A DNA stretch of 64,000 bases from Gnetum montanum. Lineage: Eukaryota; Plantae; Gnetophyta. The stretch spans positions 161,983 to 225,982 of the forward strand of contig MNCI01000667.1 in assembly GCA_015680685.1 (NCBI GenBank), in the 5' to 3' direction. The notes beneath the pieces are model-generated. The model was given only the letters and a program-made list of their open reading frames with translations, was not told the origin of the DNA and did not search any database. Shown one piece after another: positions 1-64,000 of the stretch. The position numbers and the translations under genes were made by a program. The number at the start of each line of letters is the position of its first letter. Positions within the stretch are counted from its first letter, which is position 1.

Positions 1-101
1 GCGATATTGCATACGCGATATCGTAGGAGAAGACGCGATATCGCGTACGCGATATCGCGACGGCCGCGATATCGCGGCCTAGTGCATATGGCGTCTCATC
101 A
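1..101 (-). mobile_element. 5' end of a young family-A LTR, nested in the gag of another family-A element; runs off the window edge
   Basis: Ends in CTCATCA. Its reverse complement TGATGAGACGCCATATGCACTAGGCCGCGATATCGCGGCCGTCGCGATATCGC is identical to the LTR start at 13317. It cuts the host ORF at ...HRREGK, which continues as REGRK in the 49463-56500 copy. Confidence 0.85.
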
Positions 102-1680
102 CTTACCTTCTCTTCGATGGCTGTGGCCTCGATCATGATGAAGATCTGAGTGCCCATCCTTGTCACGTGTTTTCATTCCCTTAGTGAACACTTGGTGTTC
201 ATGGGTATCAAAACTAGGATTATGGATCGTGGAGCGTAGGTTCTGATACCCCACCTCCTCACTATCGTTAAGAGGGGGAACATCTTTCAATAGAGAACCC
301 GTTATAAGTGGTTCACCATCTCCAGTTTCTCTTAGGACGTGCGAAACCATTTTTCCCTTCAACAATGTATGATGGCTCTCCTACCTTGAGTCCCTTGAAC
401 GTTGTGCGGATGTGGGATGGTAATCCCTTGTGTCAAAATCTGCTGCAACGTATTCAGCATAAAGCTGTGTCATGCCTATCTGTGCCAAAGCATGAAGAAG
501 CATGTTGGGGACTGCACAATCTGGAGGTAACACGATGTTACCTTACAAGTCTCTCTAGCGCATCTGTTCATCCTAATGGAGGATAAAAGTAAAATCCAGT
601 ATATACTCATCGGGATGGGTATATACCACTCGGTATTGTTGAGGAACTGGTTGATTTTGGTTATGTGTTTTAGATTACCGACTGTTTCCTGTATGATCCC
701 TAGGTGGTGTAATGCTCTTATGAGAAGAAGAAGAAGACATTGTGTCTTATCGGTGTGCTATTTAACCATTATTTAATTTTTTGTTTAATTAACCCTAAGG
801 TTCGTTTAAGCTCCCAATGATGTAAGTAATTTCCTATGTTCTACTTAGCGCACAAACACTTAGTCCTCGACAATGGCGCCAATGATGAGTGGCAAGGTAC
901 CCCTACACTCAACCATATGAATACGAGTGTAACACGCACGATCCGGTCAAACTCTGCAGACTAAGTTCCTACATGCCTCATGGAACACTTAAGGTTAATT
1001 ATTCGTTGTCTTCCCATACTTACTTGTATTTGTCATGGTGTATGGTTAAGTAAGTCTGAGGTATATGATTTTTATGTCTTTTCGGTTTTATCTCATATGC
1101 TGATAAGGTGAAGGGTTGAAGAGACTAATTAACTAACTTTAACTAACTAACTAAGCCTTAATTAACCTAGCGTCAACATTCGTTCCCACTTACTGTTCAC
1201 ACCCTAAACCAATGCAACCTTGGTTACCAAATGCTAATCGTTGCTGGGATCACCAAGCATAATGCACGTGCTCGAAGCGGTCATACTGAGGCACTTAACT
1301 AGGAGAGAAGGGTTGAGAGAGATTTAATGAACTAAGAAAGTAATTAAATGATAAACAATAAATAACGATAAATAAAAGTCCTATTTAGCCTATACCATGC
1401 ACTACAAGGTTTATCCAAGAAGTTCGTCTTTATTGCCGTACACAAACTTGTGTTCAGGTATAATGTTTGCTCGAATAAAGATCTGTTCACTTTGGAGTTC
1501 CTACTATGGGCACATGGAAAATATTCTATCTCTAGAGAGGAAAAAATGCCAGCGTTTCGCTATGGTCTAGGCCTAGAATGAGAAATAAGAGAGAGCTGCC
1601 TCTTATTTATAGACTTGGCGGTGCACCGCGATATCGCGGGGAACGATGCGATATCGTGTACACGATATCATGTCCTATCA
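102..1680 (-). mobile_element. Athila-like Gypsy element (family A): 5' LTR 883-1680, PBS, leader and gag start; inserted into the 3' end of a LINE
   Basis: LTR termini TGATAGG.../...CTCATCA. 102-880 is homologous to ~54950-55719. The LINE ORF2 is cut at 1681. Confidence 0.85.
864..881 (-). promoter_or_regulatory. Primer-binding site, tRNA-Asp type
   Basis: Minus strand TGGCGCCATTGTCGAGGA directly after the LTR; close to the Athila-type TGGCGCCGTTGCCGGGGA. Confidence 0.8.
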
Positions 1681-4600
1681 CCTAGTTCTTGACATTGAAG
1701 TTGAACAATACTATCAATAGAGCATTTCATACCGTAGTCAAATTTATTGTAGTTTGTGTTTTGATACCAAGCATCTAGGCGACATTTCCAAATAAAGAAG
1801 ATAATCTCAAATAAGAGGATTTTCCAGGCTTTTTGAAGGTGACACTTAACACAATCATCTTGAAAGATACATTGAGGAAAACCAATAGAATGGTTAGGAA
1901 GGAAGACTTGGAGAGATTGACACCATGTCCAAATGTGTTGAGAGAATGAGCGATCCCAAAAGACATGTTGAAAAGATTCAAATGCTTTACAAATGGGGCA
2001 TTTAGGATGATCAATTCCCAAGAAATGAAGCCTATGTCTGATGGGAAGACCTTGATGAACTAAGAACCAAGAAAAGAAACGGTGCTTAGGTTGGGCCTTG
2101 GAAGTCCAAATTCGACGAAAAATAGTTTTTCACTGGTGGTCCTCAAGATGTAAACTACAACGTCTATTTAGAGTGGAGAATTGAAAATCTTACGCATGAA
2201 ACCAAGATTTGGCTTTAGAGATGCGTAAAGAGAGAAGAGGGGAACCGTCAGGCCAAAACCAATCATCATGCCAAGGAGTATTAGTATGCAACTTATGCAC
2301 AGCAAAGTTGGATAGAACTTGCTCTATGTGTTGGTAAATGATAATATCTTATCTTTGAAACCCCCATTTTACTTTCACATGTGTCCAAGAGAGGGTAGGA
2401 GAATAATTTCTAATAGTATATAATTGATCAACATGGTGGAGATTATGGTCAGCAAAACGATTGGCTCTATGAGAGAATTCATCATAAAGACAACCTACAT
2501 TCTTTTTAAAAATAGGAGACCACCAGATCAAGTGTGTCAATAGAGAGTGCAAGCTTATCTGGGAAGGTTTCCATTGCAACAAACCTCTAAGTTGGCTCTA
2601 ACACCGCCAAATTTGCTTAAACAAGAAAGAACCTTTGATCTTTTGAGAGCCTTCACTAATGATCATATTGCTCCAATGAGTATTTTTCCATCTATGGTGA
2701 ATACCAAGATAAGAGATGTTATGCCTAAAAAGGATCTTCCAAGCTTCATCTCCTTCAATACACCAAGTTACCCATTTGGAGGCCAAGAAAATACTCTGGT
2801 GCTCAATAGAGGCAAGGCCTAAGCCCCCGTGTTCTTTACTTAAAGTGCAAGTATCCCAAGCTACTCGATGAAAAGCTTTGTGATCATCCTTATCCCCCCA
2901 AAGGAAATTCCTAAGAATGTTGTTAATGCATTGAAAGGAAGATTTGGAAGGAGCCATAAAGGAAGAGTAATAGACATGAGTGGAGCTCAAAATATGATTA
3001 ACTACGATAAATCTACCTGCAAGAGATAAGGGTTTAGAAGCCCATTTCAAAGCTTTATGTTTCACCTTTTCCACCACATTGTTCCATATGGTAGTGGGAG
3101 TAGCAAATAAAGCAATAGGGATGCCTAAGAGGGTAAAAATATCAATAGGAGATAGCCACTTGATATCAAAATGATAAGTCCAAGGAGGCCTAGGAGAGAA
3201 GCTAGATCGGATGGCTTGCGTTTTGTTCCAATTGATCTTAGCTCCTAAGGCTCTACTGTAGATATCTATGCAATGCAAGGCAATGTTAAAATTATTATGG
3301 TCCTCAATCAAAGTGATAAAAGTATCATCTGCAAATTGGCTGTAAACAAGATCCTTTCCTTGTTGTGGAAGAGAGATACCTCTTAGCCTCATAGATTCAT
3401 TATGAGATCTAAGAATAACTCCAAGAGCATCAGTAGCTAGGATGAAAAGATAAGGGGCTAAAGGGCACCCCTGTTGGATTGATTTTTGAAATTCAATGAC
3501 CTTAGAGAAGGTTCTGTTAATGCAAATGACTGAAGAGGCCTCTAAAAAACAAGATCAATATGTCTCTCAAAAACATTACCTAAGTTATGGTGTTTGACTA
3601 TACTTTTTAAAAAGGACCAATCAAGCATGTCGTAAGCTTTAGCAAAATCAAGCTTAAGAAGAATGACATTTTGATTAGTGGAAGAAGCCCAGTGCAAGCC
3701 CTCAATAGCAGTAACAACATTGTCTAAAATATACCTGCCTTGAACAAAATCGATTTGCTCTTTGCTTATAAGATGAGGAAGAAAAGGTTTAAGTTTATTA
3801 GCTATAGCTTTGGCAACTATTTTATAGATAACATTTAAAAGAGTGATAGGGCGCCAATTACTTATGCTCATACGATCTCCTGACTTAGGGAGAAGCTTAA
3901 TAATACCAGCATTAATTTGCTTACCAAAGGATCCTTCCCTAAAAGCTTCCTTATACACACTATAAACAATGTCTTGAAGAGTAGGCCAGAATTTCTTAAA
4001 AAATTCTATGGGAAGGCCATCCATACTAGCGGCTTTACCATTTTGGAGTTGTTGAAGAGCATGACCAAGATCCTGTTTGGAAAGAAGAGAGGCATCACCA
4101 AAGATGGAGCAATTAAAAGGAGTAATAGCTCCTAAGCAAGTACTAACTACAGTGGGGTCAATCACCTCTTTTCGAAAAGTTCGAGAGTAGAACTCAAAGA
4201 AGGCCTATAAAATGTCATCCTTGGAGGTGAAGATATTATCTTCAACTTGAATAGCTGAAATTTTATGGGACGGGTTCCCCCCTTTGAGGAGACGAAAAAA
4301 GCCATTAGTAGCCTGGTCATCGATGTGGAGCCAAGAGAGACGAGCACGGAGGTGAGCACCTTAGCTTCATAGTGATCCATTATATGTAGGTTCTCCTTGG
4401 CAAGTTTCAAATGACTAAAGTGAGCCTCAGTAGCTTCATATTTTTTAATGGTATTTTGAAGTAAGGAGATTTCCTTATGAAGGTTGTACTTGTGAGAACT
4501 TAGTCGTGAAGCCACCAATTTACCTGCATGTTTGGAAAACCGTTGGAGGCGGGTACAAGCATTAGTCCACCAATTAATCCAACCATCTTCACCAAGGGGT

Positions 4601-5448
4601 TTAGGATGCAAATTCCATATTTTCATCAATAGAGAGCAAAGGGAGTTACTATGAAGAAAGGTAATGTTAAAAATATAAAGATCGTTAGAAGAGTAGGAGT
4701 TCCCAGAGTTGGAAAGAGACCAATGAAGAGTATAATGATCTGACAAAACCTGGGTATAATCTGCTTGGATAGGGGCACCGTTGGTAGAAGTAAAATGAAT
4801 AAGAGGATTCGTAGATAGATAAACCTGATCCAACCGAGAAGAGATGTAGGAAGCACCATGTTTAGCGTTACTCCAAGTAAACCAATTAGAAGTACTAGAA
4901 GAGGAGTAGTTTTCATTAGCTTCTTGCAACTTTAATTAATGTTTCAACGAGAGCCACTCAGAAAGCTCCCTATTATCTAAACCACCTCTTTGCCCTCCAA
5001 ATTTATCCTTTGGATGCTAAGTCATGTTGAAGTCCCTTGCAATAATCCACTTAGCTTTGGGTAAGTTGTGCCTGAGCCAATTCCACAAGAGCTTCCAATC
5101 AGTTGAGTGACAAGGAGCATAAATGGAGATAATCCCTAAGATTTCATTAGCGTATAGTAATCGAACCCAACTACAATGCCCGAAATTATCACAACCATGA
5201 TCAAGAATAGACTCCTGCCACTTATTATGGAGAAAAATTATAGCCCCCCCTTTGCCATGTTCATGGTGAGCAAAAACATAAGAACTATTGGGAAAAATGC
5301 TCTGGCAGTAGATTTGAAGATTGAATCCTTCGATTTTAACTTCTTGAAGACAAACAACATCAAAGGAATGTCTCCAAATATAATCTCAAACTATATACCT
5401 TTTACGAGGGTCTGAGAGGCCCCTAACATTCCATGAACAACACTTCAT
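1681..5448 (-). pseudogene. LINE ORF2 (APE endonuclease, reverse transcriptase, C-terminal zinc finger), disrupted
   Basis: Motifs MKCCSWNVRGL, SRLD, SDH, NWRPITLLNVIYKIVAK, KLDFAKAYD, QGCPLAPYLF, QFADDT, CPIC...H.F. Split over ORFs 4162-4929, 3542-4165, 2598-3392 and 1668-2021. Confidence 0.93.
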
Positions 5449-6568
5449 TGGGTTTGTGTAGAAGAAGGAGGATCATCCTCAACCACCAAGGCCTTAAAAG
5501 AATTCATAGATTCAAAGTTGTTAACTAGAAGACGCCGAGAACTTGTTCTTTTGCTAATGGACTAGCTAGCACCAGTCAAGGATCGATGCCCTTTAGGGAA
5601 AGCACTAAAGATAGGGTTATCTTGTGTGACTGAGGCATAAGATTTCTGGGTAACACACTCCCAGCCACTAGTAGCGTCTTTTGGGGTCCCTTCTTGGTTA
5701 AGAGGATTCTTAGTGGCATCAGTATCCTCGATTTTCATATCTTCCACATCGGACACCTTAGAATTTGAAGAGGGAGGTTTAGTTGAGTGAACCACAACAG
5801 TATCCTTGCCTATGTCCTGAGATATGTTTTGATTTTTTAGTTCTTCACTAACTTATTCTACTAAAATTCGCTCAGCTTCAAGCTTAGCCAGTAACTTTGG
5901 ACATTGAGCTTTATGGTGGTTTGGATCGAGACAGTAGTAACAATGGTTAGAAAGTGTAAGATATGAAATTTTTTGAACAAAAGTCTTTCCTTTCACATTA
6001 ACTTCGAGTGAATCAGGACGCGGCTTTTGCATATCTATTTTAACACACACTCTTCGAGTTGGTCGTGGACGGAAACCTGAAAAGGCCTCCATACCGATGA
6101 CTTCCCCAACTTGTGCAGCAAGGATATTAACATGGGGAGAAAAATGAGGAGAGAGTCCTGGAAATTCAATCCAAACCGGCAAAATACTTTTGCTTGCTTT
6201 TTTAGGATCGAAATCCTCCTTCCAGGGTTGAAGGACTAAAAAGGATCCATAAACATTCCAAATTACCTGTTGTTTCACGAATTCTGCCATAGCCTTAGTT
6301 TCAAAAGAAAACAGAAAAAAGCCTCTCGTAAGATTGGAAGTTAGGGTTATTCTTATATTACGGGGTTCCCAAAATTTTTAACCCAATCCTGGAACACCAA
6401 GGCAGGAGGAATCCTACTAGTGAAGAAGCCAATTGTGTAAAGGTGAGTAAAGGTTTGTACAGTTTGGTCAAAGATGTCTTTAGGGAAATCAAAACGTAAA
6501 ATAGTATCATTAGCATCCATGTTGGTGTAGCTGTTAGTAGGCTGTGAGTCAATGTTGGAGGATTCCAT
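5445..6568 (-). pseudogene. LINE ORF1 (DUF4283-like region plus CCHC zinc knuckle), disrupted
   Basis: LVLQPWKEDFDP, PVWIEFPGL, CYYCLDPNHHKAQC, C-terminal NSFKAL. Its TGA overlaps the ORF2 ATG (ATGA, 5448-5445). Confidence 0.88.
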
Positions 6569-7059
6569 TATTTTACGTTTTTTCCTCCAACATCAAAGCA
6601 AGAAGACAAAACAGATTGGGTCATGCAGACCTATTGGGCCTAAGCCTAGCCAATTCAGAAAATCAAAATAGAGAAAATATTAAAAAAGAAACAAAACACA
6701 AAGGAACAAACTCACCTGGTACTTATTAATGGATGACGCAGGAACTATAGAAGGCAAAGGGTCCCACATGCAATCCTGCAAAACCTGTTCAAGCGCTTGC
6801 TGGTTTGGGGCCTAGAATGCTTCAGCATCGCTGCGATTAAACCAGAACAGATCTATCACCACCGTCCCACAAAAACCCTATGCCTTTGATCAGGTTAGCC
6901 TGTGCTCCAAGACTGGCCAGCACAAGGCGCTGTCAGGAAACCTAGCGAAGGGCCACCAAATTTCAAATCTACATTGATTTAATGCTCAAAGACCGATCAC
7001 TTCATTTCCACACGAACCCTAATAACTACATATGTTGAACCCTAATAACTACATATGTT

Positions 7060-7234
7060 GTGCCCCAACTTGGGTTTCCTCCTTTAATACTCGTTTATTT
7101 ATAAGGTGTTTCTTGAGTTTCATTCACAATGCTCTCAGCTTTCCCTTCCCCTTAACCTTATGACTCATTCAAGTTGTTGTTATTGATGCACCTTTAATTT
7201 CAATAAAACTTCTTTTCGGACACCCCCCCTCCCC
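7060..7234 (+). mobile_element. Short non-LTR retroposon 3' fragment with oligo(C) end
   Basis: Flanked by the 13-bp direct repeat AACTACATATGTT (7047-7059, 7235-7247). Ends AATAAA...CGGACACCCCCCCTCCCC, like the LINE fragment end at 36054. Confidence 0.6.
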
Positions 7235-8482
7235 AACTACATATGTTTAAATAATATAAAATTATTTTAGTTTTAACAAAAGAAAATATAGTAAAATAAT
7301 AATAAATAAAAAATTATAAGTTAAAATCCATTAAACTTTAATAGAGAAAGCTTAATTTTCCTGGACTAGCTATGCCTTAGACTTAACTTTGACCAAGAAT
7401 ATTCCTGTTTTCTTTTAATTGTACTAGACAAAACTTCCTTATTTTTAAGTTGAAATGATGGTGTCAGCTTGACATTGGCTTGACCCTGAGAATAGTATAG
7501 TTTTTTATGCACAATAGAGGGAGGGGGTAATACTAAAAATGTATTTTGATTGATATTTTTCATTATCTTTGCAAAATGTAACACCCATTCATAGGTGGCA
7601 AGAGTTAACAATTGACTCTCCCAAACAAGCTACCTAAAAATCCAAGGGTGAATTCTTTTCCCCATAAAGTTAGTTAATTATTAGAAATCCAACTTGAATA
7701 AAGACCGACATAGAGAACTATCATTTAAAATAGAGCACAACATAGAAAATTATAGGATGCAAAGAATGGCCCAAGGATCTAGCAGCAAGAGAATGCAAAT
7801 ACAACAACTGACATCTTTCTATACACTATGCATCCAAGGCCCAAAACAAATGTCATAACATTTAAAACTTTTGAAGTCATATCTATCGCCATCTAACTCA
7901 AGAAGAAGCCAATTAACTTAATCAATTCACTGTAACAAACTTAAATTATGCATAATCAAAATGCAATAATTATAAAGAAAGTCAAACTGAAATAAAACAT
8001 TTTATTTTGCATCATCCCACTTGAATAATTAATTAAACTTAGTTTCATTCTTTATGTATTATATGACCATTTTTTGCCAAATCAAAGTAACTTCATAAAC
8101 TCATAAACATATTAATTTAAATTTTTAATGCACTTAAATTCCATGTTCGATTTTAATACATCATGTACTAACACAAGTAAAAAATATATAAAAAAATACT
8201 TTAGATAAGTATCTTTCTTTTTTTTAAGGAAAAAAAAACCTAGTCAAAACAATCAATTCTTAGAAACACTAAAGTAAATTCGTTGGTAGGCAAGCGTATG
8301 TGAATAACAAAAAAAAGCAAAAACTAGTGCATTCTTGGTCAAGCCAAAGTCAAATCAACACATCATTTGTAACTTAAAAACCAGGGAAATTTCAAGCAGT
8401 GGTGGCAGTCCCGCAAAAGGGAAAAAGGAGCATCTATGATTATTCATCAAAGTCGAAAAAACAATTATTCCAATTTACAGTG

Positions 8483-8740
8483 AAAGGGAATTTTGTCTTT
8501 TTTTAAAGACCAGTGGGAGCAAAGATTGGGTTTATGTTGAAGCTTTGAAGAAAATTTTGTCTTTTTTAAGACCAGTGGAAGCAAAGACTAGGTTTATGTG
8601 GAAGCAAAGACTAGGTTTATGTTTAAGCTTTGAAGAGAAATTTGTCTTTTTTAAGACCAGTGGGAGCAAAGACTAGGAAGGGAATTTTGTCTTTTAAGAC
8701 CAGTGGGAGAAAAGACTAAGTTTATGTTAAAGCTTTGAAG
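8483..8740. repeat. Imperfect tandem array, about 4 units of ~60-70 bp
   Basis: Repeated ATTTTGTCTTTTTTAAGACCAGTGGGAGCAAAGACTAGGTTTATGT...AAGCTTTGAAG. Confidence 0.9.
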
Positions 8741-9154
8741 CCGTAACCCTGGAAGGGTTTGTAAGGTTGGAGATTGATGCTGCATGCTTGTATTTGTAAC
8801 ATGTATAAAATTATAAATTTATATAAAAAATGAAAACTTTTAACATTTATAATTCCATTAATCATTAAACATTTTAAAAGGTTAAAAAAGCGTTGGAACA
8901 ATATGTTTAGAAAAAGTTCCGTGAGGGCCCAAGCAACAAACCAAGGGTAGTGTTGTTGAACAGTTTTTCTTGTCAGTGAAAGTAACCAATTCTGGGAGAC
9001 ATCTATTTTTCTTCCCCAAGTACCACTACCCAAGAGATTAAAAGAACTTTCATCTAGTAACAGAAACACAATTGCTTAAATATTCTTCCATTTTCATTTC
9101 TGCCTTTCTTGATGTATTTGGCTACGCAAGGAGATTAAAATCCATGAAATTGAA

Positions 9155-9188
9155 ACCAGCATTAAAATCAACTGATTTTAATGCTGGT
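9155..9188. repeat. Perfect 16-bp inverted repeat with a 2-nt spacer
   Basis: ACCAGCATTAAAATCA-AC-TGATTTTAATGCTGGT. Confidence 0.95.
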
Positions 9189-11907
9189 AGTTTTTTTAAA
9201 AAGCAAGAAACTAAATAAATAATACAAGCTTCATCCCGAGGCTTTCTTCACCATGAAATTTGCAGGGTAAAAGAGTAAAAAACTTTTCACATTGTTCTGG
9301 TTTCACATTTTCGGTATCACGTTCTTTGTTCATGTCGCCAGTCTCTTTTAGCTGCTTTATTAGCAATTAAAGGATATATTAGCAATTAAAGGATAGAAGA
9401 CTTATGCCACTGAACCTAAGAATCAGCTCCATCTCATCAAATTTCAAAGATATTGCTACCGCTCTTTCGGGCTTTCTTTACTCCATGACAATGACTGCTC
9501 CCTACCCTGATGAAGACACTGCAATGTGAAAGCCAGCCCATGTTTTTCTTGACTAAAATAATGATATGCTTAACATGAATGTATGGTGCAGCTGCCCAAA
9601 TCCATAATCCAAACGTAGCGTGAGGGTTTCCACAGAATTTGTGTGGATGCAAATGAGCATTGAAAAATAGTTTAGATAAGTTTCTTTTCTTTTGTTAATT
9701 CTCGGAAATGAAAGCTTCCTGTCTCACTCTCATCTGTTTCTGTCATTCTTTTATTTATTTATTTGTTTTTCATTAAGGATGGATTGGTTGTACGGGAATA
9801 ACAAGTTATGTATATACGGCACTGAAATTCAGGAAAAATGCTCATTGCAGAGGGTCAAGACTAAGAATTACAGGGCCATATAGAAGAAGGAATGGGCATT
9901 GAAAGGTTGGAGCATTGAAAGTGTAGACAGTTATATTCTGTATAAACCCTATTTCGGAACATGGATGTCTTTCTAACATTCTCATAATTAATAGATTAAG
10001 ATATTTGCTTTAATTGTACATTTTCAGGTAATCCAATTTAAAATGGGCTTGATTTACCCATGTATTAATTTTATTTTGGTTTGGGAAATTAATTAAGATT
10101 TCAAAGTAAATTGTTTCTACCATTAATTATGGTTTAAATAAAACATAGGTTTCATTGATAATAAGAGAATTTACAGAATGTGAGATGTCAGCATTTACAA
10201 TTTACAATAAACAATTAATGAGATCTTTTCATTTGAAACATGCAAAACATTGAAAATGAATACCATATTTTCATACATTGTTTTGCTTTGGATAACATTA
10301 AAAAGAAATGAGATTTTAAAGTTCAAATTTGGTTGATTTGTTCTAAATATTACCGAGAACACTTTTTTTATGATGTTTTCAAAACTCATAATACATACAT
10401 TTCTACTATTCAATAGATGTTTTAGTTTTGAAATTAACCTCCAAAATCTCATTATGAAAGTTTTTTTATTTATTAAAAAATATCTAATGTAATGCCCAAC
10501 TTTGTTACTCTTATTATGATAATGTATGCAAAAATTTTGCTTTTCTTAAAAAAGGTTAGATATTTTGGGAACTAGCATGTAATGAAGGAAAGAAAGTTCA
10601 TGATCAATAATGTTCACAAATAAAATAAAATTAATTAAAGTTAATTATTAACAAATCTACCTAGTTAAAAAACTTACTTATAATAAGCTTTTCAATAATC
10701 TTAATTGCCAATGAGATATTGATTCTCCTGTTTTTCACCTTGCCGTGTGTTATGGGCATGAATTGACTTTAATGCTGCCATATCCTAAATAATAGTCTTC
10801 TTCATGGAATAAAGTGTTCACTTTTAAATGCATTGATGACTTCCACCACACCTTTGTCTTTTACCTAATAGCACGTGTGATTCTGCAGCAATATCTATGC
10901 TTGATTTGTGGAAGCAAGGAATTGAAGATTCATGATTCTGAACGTGTTTAGGTACATGTATCTCAAGAAAAAGTGGGGGCAGGTTCTTAGTCGAGAACAT
11001 GATAGAGAAAATTTAAATATATTAGTTTTTTTTAAAAATTAAATCACATATATCATAAAAAAATATTGTAGAATATAGAACAAGTACAATGTAAATCCAA
11101 AATATTGTACAATGTAAATCCAAAATATTGTTAATGCTTAAAAATTGCACAGAAGATTGCAATATCATCATTAAACTGAAGCAAGAAAATTTGCAAAGGT
11201 ATGGAGGGCATCAAATCCATTTCCTTACTCAAGAGCCATAATCTGGCCAAAGATATAATTTCTGCAATAACCAAAATGACAGAAATAAAATGAAAAGCTT
11301 ATGTTACTTAATCTAGTCTTTCCAAGAACGAAATTAAACCTCAAGCCCCAAACAAATTTATAACAAATAACGTCTGCAAATACTTTTGTTCAAGGACAAC
11401 TTGTGAGTAACACGTTGAAGACGACCACATTATAAGAAGACACAACTTAGCTAAAGTAGGCACAGCCCAGTAACTCACCTCATCTAAGATGATCAAAAAC
11501 CTTTAAATGCTAGGTAATGGTCACTGGTTATGATGAAGGGGAAAGTAAAAACAGAGCGCCATGAGCTTGTATATGGTCATTGACCATGTGCTGGTGGCTT
11601 CGTTGTCTCATAAGCAAACACATTTTTTAAAAAATTTGAACAAGCATCCATCCGTCATCATGTTCATGACCCATGACGATGTTTTGTCTTTTCTTTTCTC
11701 ATCAGAGATATGACAAAAAGAGCAAAAACCAGCAAAGACCAATAAACACGTCTGAATGTGTGAGTCATGGCGGAACCTTTGACGCTTCCAAAGGCCGGCC
11801 AATCTATGCAAATGCAATGTTTACCTCGCACGCCTCGTCCCAAACTTGATTTCCGTATGACCCAAACCCGGCCCTTCGGCCTTCGGTTACCAAAGTAGCC
11901 CTTACGT

Positions 11908-12072
11908 GATTTCCATGTGTTTGTTTTTTCATTAGTACTCCCTTGTTTTTTGGCCGATGCCATGAATCTTGATTTCCATGTGTTTGTTTTTTCATTAGTA
12001 CTCCCTTGTTTTAGGGTTTAGGGTTCCCTTGTTTTTTGTGGCTGTGACATGCCGATGCCATGAATCTTGATT
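11908..12072. repeat. Local interleaved duplications
   Basis: TGATTTCCATGTGTTTGTTTTTTCATTAGTACTCCCTTGTTTT twice and GCCGATGCCATGAATCTTGATT twice. Confidence 0.9.
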
Positions 12073-13316
12073 GCTTGCTGGCCGCTTAATAATGAAATGA
12101 AGTTTTTGGTAAGATTAAGAGTAGGAGAGGATAAGTAAGATTTTAGTGCACAATGCAGATATGGAACAGAACAAGGCAAGAATAATACTAGGCAAGGCAA
12201 GGTGACCATTTCAATGTATATGTACAGATTCAGACAAAATTTCATTGGAAATTATGAAATAGAAATAGTGATCCAAATTGCTTTTCCAATTAGGTAAGGT
12301 TAGCTGATACATACGAGTCAAAGGGCATTTTGCTAGTGAGAAGCTCAAGTAGGACAATGCCAACTGTATATATCATTCTTTGTACTGTACATTCCTACCA
12401 TGGCATGTTCAAGAGCAATGTTCCCCAAAGAATTCAAGATATGCATGGAGACCTGCAAATAAACTATGTAATGTCTATGTGTGATTGTATCAAAATCCTG
12501 TTGTAGGCATACTATAAATATGAAAACTACAGCACTTGGCACTCTGCTCTAAGAGTATATGTAGCTACTCTAGAGTCTAACAGATGTGGATACATATTGT
12601 TGTCAAATAAAAAGTTTTTGTGCACGATAGGAAGCAACCTTGTGCAGATATCTGCCAAACCAAAAAGATCATAGCCTGTATTGTTGATCCCTTGTGCAGA
12701 ATAAATAGATGATATATTCAGCATGGTTTAAAGAAAAGAAAACTCACTGCAAAGCCTTGGCTATGCCAAGTGCAATCTTCACATGACAATTCCAAGTCAA
12801 TTTCTACCTTCTGTCATCACCACCATGTAAGATGTTTTTAAGATTTCCATTGCCATAGTATTCATAAACAAGGTGTTGCCCATTTTCAATGGAATAGCCA
12901 ACAAGCTCAATGAAGTTCTCATGTTGTAACAGTGATATATTGGCAATTGCTTCCAGGAAAGCTTCATCAGAGTTGGTTCGCAGATAATGCCTAGCACTCT
13001 ATTTTCTTCACAGCCATAATTTAAAAATTAACATCACCACGGTCATTAATAGACTAGTATGCTGTTAAGTATAAGACTGTAAGTGATATTCTGGGTTCCC
13101 TTTTTCAAGAACTCAAAAAAATATTTAAATTATTAAGGATGCAGCACTGGCCAGCGTTGGATTCTACTCCAAAAACCTAAAAATGGTATTGGTTTGACCG
13201 CAGCACTGTATTTAAGTGTAAGATTTCAAGGACAAAAGCCATCTCATCAACCAATTTTTACTTTCACCATGAAAAAGTGGAATGAAGGAAACAGATAACA
13301 CATGATGCATAGCCAT

Positions 13317-14148
13317 TGATGAGACGCCATATGCACTAGGCCGCGATATCGCGGCCGTCGCGATATCGCAGCCAGCCGCCATATCTATAAATAAGAGGCG
13401 GCACTCCCCTTATTTCCAAATCCTGGCTAGTGTAGCGAAGCTCTGGCAGATTGATCACTCTAGAGTTAGAATTTTTCCCTATGTGCCCGCAGTAGGAGTC
13501 CTAGAGTGAACGGCTCTTTATTCGAGCAGCTTGTAACCTGAACCCAAGTTGTGTANNNNNNNNNNNNNNNNNNNNNNNNNNNNNNNNNNNNNNNNNNNNN
13601 NNNNNNNNNNNNNNNNNNNNNNNNNNNNNNNNNNNNNNNNNNNNNNNNNNNNNNNNNNNNNNNNNNNNNNNNNNNNNNNNNNNNNNNNNNNNNNNNNNNN
13701 NNNNNNNNNNNNNNNNNNNNNNNNNNNNNNNNNNNNNNNNNNNNNNNNNNNNNNNNNNNNNNNNNNNNNNNNNNNNNNNNNNNNNNNNNNNNNNNNNNNN
13801 NNNNNNNNNNNNNNNNNNNNNNNNNNNNNNNNNNNNNNNNNNNNNNNNNNNNNNNNNNNNNNNNNNNNNNNNNNNNNNNNNNNNNNNNNNNNNNNNNNNN
13901 NNNNNNNNNNNNNNNNNNNNNNNNNNNNNNNNNNNNNNNNNNNNNNNNNNNNNNNNNNNNNNNNNNNNNNNNNNNNNNNNNNNNNNNNNNNNNNNNNNNN
14001 NNNNNNNNNNNNNNNNNNNNNNNNNNNNNNNNNNNNNNNNNNNNNNNNNNNNNNNNNNNNNNNNNNNNNNNNNNNNNNNNNNNNNNNNNNNNNNNNNNNN
14101 NNNNNNNNNNNNNNNNNNNNNNNNGTAGGGGTACCTCGCCACTCATCA
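13317..14148 (+). mobile_element. Family-A solo LTR spanning an assembly gap, in an intron of the kinase pseudogene
   Basis: TGATGAG...CTCATCA termini, perfect TSD GCCAT (13312-13316, 14149-14153), TATAAATA at ~13387. Length 832 bp including Ns fits a single LTR. Confidence 0.85.
13556..14124. other. Assembly gap (N run)
   Basis: Run of n characters. Confidence 1.
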
Positions 14149-15130
14149 GCCATCATATGTTGGAAAACAGGAATGCTTAGCAATATGCACAAACCAGCCT
14201 GATATAGCTACACAAACATAAAGTGCATAAATTTTCTAGTAACCATGTCTCCCGAAATATGTTTTACCTTTCTGTTTGCAACAAATTCACTTCTGTAAAC
14301 TCATACCACTTCTCCCTCTCCTATTAGATTTTCAAATCTGTCACAGAAAATGCTTTTGCACCTATGAGACTTTTGATCATGTTACCAATAGATTCCCTCT
14401 TGTCCACATTGCCTCTATTGCTTCTTGGAGGTAGCCTAAGCATGATTACAGGTGGTGAAGGCTTTAAATTTTGTTTTGACCTTGAGTTTTGCTGTGACAT
14501 AGAATTTGGTCATCTTCTCTCAACTTCCATTGTTACACACAAAATTCAAAAAGAGCATGTTCCATAAAAAGGTGTGGAAACAATCTTTTTCTTTATTCTT
14601 ATTTTCAAGAATTCATCTTTTATATCTCTAATTACAGTATTCTGCAATAACTGCCTTTGAGACTTTGAACACTTTATAAGGCGTCTGAACTTTATATTCC
14701 CTTGAATAATTGGGCATTCTGAGATTTCAGATTCATACAAACATTGGAATTGGAAGAAAAATCTATGAAACTTCCTCTGTTCTCCATGAGAAAAATAAAA
14801 TAACTGGACTTCTAAGCCTTGAAATTGAACATAATTGATGCTAAAATTTGTGAACTTCGTCCTCAATGTGTACATGCCCTTCTCGGCTCATATTGTAAAG
14901 TTTTTTCAATGCCGGGCAAAAACATTTCGGTGTGAAAAGGATTATTACAGGTCTGCCCTTAGTTGGATCTGGCAAGGCAGTGAAACTTTAACATTGCAAA
15001 AATTTTAAAATGTCCTTAACAAAATCTTATCACCAGGGCATACGTTAGCAAAACCTCGGCTGTATCCAATGAAAACCGAAGAAATGACGTCGCACCATCA
15101 TGGCACGCAAACATCAATTTTGAGAATGAC

Positions 15131-15892
15131 CTATTCATTCAATGCCTTAGAATTTTCCGAAATTTTGAGGCAATTCAGCGATTCTCTTCATGCACTGTGC
15201 CCTGGACTTACCAGGCACAGCCACGGCGAGCTTGTGCCAGCGCAAGGCCACATCCTTCGGGAATGCCTTGAATGCGTTAATCAACGCCATATCTCCACGA
15301 AACTTCCGCCTTGGCCGCCACCGGCTTATTCGAAGCCTCATTCTCCTCGTCCTCCTTCACATTTTCGCGATTCTCATCACTATTGCTCTCATTGCGAATC
15401 CGCTCAACTTCATTCTTCTTCTCAAATTTCCGATCATCCTTGCTCTCTCTGAAACCCTAACTTCCTTGGCCGAAGACCTGCGCTTTCTTGCACGGCGTTT
15501 GAGGAGAATTCTGCAGATTAACCGAGCTGCTGCCGCCATTGCTGGAACTGAGATTTCGTCTTCGGCTTCGGTTCCGGCTCCGGCTCGGGCGCAGCAGGAG
15601 GCGGAGGCAAAACGTGGCCACGGCCAACAGCAATGGAGCCTCCGCTAAGATTAATTGGCGCAAAAGGTCCAATAAGCAGGGAGAGGCCAATCCATGCCAT
15701 TACGATCTGCCAGAATCCGCTGAGCATCCACGCGCAAGCTAGCATTACGACAACGACGCTACCGCAGAGGATGCATTGTGTTTTGCTTGCAGAAGAAGAA
15801 GAAGCAGATGCGGATTCGGATTCGGATTCAGGAATGCCGGCAGCCGTCTGCACCTGGAATCTGGGCCTATAATCTTCGTCTATGTACTCCAT
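15131..15892 (-). pseudogene. MAMYB: Membrane-anchored MYB (maMYB-like) pseudogene, intronless
   Basis: N-terminus MEYIDEDYRPRF, two hydrophobic helices, SLLIGPFAP..L.GG.I.VG.G motif, C-terminal [41 protein letters not shown]. Frameshift near 15560, in-frame TAG at 15459-15457, deletion/frameshift near 15295, probable further frameshift near 15155. Confidence 0.88.
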
Positions 15893-16282
15893 TGCTGTCT
15901 CTCTCTGTCTCTGCTTGTGTTTGTTCTGCGCTCTGCAGCTGCTGCAGCAGCAGCGTTACGAGATCTGCATTCAAATCTCACGGCATTGCTGCCACAAGCG
16001 TCCCTCGTTTTTGTGTAGACTCAAGGCAGTTGTGGTTCTGTTTTTGGTTGTTGCTTAAACTAGTGGACGGGTTTCTTTAGCGCCCTTTCTCAGCGTATTG
16101 GCAGTTTACATTTTGGTTGGATTTTCGTCGTGGGTAAGGTCCAGTAAGTGCTTTTTATTTTTTATTTTGTCTTGTTATTACGGTTTTAAGGAATAGAGTA
16201 TGCGTATGCTCCTTAGGAGTTGGCTATGTCCAAGTAAAACGTAGTAGAAATCTCCCCAATGAAGGGGCGTTGGTAGGCAGAT

Positions 16283-16600
16283 GTCATAACCGAAAACATA
16301 GGTACACCCTAAGATTTATAGAAGTTTATAACTTAGTACTACCTAGTAGAGTCAAAGCTATGACCTAGGGTTACCAAGACAAAACCCATACCACTAGGCT
16401 AACACCTCATTGTTAATAATCTTACCACTAGATGAGGTGTTGGAACCTAAAATAAGTGAAACATAGGTATACCCTAAGATATATAGAAGTGTATAACACA
16501 GTGTTACTAAGTAGAATCAAACCTGTGACCTTGGGTTAACAAGCCAAGACCTATATCACTAGGCTAACACTTAAATGTTACAATCTTACCACTAGATGAT
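16283..16600 (-). mobile_element. tRNA-derived SINE-like element, two tandem ~170-bp units
   Basis: Minus-strand A-box-like TAGCCTAGTGG and degenerate B-box (GTTTGATTC). A homologous copy lies on the + strand at 63305-63520. Confidence 0.65.
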
Positions 16601-16729
16601 TATATGTACTCTAGGCATATAGTCAACATGAAACTTTCGTAGAACTTAAGCAAAATATGATGTTGTGTCAAATCAACATACTCATTAGAACTAAACTTTT
16701 GCTCCACTTTGCTAACTTTGATATTTTAA

Positions 16730-16800
16730 GTGTGATTCAAACTAGTAATCTATTACTTGCAAATCCTTGTTAGACACTGAGCTAACCACTTGAGCCACCT
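16730..16800 (-). mobile_element. Degenerate tRNA-derived SINE head
   Basis: Minus strand GGTGGCTCAAGTGGTTAG ... AGTTTGAATCAC with A/B-box spacing; no cloverleaf. Confidence 0.4.
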
Positions 16801-16925
16801 CTCATTGGCTAGGAAGGACATTGGAAATTGAACCTATTAAATTATATAAATCAATGTTATATAGTTAAACATATAGTCAACAAGATATTTTGAAATAACT
16901 TGAGTCGAATCATCATCATTATCCT

Positions 16926-18200
16926 AGATGAAACACCATATGTCAGTAACTTTGTCAATGCATCTCCATTGATGAAGCCTCATCAACACATCCTTGTCAA
17001 CCCATCTTAGATGTGTTGGCACAGATGCATCAATGAGGATGTGTTGATGCATCCTCGTCAATGCATGTTAGATACATTGGTGCATATGCGTCAATGCTTT
17101 GTTGCCTAGGATGTATAAATATGTGAGCACCTACCATGTATTTGGCACCATTTAGTTGGTAGTATAGCTAGACTCTTGTAGTTTTCTCTTGTAATCCTAG
17201 CAAATAGTCAGTGAGTGCCTATAGTGTGGATTTGAGTCAATTGTACAACATCTTATTTGAGTGGCATTGTACCTAGATACGTTCTATGAATGACAATAAG
17301 ATTGAGATTGATTCATCTTCATTGTAGTACTCTGACTTAGAATAGATTTACTTCCAATAGAATTTACTTTCTATGTACTTAGTTAATATTTACATTTTCA
17401 TGCATGTTAATCAATTGGTGGAATGAGCACAACCGGTTTCGAGTATAAACACGTATTTACTTGGTAATCCCAACAACATTATTGCTTCATTCATCAAGTA
17501 GCATAACATTTGGTAATCCCAATAGTAGGTACTTGAGTTCAGGACAAGTACGACAAGCTTAGAACAAATACTCATCATCCTTATGATAGTTTAGGATTTA
17601 ATTTTATTATTCATTGGATTAAATAATTAATTTCTATATTATATAGTTAGTTTTAGGCCTACAACAACATTAATAATCATATGCCTCACTTTGGACTAAA
17701 CCATACGTAACAAAGCTACCACTAATCTAAGTGAGAAGACAACGACTTGCAATCGATGCTTAACAATCTAGATACCACACTAGTTCCATTTATGGAATTC
17801 AACCAGATTACATGTGAATGCTTATGATTCATAAAGTTGGGCATGGGGATACTCACCACTCATCATTGGCATTGTTGTCAAGGATGGTGTTAGTGATCTA
17901 GATTAGTTATATTACAAATGATTGCTGTAAAAGAATTAAAAACTTATCTTTTAAGAAAAATTAATATTTTAAGTCACACACATTCTTAATTGAAAACATG
18001 TCTCCTTCAATAGATCCATTCCATTTATCAAACTACCCAGCATAGCACATAGAAGAATAGCGCATCTTGAGAGCAAGGCATCCTTTGTAACTTATTTACC
18101 CAAGAAAAAATAACATAAGAGAAGGATTAGGTTGATATTTTGATAATCAAAGAAATACAAAGAAGAACAAAAGAGAGATATGTTAGAGACTAATTCATAC
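16926..18200 (+). mobile_element. Truncated family-B Athila-like element: 5' LTR 16926-17865, PBS and gag start
   Basis: LTR homologous to 20601-21531 and 60486-61307, ending CTCATCA. Followed by decayed PBS TGGCATTGTTGTCAAGGA and ATGTCTCCTTCA as at 60351. 3' limit approximate. Confidence 0.82.
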
Positions 18201-19149
18201 TTTACAAATATTGTTTAAGTCATATCATAATTTTAATGTTAAGTCATAAGTTATTCATAAAGGAATTATTTGATAATCTTTACAAATTCATAAAAATGTA
18301 TAAAGTCATGTCAAATGAGTGTGACTTGTGACTTTGTGTTGGCCAAAAGTCCTACTAAAATTTAGTTGCAAAGTGTGTAAAAAGAATATGATAAGTACAT
18401 AAGTTATCATAAGGAACAACTAAGTTGACCAAAGGACCATAAAAGAAGAAGGTAAGATATAAAACTTATTACCTGAAAATCCACAAATTATTTATGAAGC
18501 TTAAGGATAAGCGATATAAATTTTTTTGTAATACTGAACCAATCTATTTACCTTTCTATAATCTTAAGAAATATACTTTAACATGTTATCATAGCAAGAG
18601 AAGGGTAGGAAAATAGATAGAAATAAGAAGTTACATAAGAAGGATAGAAGTAGTGTAGAAATATACTTTAACATGTTACCTAACATGTTGGTAGTTGATC
18701 TACCTACCTTCTTGTTGGATCAAAGGCTATTTCACTTTGGAATAGGGATAAGAGGAGCATGGAGATCCTTTTGGGTTTCATGTTATTCTAACCATTACTT
18801 TAGAACTACATGGGCCTTGATTTCTTATGTACCTCATCATAAGTACATGTAGGCTCACGGAGGAGCATTGGCTTCAATGCTCAAGCCATTATCCTCTTTG
18901 GAGTGGGGCTTAGGGCTAGATACATTAGAGTAGGAATGTTTCTTAGCTCTTCTAGGCGAACAATGTCTCTTGTGATGTGTCATGTGCTTGGTTTGTGTGT
19001 GCATGTGTGTGTGTGCATGCACGGCTTGTTGGTATAGTTGTGTAATTAGTACTTATGGCAACTCTAGCACCTCTAAACTTTGTCTAATAGGTTGTGTACT
19101 CTATGTTGTGAACAAGTTTGCTAAGTTGTAAGGCGTTGTCGACCTTGAG

Positions 19150-19890
19150 TTCACCCTTTCACATTATGGTCATTAGCACTCTCAAGTGGTGCTGAGCAGT
19201 GTTTTCCAAGGGTGGCACCATTATACTTAGTATTAGAGATAAAGGACTGTGTTGTGAGTTTGGAGATGGTTTGTGGTTCATTATACATTGTTGCTTGCAC
19301 AAGAAGAAAAGCAAGGGAAGTCGTAATGCTAGTGAGGCTCCTATTGGCTCTAATCCTCGTGACCACATGGAGGAATGTATGCATGTCAAGGCATACAATG
19401 TGACTCCTAAACCTAAAAACATGAGAAACAATGACAAGGTACCTATCAGGGACCTTGACTTCCTTGATAAGGTACAATAGTTGTAGGGCCAACTTCTTGA
19501 AGTTGATAGTATGATCCTCAACAACTTGTCAATTTTTAAGAAGGTCAAGATGGTTTAAGATCTTGTTGAAACGTTGGATATCTCATACCTTTGGGAGCTG
19601 AATTTTGGTGCCAAGCATAAGCTCTCTATAGCCCAAAATTTTGTGCTTTGGAGTTGTATTGAATGAATGGATGATGTTGTTGATGATATCTAAGTTTTGA
19701 TGGGTGACGTCTAACAAAGAATGGGTAATGTCTTGTAAAGGATGACACTCTTAGAGGTTTAGGTGGAGAAGCTTGAGATGAGGAACGAGAAACAAGAGAA
19801 CCAAGTGGTTGTTCAAGCAAAGATAGTGGTATCTAGTTTGGGGTGGTTGACCCAAAAGTTCTCAGCTAAAGAGCCTAAGATGTATAAGTT
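19150..19890 (+). mobile_element. Possible highly decayed Gypsy gag N-terminus
   Basis: Stop-riddled coiled-coil-like frame ending KEPKMY; weak resemblance only. Confidence 0.25.
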
Positions 19891-22800
19891 ATACTATTAA
19901 GTAATGGGCTAAAGTTCTAAGCTAAAGAGCTAAAATTCCAACTTTAGCAACTTGCACTATTGAGTAATGAGACATGTATCTATATGTATAAGTTACACAA
20001 TGAAATCCACATAGAGAATTTTAATAAGCAAGATGCTTTAATGCTAACTTGTTTTATTTCTAAATACATTTCTCAAGATGTGACATACTCTTAATCCCTC
20101 TTTTGCAAAAGAAAAAAAAAAGAAAAAAAAAAGGGAAGGTTCTTTGGTTGCATACATATCCTTGTCATACTTACATTGACTTAGGGCTACATAGTTCTTT
20201 AGAATGGTAGTTAAGTAGCATGGGATGCAATTAGATCTTTACATGCTCCTTTAGTTCTCACATTAAAGAGAAGTAGCCTTTAACCCATCAACAAGGCATC
20301 CTCTTTACACTTTCTTGTTGAAAAAAAGTAAACACTTTGAAGCTTGCTAGAGCATTGATATTAGAAATGAAGAAGAACCATATTGAATATCGAAGAAATC
20401 TTGAACTTCAAGCCAATTTGAATCAGTTGTAGCCAAGAAGGTCCAATTGCTAGATTTGGAAATTATAAAGCATCAAAATTATATTCAACTTATTATCAAA
20501 CTAGGGGCTTCAATAAGTTCATACAATCCTTGGTACTAGAAAGCATCTACACTTTTATTGGTGCATAATCCTTGGTTGCAAGTTACTTAGGCTTTTTAAC
20601 TAATGAGCAACGGGTATCTCCTATGCCCAATTATATGAATCACAAGCAATCATGTGTAATTTGATTGAATTTTATGAATGGAACTAGTGTGGTATCAAGA
20701 TTGTTAAGCATTGATCGTAGGTCACAATCTTCTCACTTGAACTAGTGTTAGCTTTATCACATATGGTTTAGTCCAAAGTGAGGCATATGATTATTGATGT
20801 TTTTGGGGCCTTAAACTAATTGAATAATGATATAGAAGTTAATTATTTAATTTAATTAATAATAAAATTAAAACTAAAACCTAGCCTAAGGGTAATAAGT
20901 ATCAATTCCCAGCTTTTTGTACACGTCTTGACCTCATGTACCCACTATTGGGATTACTACATATTATGCTACTAGGTAAACCAAGCAATAATGCTACTAG
21001 GATTACCAAGCAAATACATGTTTATGCTTGAAAATGGTCATGCTCATTTTGCTGATTGATTAACATGCATGGAAATGTAAATGTTAATTAAGACCATGAA
21101 AAGTAAATTGCATCAAAAGTAAATCTATTCTAAGTCAAAGTGCTACAATGACTATGAATCAATCTCAATCTTATTTTCATTCATAGAATGTCTCTAGGTA
21201 CAATGATACTCAAATAAGATGTTGTACAATTAACTCAAATCCACACTACAAACACTCACTGACTGTTTTCTAAGATTACAAAATAAAACTGTAAGAGTTT
21301 GGCTACACTACTAACCAAATGGTGCCCAATACGTGGCAAGTGCTCACATATTTATAAATTTTGGATGATACAACATTGACGCATATGTGCTAATGCATCT
21401 AAGATGCATTAACATGACATCATTGATGCATAAGCACCAATGCATCTAAGATGCATTGATGGGGATGTATTGATGAGGTTGCATCGATGAGGATTTGTCG
21501 ACAAAGTTACTCGACATATGGTGTTTCATCATGCCCCCACAAATGATGAAAAACTCATCATTGAATTATATATGAAGTATAATGTTCCATCAAGATTGGA
21601 TGGGTATGCATTACAAAACTTGAGTGCCACATTATACAATTTTATTCGAGTGGATGCATTACAAAATGACAAAGAGACCTGAAAAACATCAGAGTTTGCA
21701 AATTTGTAGAAGTCTTCCAAAAGTTTGTTGATGATGAATCTTCATGTTGTTCCTAGTAATGGCAGTTTTTCCAACCTTGGTTGCTATGTTGGTGCTTCTT
21801 TTTTATGTAGAACATTTTGAAGGATTGACTAAAATTACTCCTCATCAACCCATGGGTTTCTAGCCAGTGAACCTGCAATGTTTAAGCTTTAATTCTTGTT
21901 TATTCTACTTATCCATGGGCATGTCCTTCTCTTGGCCTCTTTGCCTTTCCTTGCAAAATATTTTCAACCTTAGGAATTCCTTTTAGCATAACCTACACTC
22001 ACCAAAGGATCAATGTTAGTTTTGGTAATTTTTTTCCTTAGTAATTAACCATTTCAAATCTCTGGTTAGCTCAAAATTCAAAAAACGTTTAGCATTTAGG
22101 CTCAAGGTGATTTCATAATAATGTTCCCCAAGGTTTTAAGGTAACTAGAATCATCAAGTGGATTCATTTTGATTATTTTTATTATTAGTTACCATAATGT
22201 TCAAAAATGGGGTGTTAGAAAGAATTTCAAAAATTACATCCTTAGCTCCCATGATGAATGAGCTTAACTATGAAAGCTCACAAGTTTCTAAACAACTAAA
22301 ACTAAAGGTCTAGTTAACAAGATGACTAAGAAATATTGAATTTGGAGGATAGTTCAATATATAAGTAGTACAACTTAATCAAAATTGATGAGAAGTAGTG
22401 CCAAAATCATGCATAAAGTTCAAGAAGTTTTTTATGATGTCTTGGAAGATTTGCTATTTTGGTTCAAAGCTATGATCACCAAAAGTCATGCAAGTGGATC
22501 CTTTCCAAAGTAGACTTCTACCATAGTGCCTTCACATAACCACCTCAATAGATATCTGTGGGCACCTTAGAAGATAAATGTATATCATGTGTTTGTTTCA
22601 AACAACATACAACCACCTTGGTTAGGATCCTACACTATACTATACAAAAGCATTAGGCTCATAATTACATGTAGTAGTGAGGTGAATAATGGGATGAGAA
22701 GGGATTGTAGAGATTGGGACGTAAGGTACCTGATCATGTCTGCAATAGGTTTTTGTGTCAATTTTAATTAATATGACTATCATACCTATTCATCAAATTT

Positions 22801-25800
22801 TTAGATCAATTCTATATCATTAACAGTGGCCTTGCATTAATGTGGCCCTTCTTACCTACCATCATGAGTCCACAACAACTACAAAGGACAAACATCACTC
22901 CAAAAAGAGAAGTAAAGAGAAGAAGGAAGAAAGGACCTTAGTTAGAGGGATGCCTTTAAGCATGGATAACATGTCTTTCCAATCCCATAACCAGTGTTTG
23001 TAGTCCATTGTTGTGTCTAAGGTGTGTGTTGTGAATTTCCATGTTTTTATTTTATTTTATTTTGTTTTTGCTTTTATTATTTTTGGATAACCACACCATG
23101 CAAAGACATGCTTCTTATTTATTTTTCAATGATTAGGAGTAATGATACCTTAAATAAGTCATAAACCACAAGAAGGAAGTCAAGAAGAGAACTCACAAAT
23201 CCCCTTGAGGTCACACTATTTGTCATTCCCACTTGGTCTTTCCCTCTTTCTTCAAGGCATAATGATTAGCAATTAATTTTAGTTTTATATGGGAAGAACC
23301 ATATTGTTTTCATGATGAAGTTAGTTTCTTTAGAGAAATTTGAGGGATGAGTAATGTGGCCTTATTACAATACATAATTATTTACCCAATCATCTTGATA
23401 GCATAGGACAAAGACCCAACACATAACATTGGCTTCTACATCATGATTGGCAATATCATTATTAAAAAAAAAACATAATAGACATCCATAAAACATAAAG
23501 GAAATAACTTAAGAGAAGAAAAAATTATTAAGAAAAGAAAAATAATAAGAAATGGAAAATATATTAAGAATTGGAAAATTTTGAAGAAATAGTTAAATGA
23601 CTAAAAATTGTAAAATAAAAATAAAAATATATTTATTAGTTCTTGATTCAAGATGGGGCATCTTCCCTATGGCTAACCTCATGGGTGAGCATTTGGAGAA
23701 TGGATTGCACATTCCTTTGGTTATACACCATATGTTTTCCATTTATCATCATTAGTGATTTGAGTTTTCACTAGTTAGCACATTTAACATTGATGATAAT
23801 CAGGTTTTTGTCATTTGCAGACATATATTCAGTTAGACTAGAAGGTGTTATCTTATTAGATGGCCCATATATGTTTCCTTTTTGGTTATTGGGTCTCCAT
23901 GTTTAACAATTTCTTCTAGTGTATAGTTAGAGTGTAAGATGTCATTTTCTAAGTGCTCTATTTGGTTTATTTTCTTAGGAGTAGAACTAATAAGTGAGTT
24001 GGATGTTTCCATGCATCTTTTAAATGGTTTGGTATTCTCATTTTCTAGCCACTAGGTATCTTTTGGTTTAGTGACTATTATGTAGACACAGTTTGAGGAT
24101 TGAGAACTTAGAAGGGAGGTTAAATAAGTTCCCTAATTTGAACAATGAAGACAACCAAAACTACACACAATCCCCAACCTGGGTACTTACATACTCGGAG
24201 GGTAGAATCCTTGCACATCTCTAGACATTATTGCTTCAAAAATGTAATTTAAAGAGCACCACAACTTTTACAAAGTTTGAGCTTAAAACACCACCAAGTT
24301 TGGGCCACTACTGGGCCTACGCTCTCCACTATTGGGACTACACTTCAGAGCATAGTTAACGTAGTTTGCAACACAAGACCAGATTTGCAAGATTTTTTTT
24401 AATTGTCGATAGTAGTTACAAATTTTTCTAGGTGTTAGAGTATGCTCTCACTATTAGGACTACACTCTAGAGCGTAATCAGCATAGTCAACACACAAATG
24501 GCCAACTTTGTAAATTTTCCTAAGTGTTAAACAAGCAGCTATCAAGCTTTCTTGGCATGGAAGAAAAAGTTTGGCAAGATTTCTAACTACTGTGACTACG
24601 CTCCCTACTACACTCTTGAGTGTAGTCAGCATTCAAGCTCAATTTTACGAAATTTTCTTAACTATTGAGACTACGCTCTAGAGCGTAGTCTACTAGAACA
24701 ACCTCTAAAACCCTCTAGAACTTAACATTGGCCTTCGTTGCAGCTCTGACATACCTTCAACAAGGAGGCTCAGTGATTTGGATTTCTTTTGCATCCCCCA
24801 TTTGTCCCCAAGTTGTACCTACACTTGACACCACTCAAGAGAGTGGATAGCATAGCCCTAGAGTGTAGTCTTCAAACTTGCACTATTTTGCATTATTTTT
24901 AGGTACATGGCAGTCTATTTAGCATTGGCACATGTAGTTTGGGTAGCATAGTCATATTTTGGCAATTTCATGGGGTTCATTAGAGCATACCAGCATAACA
25001 CCATTTGCTTCAATGGAAGTGTAGTTTGGGTTAGTGTAGTTCCAACTACCCCTCCACCACGTGGTGCCCAATCCACAATTCACAACAATTCTAACCCTAT
25101 AAATACCCCACTGCTCTATGTTTTAGGGGTTGGAAATTTTTGCATCTAGTTGGCAAATCAACATTTCGAGCATTCTTGCATTTAAGCACACCTGGCATTT
25201 TAGTAGATTCCAAGATAGCACTTGGCATTGTTGCACACCATCACAAGACATCATTGTAGACCACTGCAGCCCATAGGACACTACAACGACCAACCTAGTA
25301 GGCACAAACACCACATCAAACGTTAGTCTTCATAGCCAAGACACCTTGAGGCTATGAATACACTACCTACTACACCTATTTGTACATTGCATGCCTCCTC
25401 ATCCTTCTTGTAGTTAACTATGCTCCTCCCCCCATTTGGGGTGATTCTGCTCTATCTGTCACTCTCCTTCTATGCATTTTTCAGCATTTCACTTGTATTC
25501 TAGCATTTACTTACTTTTTTTTTGCTATTTTTGCATGTAACTGTGCATTAACACCTTTTTTTGGGGAAATCCTTGGCTATGCTCATCCCCATTGACATCA
25601 TTAACGTTGTATACATTGTGCAAACACTTAACAATGTTTCGACATCACATCCTATAAGTCCCAATTTGATCAATAAGACTATTTTGGACACCTCGTCTTC
25701 ACTTCCAACAGGCCCTCACACGAATGTGGGGTTAAATTGTGCACACCAAAAACCTCTTAGTGTACTGTTCTAGCCTCCAACATTTTTAGTTGCTATAGTT

Positions 25801-26403
25801 TTCTAGCTCTAGAAGGAGGGCCAGTGCCATTTCCTTCTATGATCTTCATTGGTTGTTGTCTTGCATGCTCTCTCCACTACTATTGCTAGCTTCAGGCTAG
25901 CGTAGACCTGACACCCCTATGGACCTACCATGGCAGTAGCTACATCTAAGGCCAGCATAGGAGTTGTCTACAAATTGGTGGGTGTAGACTGGACCTCGTT
26001 GTTGGCTCCCCTAGAACTCTGCTTGACAACCCCCACAACATACATCTTACACTTAGCTAAATTCTGGGTGCTTAGGAGAGTGTAACTAGCTCTTAGTGTA
26101 GAGAGCATAATTGGCTCTTAACATAGTAAGTGTAGTCCCAGAGTTAGCCATTTTTAGCAGTTTCTGCAGTTAGCCATTTTTTAGTAGTTTTACACTTAGC
26201 CATTTTTTGGAAGCTTTACACTTAGCTATTTTTTTTTGCAGCTTTCATACTTAGTCATTTTTTCTTATCTTTTGCAACTAGTAACTTTTGCATTTCCTCT
26301 TAGCATCATAAACCTAGAGCAACCTTTGACCTCTACTCTAAGCATAGTTGTTGCCCAACCCATTCAACAAGAAATCTAGATCGACCATCCTACTAGTCCT
26401 GCC

Positions 26404-29400
26404 ATGGTAGGACAAAGGCAATCTCTTAGGTTGTGCAGCCTACCTCCCGAGTGCATGATCTTAAACGAAGAGTAATATAACTTCATTTGCATGAAGCTCT
26501 AGGTACGTCTATTTGTGGGCAATCTCTTAGGTTGTGCAGCCTACCTCCCGAGTGCTAAGAAATGGAGGCTAAATAAAGTTATGAGCTCATACACTGGAAT
26601 AAAAGGGAATACTTCCCCTTCGCTATGGATTTCATTCCACTTGCTAAACCTTATTAGTGGGTGCTCGCCTAGCTCATCCGAGCCAATGAGCGTGAGGTAG
26701 GGATAGACTAAGAGAAGCTCCTACAGGAAGAGCAGGATGAGTTTGAAGCTTGTTCAACACATGAGGACTCATTCTACACCTCTATCCAACAGACAATCTT
26801 TGTTTTCATTTCTTCACAGTCTCGCCCACCTGTCTTCCTGGAGATAGTTATAAACCCAGTGTCGCCTCCCAGGTCCTATGGTGGTGACCCATCATACACA
26901 GTACACACACTAGGATGTAGTACATTCCATTAGCTTGCCCTTTGTCATACAATCGCTCCCAACTCAACCTCCCTGCCAATAACCATCATGCTAATGTAAC
27001 CTTACGTGCACACCATGAACATTCCTCCACTGCAAGTGACTCAGGTGTTGTATGTCCCACCTCTCACATTGGTCCCCTTTACAATGCTTAATCCACAAAC
27101 ATGTGGTGGGGCCTAGCCGTTGTACTTATGTCATAGCCCATACAATAATCATCGTGCATGGTCTCAAAGCTCACAATTGGGTCGTGGGCCACCAAAATAG
27201 CATAGTGAACAACACAATTGACATAGCCTACTGCAACCTCCCCAAGTTTGGATCAAACGTTCTAGCTCATCCAAACTCTCACTAAAGAGGTCAAGCAGCT
27301 TAAGGCCACATCGTTTGAAATGATACATGTGATGGATTTATATTAGGATGACCTGACCAGTCCTGTGGTTCCACCACTAATAGTGCCTATCAAGGTCTTG
27401 CTCTCCTAGTTCATCAAATACAATGGTGAAGGGGATCCCAATGCACACTAGTGACCTTCTAGTCTAAATGCCTACTACTGCAAGCATGGCCACACATAAT
27501 CATATGTGTGTTCACCATATCCTTGATCGACAATGCATTGGATTGGTACCGTGTGGTTCCTAGGGCCTCCATTTCCTCTTTTAAGGATTTGCTTGGTATA
27601 ACTTGAAGCTTGAGGTAATCCTGGACTAGCTAATGTAGATTAAGCATGCCACTTAAATCCCATGCAAAAATTCATACAATGTTGAAGCACGTTGCTTAAT
27701 GAAATATGTGAGCCCATTGTGGAAACACATCTGCTGGCAATTTTCAAGGGTGCAATGAACAAGTTCATTAAGTCAAAGTTGTACTATTTAGCCCTGTAAT
27801 CCTTGAGCAAAGAATTTGCTCAAACTAAGAGCATTTAGGATGGTAGAAGCCAACAAGGATCCAACCTACATGGCCTACAAGAACTTGCATGCCAAAAAGG
27901 ACAAGGACAAAGGCAAATAGGCAACAACAACTATGGCAAGGATGGCCAATGAGGCCAAGCCAACCAACACCAAACCAATGGCCAAGCCACCTAAGGCCTT
28001 GGCCAACAACAAGGCTTTTGGTCCTAGCATTATAGAAAGCAACTAGCTCGCAACATCAATGGCTACAGGGCAAGCTGTCCCAAGGTCAAACTTTGAACAG
28101 AAGGCCCTATCAAAGTACACACCGTTACCACTCAAGTTGTCAAAACTTTTGGACAACTACTTAAGGCTGGAAGAATCTAGTACAAGTAGATGTTCAAGGA
28201 GGCTCGTAAGAGGCATGACCAATACTGTGAGCTCTTCAAGAATCCCTTAGCTGGAGCACCAAATGAGCCTTCTGTCCCTAAACATTTTTGGCTAGACCAA
28301 TTTTATCACTATCATCAATTGCCTGGACACAATACAGACTTTTGCATGTCTCTACAAGATGACATCCAATGCATGATTGAAAAGGGTGAATTGGTCCTTA
28401 ATGCAACCAACCCAGTTCACCCCAAAAACTAATTAATAAGGGTCTACAAGGATCCTCTGAACACAGGTAGTGCAGGGTACACCATCAACACTATTAGCAT
28501 TGATGACAACTTAGAATTGGTGTAGGAGCCATTTGTGGTTCATGTGCCCTATGGCAACACTATAGCCCCTCGACATCCACCAGTTTGAGGATCCCTTTTG
28601 TTATCGAAGTGCCACCTCGGGCACCCACAACACTCTTTGTGATCAGGGTCCCATAGCACGTTGTAGTAGTAACAACCTAGTCACCCTTTATTTTTAGGGT
28701 GTCACACCATGCGGACTCCTCACTTGTTCAAAGTCCAATTGTGGGCCGTGAATCAACCCTTGCACATGCAAGGGATCATCCTGCGGGCAACGCTTGTAGA
28801 ACATTTAGGTGGTGACCTAAGAGGCTTAACGAGTGCCTTGCCAACAAGATGATTAGGTAGTACCAGGAGCAAAAAGAACTAGGCCCACAAAATGTTGTCC
28901 TCATGTCCTCTATTCCTATGGCCAAATCAACCGAGAAGGCCATCACAAGCAACCAACAATTGAGTAGTGAGGCTTCTAGGTAAGCAAAACAAGCCAAGCC
29001 TAAATCCTCTTCATGAGAGATCTGTCTCTTGGGCTGCATGAAGGAGATGAAGGCCAACAAAATAGTAGATAGTGGCAAAGACTTTCTAGATGCATTAGCC
29101 TAAGTGAAATAGGTTCTAAAGCAAAAGAACACTATATTGAGCCTATATGACCTAATCATGACCTCCTCCACTCACCATAAAGCATTGGTCCACATGTTGA
29201 CCTCCATTCCTATTACATAGGACATCCTAGCAGATGAAAAATCCATCCATGCTATTATGGCTCCCCTTGCACCACAAGAATTGAGCTCAACGCCCTTGGC
29301 ATTCCATGATGAGGTGATTAAGGTTGACCCTGAGAAGGGTTAGGTCATTACTATGCTAATGTTTATCACAATATGTGTAGGGTAATGAAAGATTCACAGG

Positions 29401-30034
29401 GTGCATGTCAACGATGGGGCAGTAACCAACGTCATCCCATACACCATCATTGACAAGATGGATCTTGTTGACCAAATCAATTCCACAAAGACAACGTGCC
29501 TAAAGTCCTTCAATGGGTCACACATTGTCATAAGGGGAACAATCATGATAGCCTTCATGGTAAGGGAGCAATTCCTCACTAATGTAGAGTTCATCATAAT
29601 CAAGGAGATGCAAGGCTTTAACCTAATCTTAGGTAGGTCTTGGCTGGTCCAACTACAAGCTGTCTCCTCTCCTATTCACAAAGAAATCCACCTTCCATAC
29701 ACAAGTAATGAGGTTATCATTTATGATGACAATGCAACCCCTTTGGCCATAAACAACATAGACACAGAGCAAGGGTGAGAGGTGGAGTTCCCCGATGATG
29801 CACCTTCTATGAAGGAAGAGGTTGAGGCATGTAAGGCAAACCGACTTGTGGAGCCAAAGGGAGCCAATGACCTTCCAAAAGACATTCTATGGGCAGAATT
29901 GCCCTTTGACATAGCTAATGAAGATCAAGGAAAGTACTACATAGTACTGTCTATGCCCTACATGACCTCTAACTTGCATTGGGTTAGGAAGCAACTCCAT
30001 GACTAAAGCATCTCCTTAGTCCAAGATGCACTAG
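26404..30034 (+). pseudogene. Tat element gag-protease, decayed
   Basis: MVGQRQSLRLCSLPPE start, KYNGEGDPNAH, YHQLPGHNTDFC, protease-like VNDGAVTNVIP...FNLILGRSWL. Confidence 0.8.
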
Positions 30035-30704
30035 GTGCTTACCTACCCCTCACTTCTACATACCTCGCTTTCTTACATCTTGTTTGTGCATTTATGTTTT
30101 GCTTGGTTGTTTGCATTTTGCATTGTTTACTTTATTATGCATTTTTCTTTTATTTGTGCATTTTCTCTTAGTTTACGTCTTTATTTGTCTAGTTTACTCT
30201 TTAGCAGTTATTAGTTTATGCATGGAAAACATGAAAATACATAAAAATCATAAAAATTGAAACTACAAAAATACATGTCCCACCATGGCCTAAAATTGGC
30301 AATATTCCTTTCAACACATGGCCCAAAATGGTGTTAAACTACCACTAGAGCCTAGAATGGCCTAAAATTGCCAACCCACACTATCAACACACGTGGCTCA
30401 AAATGGTCTAAAACTAGCATAGGCCCTTCCATAATAACCTTAAAATGGCATGGGGCTTACAATGGCCTAGCTATATTATCATTGCATAATCATATCCTTG
30501 AATAGTCATAACTTAGCACATTAATCCATCGCAACATTAGTATAATAAACACATAGCAAATAAATGCAAAAGTCTACACACCATACACACAATATAGTAA
30601 ACACATTCATAACATGCCATCTCACATCAATAATAGTACATAGCATAAGCATCAACACCGTGTGGCAAAAGATGCATAAAAATGCAAAAATGCCCAACAA
30701 CAGG

Positions 30705-33700
30705 GCTACATTGGAACATGCTCAACTAGTGGTACTAGGTGGAGGTGGGGGTGCTTCTTCCTCGACTACGCTGTTGAGGCCTACATCACTTGGTGCCTAC
30801 TACAATACTAACAAAATAGTAGACCAATAAGCAAATGTACAATATGCAAACTAACATGAAAAGCATAAAAACAACACAAAAAAACTAACCTGAGAGGATC
30901 TTGCATTGATCATGTTTGGTGGTAGCCCTCCTTCAAGTGCTGGAGGATTTCAACCTTAGATAGCCATGTCCAGTGCTCTTGGCCAAAGGCAATCCCCACA
31001 AGGGTCTTACCTTTATCCACAGTGGTCCATGCGGGTGGCTCTATGGAAAACATAGTAGATGAATCCTCTTCTAAGGGTGTGATAATCTACCTCTTTGAAG
31101 AGCCAATCACCACGATATGATGAGTGAACAACTCATAGGCCCATCGATCACCAATTACCTTAAGGAACATCTCAAGGTAACAATGTTCGATGGACTCTTC
31201 TTTGAGCTACTAAAGATACGCATATCACTCGTGCTTGTAGTGGTGTTTGTGCTTCTTTTGGGTCTTCTCTAACCCACATAGCCTTGCATTGTAATTTTTC
31301 GAATCCTAGTTCTTTTAGGCAAGCAGATCCATTTGTAGCAATTGCTCAATAATCTCTCGAGTGGCCTCATTTTTACCCCAGATGGCCAACTAGTACTTGG
31401 CATAATCTATCTCTATGATCTACAAGCATTGTCTCCACATGATTGAGCCACAAAAGTCATATCGAGATTGAAGTTCCTCGATCTTTATGTCTTGACTCGC
31501 CACCCTCTCCTGGAGCTCATAGATGTGCTTCCACAAGTGCTCATTTGAGCGCCTATAGACCCACAATGCTTTCACTCAGGAAAGTGTGCATTTGCTGGCT
31601 GCATCGTATGTACGATGAGGCACCTACTCCACTTTAGGAGGGAACTTAGGGACAACATCTACTTTGGCCACCCTGCTCAGATCTTAGCAAAGATTAGAAC
31701 TAGTTGACATGCAACAAGAAAATCAACCTTAGCCATAGACTAAGCATCAAATTGGTAAAACAACATAAGCAAAGAAAAATTATACACATATCAAGCTTAG
31801 GATCTGCCTATTGTAGATGGTCAACCATATCCTCCACAATGCCTTCCATGAAGGAAAACTTGTTAAGTGTGTCTATCCACGACTTCATGTGGTAGGTAGA
31901 CATTGGACTGCTAGTAGGTTCATTTGGGGCTATTACATAACAATGCACTTAGCAACAACTAAATAGCCAAAGATGCTAGAGCAAAAGAGCAACAATAGGT
32001 GGCAATCTAAAGCACTCACCTAGTAGACCCTCAGGTGTGAGAGTAGGGGGGGTTACCCAACTGCATGCTATCAAAAAGGTGGTTAAAATCACCCTCATCG
32101 GGGTGGAATAGCCCCTCCTCCAATTGTTGGAGGGTCTCTATGGCCTCATGCAGCTCCTTCCCATGTGCTTTCCCCTCCTCAGTTTGAGGAGGGAACTCTT
32201 CTACTACTACTTCCACCATTGCTCTGGCATCCCTCTCTCCTAATTTTGACAATTTACAAACATAGCATGTTAGCACATGTTAGTATACATTAGTGCACTA
32301 ATATAACATAGTAAAAAACATAAAAATATGAACATGAAAAGTACAAAAAAAATGAATGCATTTGATAAAGTACATGTACTAACCTGCAACCTTTGTGCAT
32401 AAGCTAGAAAGCTTAACATGGATTTTTTTGCCACTTACCTTTCCAACTTCAAGAGCAGCCTCCTCTACAGGGCATGGCCTCTTGATCTTCACCTTGGACA
32501 GTTCCACCATCTTTGCAATATAACAATCAACCTTGTTCACATTCATAATGCTAACTAGGGAACCCTTGCCTACACTATCATGTGAATAGTGTGACTACCC
32601 CAAGAGACCTTTGGTTGTTACTAAATATGACTCATTAATCCCTTCTAGGAGATCCTACGTGTGGTTGGTCATGAACATATGCTTAACCCAAGATTTTGAT
32701 AGTTTCTCACAATCCTGCATGACCCATCGCCCACTATGACATACCACCAAGAGCTCCGTGAAGCTTCATAGATACCTTGCGAAGAATGCGAAGTGTACAT
32801 AAGATCTCGCTTGGAGGTTGAAGTGTAGCCTAGTGATCTCTACTTGTAAGCTAGTGGCGATGTAGGAGGCCTAGTTGAACCTCATGCTCTCCTATAGTAT
32901 CTCTTAATCACCTGTGCCTGCTCCACCCTAAGGATTTTTCCTTGGAAGAGCAACTTCAGGAAAGTATAAGCACAGAAAAGGGGGTAGAGCTCCCAGACCT
33001 CAGACCCAAGCATGTCTTTAATGGGGATGCCCTTGTATGATCGAGTGGTCCTCAACTAGCCCTCAATCTCTCCTTTGTAGTCCACCTCCCTATTAGCCTT
33101 GTCAATGACCAATGGGTCATTAGTGGGACGGCCAAAGAGGTTAGTAAAGAAGGCCTTACTGAGGTCTAGAACTACCATTACACCATGCACCCAGGTGACA
33201 AAGTTGTGAACATTGCTATTGAAGGAGTTTATGATGGTGACCATTTCGGTCATCAGAATGCTTAGACTAAGGGCCAAGAAAAGGTCCATCAACCCAACAC
33301 AGGTGAGCCTATTGGTCAATGCCTCTGAGGCCTGGTGGCACAACCGATGCTGCACACCCTCTACATCACCATATTTCATGATGATGGTGGCCTTAGTGTG
33401 GCTTGTGGTGGCCACCATCACCCCTCTTAAAGCAATTGCCACTACAATAAAGGCAAAAACAATGTTAACACCATGTAAGGGCAAATCAATGAGCACATGT
33501 GAGCAAGCATAAGAGCCAAAACAATAAATGCTTACGTGGAACAAATGGTGTGTGAGATGAAGGTGGTGGTGCAAACATCCCCTCAAGGTTGAGCTCACCA
33601 CTAGTCCATTCCTCATCTAGCCAATCATGGATTTTACACCACTCGTACACCCTCAGGTATTAGGTAGGGCGGGACTTGAGATCAGATCCCACCTACTCAA

Positions 33701-34340
33701 GTACAACCTCCCAAAAGTTTGGGCTAGATGAGAATACCTCTAGGGTGGTATGAGTGAAGTTAAGAGCATTCCTCTCATTGTGTAGACCCTAGTCATCAAC
33801 TCTGAATCTGGAATTAACCATGAGCAGTTAGCAACTTAGCATGAGCCAAAAGCAAAGAACACAATGCAAGAAACCATAAGAGCACTTACCCTCCAGTGCA
33901 GTATACAGTTCCAGGTGGGTTCTAGAATAAAGTGTGCATGCACAGAGCAACGAAGAGGATGTTGCTCTTGTTGTAACAAGAGAACTTTTGCATTTGTTAG
34001 ATCCTAAATAAGGGATGAGCTCCCAAACTACCTACTCTATCATCATTAGTAATGGGCTCTTCATATATGAACCTTAAAATGTCCTGGTTAGCCCTGGGTA
34101 GCAATGTCTTTGTGATGACATTGGTAGCCTCCATCGCTAAGTGTGACGACATCATCAAACTAAAGTGTTGCAACAGGAATTCCAGGAACTCATGTGCTCT
34201 TAGCCAGAACCACACTACCTGTTGATCCACACACATATCTGGTGCAAGCATGTTGGGAACAGGCTCACTCATGTAACAAAAAATGCCAACGAGCTCCATG
34301 ATAACTAGGATGGGCTTTAGTAGCACCTTGCAATTGCAAA
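30705..34340 (-). pseudogene. Antisense multi-exon accessory gene inside the Tat element, possibly with a plant-mobile-domain-like region
   Basis: Minus-strand donors at 33889 (GTAAGT), 33535 (GTAAGC), 32383 (GTTAGT), 32019 (GTGAGT), 30889 (GTTAGT). Acceptors at 33808, 33442 and 30800. Introns are ~80-130 nt and T-rich, between codon-like exons (ORFs 33997-34326, 33056-33616, 32031-32276). Domain call is tentative. Confidence 0.65.
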
Positions 34341-34744
34341 AGCTATAGACGAAGCATTAGTGTATATACATTGGATGCAATTTTAGCTTCCTCTATATGC
34401 AAAAGCTATAGACGAAGCATTGTTGGCATTTTCACATCTTGTAAGTCTAGCATCAATTACAATTCACAAAATTTTTAAAAACATTTTTCTAAGTCTGAAT
34501 AGTGTAGTTTGGGACGTTGCAAATTTTTTCTAACTTTGGGTTACCTCTAAGAGCATATTTCAAAAACATTGCAATTTTTTTAAACTCTGGATCACTTTGA
34601 CTACACTTTGGAACTATTGGATGGGCCATTTTGATAAACACTTGACATCAACTATGCCGGCAAGGCGAGAGCGTAGTCTTGGCTATGACTAGTGAAAATT
34701 GAGGTTTGGCTTCTGCACCAACACACTCTTTGTGCACCACACCC

Positions 34745-34860
34745 TGCCATGGCATTGTGCATTGCTCACCAATCCCCCTAGGCACTACACCTTGCCACGG
34801 TATTGCCCACCATGGCATTGTGCATTGCTCACCAATCCCCCTAGGCACTACACCCTGCCG
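34745..34860. repeat. 62-bp tandem duplication
   Basis: CCATGGCATTGTGCATTGCTCACCAATCCCCCTAGGCACTACACC twice. Confidence 0.9.
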
Positions 34861-34980
34861 CGGTATTACCCACCACTTGTTTCACTCCACCTTGTCATGG
34901 TGCCATGTGCTGTGATGGCCATGGTTGCTCCACCCACTATGCTTTAACATATGTGTAACCTCTGCAACCATGCCATCCAC

Positions 34981-36054
34981 TGGTATTACCATTTCTGGTT
35001 CTGTTGTCATCAAACACATTTGGAAGGCATGGTGTTATATCAGTCAATTTTGGAACTTTAACACTATCACTATCTCTTACTCTACACTTGATAAGCTTTC
35101 TCCTTGGTGGATTCCCATCCACAATGAACCTTGGGCCATTAAGCGTCCTCGTCTTTGTAGCACTTGGGATAAGCTTGGCATCTCCTCCCTCTCCTCTCTT
35201 CGCATTCATAATCGTTGGATTACTTGGAGTGAATGTCACCTTATTTACGGTATTAATGCTGCTCAAAAGTCTACCTTTTGTACGATTTTGGATAGCTTGA
35301 ACAGAAGTGTTGTTATTCAAGACTCCCTTGGTGGTTTTTTAGATCTTTCTTGGACTTCTGGTCATCAAGTCTTTCCCTATCATTCTAAGATTGTTTACTC
35401 TCTTATTAATTCCACTACTAATATTTGGCCTAGATTCAACCATCTTTGGCAAGTTAATCTTAATGTGCAGGTTTGGAAGCAACGTATTCAGACTATTTGG
35501 ACTACTCCTACTTCTTCAAAGATTCAACATTTTCTGTGGTATCTGATTCACCAAGGTCTTCCTGTGGGTGTTCGGCGCTCTCATCTGGGGGTTCCTGACC
35601 CGCGATGTCCTATTTGTCACAGGGAAGATGCATTTACTCACTGTTTTTTTTCTTGTCCCCTTGCTCATAGCTCTTGGATTTGGTGTGGCAGGTTTTTACA
35701 GGGTTTTCGACCAAGCTTGGATGAGGTTCTTTTTGGTGACACTCCGCATCTTCAAGGCTCTTTGATTTATATCTGGTGTCGCCTTCGTCCCCTTATTCTC
35801 CATGCTATCTGGAAATTTCGTTGTAATGTGGTTTTTCAACGTGATTCTCCTACTAATATTCTCTCCTTGTCTATTCAAGGAGACATTGTTCAACAGCTAA
35901 TGCTGCAGTTGAGCTCTTGAACTTTTTCTCTCTCTCTCTCGTTTTTCCTAATTTCTTGTAGTTTCTCCTCTTTTGAGGTGAGCGTGTCCTAATTTCTTGT
36001 ACTATTTTCTTTTTTCTCTATTAATTAAATTTATTTTTTGGGGTCCGACACCCC
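34981..36054 (+). mobile_element. Young 5'-truncated L1-type LINE fragment (ORF2 C-terminus and 3' UTR)
   Basis: Open frame to 35920 with KIQHFLWYLIHQGLP, CPICHREDAFTHCFFSC, IWKFRCNVVF. Perfect 16-bp TSD CAACCATGCCATCCAC (34965-34980, 36055-36070). Confidence 0.92.
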
Positions 36055-37609
36055 CAACCATGCCATCCACACCGATGGTGTTGCCGCGCACCACACCGCT
36101 TGCCTTGCCCTGCCACTATAATAATTTTTTTTTTCAAAAAAGATAAAAATAGAGAATGCTGAAAAGTGCCCTTGGCACTAAGCCTTCCTTTGCGGCCCAT
36201 GCAGTCGCACAGCTGCACTACAAAGTGTGACGCTCCCATGGCCCTCTCAACCCCGACGCACTTAATTCTTGCTCACATTTCTCCTCAAATAATGACAAAA
36301 AAAATAATGCAAAAGTTTTTGCGGGGCAAACCCCCTATCACGTCCTTACCCTACGACAAGCCACTCATTGCCACTGTTGGCGCTTGCATCCCCACCTTGT
36401 GTGCAAACATTTTTAAAAATAAAAAAAATTTACATAACCCTCGCTACACCATTTTCCCCACGAACAGTAGATCCTCGTTGCTGCCAAACCCCAAATCCCT
36501 ACCCTACACCATGCAAAGTACAAAAAACACAAAAATTGTAGCCACCCGTTGCATCCCATCAAATTCCACCAATAGCAAGTAAACCATCCAAACTTGCGGC
36601 CCTGTGCATGGCTTAATGACAACCCATGGCCTCCCGACTGGTGATCGCATGGGTTGCCATGGCAGCCGCGATTGCATTAAAATCCTCATGTCCTCAGCAT
36701 GCTCCCATTGCCCATGCACATAATAACAAAACCATCATTGCACTACAATCAGCGCCAAAAAATATCCCTGGCTTCTCGAAGCACATGCCCTCCCTTCCAC
36801 GATGGTGCCATGGCGGTTACGGCCCTTGCCATGGCAGGGCACCGCCAACCGCCAAAGCCCAAAACCCTCGATGCAAAAGACAAGCAAAGCAAAGGCAAAA
36901 ACGGTAGAAAAAGGGGAGAGCGTGGTTAGGGTACTTGTACATGCTGGCGTCCTTCATTCTTCCATGCGTGCCCGTGGCAGGTGGTCTAGTGCCCATTCTC
37001 CCTCATCCACATTTGCCAATTTGGGGTGCAGGTGTCCACTTTGGCAAGTCATCTTGGTCGCAACTACGCTCTTCAAAAATAGTGCACTATGCTCTTAAAG
37101 TTTACATTTTTCAAATTAAAAAATGACAAACTTACCAAAGGTCAAACGTGCTTTTATATATACCCCCACGGACCACTTAATGATTTAGACTATGCTCAAC
37201 ACTATTTAGTTGGCTGGGAGCGTACTTACCCAGACTTTAAAAAATTTTCAATTTTTTTGATTGTCCCCAAACTTAGAAAAATTTTAAATTTTTCTTGCTA
37301 CCCAGTGAGCATGCAGGTTGATTCCATGTTTCTACAAACTTCCAACCTTGCCCAAACTGACACATGTAGTGCATATCATGGTCCACTAAAACCTTAAACT
37401 AGCCCCCCATTGTCCACTAAGACCTTATACTAGCATCCATGGCCTGTCGAGGCTTAAAATTAGCACCAACAGCACCAACGTGCTTATTTTCTTTAATGTT
37501 ACATGTGCATACTTAGGAAAATTTTTATTGCATTGCTTTCCTTCATTTTTTTGCATACCAACTTCATTAAGATAGATGTGGCTTAATGTTTTTCTCGTTG
37601 TTTTTGTAG

Positions 37610-40600
37610 GATTTTCATAGGAATACAACATGACTATGTATGAGCATCTTCACTCACTTCTAGTCCTCACTAAGCCCCATGGTGATCTCATGCAATGCCT
37701 CGACCTTGAGCTCATAGCTTATGATAATACATAACATCCGTAGAGGCACTGCTAGATTAGCTAGACCATCTAGTTAAGGCTCTAGATTTAGAGACAGGTG
37801 ATGTTACTAAGGATCCTCTCATTCAAATCCTTGTAGCAACACCTAGTGGTGAGGTAAAGGCATTAAGACTTAGTTCTTTACTAAAGCCTCAACACTCCCA
37901 AAATATTGCTAAAGTTCGTAACAACAACATTAAAGCATTCACATGGTCCTATGAAGACATGCCAGGGTTAATCCTTGCGTAGTGTAGCATAACATTATCC
38001 CCGATCCCAACATAAAACCAGTTAAGTAGAAAGTACGTAGGTTAGGCCTGAGGTGGCATTGGTAGTCCATGATGAAATCACTAAGCTCTACAAAGTTGGT
38101 TTCATCCAGGCCCTTGACTATGCAGTCTGGATCTCCAACATTATGGTCATGCCCAAGAAAAATGGAAGTATACGCATTTGCATAGACTTCCAAGACTTGA
38201 ACAAGGCAACCATTAAAGACGATTTCCCATTGCTTGGTATTGATCAATTGGTCGATGCTATGGCTGGACATGCCTTGTTAACCTTCATGGATGGATTCTC
38301 GAGGTACAACCAGATTTAGATCAACCCAGAGAACTAGCTTCTTACTACCTTTATGACTTCTTAGGGTACATTTTGTTACACCATGATACCTTTCAGACTT
38401 AAGAATTTAGTAGCAACTTATCAACATGCCATAACATACATCTTTAGCAACTGCATGTTAGGTTTACTCAATGATTATGTGGATAACATAGTAATTAAGT
38501 TCAAAGTAGCACACAGTCATGCAAATGACTTAGACCTTGTGCTTAAATGTTGCTTGAAACAAAATCTTAAGTTAAATCCCAAGAAATGTGTTTTCAATGT
38601 CAAGATGGGCCAGATGCTTGAGTTTGTAGTAGTTGAAGTAGGCATACACGTAGATCCCACAAAAGTTAGGGTCATATACAAGTTAGCACCATTGGCCAAC
38701 CTTAAGGAGCTACAAGGGTTGCAGGGTCGATTGCAATTTATACGTAGGTTTATCGCATGATTGACCAATAAGTTGCAACCAATGCAACACTTGCTCAAAA
38801 AAGGAGTCCAATTTGAGTGGATAGCTCAATGCCAAGAGGCATTTGACAACCTTAAACAGGAGCTATCTCACCTTCCAATGATCTACCCTCCATAAGGGGA
38901 TAAACCCTTTTACATTTACCTTGCTACCTCAACACATCCATCGCTTCTTTGCTTTGCCAAAAGTGAGATGATGGCATAGAGGTCCTAGTATACTACTTAA
39001 GCCATGCATTGGTTGCCTATGAAGCAAAGTATAATGATGTGAAGAAGAATTGCCTTGCCTTGGTCTTTTCACTCAAGAAGTGAAGGCACTATATTTTTCC
39101 TAGTCAAGTTAACATCATCTACAAGAGTAACGTACTTTGAGTAATTACAATGAATATCTATGAGAGCAATCACATTGCATGTTGGAAAGCAATAACAACA
39201 AAGTTTGACCTACATTATGTAGTGCAAGCCTCAATGAAAGGTCAAGCTATAACCACATAACTCATGGCTTTGCCCATCAATGATCAAGCAACAATTGATC
39301 TAGAATTTTTGGATGAGCATGTTGATAGCATCAACCACGTTCTTGACAACTTTGAGGTACTCTTGCATTTTGATGTGCTTTGACCTCTCAAGGGGGTAAT
39401 GCCACTACCATCATCACATTCCCCTCTAGGGAGATTTGATCCTTTGCATATACATTCCTGTGCACTAACAATGTGGTAGAGTATGAAGGTCTCCTCAGAG
39501 GTATCTTAGCAACTTACGACTAGGAATCCAAAGCATAGCATTCCAAGGTGACTCGTAGTTAGTGATCAACCAGGTTATAGAGGCTTATGCTTGTAAATCC
39601 CAACATCTACAACCTTATTGTGACTTGATGAAACACTTACTGAAACAGTTTGCAACCGTAGATGTTCAATATATCCCTAGGAATGAAAACGCCATAGCCG
39701 ATGCTTTAGCAACATTAGCCATAAGTATTGTACCTAACATGTTTCATGCATTGTCCACCTTGGTGGTAGATTGCACTGTGCCTATCACACAAACCATTGA
39801 TATTGCATCCATAGGCATAGTTAGCACAACCCACATAGTAGAATTGTATAACGACATTAAGGCGTACGTTCTATAGGGTGAGCCTTTGTAGTATTTAACC
39901 ACTACCCAAAAGGACACAGTGCATAAACGATTGTGGCAGTATGTCATCATGGAAGATAACACACTATGTTGTAGATCCTACAATGGCATATTGTTGACCT
40001 GTGTTAGCAATAGTGAAGCATAAATGATTGTTGAACAAGTCCATAAGGGATTGTGTAGAGGTCACATAGCATCCGGAGCAATGGTCATGAAAATCAGATG
40101 CTTAGGCTATTATTGGCCTTACATGAAGCACGATTGTGTCTCTAAGGTTAAGATGTGTGATATTTGTCAATGGCATGACAACTTAATACATGTGCCACCA
40201 ACTAAACTGCACACAACACAGATCACATGGTCATTTCAATGTTGGGGGTTGGACATCATTGGACCTATAATACCAAAGTCAACCATGGGGCATAGCTTTG
40301 TTATAACCACAACTAAGTATTCTACTAAGTGGGTTGAGGCTATTCCCCTTAGGAAGATAACATCACAGTAGGTTTGCAAATTTGTGCTTGACAACATAGT
40401 GATCCATTTTGGTTTACCCATGACTATGGTAATGGACAATGGGCCATAGTTTAGTAATAATGAAACCAAGGCCTTCTATGAGTGCTTTGGCATTAAACAT
40501 TCCTTCTTGTCACTATACTACCTGTACGAGAACAGCTAAGTGGAGGCCACAAACAAGGTCATTGTCAACTTTTTAAAGAAGATGCTTAGCAGCAGTAAAT

Positions 40601-41085
40601 GGAAATGGCACAAACAATTAGTCTACATACTCTAGGCATATCACACGACATGCAAAACAACAATGGGTAAGACTCCATATAGCCTTGTTTATGGGTTTGA
40701 AGTAGTTTTACCTCTTGAGTTGTAGGTTCCATTGCTCCATGTGATCCTCTCAAACTTCATTAATTAGGATTAGAATGATGAGTTGAGAACTATGGACCTT
40801 GACTCTATAGAGAAGGAGCACATGTAGATGCTTGGTCGCATTGAGTGGTACCAAGAAAAGCAACGACAAAAGTACCATCACAATTAGCACCAGCACTTAA
40901 TCAAGAAAGGGGACCTAGTTCTCAAGGTTGTTCGTGAGCACATAGATAAATTCTCAGCTAATTGGGAAGGACCTTTCTTGGTCACTACAACCTATGATAA
41001 TAAAGCATTCAAACTTGCTAATCAAGATGACAATGAATTTGCTAATCAGATGAACTGCTCATATTTGAAGCCTTACTATGCCTAG
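37610..41085 (+). pseudogene. Tat element pol: RT, RNase H, additional archaeal-type RNase H, integrase; decayed
   Basis: FTWSYEDMPG, RICIDFQDLNKA, FMDGFSRYNQI, YVDNIV; aRH CTNNVVEYEGL, GDS, IPRNENAIADALA; integrase H..H..C..C, WGLDIIGP, KWVEAIP, DNG, WEGPF, LKPYYA stop. Confidence 0.92.
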
Positions 41086-41127
41086 TATGCAACGTTGCAT
41101 CTCAACTAAGCAAGGTAAGCACAAAGT

Positions 41128-41530
41128 CTCCTATGACTATAAAATGATGTAGAAAGTCTATTATTATGCTAAAATAGTGTTGTAAGTCTACTACGATTAT
41201 AAACCAGTAGAGTTCATTTGCTATGACATTAAACTAGCACAACATTTGTCCACTATGATATTAAATTGGCACAACACTCATTCACTATGACGCTACACTA
41301 GCAACTGAGCCTTTAGTTTGGTATGACTATAAACTAGCACAGATCATTGTCTATGACTATAAGCTAGCACAAACTATCTACCATGACACTAAACTAGCAT
41401 AATTTGTCCTTGGGTCATGACATTAGACTGACACAACAACACATTTGCTATGATATTAAATTAGCATGTAGTAGTCTACTAGGACTATAAACTATCACAC
41501 CATAGTCTACTGAGACCTTAAACTGGGTTT
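41128..41530 (+). repeat. Tandem array in the Tat 3' UTR, ~13 units of ~30-36 bp
   Basis: Conserved core CTATGACTATAAACTAGCAC separated by variable 10-16 nt linkers. Confidence 0.85.
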
Positions 41531-43945
41531 GCCATCACTCATGCATGGTTCGACGAGTAAGTGAGCGAGAATAATCCTAACTTTCCCTATCCACCATTTC
41601 CACTTTGCTGCACCACACAGGTGGGGACACTGTAGTCCTAGAATGGATTTCTTGTTGTTGGTAGAGACCTTTGAAACATTTGCAACGTTACTGCCCCCTA
41701 GCATTTTGGTAGCCTTTCGGAGCTCCTGTCATCAATGCAACCTTTGGGTGACACTTGTAACTAGTTTAGCCATTGTAGTATTTGCAACATCCTCGCATCT
41801 CATGCTGTGTGGTTGTTTTCTTATTTTCTCTAAATTATGTTTGCAAGATGAAGCCCTGGAGGTGATCATGTAGAGATGCATCTCATCGCAGCAGTAAGTT
41901 ATCACATTGCTTTGATGTGTATGATTGGACTAGCCAAGCCACTCAAGAGTGCACATCCCTGTTGTCCCTACTATAGCCTACTTGCATCATCTCTTTTACC
42001 TTGCATTCTCCCACCTTCCCCTACATCACCAAGCTTGCAAACCCCTTCGATGTACATGCCACCCTCTTCACATCAACTGCAGAATCCATGGAAGACATAA
42101 TGCAATTCATTCCTTGGGGAGCCTTTGTGGACTGGTTAAATCCTAAGAAAATGTAATGCAACTCATCTTAGGGAGGAAACACCTGTCCTACAGATGCAAT
42201 GTGGTTGCACCAAAGTAAAGCCCATTAGGTGGCATGCACCAAAGCAAAGCCCATTAGGTGGGAAGCATCTCATAGCTAGCATTTCACAATGTGCAGAACC
42301 CAAAGTAGGTTTGTGTTGTAGTCACAAAAAAAAGCAAAAAAGAAAAAAAAAGAGCAAAAATAAAAAAAGAAAAATGGCAAATAGGGCAAAGCATGTCCCC
42401 AAGAAAAATTAGCAAAGCTACAATTTCACAATGGGTCCAACCCTGAATCTATGCTAATTCTTTCATTTTAGCATTCTAACAAGAGATCACAATTTTAGAG
42501 GTAAGCCATTTTAGTGCCATGGATACTAACTCTCTCATAAGCATCCTGACAAGAGGTCACCATTTTGGCAGTAAGCCACCTTGGTGTCATGATTACCATA
42601 AGCCATGCTGACTCCACATCTTGCAACATGACATCTTACTTACATTTTGCCTCCCATCCATCCTTAGCACATTACCTACACCCTTTTCCTCCAACATACC
42701 ATAACCCTTAGCACTCTTGAGCATGGTGCAGTGACATTCAGTTAGGTACTAATGAGAGATTTTGGTGCAGGGTCTACTATGGTGGTTTACGTTCTTTGTC
42801 AATGCCTCTCGAGCCACTCCTCTAGACGTCAACAAAGAGGGGCCAATGAAACATCACCAAATTTGGGCCACTATGTCTCAACTGTAAATTTGTCTAAGTG
42901 TCAACACAAGGAAAATTTTTTCTAAGTGTTGGGCCTATGCTCTCCATTGCTAGGACTATGCTCTAGAGGGTACTTAGCATAATTTTGCAACACAAGACCA
43001 AATTTACAATATTTTTTCTAAGTGTTGACAACAACTACAAATTTTTCTAAGTGTTGGACTACGCTCTCACTACTGGGACTATGCTCTAGAGAATAGTCAG
43101 TGTAGTCAGCACACAAATAACTAGTTTTGCAAATTTTCCTAAGTGTCAAGTTAGAAGTTATCAAGCTTGCTTGACATGGAAGAAATAGTTTGGCAAAATT
43201 TCTAACTGTTGTAACTATGCTCCCTACTACACTTTAGAGCGTAATTAGCATTGAAGCTTAGTTTTGCAAAATTTGGCCAATTGTTGGGACTATGCTCTAG
43301 AGTGTAGTCAACGTAGTCTACCAGAATAGCCTTCAGAAGACTCCAAAACTTATCACTAGGCTTTGTCTTAGCTCCAACATACCTTTGGCAAGTAGGATCC
43401 ATAATTTGCATTTCTTTTGCACCCCCCATTTATCTCCAAGTGTTACCCATGCTTGACACCACTCGAGAGAGTGGACAACATAGTCTCCAAACTTGCACTA
43501 TTTTGCATTATTTTTAGGTACGTGGCGATTTGTTCAGCACTAGCACATGTCATTTAGGCAACATAGTCACAATTTGGGAGTCTCATGAGGTTCATTGGAA
43601 CATACTAGTAGAACACCATTTGCTTCAGTGGGAGTGTAGTTGGGATTAGTGTATTCCTAAATATCCCTCCACCACATGGTGCTTGATTTGCAATTCATGG
43701 CAATCCTAACCCTATAAATACCCCAACACTCTACGTTTTAGGGTTTGAAAATTTTTGCATCCAGTGGGTAAATTAGAATTTTGAGCATTCTTGCATTCAA
43801 GTGCACTTGGCATTTCAAAAAACTTCAAGCTAGCACTTGGCACTACTGCACACCACTGTAGGACACCACCATAGATCACTGTAGCCCATGAGACACTATG
43901 GCAACCAACCCAGCAAGCATAGACACCATAGCAAACATCAGTCTT

Positions 43946-44104
43946 CATAGCCCAAACACCATGAGACTGTGACTACGTTACCTATTATGCATGTTTGTAT
44001 AGCCCAAATTCCATAAGACTATGACTATGTTTCCTATTATGCATGTTTGTATAGCCCAAAAGCCATAAGACTATGTCTACATTGCCTACTATGTGTGTTT
44101 GTAC
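43946..44104 (+). repeat. Three tandem ~52-bp units in the Tat 3' LTR
   Basis: ATAGCCCAAA..CCAT.AGACT.TG.CTA..TT.CCTA.TATG..TGTTTGT three times; one unit in the 5' LTR (~25331-25385). Confidence 0.85.
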
Positions 44105-45980
44105 ACCGTGTGCCTTTTCATCCTTCTTGTAGTTAACTACACTTATCCTGCCCCCCTCCCCCTGTTTGGGATGGTGTTGCTCTCTTTGTCACTCTCCTCT
44201 TGTGCATTTTTCAGCATTTTACTCGCATTCTAGCATTTACTTACATTTTTTTGCTATTTTTGCATGTAACTGCATGTTGACACCTTTGTTTTCGAGGGGA
44301 ATCCTAGACTATGTTCACTATTATTGACACCATTGACATTGTAAACATCGTGCGTTACCTAACAATGTTTCAACATCACATCTCGTAAGTCCTAGTTCGA
44401 TTGACAATACCGTTCTGGAAACCCTGTCTCTGCATTTAGCAGGCCCTCACATAGATGCGGTGTCAAACTATGCATACCATAAACCTCTTGGTGTACCATT
44501 CTAGCATCCAATATTTTCAGTCGCTACAAAGCTCAACATGGAGTGTTTTCTCACAAGAAACACACTCAACCCCATAAGGTCCCAACAAGCTCAAAATGTG
44601 GTTTCAAGGATCCCACAACCTTTACAATGACATGAGAACTTCATGGAGTGTTTTTTCACTAGAAATACACTCAACCCTGCAAGGTTCCAACAAGCTCACT
44701 TGATGTGTTCTCACAAGAAGCACATCAATGTCATAGGGTTTACAAAAAGGAAAAAAGAATTAAGGAAAGAATGTAATTGCACTTTATAAATTCCTTGCAC
44801 TTAAGCTCACATAAAATAATTCACAAATGATGGAGAATTGAGGAACAAAATATTCACTTGATGTATACGATGATTAAATATTCTAATTAATAATGCTTGT
44901 CCTTTTCACAAGGATTGAAATCTATTTTATCACCTTTTTCCTTCCCATACAACCCTCAAAATTTGTGCAATGGCTAGGAAATGGCTAGTCAGGAAGTCCC
45001 ATTCAAGCTTGGGACATCTCACTCAAAACTAGCCACTTGTAGGTGGCATGTCCCACTAGAAATTAGGACGTCTCACCTAAGATGTCCTAGCTGGGACATC
45101 TCAACAACATTTGTAATGTTTGTTATTTTTGTGGGATGTTTGGCCTGGGACTAAGGTTTCACCTCTAGGACATTTGCTAATCTTTTGGGATGTCTAGGCA
45201 AATAATGGAACATCTTTGTTTAACTTGTAGGCTTCATGCATCCTTGACATCTTGTAATCTTAGTTGGGATTTTAGTCATGTAGATCTCATCTTGATCTCT
45301 TAACTTGGTCTTGTTCCAATCTCACCATCACTACGTCTAGGTTCTTGTCATGATCTTAAGCTTTTTTCATCTTATTCTTATCTTTTACAAGTCCTGTAAG
45401 ATTTCAACAAGCACATTTTCACATTCTTCATTTTCCAAGGTTTTGACATACCAATAGGTTAACAATCTCCTTCTTTTTGGTGATGTCCAAAACTTGTGAA
45501 AATGGGTTGGCATAATTCATAATATTATATGATAAACAGTTAAGAAAAATTGTGTCTATATATATATATATTGTTAATCCTATGGCAACAAGAAAAGTAA
45601 AGGAAAATAGAATGAAATAGTTAGCTAGCATAAATCCATTAATCATAATGACAAGAGGACAACATAAGAAAATAGAAATATCAAAAATAACCCAAAGGCT
45701 ATTCATATCTATCCACTTATCCATAATGCATAGTGTAAGTAAAATTAAATCATAATATCACATATAGCTAATATACATTGATCATTCCACAACCTATCTC
45801 CAAAGTCTTGATAAAAGAAATGCATATAGCATGACAGATACCATCACAATATGTTCAAACCATACAACCAATAAAGTGTCCATAACTGTATCACCACAAG
45901 CATGCACATAACCACATACAACTACAAAAATTCTCCTCTTTTTTGGACATCATCCAAAAGGTGGGGATTATAAAGAATCT

Positions 45981-47580
45981 CTAACCACTACCCTCCTTAT
46001 CAACATCATCCTCATTAGAGTTGGAAGTTACACAAGTGGGTTGGTATGTCTTCTCCTCATCATCATTGCTACTGGTGTTGGAGTTTCAGGAGAAGATGTT
46101 GCAATAGGAGCTCTTTGAGGTTAAAGATTCACCTACAATCATGATGATGAAAGAGGATGAGATGGAACCTGTTGGGAGGATGAGGAAGTACCCTTTCACT
46201 GGTAAGTCTTGGAAGCTACTTGCTCCTAATGAGCTACTGTACCAAAAATGCTCTCCATCACCTACTACTCAAATGATTGAGAAACATCTTCCTACACAAA
46301 TGAACTCGGTTCAAGTTGCTTAATGTGAGAAAAAGACTCTCCCTGAACATGAGCTAGTGGTTGAGCAAGATCCTTGGAATCTAATGCATTGCCCAAATCA
46401 TATCCTTAGGATGGTCCTACTACTGTAGAATGTCTAGTAGGAGCTAGAATGTCCTCATCACTATTGATCTAATGAGGAGTAGCAATCTCCTCAAACTATT
46501 GACCATCTGAAGGAGGTGAAATGCCTGCTAAATTCATTCTCTTGCATAGGTAAAAGAGATTTCATCCAATCATCCCAAAGGTTTTGCCAAAAGATTTTAG
46601 TGCCTTCTTATGGTAGACTTCACTTGTGAACTTATGGATTTATACCTCCTAATCTGAGGAGAGGCCCTAGATGGAGATGTTGCTTGCTTTCTTCATGCTT
46701 TATGAGGTAAAGAAGCTAGAACCTTAGAATTAGCAAGAGTTGTGCTTCTTTTCTTTGAAAACTTTGCACGACTTCCCTTTCCTTTAAGAAGAGATATATC
46801 AGGAATAGAGACACCTGCCTAATGAATAAGTAAGTTGATAAGAAGAGGGTGTCCATAAACTCTTTGTCTCAAAGACAACCCTAACATGTCCCTACAAGTA
46901 ATGTGCCCCAAGTCTAATGGCTGCTTGAATAGAAGACAACATAGAACAAAAGCTTGCATTGGCAGTAGATAATTGTAGCTTTCCCCTTTTACAATAATGT
47001 TATACATGATAGTAAGAGAGAGGGTGGAAGCATCTTGGGACATTTGACACCCATAAATTTTTCCACTTTTTAGTGAAACAAAGCTACCAATAATGGCATG
47101 ACAAAATTCATGATGAGAAAATTGAATCATCCTATTATAAAAATGTCATTCATAGAATGTATGACAACCTTGTGCACATCAGAAGTTGAAATCCCAACTA
47201 AAGCATTCACCACTTGAGGTGAAACTTCAAACACAATGCCCCCAACAATAGATGAAAGTGTCCCAAGAGCAACATCAATAATTAAAATATTATTATAGAA
47301 CTATCTAATCAGTACTTTAGGTATACAATAAGTAATGGAAATAATTGAAGCCTAAATAATTGCTTGAAAATATGCCACTAACTCCTTCTGATGGCACTGC
47401 TTAAAATTGAGATTCCTTTCAAATATAATAGAGATGAAACGAGTTAACTCAAACTAGTGCTGAGCATATGTAGATCAAAATTGAGGCTGATAAGATCTTT
47501 TCTTTACTTATAGAAGCTCCTTTTTTGCTTTTACCCTTGCGAGGAGGCACCCTTGAAGTTCCAACCTTCTTGTGTGCCAT
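45981..47580 (-). pseudogene. SIRE accessory (env-like) ORF, decayed
   Basis: Lies between gag and the PPT cluster. Basic N-terminus MAHKKVGTSRVPPRKGKSKK, then FERNL, LIR.FYNN, VGGIVFEVSP, and a Ser/Pro/acidic tail. TATA-like sequence at ~47690. Confidence 0.6.
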
Positions 47581-49462
47581 CAATTTGAGCAAAAATGAAC
47601 TAAAAATGCAACTAGGAAGAGGGCCTAGTTAATTACACTAGGATGTCAAAGGCTTGAGCAAGATGAAATGAGAAAAAGGATGATTAGATTTATATAGTCG
47701 ATGCCCTCGAGGGTTTATGTTGCAAATTAGGACATTCCAAGTAAAAATGGAACATCTCACCCTAGTTGGATCTGTTCATAGTGGGACATCCTAAAATTGG
47801 ATGGGATGTCCTAGGTGGGATGTCTCACAAAATAGTGGAACATCCCAACATATAGTTGGCTCTTTTTAGGCTATGGAGATTTAATAGATATGAGGGTTCA
47901 TAGGGGATGCTACCAAGGATAATTTTAGTTTAAAAACAAAGTTAAAAGCATAACGCAAGTAAATGAAAATACTTACTAATACTTTTCTTTCTCTAAAAAA
48001 GGTGCTTTATTTAGGTATATTTATGATGAGTTTCTCGCTTCAAAGTCCCTCCTTTATAATCATCAAAATTCTCTTGTATCCTTGGTGTTTGATTGTACCT
48101 TATGAGGACTCTTGTAGTTTGATGTATCATATAAGTATATGTACTTTCTTCTACTTTCTTTGGTTTGATTCTCCACACCTTTTTAACTTGTAAGACATTC
48201 TTTCGAGGCATCTTTGGATAAGATCAAGGAGTCATGTTATAATGCTTTATTTTTAAATGATAATTTGAGTGTTTATGTCCATACTTTCCACAACAATAAC
48301 ACTTAATTCTTATTATTTGGGCAAGATGACCAAAACTTGGAGTATAATCCAATTTAGATGATGTATTTGAAGATGTCTCATTTTATTGGTGGACTTCCAA
48401 ACCACTCTTGTCATGTGGATCTCTTCCTTGATCCAATATAATTCGTAAGGTCTCTTTTTCTTTTGTAAGTCTTTCATTTATAAGCTTTTTATATGCAAGT
48501 TCTTTGGCAATTTTCTCACAAGAGGATGTTAATTTATGATTCTTAGCCCTTATGTCTAAGTTTTCTTGTGTGAGATTCAAGCATTTTTGATTTAGTTGAA
48601 ACAACTTCAAATCTTTATCATGCAAGGCCTTCTTCCTTTTAATACATAGTGTTTGAAAGAATATAATTTCATTACATAATAAGTCATGCCTTTCTTCAAT
48701 TATTCTTTTAGGTTCTTTACTTTTCATTATTGGATCTTCATCAGTAAGGGTCATACAAATGAGATGTGATCTTGTCGTAGAATCATCTACTTCTTCCTCA
48801 CTTTATTCATCATTCCAAATAGTATCATGATTTTTCTTTTTCATTTTAGCATCATATTGGACCTTCTTTTAAAACCTACCAACACATGAATATTTGGAGG
48901 CCAGATGGTCGATAGCACCACAAACCCAACATTCTATAGAGGATGCATCAAGATTTGAACTTTTAAAAATCTTACCTCTTTCCTTACCTTTTATGCTTGA
49001 TTGGTTGAAGCTATTTTCTTTTGTGTAAGTAATCTTTGAACTCTTCTAGATAAGGGAGCCAATTTATCTTCACTATTCACTTCATGTTCAAGTGGCTCCT
49101 TTTCCTTTGATTAACTTTTCAGGGTAATAGGCTTTCTTTGATTACACCTTCACTAATGAGATTCATCGCATAAGAAATGGATGCACTTTGAAGCTCTTTA
49201 AATTTTAGGACAGAGAAATCTCTAATTTCTTCCATGGCTTTTAACTTTTGGTCTAAACTGAAGTTGAAAAGCTCTAATCATTTAAATAAAGACATCGCTT
49301 TTAGGTAAATTTTTTCCAATCCCTTGGATAACTACAACTAAATCATTAGCTCTAAACAACAATCCTTGATTTTCTCTTGTTCTTTTATTTTAAGTTTTTC
49401 ATATTCACTTTGTAATAAAAGAAGCTTAGGTTACTTGAAAACAGATGTACCTTCATATGTTG

Positions 49463-52400
49463 TGATGAGTGGCGAGATACCCCTACACTCAACCATACGA
49501 ATACGAGCATTTCATGCGCGATTCGATCGAACTCCAAGGACTAAGTGCTTATGTGCCTTAATGGAACACTCAGGGTTAATCAATCATTGTCCTCCCAAAC
49601 TTACTTGTATTGTCACGGTTGTATGGTTAAGTAAGTTTGAGGTATGTGATTTTTATAGCTTTTTGTCTTTTCAATGGTTTATGCTAATAAGGAAAGGTAA
49701 GAAGAACTAAGTGACTAACTTACATTAACTATTCACTAACTAAGTTCTAACTATTCCTAAAACCAATATCCATTCCCACTTGCCGTACACATCCTGAACC
49801 AATGCAACACTGCTGGGATTACCAAACGCTAGTCGTTACTGGGTTACCAAGTGCTACACGCATGCTCGAAGCAGTCATATTGAGTGTACTTAACTAAGAG
49901 AGTCAAAGGATGAGAGAGAGATTAATTAACTAGGAAAGCATTAAACAGTCAACATAATTAATTACTAATTAGCTTAATCCATATGCTGCAAGGTTTATCA
50001 TAAGGTTTGTCTTTATTGCCATACACAAATGTGTGCTCAGGTACAATTTGCTCAAATAAAGATCCGTTCACTCTATTACTCCTACTGTGAGCACATGGAA
50101 ATTATTCTAACTCTGGAATGGTAAAACTACAAGATTTTGGCTAAGGGTCTAAGTCTAACTATTTGAAACAAAGGGCACCACCTCTTATTTATAGAAAATG
50201 AGGCATGACACGATATCGCGTACGGGATATTGCAGCTCATCATACCCCCATGACTGAATGAAAACTCGTCCTCAAGTTCCTTACAAAATATTGGGAAGGT
50301 ATGGGATTATTGACTGAATGATACTAATGGTGAATGGGGGTGACACATGAACAGATCATCATTACAATACATGGCAATATTAGTGTTCATGACCATAAAT
50401 GTGAACACTATACACATTTGACATTCGGCCTTACTTAGTAGCTGAGAGAAGAGAGAGAGAAGAAAAGAAAAGAAGAAGGTGTGTTGTTGTTGATGCTAGG
50501 ATTGCACCTTCCATCCATAACCATGTCATCGATCTTATTCTTTGCATAACTTTTCCAGCACCAATCCATCCTAAGTGTTTCCTCCAGGTCTAGTCCATTG
50601 TTGTATGATTACCATCTGCACACATAACATAGTCTCATATTAGCAAGGATAAATAAATCATAATGTAGTTGATACCTTGCCTCTGTGTATGATCCATTGG
50701 ATGAGTTATGATATGCCTAATACAGATTTTGGAGATATAACACTGGTGGCTACCCAAGGTGTGGGGGTTAGGAGAAAATTGAAAAAATTGGACCAGGACC
50801 CCCATGACTAAGAGCGATCCTCCGGTAGCGACAGAATGGAAAAAGATAAGGAATAAGAAAGATGGAGAAAAAGAAACAACAATAATGCTAATAAAATGGA
50901 TGTTAGAGGTGGTAATGAACAAAACAAATGGTGATTGCAGAAATGTTTAAGGGAAAGAAGTTAACTAATGCACCAAATAGGAATACCGGTGGGTCCTCCC
51001 CAAAGTAGGCTCATGTCCTTAATGCTCTAACAATCCCACATTCAAAGAGTCCATAGGCTTTTAAAATGTCATTTGGGAGCAAGAGTTAAAGTCTTGACAA
51101 CAAGAATTTACCAAAAAGAAAATAATACATCAACAAACATATAGACTACTGATACAACCAGCAATGAGGTGGAAAGTGGAGAAAGAATGATGGAAAGAAG
51201 AGAATGGAATGGAGTCCCAAGAGCAAGGTGGTGTACAGCCCCTTGTGTATTTATGGTTAATGTGACTTAGTAGATCTCATTCAAAATCTAGCCTCAAACA
51301 ATCCACATGCAGTGACTTCGCATTAATACATTTGGCCAATCCATCCACTTGAAGTAACTAGAATGCTTCCACCAAAGAGTCACCACCATTCCAAGGGAAT
51401 GAAAAAGGAAAAAGTAGGAAGCAATAAAGGGCCTTAGTTAGAGGGAACATGTTTGTTTAGTTCCATAACCAGTGCTTGTAGCCCAGATGATTATTTTGTT
51501 TAAGGGATGTGCTTTGAATTCTCACAGTTTTTTTTCCTGAGAACCACACCATGCAAAGACTTATTATTTTTATTAGCCCAGCTTCCCAATAATGGAACAA
51601 TTTCAGAATGGTAAGGAAAACTCAAGAAGAAAACATCCAAGCACCCAAGAGAATGGCCAGCACAAATGCATCAAATCCCCTTGAAGTCCCACCCTTTCTA
51701 GTCCTTGATTCCTTCCTCAGTTTGAGAAATGCCTAGTCACCAATTCATTAATAGTTTTATTATTAAGAAAGGGACTGTACAATTCCAAGCCAAGAGAAAC
51801 CATAGAAATGTATGAATGTATGGGTGACATGGACTCATTGCCTGCTATATCAAAAGAACAATACCTTAGTATCAACATTATAACTCCAAGGTAAAAACCA
51901 AACATTAGCAATCAATAGAATATAGTTCATACCACCATCAGGAGCACTTATTAGGTGACAAGCCTAACAAAACAAACAAACACCCAAAGAAATGAAAAAG
52001 TATAAACGATGTTGCAAAACAAAAACAAGAAGAGTTAAAGAAATTTGTAAAATATAAATGTGTAAAACAAAAACTTAAAAAGGAACTAAGGGCCTCAAAT
52101 GATTAGCAGAGGTTGCCATCTCCCCCATGACTAAGTTGGAAGGAGGAGATCTGAAATAATGAGTAGGGTCATCCTTTCTCAGAGGTCATATGTGCACTGG
52201 CTGTTTTAAGTCCATAGAAGGGTTTGGCTTGTTGCACATTAACTGACAGTCTCTTATTAAGGTTTTTGTCTGACTTTTTAGGAATTTCCAACTTCCCCCG
52301 GTTGATGTTTTCCAAGTTAAGGTTTAGAAGTTGGCGATGATCTTGCTCTAGTGCATCTATCCTTTTAACTTGAGCGCAAGTTATTTCCTCAGTTAGTTCC

Positions 52401-55400
52401 ATGCATATTAGTGAGTTTTTCACTTGATCAGCTATCATCCATTAGATGTCTCTTTGTCGTGTGGCTGCTACATACATGCACTTTTGTAGGTTAAGGTCTT
52501 GTGCACACCGGTTGCATGCAGGCAATGTTAAATTTTGCATAGCCCATGATTCTTGCACGCAATTGCACCCTATATCACTGTATGTGATGCATGGAACCTT
52601 CTTCTTTTTGATCTTTCCAAAAGTGTTCTCCTTAGATATCTCCAGGGAAAGATCACGGATTCCTAGGCATGCATCTACAGTACTTAGCCATGCCCTTCCC
52701 ATTATTATTGGAAAGTCCCCTTTATCATTATTTACTTGTATCACTAGGAAATCAGTTGGGTACCGCCACCCACACATAGTGGTAACGATGTCCTCCACCA
52801 GTCCCAAGGAAATAGTGATGGATTGGTTTGCTAGCTCTAGGTGAGTATTGCTCTTTCTTAATGAAGGTAGGTTCTAGGCTTTATGCATCTCTTGTGATAT
52901 TAGGTTGATTCCAAAACTTGAGTCCAAAAGAGCTTTGCATGGTTCATTCCCAACAACTTGGAGATCGATTAGAGGGCTTCCAGGATCAGAAAATTTCTTG
53001 GAAAGGTGGCCAACCTTAATCCAGTTAATAACAACATGTGTTAACATAACCGTATGCGTTGAGCTCGGTGTTTGATTTGAAGGGAGCTCTGAAGCCTTAT
53101 TTGATAGAGAGGCATTCAAAGGTTCAACTGCTTGTAGTTGTGAGGGATTTGTTGGATTGTTGGTTCTAAAGAAAGGTATTTTCTTCATAAGGTTGTCAGA
53201 ACCAACTGCGGGTTGAGGATTCATAGCCCTCGTGGCATTGCATTGCTGCGGTTGAGTGGGGAGTTCCCCTTGCATTACTGGAGTGGGTGGTAATGGAGCT
53301 ATCAGTGTGAGAGTTGCGGATGGATTTGAAGGATGGTATGCTTGTGGGTTATCTCCCCTAGGAGAAGGAGTTCTATAATACTCCCAAGATTGGTAGTGAT
53401 GTTGTGATGTAACGTGACCAATAGAGTCACATGGAGAGATTGGATGCTGCATACGGTCACGTGGAGAGATTGGATGCCATGGAAAATTTCTTGCTAGTAG
53501 GGGTACTGTTGCCTTGGTGGTGGCATCCCCCATGACTATGGGTATTGCCACTATTGATGTTGCTCAATGGGGTGTGGTGGAGGTCCACTTGGATAATGTG
53601 TTGACAGCTGGTGGAACTGCCTTTGGTTACCTTGGGGATAAGGTAACCGTCGGGGTGCTTGCTGTTTATTAAGTCATGGGTTGAGTGCATACATTCAGAC
53701 TTTTGTAGATGTGAGATCATTGGGCAGCATCCCTTAGGATGGTTGTATTGGCATATCTCACATCCACTGTCATTGTCCGTGTTTGAATCCACAACCTCTT
53801 TGGTGATGGCCATTTTGCCCTTACCCTTGTTACGTGCATTGTCCACTTCTCTCTTTTTCTTTTTGTGATAGTCACTACCTCTCTTCCTAAAATCCTCTAC
53901 AATTTTAAGAACAATTTCAAACCTACTATCTAGGGAGTCCCACATTTGATCTACCTTTGCCGACACTTTTGTTGTTAATTTTTGGAGTAGTAAGGTTTTC
54001 CTATTCACCATATCTTTGAGTGGTGACTCTTCTTCCTCCTCATAGAATCTCACTCCCCTCTTTCGGAGGGAAGAATCTTGATTGTACTCTTCTACACTTT
54101 CTCTCTTTCGTAGCTCACCTTCTTCCTTGGCTACTTGCTCTAGCAATCTATGAATTTGATGAGACCTAAGCTCTGATAATCTCCCTTGGGCATATGTTCC
54201 AAGGGTTCTTCTTGTTTCATGCCTAAGTCCATCCACAAGATGATGTAGTTGATCCCACTGCGAATAACCATGGCCAGGGCAATGATGTAACAATGTGTAA
54301 TAGCAGCCCATGGCAGCATCCAAGGGTTCATGGTTTCCTTGCTTCCATCCTTGGATTTTCTTTCACAGGTTAGACACTCAAGAGTACATTTACTACTTAT
54401 CATTAAACAGTTCTAACATTGTACTCCATCTCCGAATCGATTTTGGTTCTAAGGAGCAGTACTAGCTTTCAACTTCTTTTACTAGTGTCCTTGGGAACAA
54501 CTGCAGTTTTTGCCATTCGTTTTCTATGTTTTGTAAGGCACATGCATCGTGGAATACTTGTAAATGATTTTGAGGATCAGCATTGTATCCCCCTTCAAAT
54601 CGTGGGATGTTATTCATGTCTAACCTCTTGATCCTACTATCCTTTTGGTGCCTTGTGGAAACTCTTACGACCTCCGTTATATCTAGCATGCTTCTAGTTG
54701 CGAGTAGGGGTTCTTCGTGGTCATCTCGTTCATAGCATTTGTGGTGTCTATGAGGTTCCCTACTCTCCCTTCTTCTATGCCTTGATTTCCTAGAGTGCCC
54801 TCATCCTCGTTCTCGACTGTCTCATCGATGTTTTTCATTTTTTTCCCTTTATCCTCATGATTCATTTCCTTATGGCTACGTCCGGACACTAAAGGAGAGG
54901 GTGAATGTGATGATGAAGGTGAAGAAGAAGGAAAACCATCGCTATGATGGTGTTTTCTACCTTCTCTTCAGTGGTCTTAGCCTTGATTGTCATCACGATC
55001 AGAACGTCCGCCCTTATCATATGTTCATGTTCCCTTGTTGAACACTTCATGTTCATGGGGATCAGAACGAAGGTTGTGAATCGTGGAGTGGAGGTTCTGA
55101 TACACCACCTCCTGACCATTGTTAGGAGGAGGAACATCGTGTGGTACCCCAAATTTTGCTTAAGACATATGGAGCATTATGGGGCTATTTACCCTTCAAG
55201 GATGTGTGGTAACTCTCCTGTCGCAAGTCCCTTTGATGTTGTGCTTCTGTGGCATGATAGTCCCTCATGTCATGATCGCATGCAATGTAGTCTGCATATA
55301 AAAGTAGCATGCCTATTTGTGTAAGAGCACGAAGGAGCATGTTGGGGACTGATCATTTTGGAGGCAACACTATGTTACCCTCTAAGTCTCTCCAACGTAG

Positions 55401-56500
55401 TTGTTCATCTTGGTAGAGAATCAAGGTAAAATCAAGTACATACTCATCGTGATGAGTATATACCACGCAAAACTATTGAGGAATTGGTGGATTTTGGTTA
55501 CATGTATTATGCCGCCGACTGTCTCTTGTGTGAGTCCTAGGTGGTGAAGTGCTCTTATGCAAAGAAGAAGACATTTTTGTCCTGTTCGGTGTGCAATGTA
55601 CCATTGTCTTATCTTTCCTTGATTAATCCTAAGGGTTTGTTCTAGCGTTCCAATGATATGGATGATTTCCTATGTTCTACGTAGTGCACAAACAACTAAG
55701 TCCCCAGCAACGATGCCAATGATGAGTGGCAAGGTACCCCTACACTCAACCATACAAATATGAGCATTTCACGTGCGATTCGGTCGAACTCCAAGGACTA
55801 AGTGCTTATGCGCCTTAATGGAACACTCAGGGTTAATCAATTTTTGTCCTCTCAAACTTACTTGTATTGTCACGATTGTATGGTTAAGTAAGTTTGAGGT
55901 ATGTGATTTTAATAGCTTTTTGTCTTTTCAATGTTTTAGGCTAATAAGGGAAGGTAAAGAGAACTAAGTGACTAATTTACATTAACTATTCACTAACTAA
56001 GTTCTAATTGTTCCTAACACCAATATCCGTTCCCACTTGCCGTACACATCCTGAACTAGTGCAACGCTGCTGGGATTACCAAACACTAGTCGTTACTAGG
56101 TTACCAAGCACTACACGCATGCTCGAAGCGGTCATACTGAGTGTACTTGACTAAGAGAGTCAAAGGTTGAGAGAGAGATTAATTAACTAGGAAAGAATTA
56201 AACATTAAATAGTAATTAATTACTAATTAGCTTAATCCATATGCTGCAAGGTTTATCATAAGGTTCATCTTTATTGTCGTACACAAATGTGCGCTTAGGT
56301 ACAATTTTCTCAAATAAAGATCCGTTCACTCTATGACTGCTACTGCGGGCACATGGAAATTATTCTAACTTTGGAATGGTAAAACTGCAAGAGTTTGGCT
56401 AAGGGTCTAAGTCTAACTATCCAGAACAAAGGGCACCGCCTCTTATTTAAAGAAAATGAGGTAGGACGCGATATCACGTACGTGATATCACAGCTCATCA
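49463..56500 (-). mobile_element. Family-A non-autonomous Athila-like LTR element, complete, 7038 bp
   Basis: LTRs 55720-56500 and 49463-50242 (roughly 90-95% alike by eye); PBS TGGCATCGTTGCTGGGGA; PPT-like AGTCATGGGGGTA; perfect TSD TGTTG. Confidence 0.93.
52169..55200 (-). pseudogene. gag-aspartic protease of the family-A element; no RT, RNase H or integrase follows
   Basis: DPQNHLQVF, LQLFPRTL, LLHHCPGHG, CEICQYNHPKGCCP, DPGSPLI, ALLDSSFGINLI, PTDFLVI, PIIMGRAWL. Several stops and frameshifts. Confidence 0.85.
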
Positions 56501-58013
56501 TGTTGCTTCCTGAGTTTTCTAAATTTTTGTTAAGGTTTTGCACCTAGCTACTTTATTGAATTCAAATTTGATTAAAGCATAATGAAGACCATTTTTTTTC
56601 TTTTGAATCAAACATGAACTTCTCTTTTTCATATTGCATCCATTTGCTTCTTACTTTTGTAGCTTTTGAGGTGTTATCAATGGGTGGCATTTATCCCTCT
56701 AGGATGGATTCCCAAACTTCAAACTCCATGAATTTGAAGAATCCTTACATTCTAGCCATCTAGTATGCAAAGTTGGTTTTGCTAAACATTGGTGGCTTGG
56801 TGTATGATTTCCCTTCCATTGTTCACTGTTGAGATGTTAAGCTTCAAAAATGAGAGTGTCAGGCTCGAATAGCACTTAAGGACAAATAACTTAGAAGGGG
56901 CGTTAAATAAGTTCCCCAATTTAAATAACCAAGACAACCAAAATTGCACATAAATTTACATAGTTTCCCAACCTAGATACTTCCACACTCTAAGGATAGA
57001 ATCCTTGCACATCTTTAGATTTTGTTCCTTCAAAAATGTGGTTTAAAGGGCACCACAACCTTTATAAAGTTTGAGCTCCACATAGAATATTTTCTTGTAG
57101 AAAACACACTCAACCCTGTAAGGTCCCAACAAGCTAAAAATGTGGTTTCAAGGATCCCACAATGTTTACAATGACATGAGCTTTGTATAAAGTGTTTTCT
57201 TGCTAGAAACATGTTTAACCCCGTAAGGTTCCAACATGCTCACTTCATTCCTTCTCATAAGAAGCACATTAATCCCATAGGGCTTACAAAGAGAGAAACA
57301 GAGCCAAGGAAAAAATGTAAATATAGTTTACAAATTCCTTGCACTTAGGCTCACATAAAATAATTCACAAATGATGGAAATTTGAGGAACAAAATAATTC
57401 ACTTGATGTATACAATGATTGAATATTCCAATGAACACTACTTGTCCTTTGCACAAGGATTGCAATATATTTTATCACCTTTTTCCTTCCCAAACAGTTC
57501 TTAAAATTCATGTGATGACTAGGAAATGACTAGTTGGGATGTCCCATTCAAGCTTTGGATGTCTCACTGAAAATTGGCTACTTGTAGGTGGGACATCCCA
57601 CTAGAAATTGGGATGTCTTGCTTGGAACATTCGAGCTAGGATGTCTCAATGGTAATTGGAACATTTGTTATTTTTGTGAAACATTTAGCCTAAGATTGAG
57701 GTTTCACCTCTAGGATGTTTGCTAATCTTTTGGAATGTCTAGGCAAATAACAAACCATCTTCATTTGGCTTGTAGGCTTCATGCATCCTTGACATGTTGT
57801 AGTCTTAGTTGGAATTTTGGTAATGCATATCTCATCTTGATCTCACAACCTAGTCTTGTCTTGATCTCATCATGACTCCATCTAGGTTCTTGTCTCAATC
57901 TTCTGCTATTGTCATCTTTTTCTTGTCCTTCACAAGTCCAACAAGATTTCAACAAGAATATTTTCACATCCTCCATTTTTCAAGGTTTTGACATACCAAA
58001 AGGTCAACATAGC

Positions 58014-58014
<1 letters not shown>

Positions 58015-58055
<41 letters not shown>

Positions 58056-60351
58056 TGTTCCTTAAGTTTTTTATGGGTTGGTATAGGGATTGTATTAACA
58101 TTTTGAAATTTTAGCCCACAACTAGACCCTTTGTCATTATTAGTAATGCATGGAATTTTCTATTTCTTCACAATGATAGGTTCATCTTTAATATTTTATG
58201 TGGAAGTGGTGATGGTTGCTGGATTTTACATAGGATTAGTAGACATTGTTTTTGTAAGGAAGAAGGCTATACCTAATTGTCCTTATGCTAGTTATAATGA
58301 GGTAGTAGGTCTACTAGTTTTATTCACATATGTGGGAACTATCCTAAAGAAAGGACATTTCTAAGACTTTTGTTGAGATCTACTAACATTATCATTCACT
58401 TTTACATTCATTACACAAGTAGCATTTGTTTGTTGAGGTTGTGGTGCCAATCCTTCATACATTGTTGATGGTGACATATGTTGAAGAAAACTATGAGAGT
58501 ATTGAGGATGTGATGGATGATAAGAGATATGAGATGGTGATCCCGTAGGAGATGTTGTGGATTGATGATATTTACAATAGTAGTAATAATGAGTTAAGGT
58601 AGGGGAAGTAGAAGCATTAAGAGAAATCGTTTGTTGAACATAATATCCATAAGGGTTTGGCTAGTAATAGGGGTATTGATGGTTTATTGATGGCATCTCC
58701 CATGACAGTGAATTTTGCCACTATTATTCATAGTAGTCTTGAGGTTGATAAGAAGTCCCACTAAAATAGTACTATTGGTTGTAGGACTGTCTATAATTTC
58801 CTTGTGAGTAAGGTAATCTCCTAGGCATTTGCTTTTTTATGAACTTGGGATTCAAAGTAAAAGCTTGAGACTCTTGTAGATGTAACATAATTGGGCAATA
58901 GCCCTTTTGATGTTCATATCAATAAATGTCACAGCTAATTTTCATTTTTGCTAATAAGTGCTCTTACCTATTTCCTTGTTCTTTTTACTCCTCTTTTTTT
59001 GATCACTTGATCCTATTTGCTTTACCTTCTCCTCTATGATTTTCAAGTTGGTTGTAACTATTTCATTTATCAACTCCCACATCTTATCTATCCTTACTTC
59101 AACCTTAGTGATAGACTTTTGTATGGGCAAGGTTTTGAGTGAAATCAACTCATCAAGAGCAACCTCTTTTTCTTGATCATAAATATGAACCTTCTTTTTG
59201 TGAAGAGTTGGATCCTAGTTATATTCCTCTATGCTTTCCCTTTTATACAACTCTCCTTCTTCTTTTGCCATCTATTCAATTATCCTTTGTATCTCATGAG
59301 CTTTCAACGCTGATAATCTCCCTTGAGAATAGTTCCGAAGGGTCTCCCTCATTTTATTACAAAGCCCATGTATGATGTGATGAAGTTGCTCTTTTTAAGA
59401 AAATCCATGGATTAGGCATCTATATAGTAGAGAATAGTATCTTCGCAAGGCTTCATTTAGGGATTCATGGTCATCTTGATTCCATCCTCAGATTTGTTTT
59501 CTTAGATTGGATACTTTTGAATAGGTTTGGTATTTCTCATTGAAGAGCTTAAGTGTTGTGGATCACTGATGGATTGAATCTTGTTCCAACAATCTATACC
59601 AATTTTCAGCTTTATCTATTAGTGTTTTAGGAAAGAGCTTAAGATTTTGCCACTTACTTTCAATATTTTACAAGGCACAGGCATCATGGAAGGCTTGTAA
59701 ATGATGCTATGGATTAGAATTATAGCCTTCCTAAAATTTAGAAATGTTATTCATATCATGCCTTTTGATGTGACTTTCTCTTTGATGCCTATTCAGTATT
59801 CTAACTATCTCCGTGATCTGTATCATGCTTCTAGTAGCCAACAAGGATTCATCATCATCAAACATGTTATGATGATAATCCCTATTTCTATTTGTCTGAT
59901 TATGATAATCTCATCTATGCTCTATTTGATACCTTGTATCTTGTCTTTGATTTCCATTTAAATCTCTATTTTGATTCCTTATAAGAGCTCTATCTCAATA
60001 CCTACGTTCATCTTTGTTAGAACTAAATGTTAGACATGAAGAAAAAGATGGTGAACTAGGAGAATCATCATGACTCCTATATATCCTCCTATGATCCCTT
60101 ACTTCATCTTTTCTAGGTTTGAAGAAGGTCCTAGGCCTTAAGGTCCCCCTTGTTCTAGGATTTGTTCCATTTCCTTTAGGGTTGTGTGCAACAGTTGAAT
60201 GTAGTCCTTGAATATAGTAAGGATTAGGATGAGCATATGAGACCCCTGCTTATAGTGTTTTACTCCAATTCTCTTCAATATAGATCCTATCATTTTTCCT
60301 ACTAGTGTTCTCATCATGTGCTAGATTATTAGCCCTATGTGAAGGAGACAT
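58015..60351 (-). pseudogene. Decayed gag of the family-B element (continues at ~24093-23700)
   Basis: DMNNIPKF, HHLQAFHDACAL, EQLHHIIHGL and KIPCIT match the family-A gag; many stops. Confidence 0.75.
58017..58051. repeat. (AC)n microsatellite
   Basis: Perfect dinucleotide run next to the SIRE 5' LTR. Confidence 0.98.
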
Positions 60352-61850
60352 ATTTCTAGTTAATAATGTGTATGTGGATTTAAATATTAATATTTCCTAA
60401 AAGATAAATCATGAATGCTTTTGCAACAATCATTTATAATACGACTAATCTAGATCACTAGCACCATCCTCGATAATGATGCTAATGATGAGCAATGAGT
60501 ATCCCCTATGCCCAACCATACGAATAATAAGCGTTCACATGTAATCTAGTAGAAATATATGGATGTAACTAGTGTGGTATCTAGATTTTTAAGCATTAAT
60601 TGTAGGTCGCTATCTTCTCACTTGGACTAGTGGTAGCTTTATCATGTATGATTTAGTTCAAAGTGAAGCATATGATTATTGATGTTGTTGGTGCCTTAAA
60701 CTAATTAAATAAGGATATAGAAATTAATTATTTAATCTAATTAATAATCAAATTAAGTCTAAAAATATCCTAAGGGTGATGAGTGTCCATTCCCAACTTA
60801 CCATACACATTTTGAACTCATGTACACACTGCTAGGATTACCAAGTGAATTTGTGTTTATGCTTAAAATTGGTCACGCTCTTGCCATGGATTGATTAACA
60901 TGCATATAAATGCAAATGTTAACTAAGAACATAGAAAGTAAATTACATAAAAAGTAATTAATCTTATCACAATTCATGGAATGTGTCTAGGTATAATGCC
61001 ACTTAAATAAGATGTACAACTAACTCAAATCTACATTGTAAGCACTTACAGTCTTTTTTCTAAGATTACAGAATAAAACTACAAAAGTTTGGCTACACTA
61101 TTAACCAAATGGTGTCCAATACGTGACAAGTGGTCATATATTTATAGATTTTGGATGATAGAGCATCAACACATATGTGCCAATGCATATAAGATGTGTT
61201 GATAGGGATGCATTAATGTGATGCCATCAACGCATATGCACTAACACATCTAAAATGCATTGACAGGGATGCATTAATGAAGTTACCTGACACATGGTAT
61301 TTCATCACTAACTTTGACACTGATGCTTCATCATTTTGAAAGCATTCATATTCCACTTTTTATAACATCAAGGATCCATGATCTTTACTTCATTAAGTTG
61401 GGTTTCTTATTCTATTCAACTTATCCATCCCTAATGGATAAACTAGTATGATAGTCATTCCATAAATTTTATTCATGCATCAAATACTTGAAGATGTGCT
61501 AGAATTTTGTTGAAGACTTGGAAGTCATAAGATTTTCAAGTCATGTAGAAATCTAATTCAAACAATGAAGAGGGATTTTGTTAGACAAAGAAGGATGAGT
61601 TGCTGGACCCTAACAATAAAATGTATTATAAAGGAAGAATTTCGAGTAGAGTGGTAGAGAAATACCAAAGAGAGATGAAGCACTAGCAAAACATAAAATG
61701 AATGGCCCAATGGTTTTATGAATGCTTTTTTAGGTTTTCATCCTTACAATCAATTTTGAACTCATCCATGAGATTCGGCAAGGTTTTACAATCGGCTATC
61801 AACTCGACCCTAACACTCCTCCTTTCCTATCCATTCTTGGGACTAGCACT

Positions 61851-62215
61851 GATGGAAATATGTATGCTTCAATGGACATTGAATATTACTAGAAGAGATA
61901 AACTACATAATACATACATCAAAGGAAGGCTTAGAGTGACTTCTATTTCAAATAGGCTATAAGAATGGTAGCTTAGATAGTTTTAGACTTGTGTAAAGAA
62001 GATCAGAAAATGAGTTGATAAGCAAAGGTTGCTACATCACTATTTTGGAAAAGCCAGTAAAAGAAAGACCAAAGAAGATATGGGAAAAAATGATCGAAGA
62101 TGATTTAAAGAAAATACACATAAATAGATCTAGCTCTACATTGAGATGAATGATGAAAAAGAACTCATGTAGTAATCTCATTTTGTTGGGACAAGGCTAA
62201 TATGATGATGATGAA
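61851..62215 (+). mobile_element. RTE-clade LINE 3' fragment, decayed
   Basis: EICMLQW...TRRDKLHNTYIK, RPKKIWE..I.DDL, then GGGACAAGGCT and a (GAT)n tail, as in plant RTE ends. Confidence 0.75.
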
Positions 62216-62369
62216 CCAATTTTGAAAAGCCTCTCCTTTAAGGTAGGAAAAGGATTAGACCTTACCCTTTTTCAAAGGTTCCCTATTAGGTTTTCACTTA
62301 TACTAAAGGCTTTTTGTAAATAAATAAGAAAATAAATATCTATTAAAGCCTACAATTAAAACATAAATT

Positions 62370-62900
62370 ATGGAATGAGATCACCTTCAGTAGACAAAGA
62401 GGGAACATTAGCCAAAGAATCACTATGATAAATCATATTACATCTAAATTTTCAAATGGGATAAAGAATAAGGGGATGAAAGTAATTCTAAGTGTGAAGA
62501 AAAATATTTGAAGTTGAGGACTATTACCAAATAGAACTTTCTTCAACCTAGGCTTAAAGCCTAATAAATATGACCTACACCAACAACAACAACTTTGTGT
62601 AAGTGAACAAGTAAAAAAAGTACTTAATGAATAAGTCTTCCATGTTGCAAATAGGACATCTAGGATTATGAACACCCAAATAAGAGTAATGAATACTAAT
62701 AGGCAAACATTGATGTACTAAATACTATAAATCTTCCATATCTTCTAAATCTAATACTTTTATACTTACGCCTTATCATTGACATTACATAAATTATTGA
62801 AAATTTGCCAAAGATTAGTATTAGAACTAATAGTAGTATAGGAAGGCTTTATAATGTTTTTCACATTTAATTCAAAATGAGATTAGAGAAAATCATGCTT
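62370..62900 (-). mobile_element. Decayed L1 3' fragment related to 34981-36054
   Basis: HQCLPISIHYSYLGVHNPRCPIC and GFKPRLKKVLFGNSPQLQ parallel HQGLPVGVRRSHLGVPDPRCPIC and GFRPSLDEVLFGDTPHLQ. Confidence 0.75.
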
Positions 62901-63304
62901 TTTCTCTTAGATATTGAAAATTTTTATTAGGCATTTATTTCATAGCCATGATAAAATAGAAGAGTTTCCTAATAGTGCTAATATGTTGTTCATTTTTTAA
63001 TGGCAATGTATTAGATAAAAATACTCTTATAAAAAACTAATATAGAGAGATGTTTAAATAGGAAGGGCCATTCACATGGAATATTATCTAAACAAAGTTA
63101 AATTTAAATATGGGGTTAAAGAAAGGTGTATTCTTAAGGGAAGGGAGGCAGGGATGGTCGAACTCCATATATATATATATTAAAAATAAAAATTTAGAGT
63201 ACAAATGCAAAGGAGTATTGCATAGAGGATAGACTTCAAATCAACAAAAAGGAAAGGCCTAATAGTTTTGGTTATGCCTTTTTAGGTTTTTATCCTTACA
63301 ACCA

Positions 63305-63520
63305 ATCTTAGTGATATGGGCCTTGGCTTCATAGCCCTAGGTCATGAGTTTGATTCTACTAGGTAGCATTAAGTAATAAACTTCTATAAATCTTGGGGGT
63401 GTACCTATGTTTCAATTATTTTGGATTCCAACAATCCCCTAATGGTAAGACTCTTGATTTGAAAGCTCCAAGTCATGGGTTCAATTCTAGTGGGCAATGC
63501 TAAGTTATAAAGTTCTAATT
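63305..63520 (+). mobile_element. tRNA-derived SINE-like element with two heads; same family as 16283-16600
   Basis: Shares CCCTAGGTCAT...CTACTAGGTAG...AAACTTCTATAAATCTT.GGG.TGTACCTATGTTT; B-box-like GGTTCAATTC at ~63478. Confidence 0.65.
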
Positions 63521-63554
63521 GAATTATATTACAATTTTATCTTCAAGGGACCTA

Positions 63555-63872
63555 TTTGGAGTGATGGTAAGGTGCTTGTTTCTTAAGTCATAAGACTTGG
63601 ATTTGAGCTTGAGTGTAGCCACTCAAAAGAGGTTAGGCTTTCACTCATCCACTTCATTCCTAGGACCCTGCCTTGATGGAATGAGCATCGAGCCTCTATG
63701 TGATCATCCTTTTAAAAAGGAACCACCACTTGGAGTGATGGTAAGGTACTTGTTTCTTAAGTCATAAGACTTGGGTTCAAGCTTGGGCATAGCCATTCAA
63801 AAGAGGTTAGGCTTTCACTCATCTGCTATCCTCCTAGGAGCTCGCCTTGGTGGAGTGATTTTAAGCCTCTAG
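63555..63872 (+). mobile_element. Two tandem copies of an Au-like tRNA-derived SINE
   Basis: ~174-bp duplicated unit: TTGGAGTGATGGTAAGG (A-box), GGTTCAAGC (B-box), TAGCCA.TCAAAAGAGGTTAGGCT, CCTAGGA...GCCTTG. Au assignment is from recalled similarity. Confidence 0.6.
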
Positions 63873-64000
63873 ATGATGATTTTATTTGCTGCATTTGGAC
63901 TTCAAGAGCATGTTAGATATTTCATTCCTTGCATTTCTAATAAATAAGTGACCCACCAAAAATTAAATCAAGAACATTTCGAAGGTTTAAAGAGCACAAG

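Follow-up and report, generated by a model that had tools for sequence, protein, structure and literature searches.

A multi-intron antisense gene between protease and reverse transcriptase in an old Tat-clade LTR retrotransposon of Gnetum montanum

A whole Tat-clade LTR element of about 20 kb is contained in the 64-kb window, that is, the entire stretch of Gnetum montanum DNA analysed here, and its domain order is gag-PR-(gap)-RT-RH-aRH-INT. The gap between protease (PR) and reverse transcriptase (RT) carries, on the minus strand, what our results support as a real spliced gene, present in many copies and decayed in this one. To judge from the papers searched, a multi-intron antisense gene between PR and RT is a variation on the accessory-gene architectures described for Tat elements. 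The full reading, in which the gap is also spliced out and a seven-exon gene driven by an LTR-like promoter encodes an accessory protein, is somewhat favoured.

The element is an old, broken copy. Its LTRs (1.5-1.7 kb) are 79% identical (K2P 0.26) and are flanked by a 5-bp target duplication with one mismatch (24279-24283 / 44529-44533); the matching LTRs and the duplication indicate that the element integrated as a single unit. Its parts are as follows.

24284..25797, plus strand: 5' LTR, ends decayed to TA..TA, with nine ACTAYRCTC motifs and a TATA core at 25098
27302..28500, plus strand: decayed gag, zinc knuckle near 28300-28400 (tblastn of public Tat polyproteins)
28741..30034, plus strand: continuation of gag-PR with protease (about 29340-29780), stopping at the putative donor (tblastn; RVP_2 weak, E 0.077)
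37610..41085, plus strand: decayed pol with RT, RH, aRH and integrase, first in-frame ATG at 37630 (Pfam, tblastn)
42847..44528, plus strand: 3' LTR with seven ACTAYRCTC motifs and a TATA core at 43713; a purine tract lies ahead of this LTR

No TGG start follows the 5' LTR, the PBS region being decayed, and the 1.5-kb leader (25798-27300) contained no ORF of 100 aa and no Pfam match. A six-frame Pfam search of the 1.76 kb between pol and the 3' LTR likewise gave no domain match. Within pol, Pfam returned RVT_1, RT_RNaseH, RVT_3 (E 6.9e-11) and rve in the order that marks the Tat clade, with aRH between RH and INT, an arrangement common to Ogre, Retand and the non-angiosperm structure 1 elements. 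The RT had 96 matches at E<=1e-40, the best of which were aRH-bearing plant polyproteins at 45-48% identity. In an unrooted tree with no outgroup, whose rows held neither labelled nor non-angiosperm references, the RT branch was long and fell with Vicia, Medicago and Trifolium in a 21-row split (100/100).

On the minus strand of the gap lies a decayed gene with seven exons, about 950 codons in all, whose six introns are T-rich and measure 82-144 nt. The three introns quoted in the initial annotation (33889-33808, 33535-33442, and 30889-30800) were exact, and its count of about seven exons agreed with our finding of three further introns (32383-32240, 32019-about 31930, and 31791-31704).

33890..34326, minus strand: first coding exon found, acceptor 34327, first in-frame ATG at 34299
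33808..33889, minus strand: intron 1, 82 nt, GT-AG
33536..33807, minus strand: exon 2, from frame scoring
33442..33535, minus strand: intron 2, 94 nt, GT-AG
32384..33441, minus strand: exon 3, 1,058 nt, PMD-like by eye only, with a frameshift near 32900 and stops
32240..32383, minus strand: intron 3, 144 nt
32020..32239, minus strand: exon 4, acidic
31930..32019, minus strand: intron 4, about 90 nt, kept in related DNA contigs
31792..31929, minus strand: exon 5, acceptor uncertain by 3 nt
31704..31791, minus strand: intron 5, 88 nt, T-rich, decayed at both ends
30890..31703, minus strand: exon 6, with a heptad-rich stretch, a possible coiled coil by a crude heptad score with no null
30800..30889, minus strand: intron 6, 90 nt, GT-AG
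30700..30799, minus strand: exon 7, frame undecided, end approximate

The first reading is extended here by an acceptor further upstream (34327) and by the TATA and LTR-like motifs of the gap. Strong donors followed by T-rich sequence numbered four on the minus strand and none on the plus strand, and four was reached in 0 of 300 block shuffles, under a filter that was built on general donor frequencies and that two of the six antisense donors fail. The proposed frame ranked first of six in 8 of 10 pieces according to two models, whose training set included the integrase control and one piece that was out of frame. When worked by hand, the frame was kept across four of five testable junctions; junction 4 requires an additional frameshift, and the sites at junctions 3 and 5 were chosen among candidates. 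Stops in the antisense frame (24/952) were fewer than in the other minus frames (58 and 85) and as dense as in gag-pol (30/1240), indicating that the gene decayed in step with gag-pol. In RNA run X21, reads over the antisense exons were mostly first-mate-plus, as they also were over pol, on an uncalibrated strand scale, and 96% of reads continued into unlike sequence; in run X24, depth within the gene was below 2. These reads were taken neither as support for expression nor as evidence against it.

The initial annotation had bounded the gap by AG followed by GTGCTT at 30035 and by TTTTTGTAG ending at 37609, and both ends were recovered. Its sizes, 7,575 bp and about 6.5 kb without a later LINE, also held.

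30035..37609, plus strand: PR-RT gap, putative giant sense intron, 7,575 bp (6,485 bp once the LINE is removed), presumably spliced
30035..30214, plus strand: T-rich block past the donor, with its own AG candidates (n=5, 30171-30214)
34981..36054, plus strand: 3' fragment of the later LINE (zf-RVT, E 1.8e-11), with a 16-bp target duplication (34965-34980 / 36055-36070)
37480..37609, plus strand: T-rich block that begins with GTGCTT and stops at the pol acceptor, possibly a separate 130-nt intron

Both ends of the gap are T-rich (0.51 over 30035-30230 and 0.49 over 37480-37609). Joining 30034 to 37610 gives a phase 1 junction and a PR-RT linker of 244 codons, compared with 124-466 in 12 public polyproteins; such frame agreement is expected by chance in one of three cases, and the joined frame runs through a frameshift near 37725. 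The sense donor at 30035 is weak (score 1.8), GTGCTT occurs 14 times in the element, and an LTR-type TATA lies 455 nt ahead of the pol acceptor. We discounted a 17-nt A-rich inverted match (30246/37246) as a candidate terminal repeat. No splice joint was present among the matches listed from two RNA runs. The earlier proposal of a gene within an intron within a retroelement was upheld for the spliced antisense gene, which is real and linked to the element. Splicing of the gap as one intron was not established: no RNA joint was among those listed, either T-rich end could be a short intron by itself, and the LTR-type TATA precedes the acceptor. The gap is likely either spliced out to join Gag-protease to Pol or bypassed via an internal promoter. 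Ogre elements splice the PR-RT interval (PMC4408406), and on balance we expect that the 30034/37610 splice would yield Gag-PR-Pol in the same way.

Evidence for an internal promoter came from motifs shared with the LTRs. ACTAYRCTC, which ranks first among 9-mer classes in the 5' LTR, occurs as dyads (ACTACGCTC) and was counted 16 times in the LTRs, four times in the non-coding part of the gap, and not at all in the 43 kb outside. TATA[AT]ATACCCC was found three times in the 64 kb, once in each LTR and at 37155 in the gap.

34480..34680, no strand assigned: LTR-like motif module A, including 34521-34590, an inverted copy of 37230-37285
36071..36970, no strand assigned: GC-rich, CpG-retaining, low-copy spacer, likely the antisense 5' leader or a leader intron
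37060..37300, no strand assigned: LTR-like motif module B, putative internal divergent promoter, with a two-way TATA (37155 plus, 37158 minus)

Module B also holds two minus-strand GTAAGT donors (37229 and 37135). The presence of the LTR motif and TATA core inside the gap ties the antisense gene to the element. An HMM of eight LTR units ranked the gap sites only at E 1.3-21, and local alignments of gap to LTR reached z 3-4.4 against a crude shuffle; the gap was thus rejected as a recognisable LTR remnant, since motifs alone are shared.

Because the LTR-type TATA can be read both ways, the giant intron has a rival in an internal divergent promoter that transcribes pol on its own, and we consider this rival possible though doubtful. 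According to this explanation, the LTR would produce genomic RNA and Gag-protease, and the internal promoter would fire in both directions to give a stand-alone RT-RH-aRH-INT mRNA (intron 37480-37609, ATG 37630) and an antisense accessory mRNA. The plus-strand TATA core at 37155 has two plus-oriented motifs just upstream (37063 and 37086), and the region is conserved in related contigs (depth 557-2,360). The T-rich block before pol opens exactly at GTGCTT 37480 and is sized like the introns of the antisense gene, an in-frame ATG lies 20 nt past the acceptor, and the left T-rich block carries AGs of its own. However, GTGCTT is common in the element, the giant join is phase-compatible with a linker of normal length, and no RNA start was found there in the RNA runs. 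In addition, a Pol that is not fused to Gag requires a separate route into the particle, as foamy viruses manage. The two transcription units are compatible with a giant splice in the same element.

The initial annotation had also likened the long exon to plant-mobile-domain (PMD) proteins. The RFNx motif that it quoted is present, whereas the PMD assignment stands by eye only: single-frame exon pieces, which are short and decayed, gave no Pfam match, PF10536 included, at E<=1 or E<=10. The best three-motif PMD chain fell on exon 3, where the eye places the domain, but scores as high were reached in 79 of 300 shuffles and by 25 of the 96 unrelated polyproteins. Single-sequence fold models were unusable (pTM 0.21 and 0.25). 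The first half of exon 3 had no match among 1.84 billion representatives and none in a word search (481 candidates). A PDB sequence search returned weak unrelated matches only (best E 0.022), Rfam returned none, and pattern scans yielded nothing in viral contigs and 0 of 212 confirmed in metagenomes. Eight metagenome motif matches were rejected, as they had nothing else in common with the element.

In the favoured reading, unspliced genomic RNA would be the template for reverse transcription, so that backward-facing introns would be copied and kept, as follows from established retroelement biology. Antisense transcription probably starts near 37130-37300 and would reach acceptor 34327 via a leader intron. 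The chance that the product is a distant PMD/coiled-coil accessory protein appears about even. PMD-coiled-coil proteins are the products of Tat extra ORFs (PMC4408406), and a preprint (bioRxiv 10.1101/2024.09.27.615353) describes PMD proteins as associating with DNA motifs and opposing silencing. We tentatively predict that the protein might activate the element or counter its silencing by binding the ACTAYRCTC dyads of the LTRs and of the internal promoter, although ACTAYRCTC could instead be a host transcription-factor site. The hidden gene would thus plausibly help the element to regulate itself. A version with three transcription units is unlikely: gag-protease from the LTR, and a stand-alone pol and a gene of seven or more exons from the internal divergent promoter, the gene product binding the shared motif and giving the element a sequence-specific activator or anti-silencer that it encodes itself.

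Summed contig depth over 30304-34515, which is not copy number, was 665-5,092 in X1 and 728-7,099 in X3, compared with 4.8-6.2 for contigs identical to this copy, indicating that the antisense gene is multi-copy. Introns 4-5 are present in the DNA of related contigs, whose depth continues over the left boundary with no fall at donor 30035. An independent origin of the gene, as a DNA transposon or some other high-copy repeat that inserted into an otherwise ordinary Ogre-type intron, whether in this copy or in a recent ancestor, is quite improbable. DNA transposon genes are typically multi-intron, as this one is, and no contig spanning PR-to-gene or gene-to-RT was seen among those listed (16 of 93,328 pieces; 15 of 806 joints). 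PMDs also occur in MULEs (PMC5418596). Nevertheless, the termini and target duplication by which the initial annotation would have recognised an independent insertion were absent: unlike the LINE, the gene is surrounded by no terminal repeat pair or target duplication, and Pfam detected no transposase in its region. The inverted match between 34521-34590 and 37230-37285 is genuine (0 of 500 shuffles), but the gene does not lie between its arms and no target duplication is evident. The decay shared with gag-pol, the smooth depth at the left boundary, and the LTR motif and TATA upstream of the gene also argue against insertion, and the gene probably occupies the same position family-wide. A layout that arose once by recombination between two elements, as a chimera or dead remnant that never worked as a design, would suit the age of the copy but is highly improbable in view of its integration as one unit and the multi-copy gene and promoter module.

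Ogre (Tat lineage IV, Ustyantsev 2015; Ogre clade, Neumann 2019) resembles this element in its aRH between RH and INT, in the non-coding, stop-containing interval with splice-like ends that divides gag-PR from pol, in its size of about 20 kb, and in having an extra ORF; the RT falls on the legume-row side of the unrooted tree. In contrast, the extra ORF of Ogre is sense and 5' of gag (PMC4408406), whereas here it is antisense, multi-intron, and inside a 6.5-kb PR-RT interval. The RT is only 45-48% identical to its best matches, Ogre LTRs measure 1.9-6.5 kb (PMC6431247) against 1.5-1.7 kb, and the tRNA-Arg PBS is unrecognisable here. Retand, Grande and RIRE2, as well as Tat lineages III and V, have a family-wide antisense accessory ORF. 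Its products are PMD or PMD-coiled-coil proteins in lineages III and V, and in Grande an antisense promoter of its own serves gene23 (PMC7264820), but in all of these the ORF is found past pol, ahead of the 3' LTR. In Retand this region is 2.9-6.6 kb with an antisense TRP28 ORF, compared with 1.76 kb here, and TRP28 had no match in this element. The non-angiosperm structure 1 clusters (A, D, J and K; Biryukov and Ustyantsev 2023) share the RH-aRH-INT order, and such a host would be in keeping with an RT whose long branch stands apart from every angiosperm match; as far as the descriptions available to us go, no PR-RT gap, intron or antisense gene is described for them. The likeness to the PMD protein-motif modules VANDAL/VANC and MAIN/MAIL is one of working only: non-coding control regions carry several copies of a short motif, next to an accessory gene that is encoded separately. 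VANC comes from DNA transposons and MAIL genes are part of the host; no sequence link emerged, and binding in our element is hypothetical.

We found no description of a backward spliced gene in the PR-RT gap in the Tat-element literature searched, though older surveys or supplements may record such elements. The word intron is absent from PMC11963269, and PMC7264820 names spliced antisense transcripts as still to be sought. Published surveys accept single ORFs with a minimum of 250 codons, and this filter would miss or fragment a multi-intron gene between PR and RT. Extra ORFs in Tat elements have long posed a question, and the positions that surveys record for them are 5' of gag and 3' of pol only. 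If the layout described here holds, it shows that a fully spliced gene can travel in an RNA-replicating element by facing backwards, and that this element has either a PR-RT intron of unusual length or a Pol produced separately from Gag. It would also provide a candidate target for Tat extra ORFs, namely the motif common to the LTRs and the upstream region of the gene, making the anti-silencing idea directly testable.

The element is a decayed Tat-clade retrotransposon, and self-comparison located both of its LTRs:

24284-25797: 5' LTR
42847-44528: 3' LTR

Across 1,498 aligned bases, the LTR pair was 78.8% identical, with 261 transitions against 57 transversions (K2P 0.26), and a 5 bp target duplication with one mismatch flanked it. 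Pfam analysis of the translated frames, with stops as X, gave the order reverse transcriptase (RT), RNase H (RH), second RNase H (aRH; RVT_3, E 6.9e-11), and integrase (INT). The protease (PR) yielded a weak Pfam match (E 0.077), yet both it and gag were matched by public Tat polyproteins. PMC6317226 and PMC10508981 describe this RH-aRH-INT layout for Ogre and Retand and for several Tat clusters outside the angiosperms. The RT had 96 matches at E<=1e-40, the best at 45-48%. In an unrooted tree of this RT and 48 of the 96 matches (labelled, cover >=83%; no outgroup), the element formed a long branch within a 21-row split shared with Vicia, Medicago, and Trifolium rows, a side that we take to be Ogre from the host names of its rows. 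The element is nested in another repeat: flanks 24105-24283 and 44530-45464 form one continuous sequence, which has a match at 56888-58009 (79-81%). Beyond a donor at 26126, a T-rich 26-nt tandem array marks a possible leader intron (26126-26300), and past it a 36-nt exact duplication lies near 26419 and 26519. Short tandem arrays occur in the PR-RT gap (30271-30470, 34335-34421, and 34747-34875), the 3' region (41221-41399), and the 3' LTR only (43947-44103); that at 30271-30470 varies in length among related contigs. Elsewhere, the window holds two further repeat families, each in both orientations (104-1613, 49463-50243, and 54958-56501; 16927-18013, 20603-21530, and 60335-61284), and an assembly gap of 569 N (13556-14124).

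The initial annotation had placed a spliced antisense gene in a gap between PR and RT. The gap, 30035-37609, was borne out at both boundaries, and T-rich introns, donors, coding frames, and stop density lead us to call the gene real. On the minus strand, between 33889 and 30800, the gene is broken up by six T-rich blocks, 82-144 nt long, five starting with GT and one decayed. A strong donor with a T-rich tail, scored with assumed donor frequencies, occurred four times on the minus strand, never on the plus strand, and in 0/300 local shuffles. When 10 exon pieces were tested in six frames each, an amino-acid model and a codon model both chose the proposed minus frame in eight; the frame was undecided for the 95-nt end of exon 1 and for exon 7. 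Scores were negative for three non-coding control stretches and weakly positive for the sequence preceding exon 1. An acceptor at 34327 suggests an additional upstream exon. By the chosen frames and splice coordinates, which allowed a check of junctions 1-5, junctions 1, 2, 3, and 5 keep frame (sites at 3 and 5 being selected among candidates), and junction 4 requires a frameshift close to where exon 4 ends. The antisense read-through contained 24 stops in 952 codons; the two remaining minus-strand frames had 58 and 85. Gag-pol contained 30 in 1,240, so the antisense gene decayed alongside gag-pol.

The gap gave no match at E<0.01 to the 96 public polyproteins. Of its length, 1,090 bp come from a LINE 3' piece (34981-36054) and the 16-bp target duplication of that piece; this LINE family has a high copy number and also shows up in poly(A) RNA (depth ~42 per mate direction, run X24), and related pieces lie at 62353-62840 and near 1920-2129. 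Past the donor (AG|GTGCTT), all three sense frames reach a stop within 46-75 codons. A 30034/37610 join is in phase 1, and the frame entered leads into RT once a frameshift near 37725 is passed, a point at which a few related contigs vary in length. The resulting PR-RT linker would be ~244 codons, versus 124-466 in public proteins, measured on the 12 of 96 that showed both marker motifs. No splice joint was listed for the two RNA runs. The chief alternative to the long splice would be that pol has an mRNA of its own, started from a plus-strand TATA, with a short intron (37480-37609) and an ATG at 37630. The long splice is most likely the route to Pol, with Ogre splicing (PMC4408406) serving as the model.

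No termini or target duplication of its own were found around the antisense segment. The top 9-mer class in the 5' LTR, allowing for CpG decay, was GACTA(CG)CTC. The window has 20 exact copies of ACTAYRCTC, a motif first chosen by eye; the 5' LTR holds 9, the 3' LTR 7, and the non-coding part of the gap four:

34669: ACTAYRCTC
37063: ACTAYRCTC
37086: ACTAYRCTC
37189: ACTAYRCTC

None occurs in the coding parts of the element or the 43 kb flanks. With one mismatch, there were 10 in 1,283 bp (34331-34964 and 36961-37609) versus 31 in 43,186 bp outside. TATA[AT]ATACCCC occurs at 25098, 37155, and 43713; the site at 37155, alone in the element, also reads as TATA on the minus strand, and 37229 and 37135, the two strongest minus-strand donors within 36071-37480, lie near it. 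The antisense gene, which no terminal repeats or target duplication bound and whose upstream region carries the LTR motif and TATA, is, judged from sequence, part of the element. A perfect dyad of the LTR motif lies at 24670-24689 (ACTACGCTC-TA-GAGCGTAGT), and both LTRs have decayed dyads at other places; such an arrangement would suit binding by a dimeric protein. An inverted pair of LTR-type A/T-tract units (34521-34590 and 37230-37285; 0/500 shuffles) surrounds the LINE and a low-copy stretch. That stretch, 36071-36970, is nearly single-copy at 80% identity and has a CpG observed/expected ratio of 0.62-0.80, versus 0.13-0.28 in the LTRs and coding parts; this combination marks it as protected, fast-changing, or younger.

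Contigs from a pair of DNA runs (X1 and X3; two organism codes, two studies; X1 possibly from the same sample as the window) were aligned at 80% identity. Summed contig depth, which does not equal copy number, was 665-5,092 and 728-7,099 over 30304-34515, 3,266-10,565 over PR, 13-38 over 36271-36972, and 557-2,360 over 36973-37674; contigs identical to the window copy had a depth of 4.8-6.2. The antisense gene is multi-copy. One related contig spans 31713-32121 and retains antisense introns 4 and 5. The exon 3 frameshift is not family-wide, since 15 and 13 contigs differ in length there. No contig joined the antisense gene to PR or RT among the matches listed (16 of 93,328 pieces), and no joint matched the proposed introns among the 15 of 806 joints listed.

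The predicted antisense protein had no match in the sequence libraries searched. As to the likeness of the long exon to plant mobile domain (PMD) proteins, motifs in PMD-like order were seen by eye in exon 3 against sequences from supplement 4 of PMC5418596, but a three-motif chain falling on this exon scored no better than shuffles (79/300 reached its score, as did 25/96 unrelated polyproteins). Exon 6 has a heptad-rich stretch, by a score without a null. Because Tat lineages IV and V carry PMD-coiled-coil proteins (PMC4408406), such an identity is a fair prior, rather than a result.

No account of an intron-bearing antisense gene in the PR-RT gap was found in the literature searched, which included PMC9289625, PMC6431247, PMC13547354, and PMC5418596 but did not take in Steinbauerova 2008 or 2011, the bulk of subscription papers, or a number of supplements. 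In the parts available, Neumann 2019 classes extra ORFs solely as 5' or 3' and requires 250 codons, Vicient and Casacuberta 2020 (PMC7264820) urge a search for spliced antisense transcripts, PMC11963269 does not contain "intron", and PMC13468544 contains neither "intron" nor "antisense". What stands firm, and is unusual, is the anatomy; how the element is spliced, whether the gene is linked to it across the family, and what the protein does we infer from one dead copy. Full-length sense RNA would be reverse transcribed without splicing, so the backward-facing introns would be kept, and Pol would be reached through the long 30034/37610 splice, as in Ogre. The antisense gene would be driven from the module at 37060-37300, likely its promoter, comparable to the own promoter of Grande gene23 (PMC7264820). 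Since one dyad motif is common to both LTRs and this module, binding to it would be the simplest role for the antisense protein, as may be likened to VANC (PMC5735166) and the MAIL PMD proteins (bioRxiv 10.1101/2024.09.27.615353).
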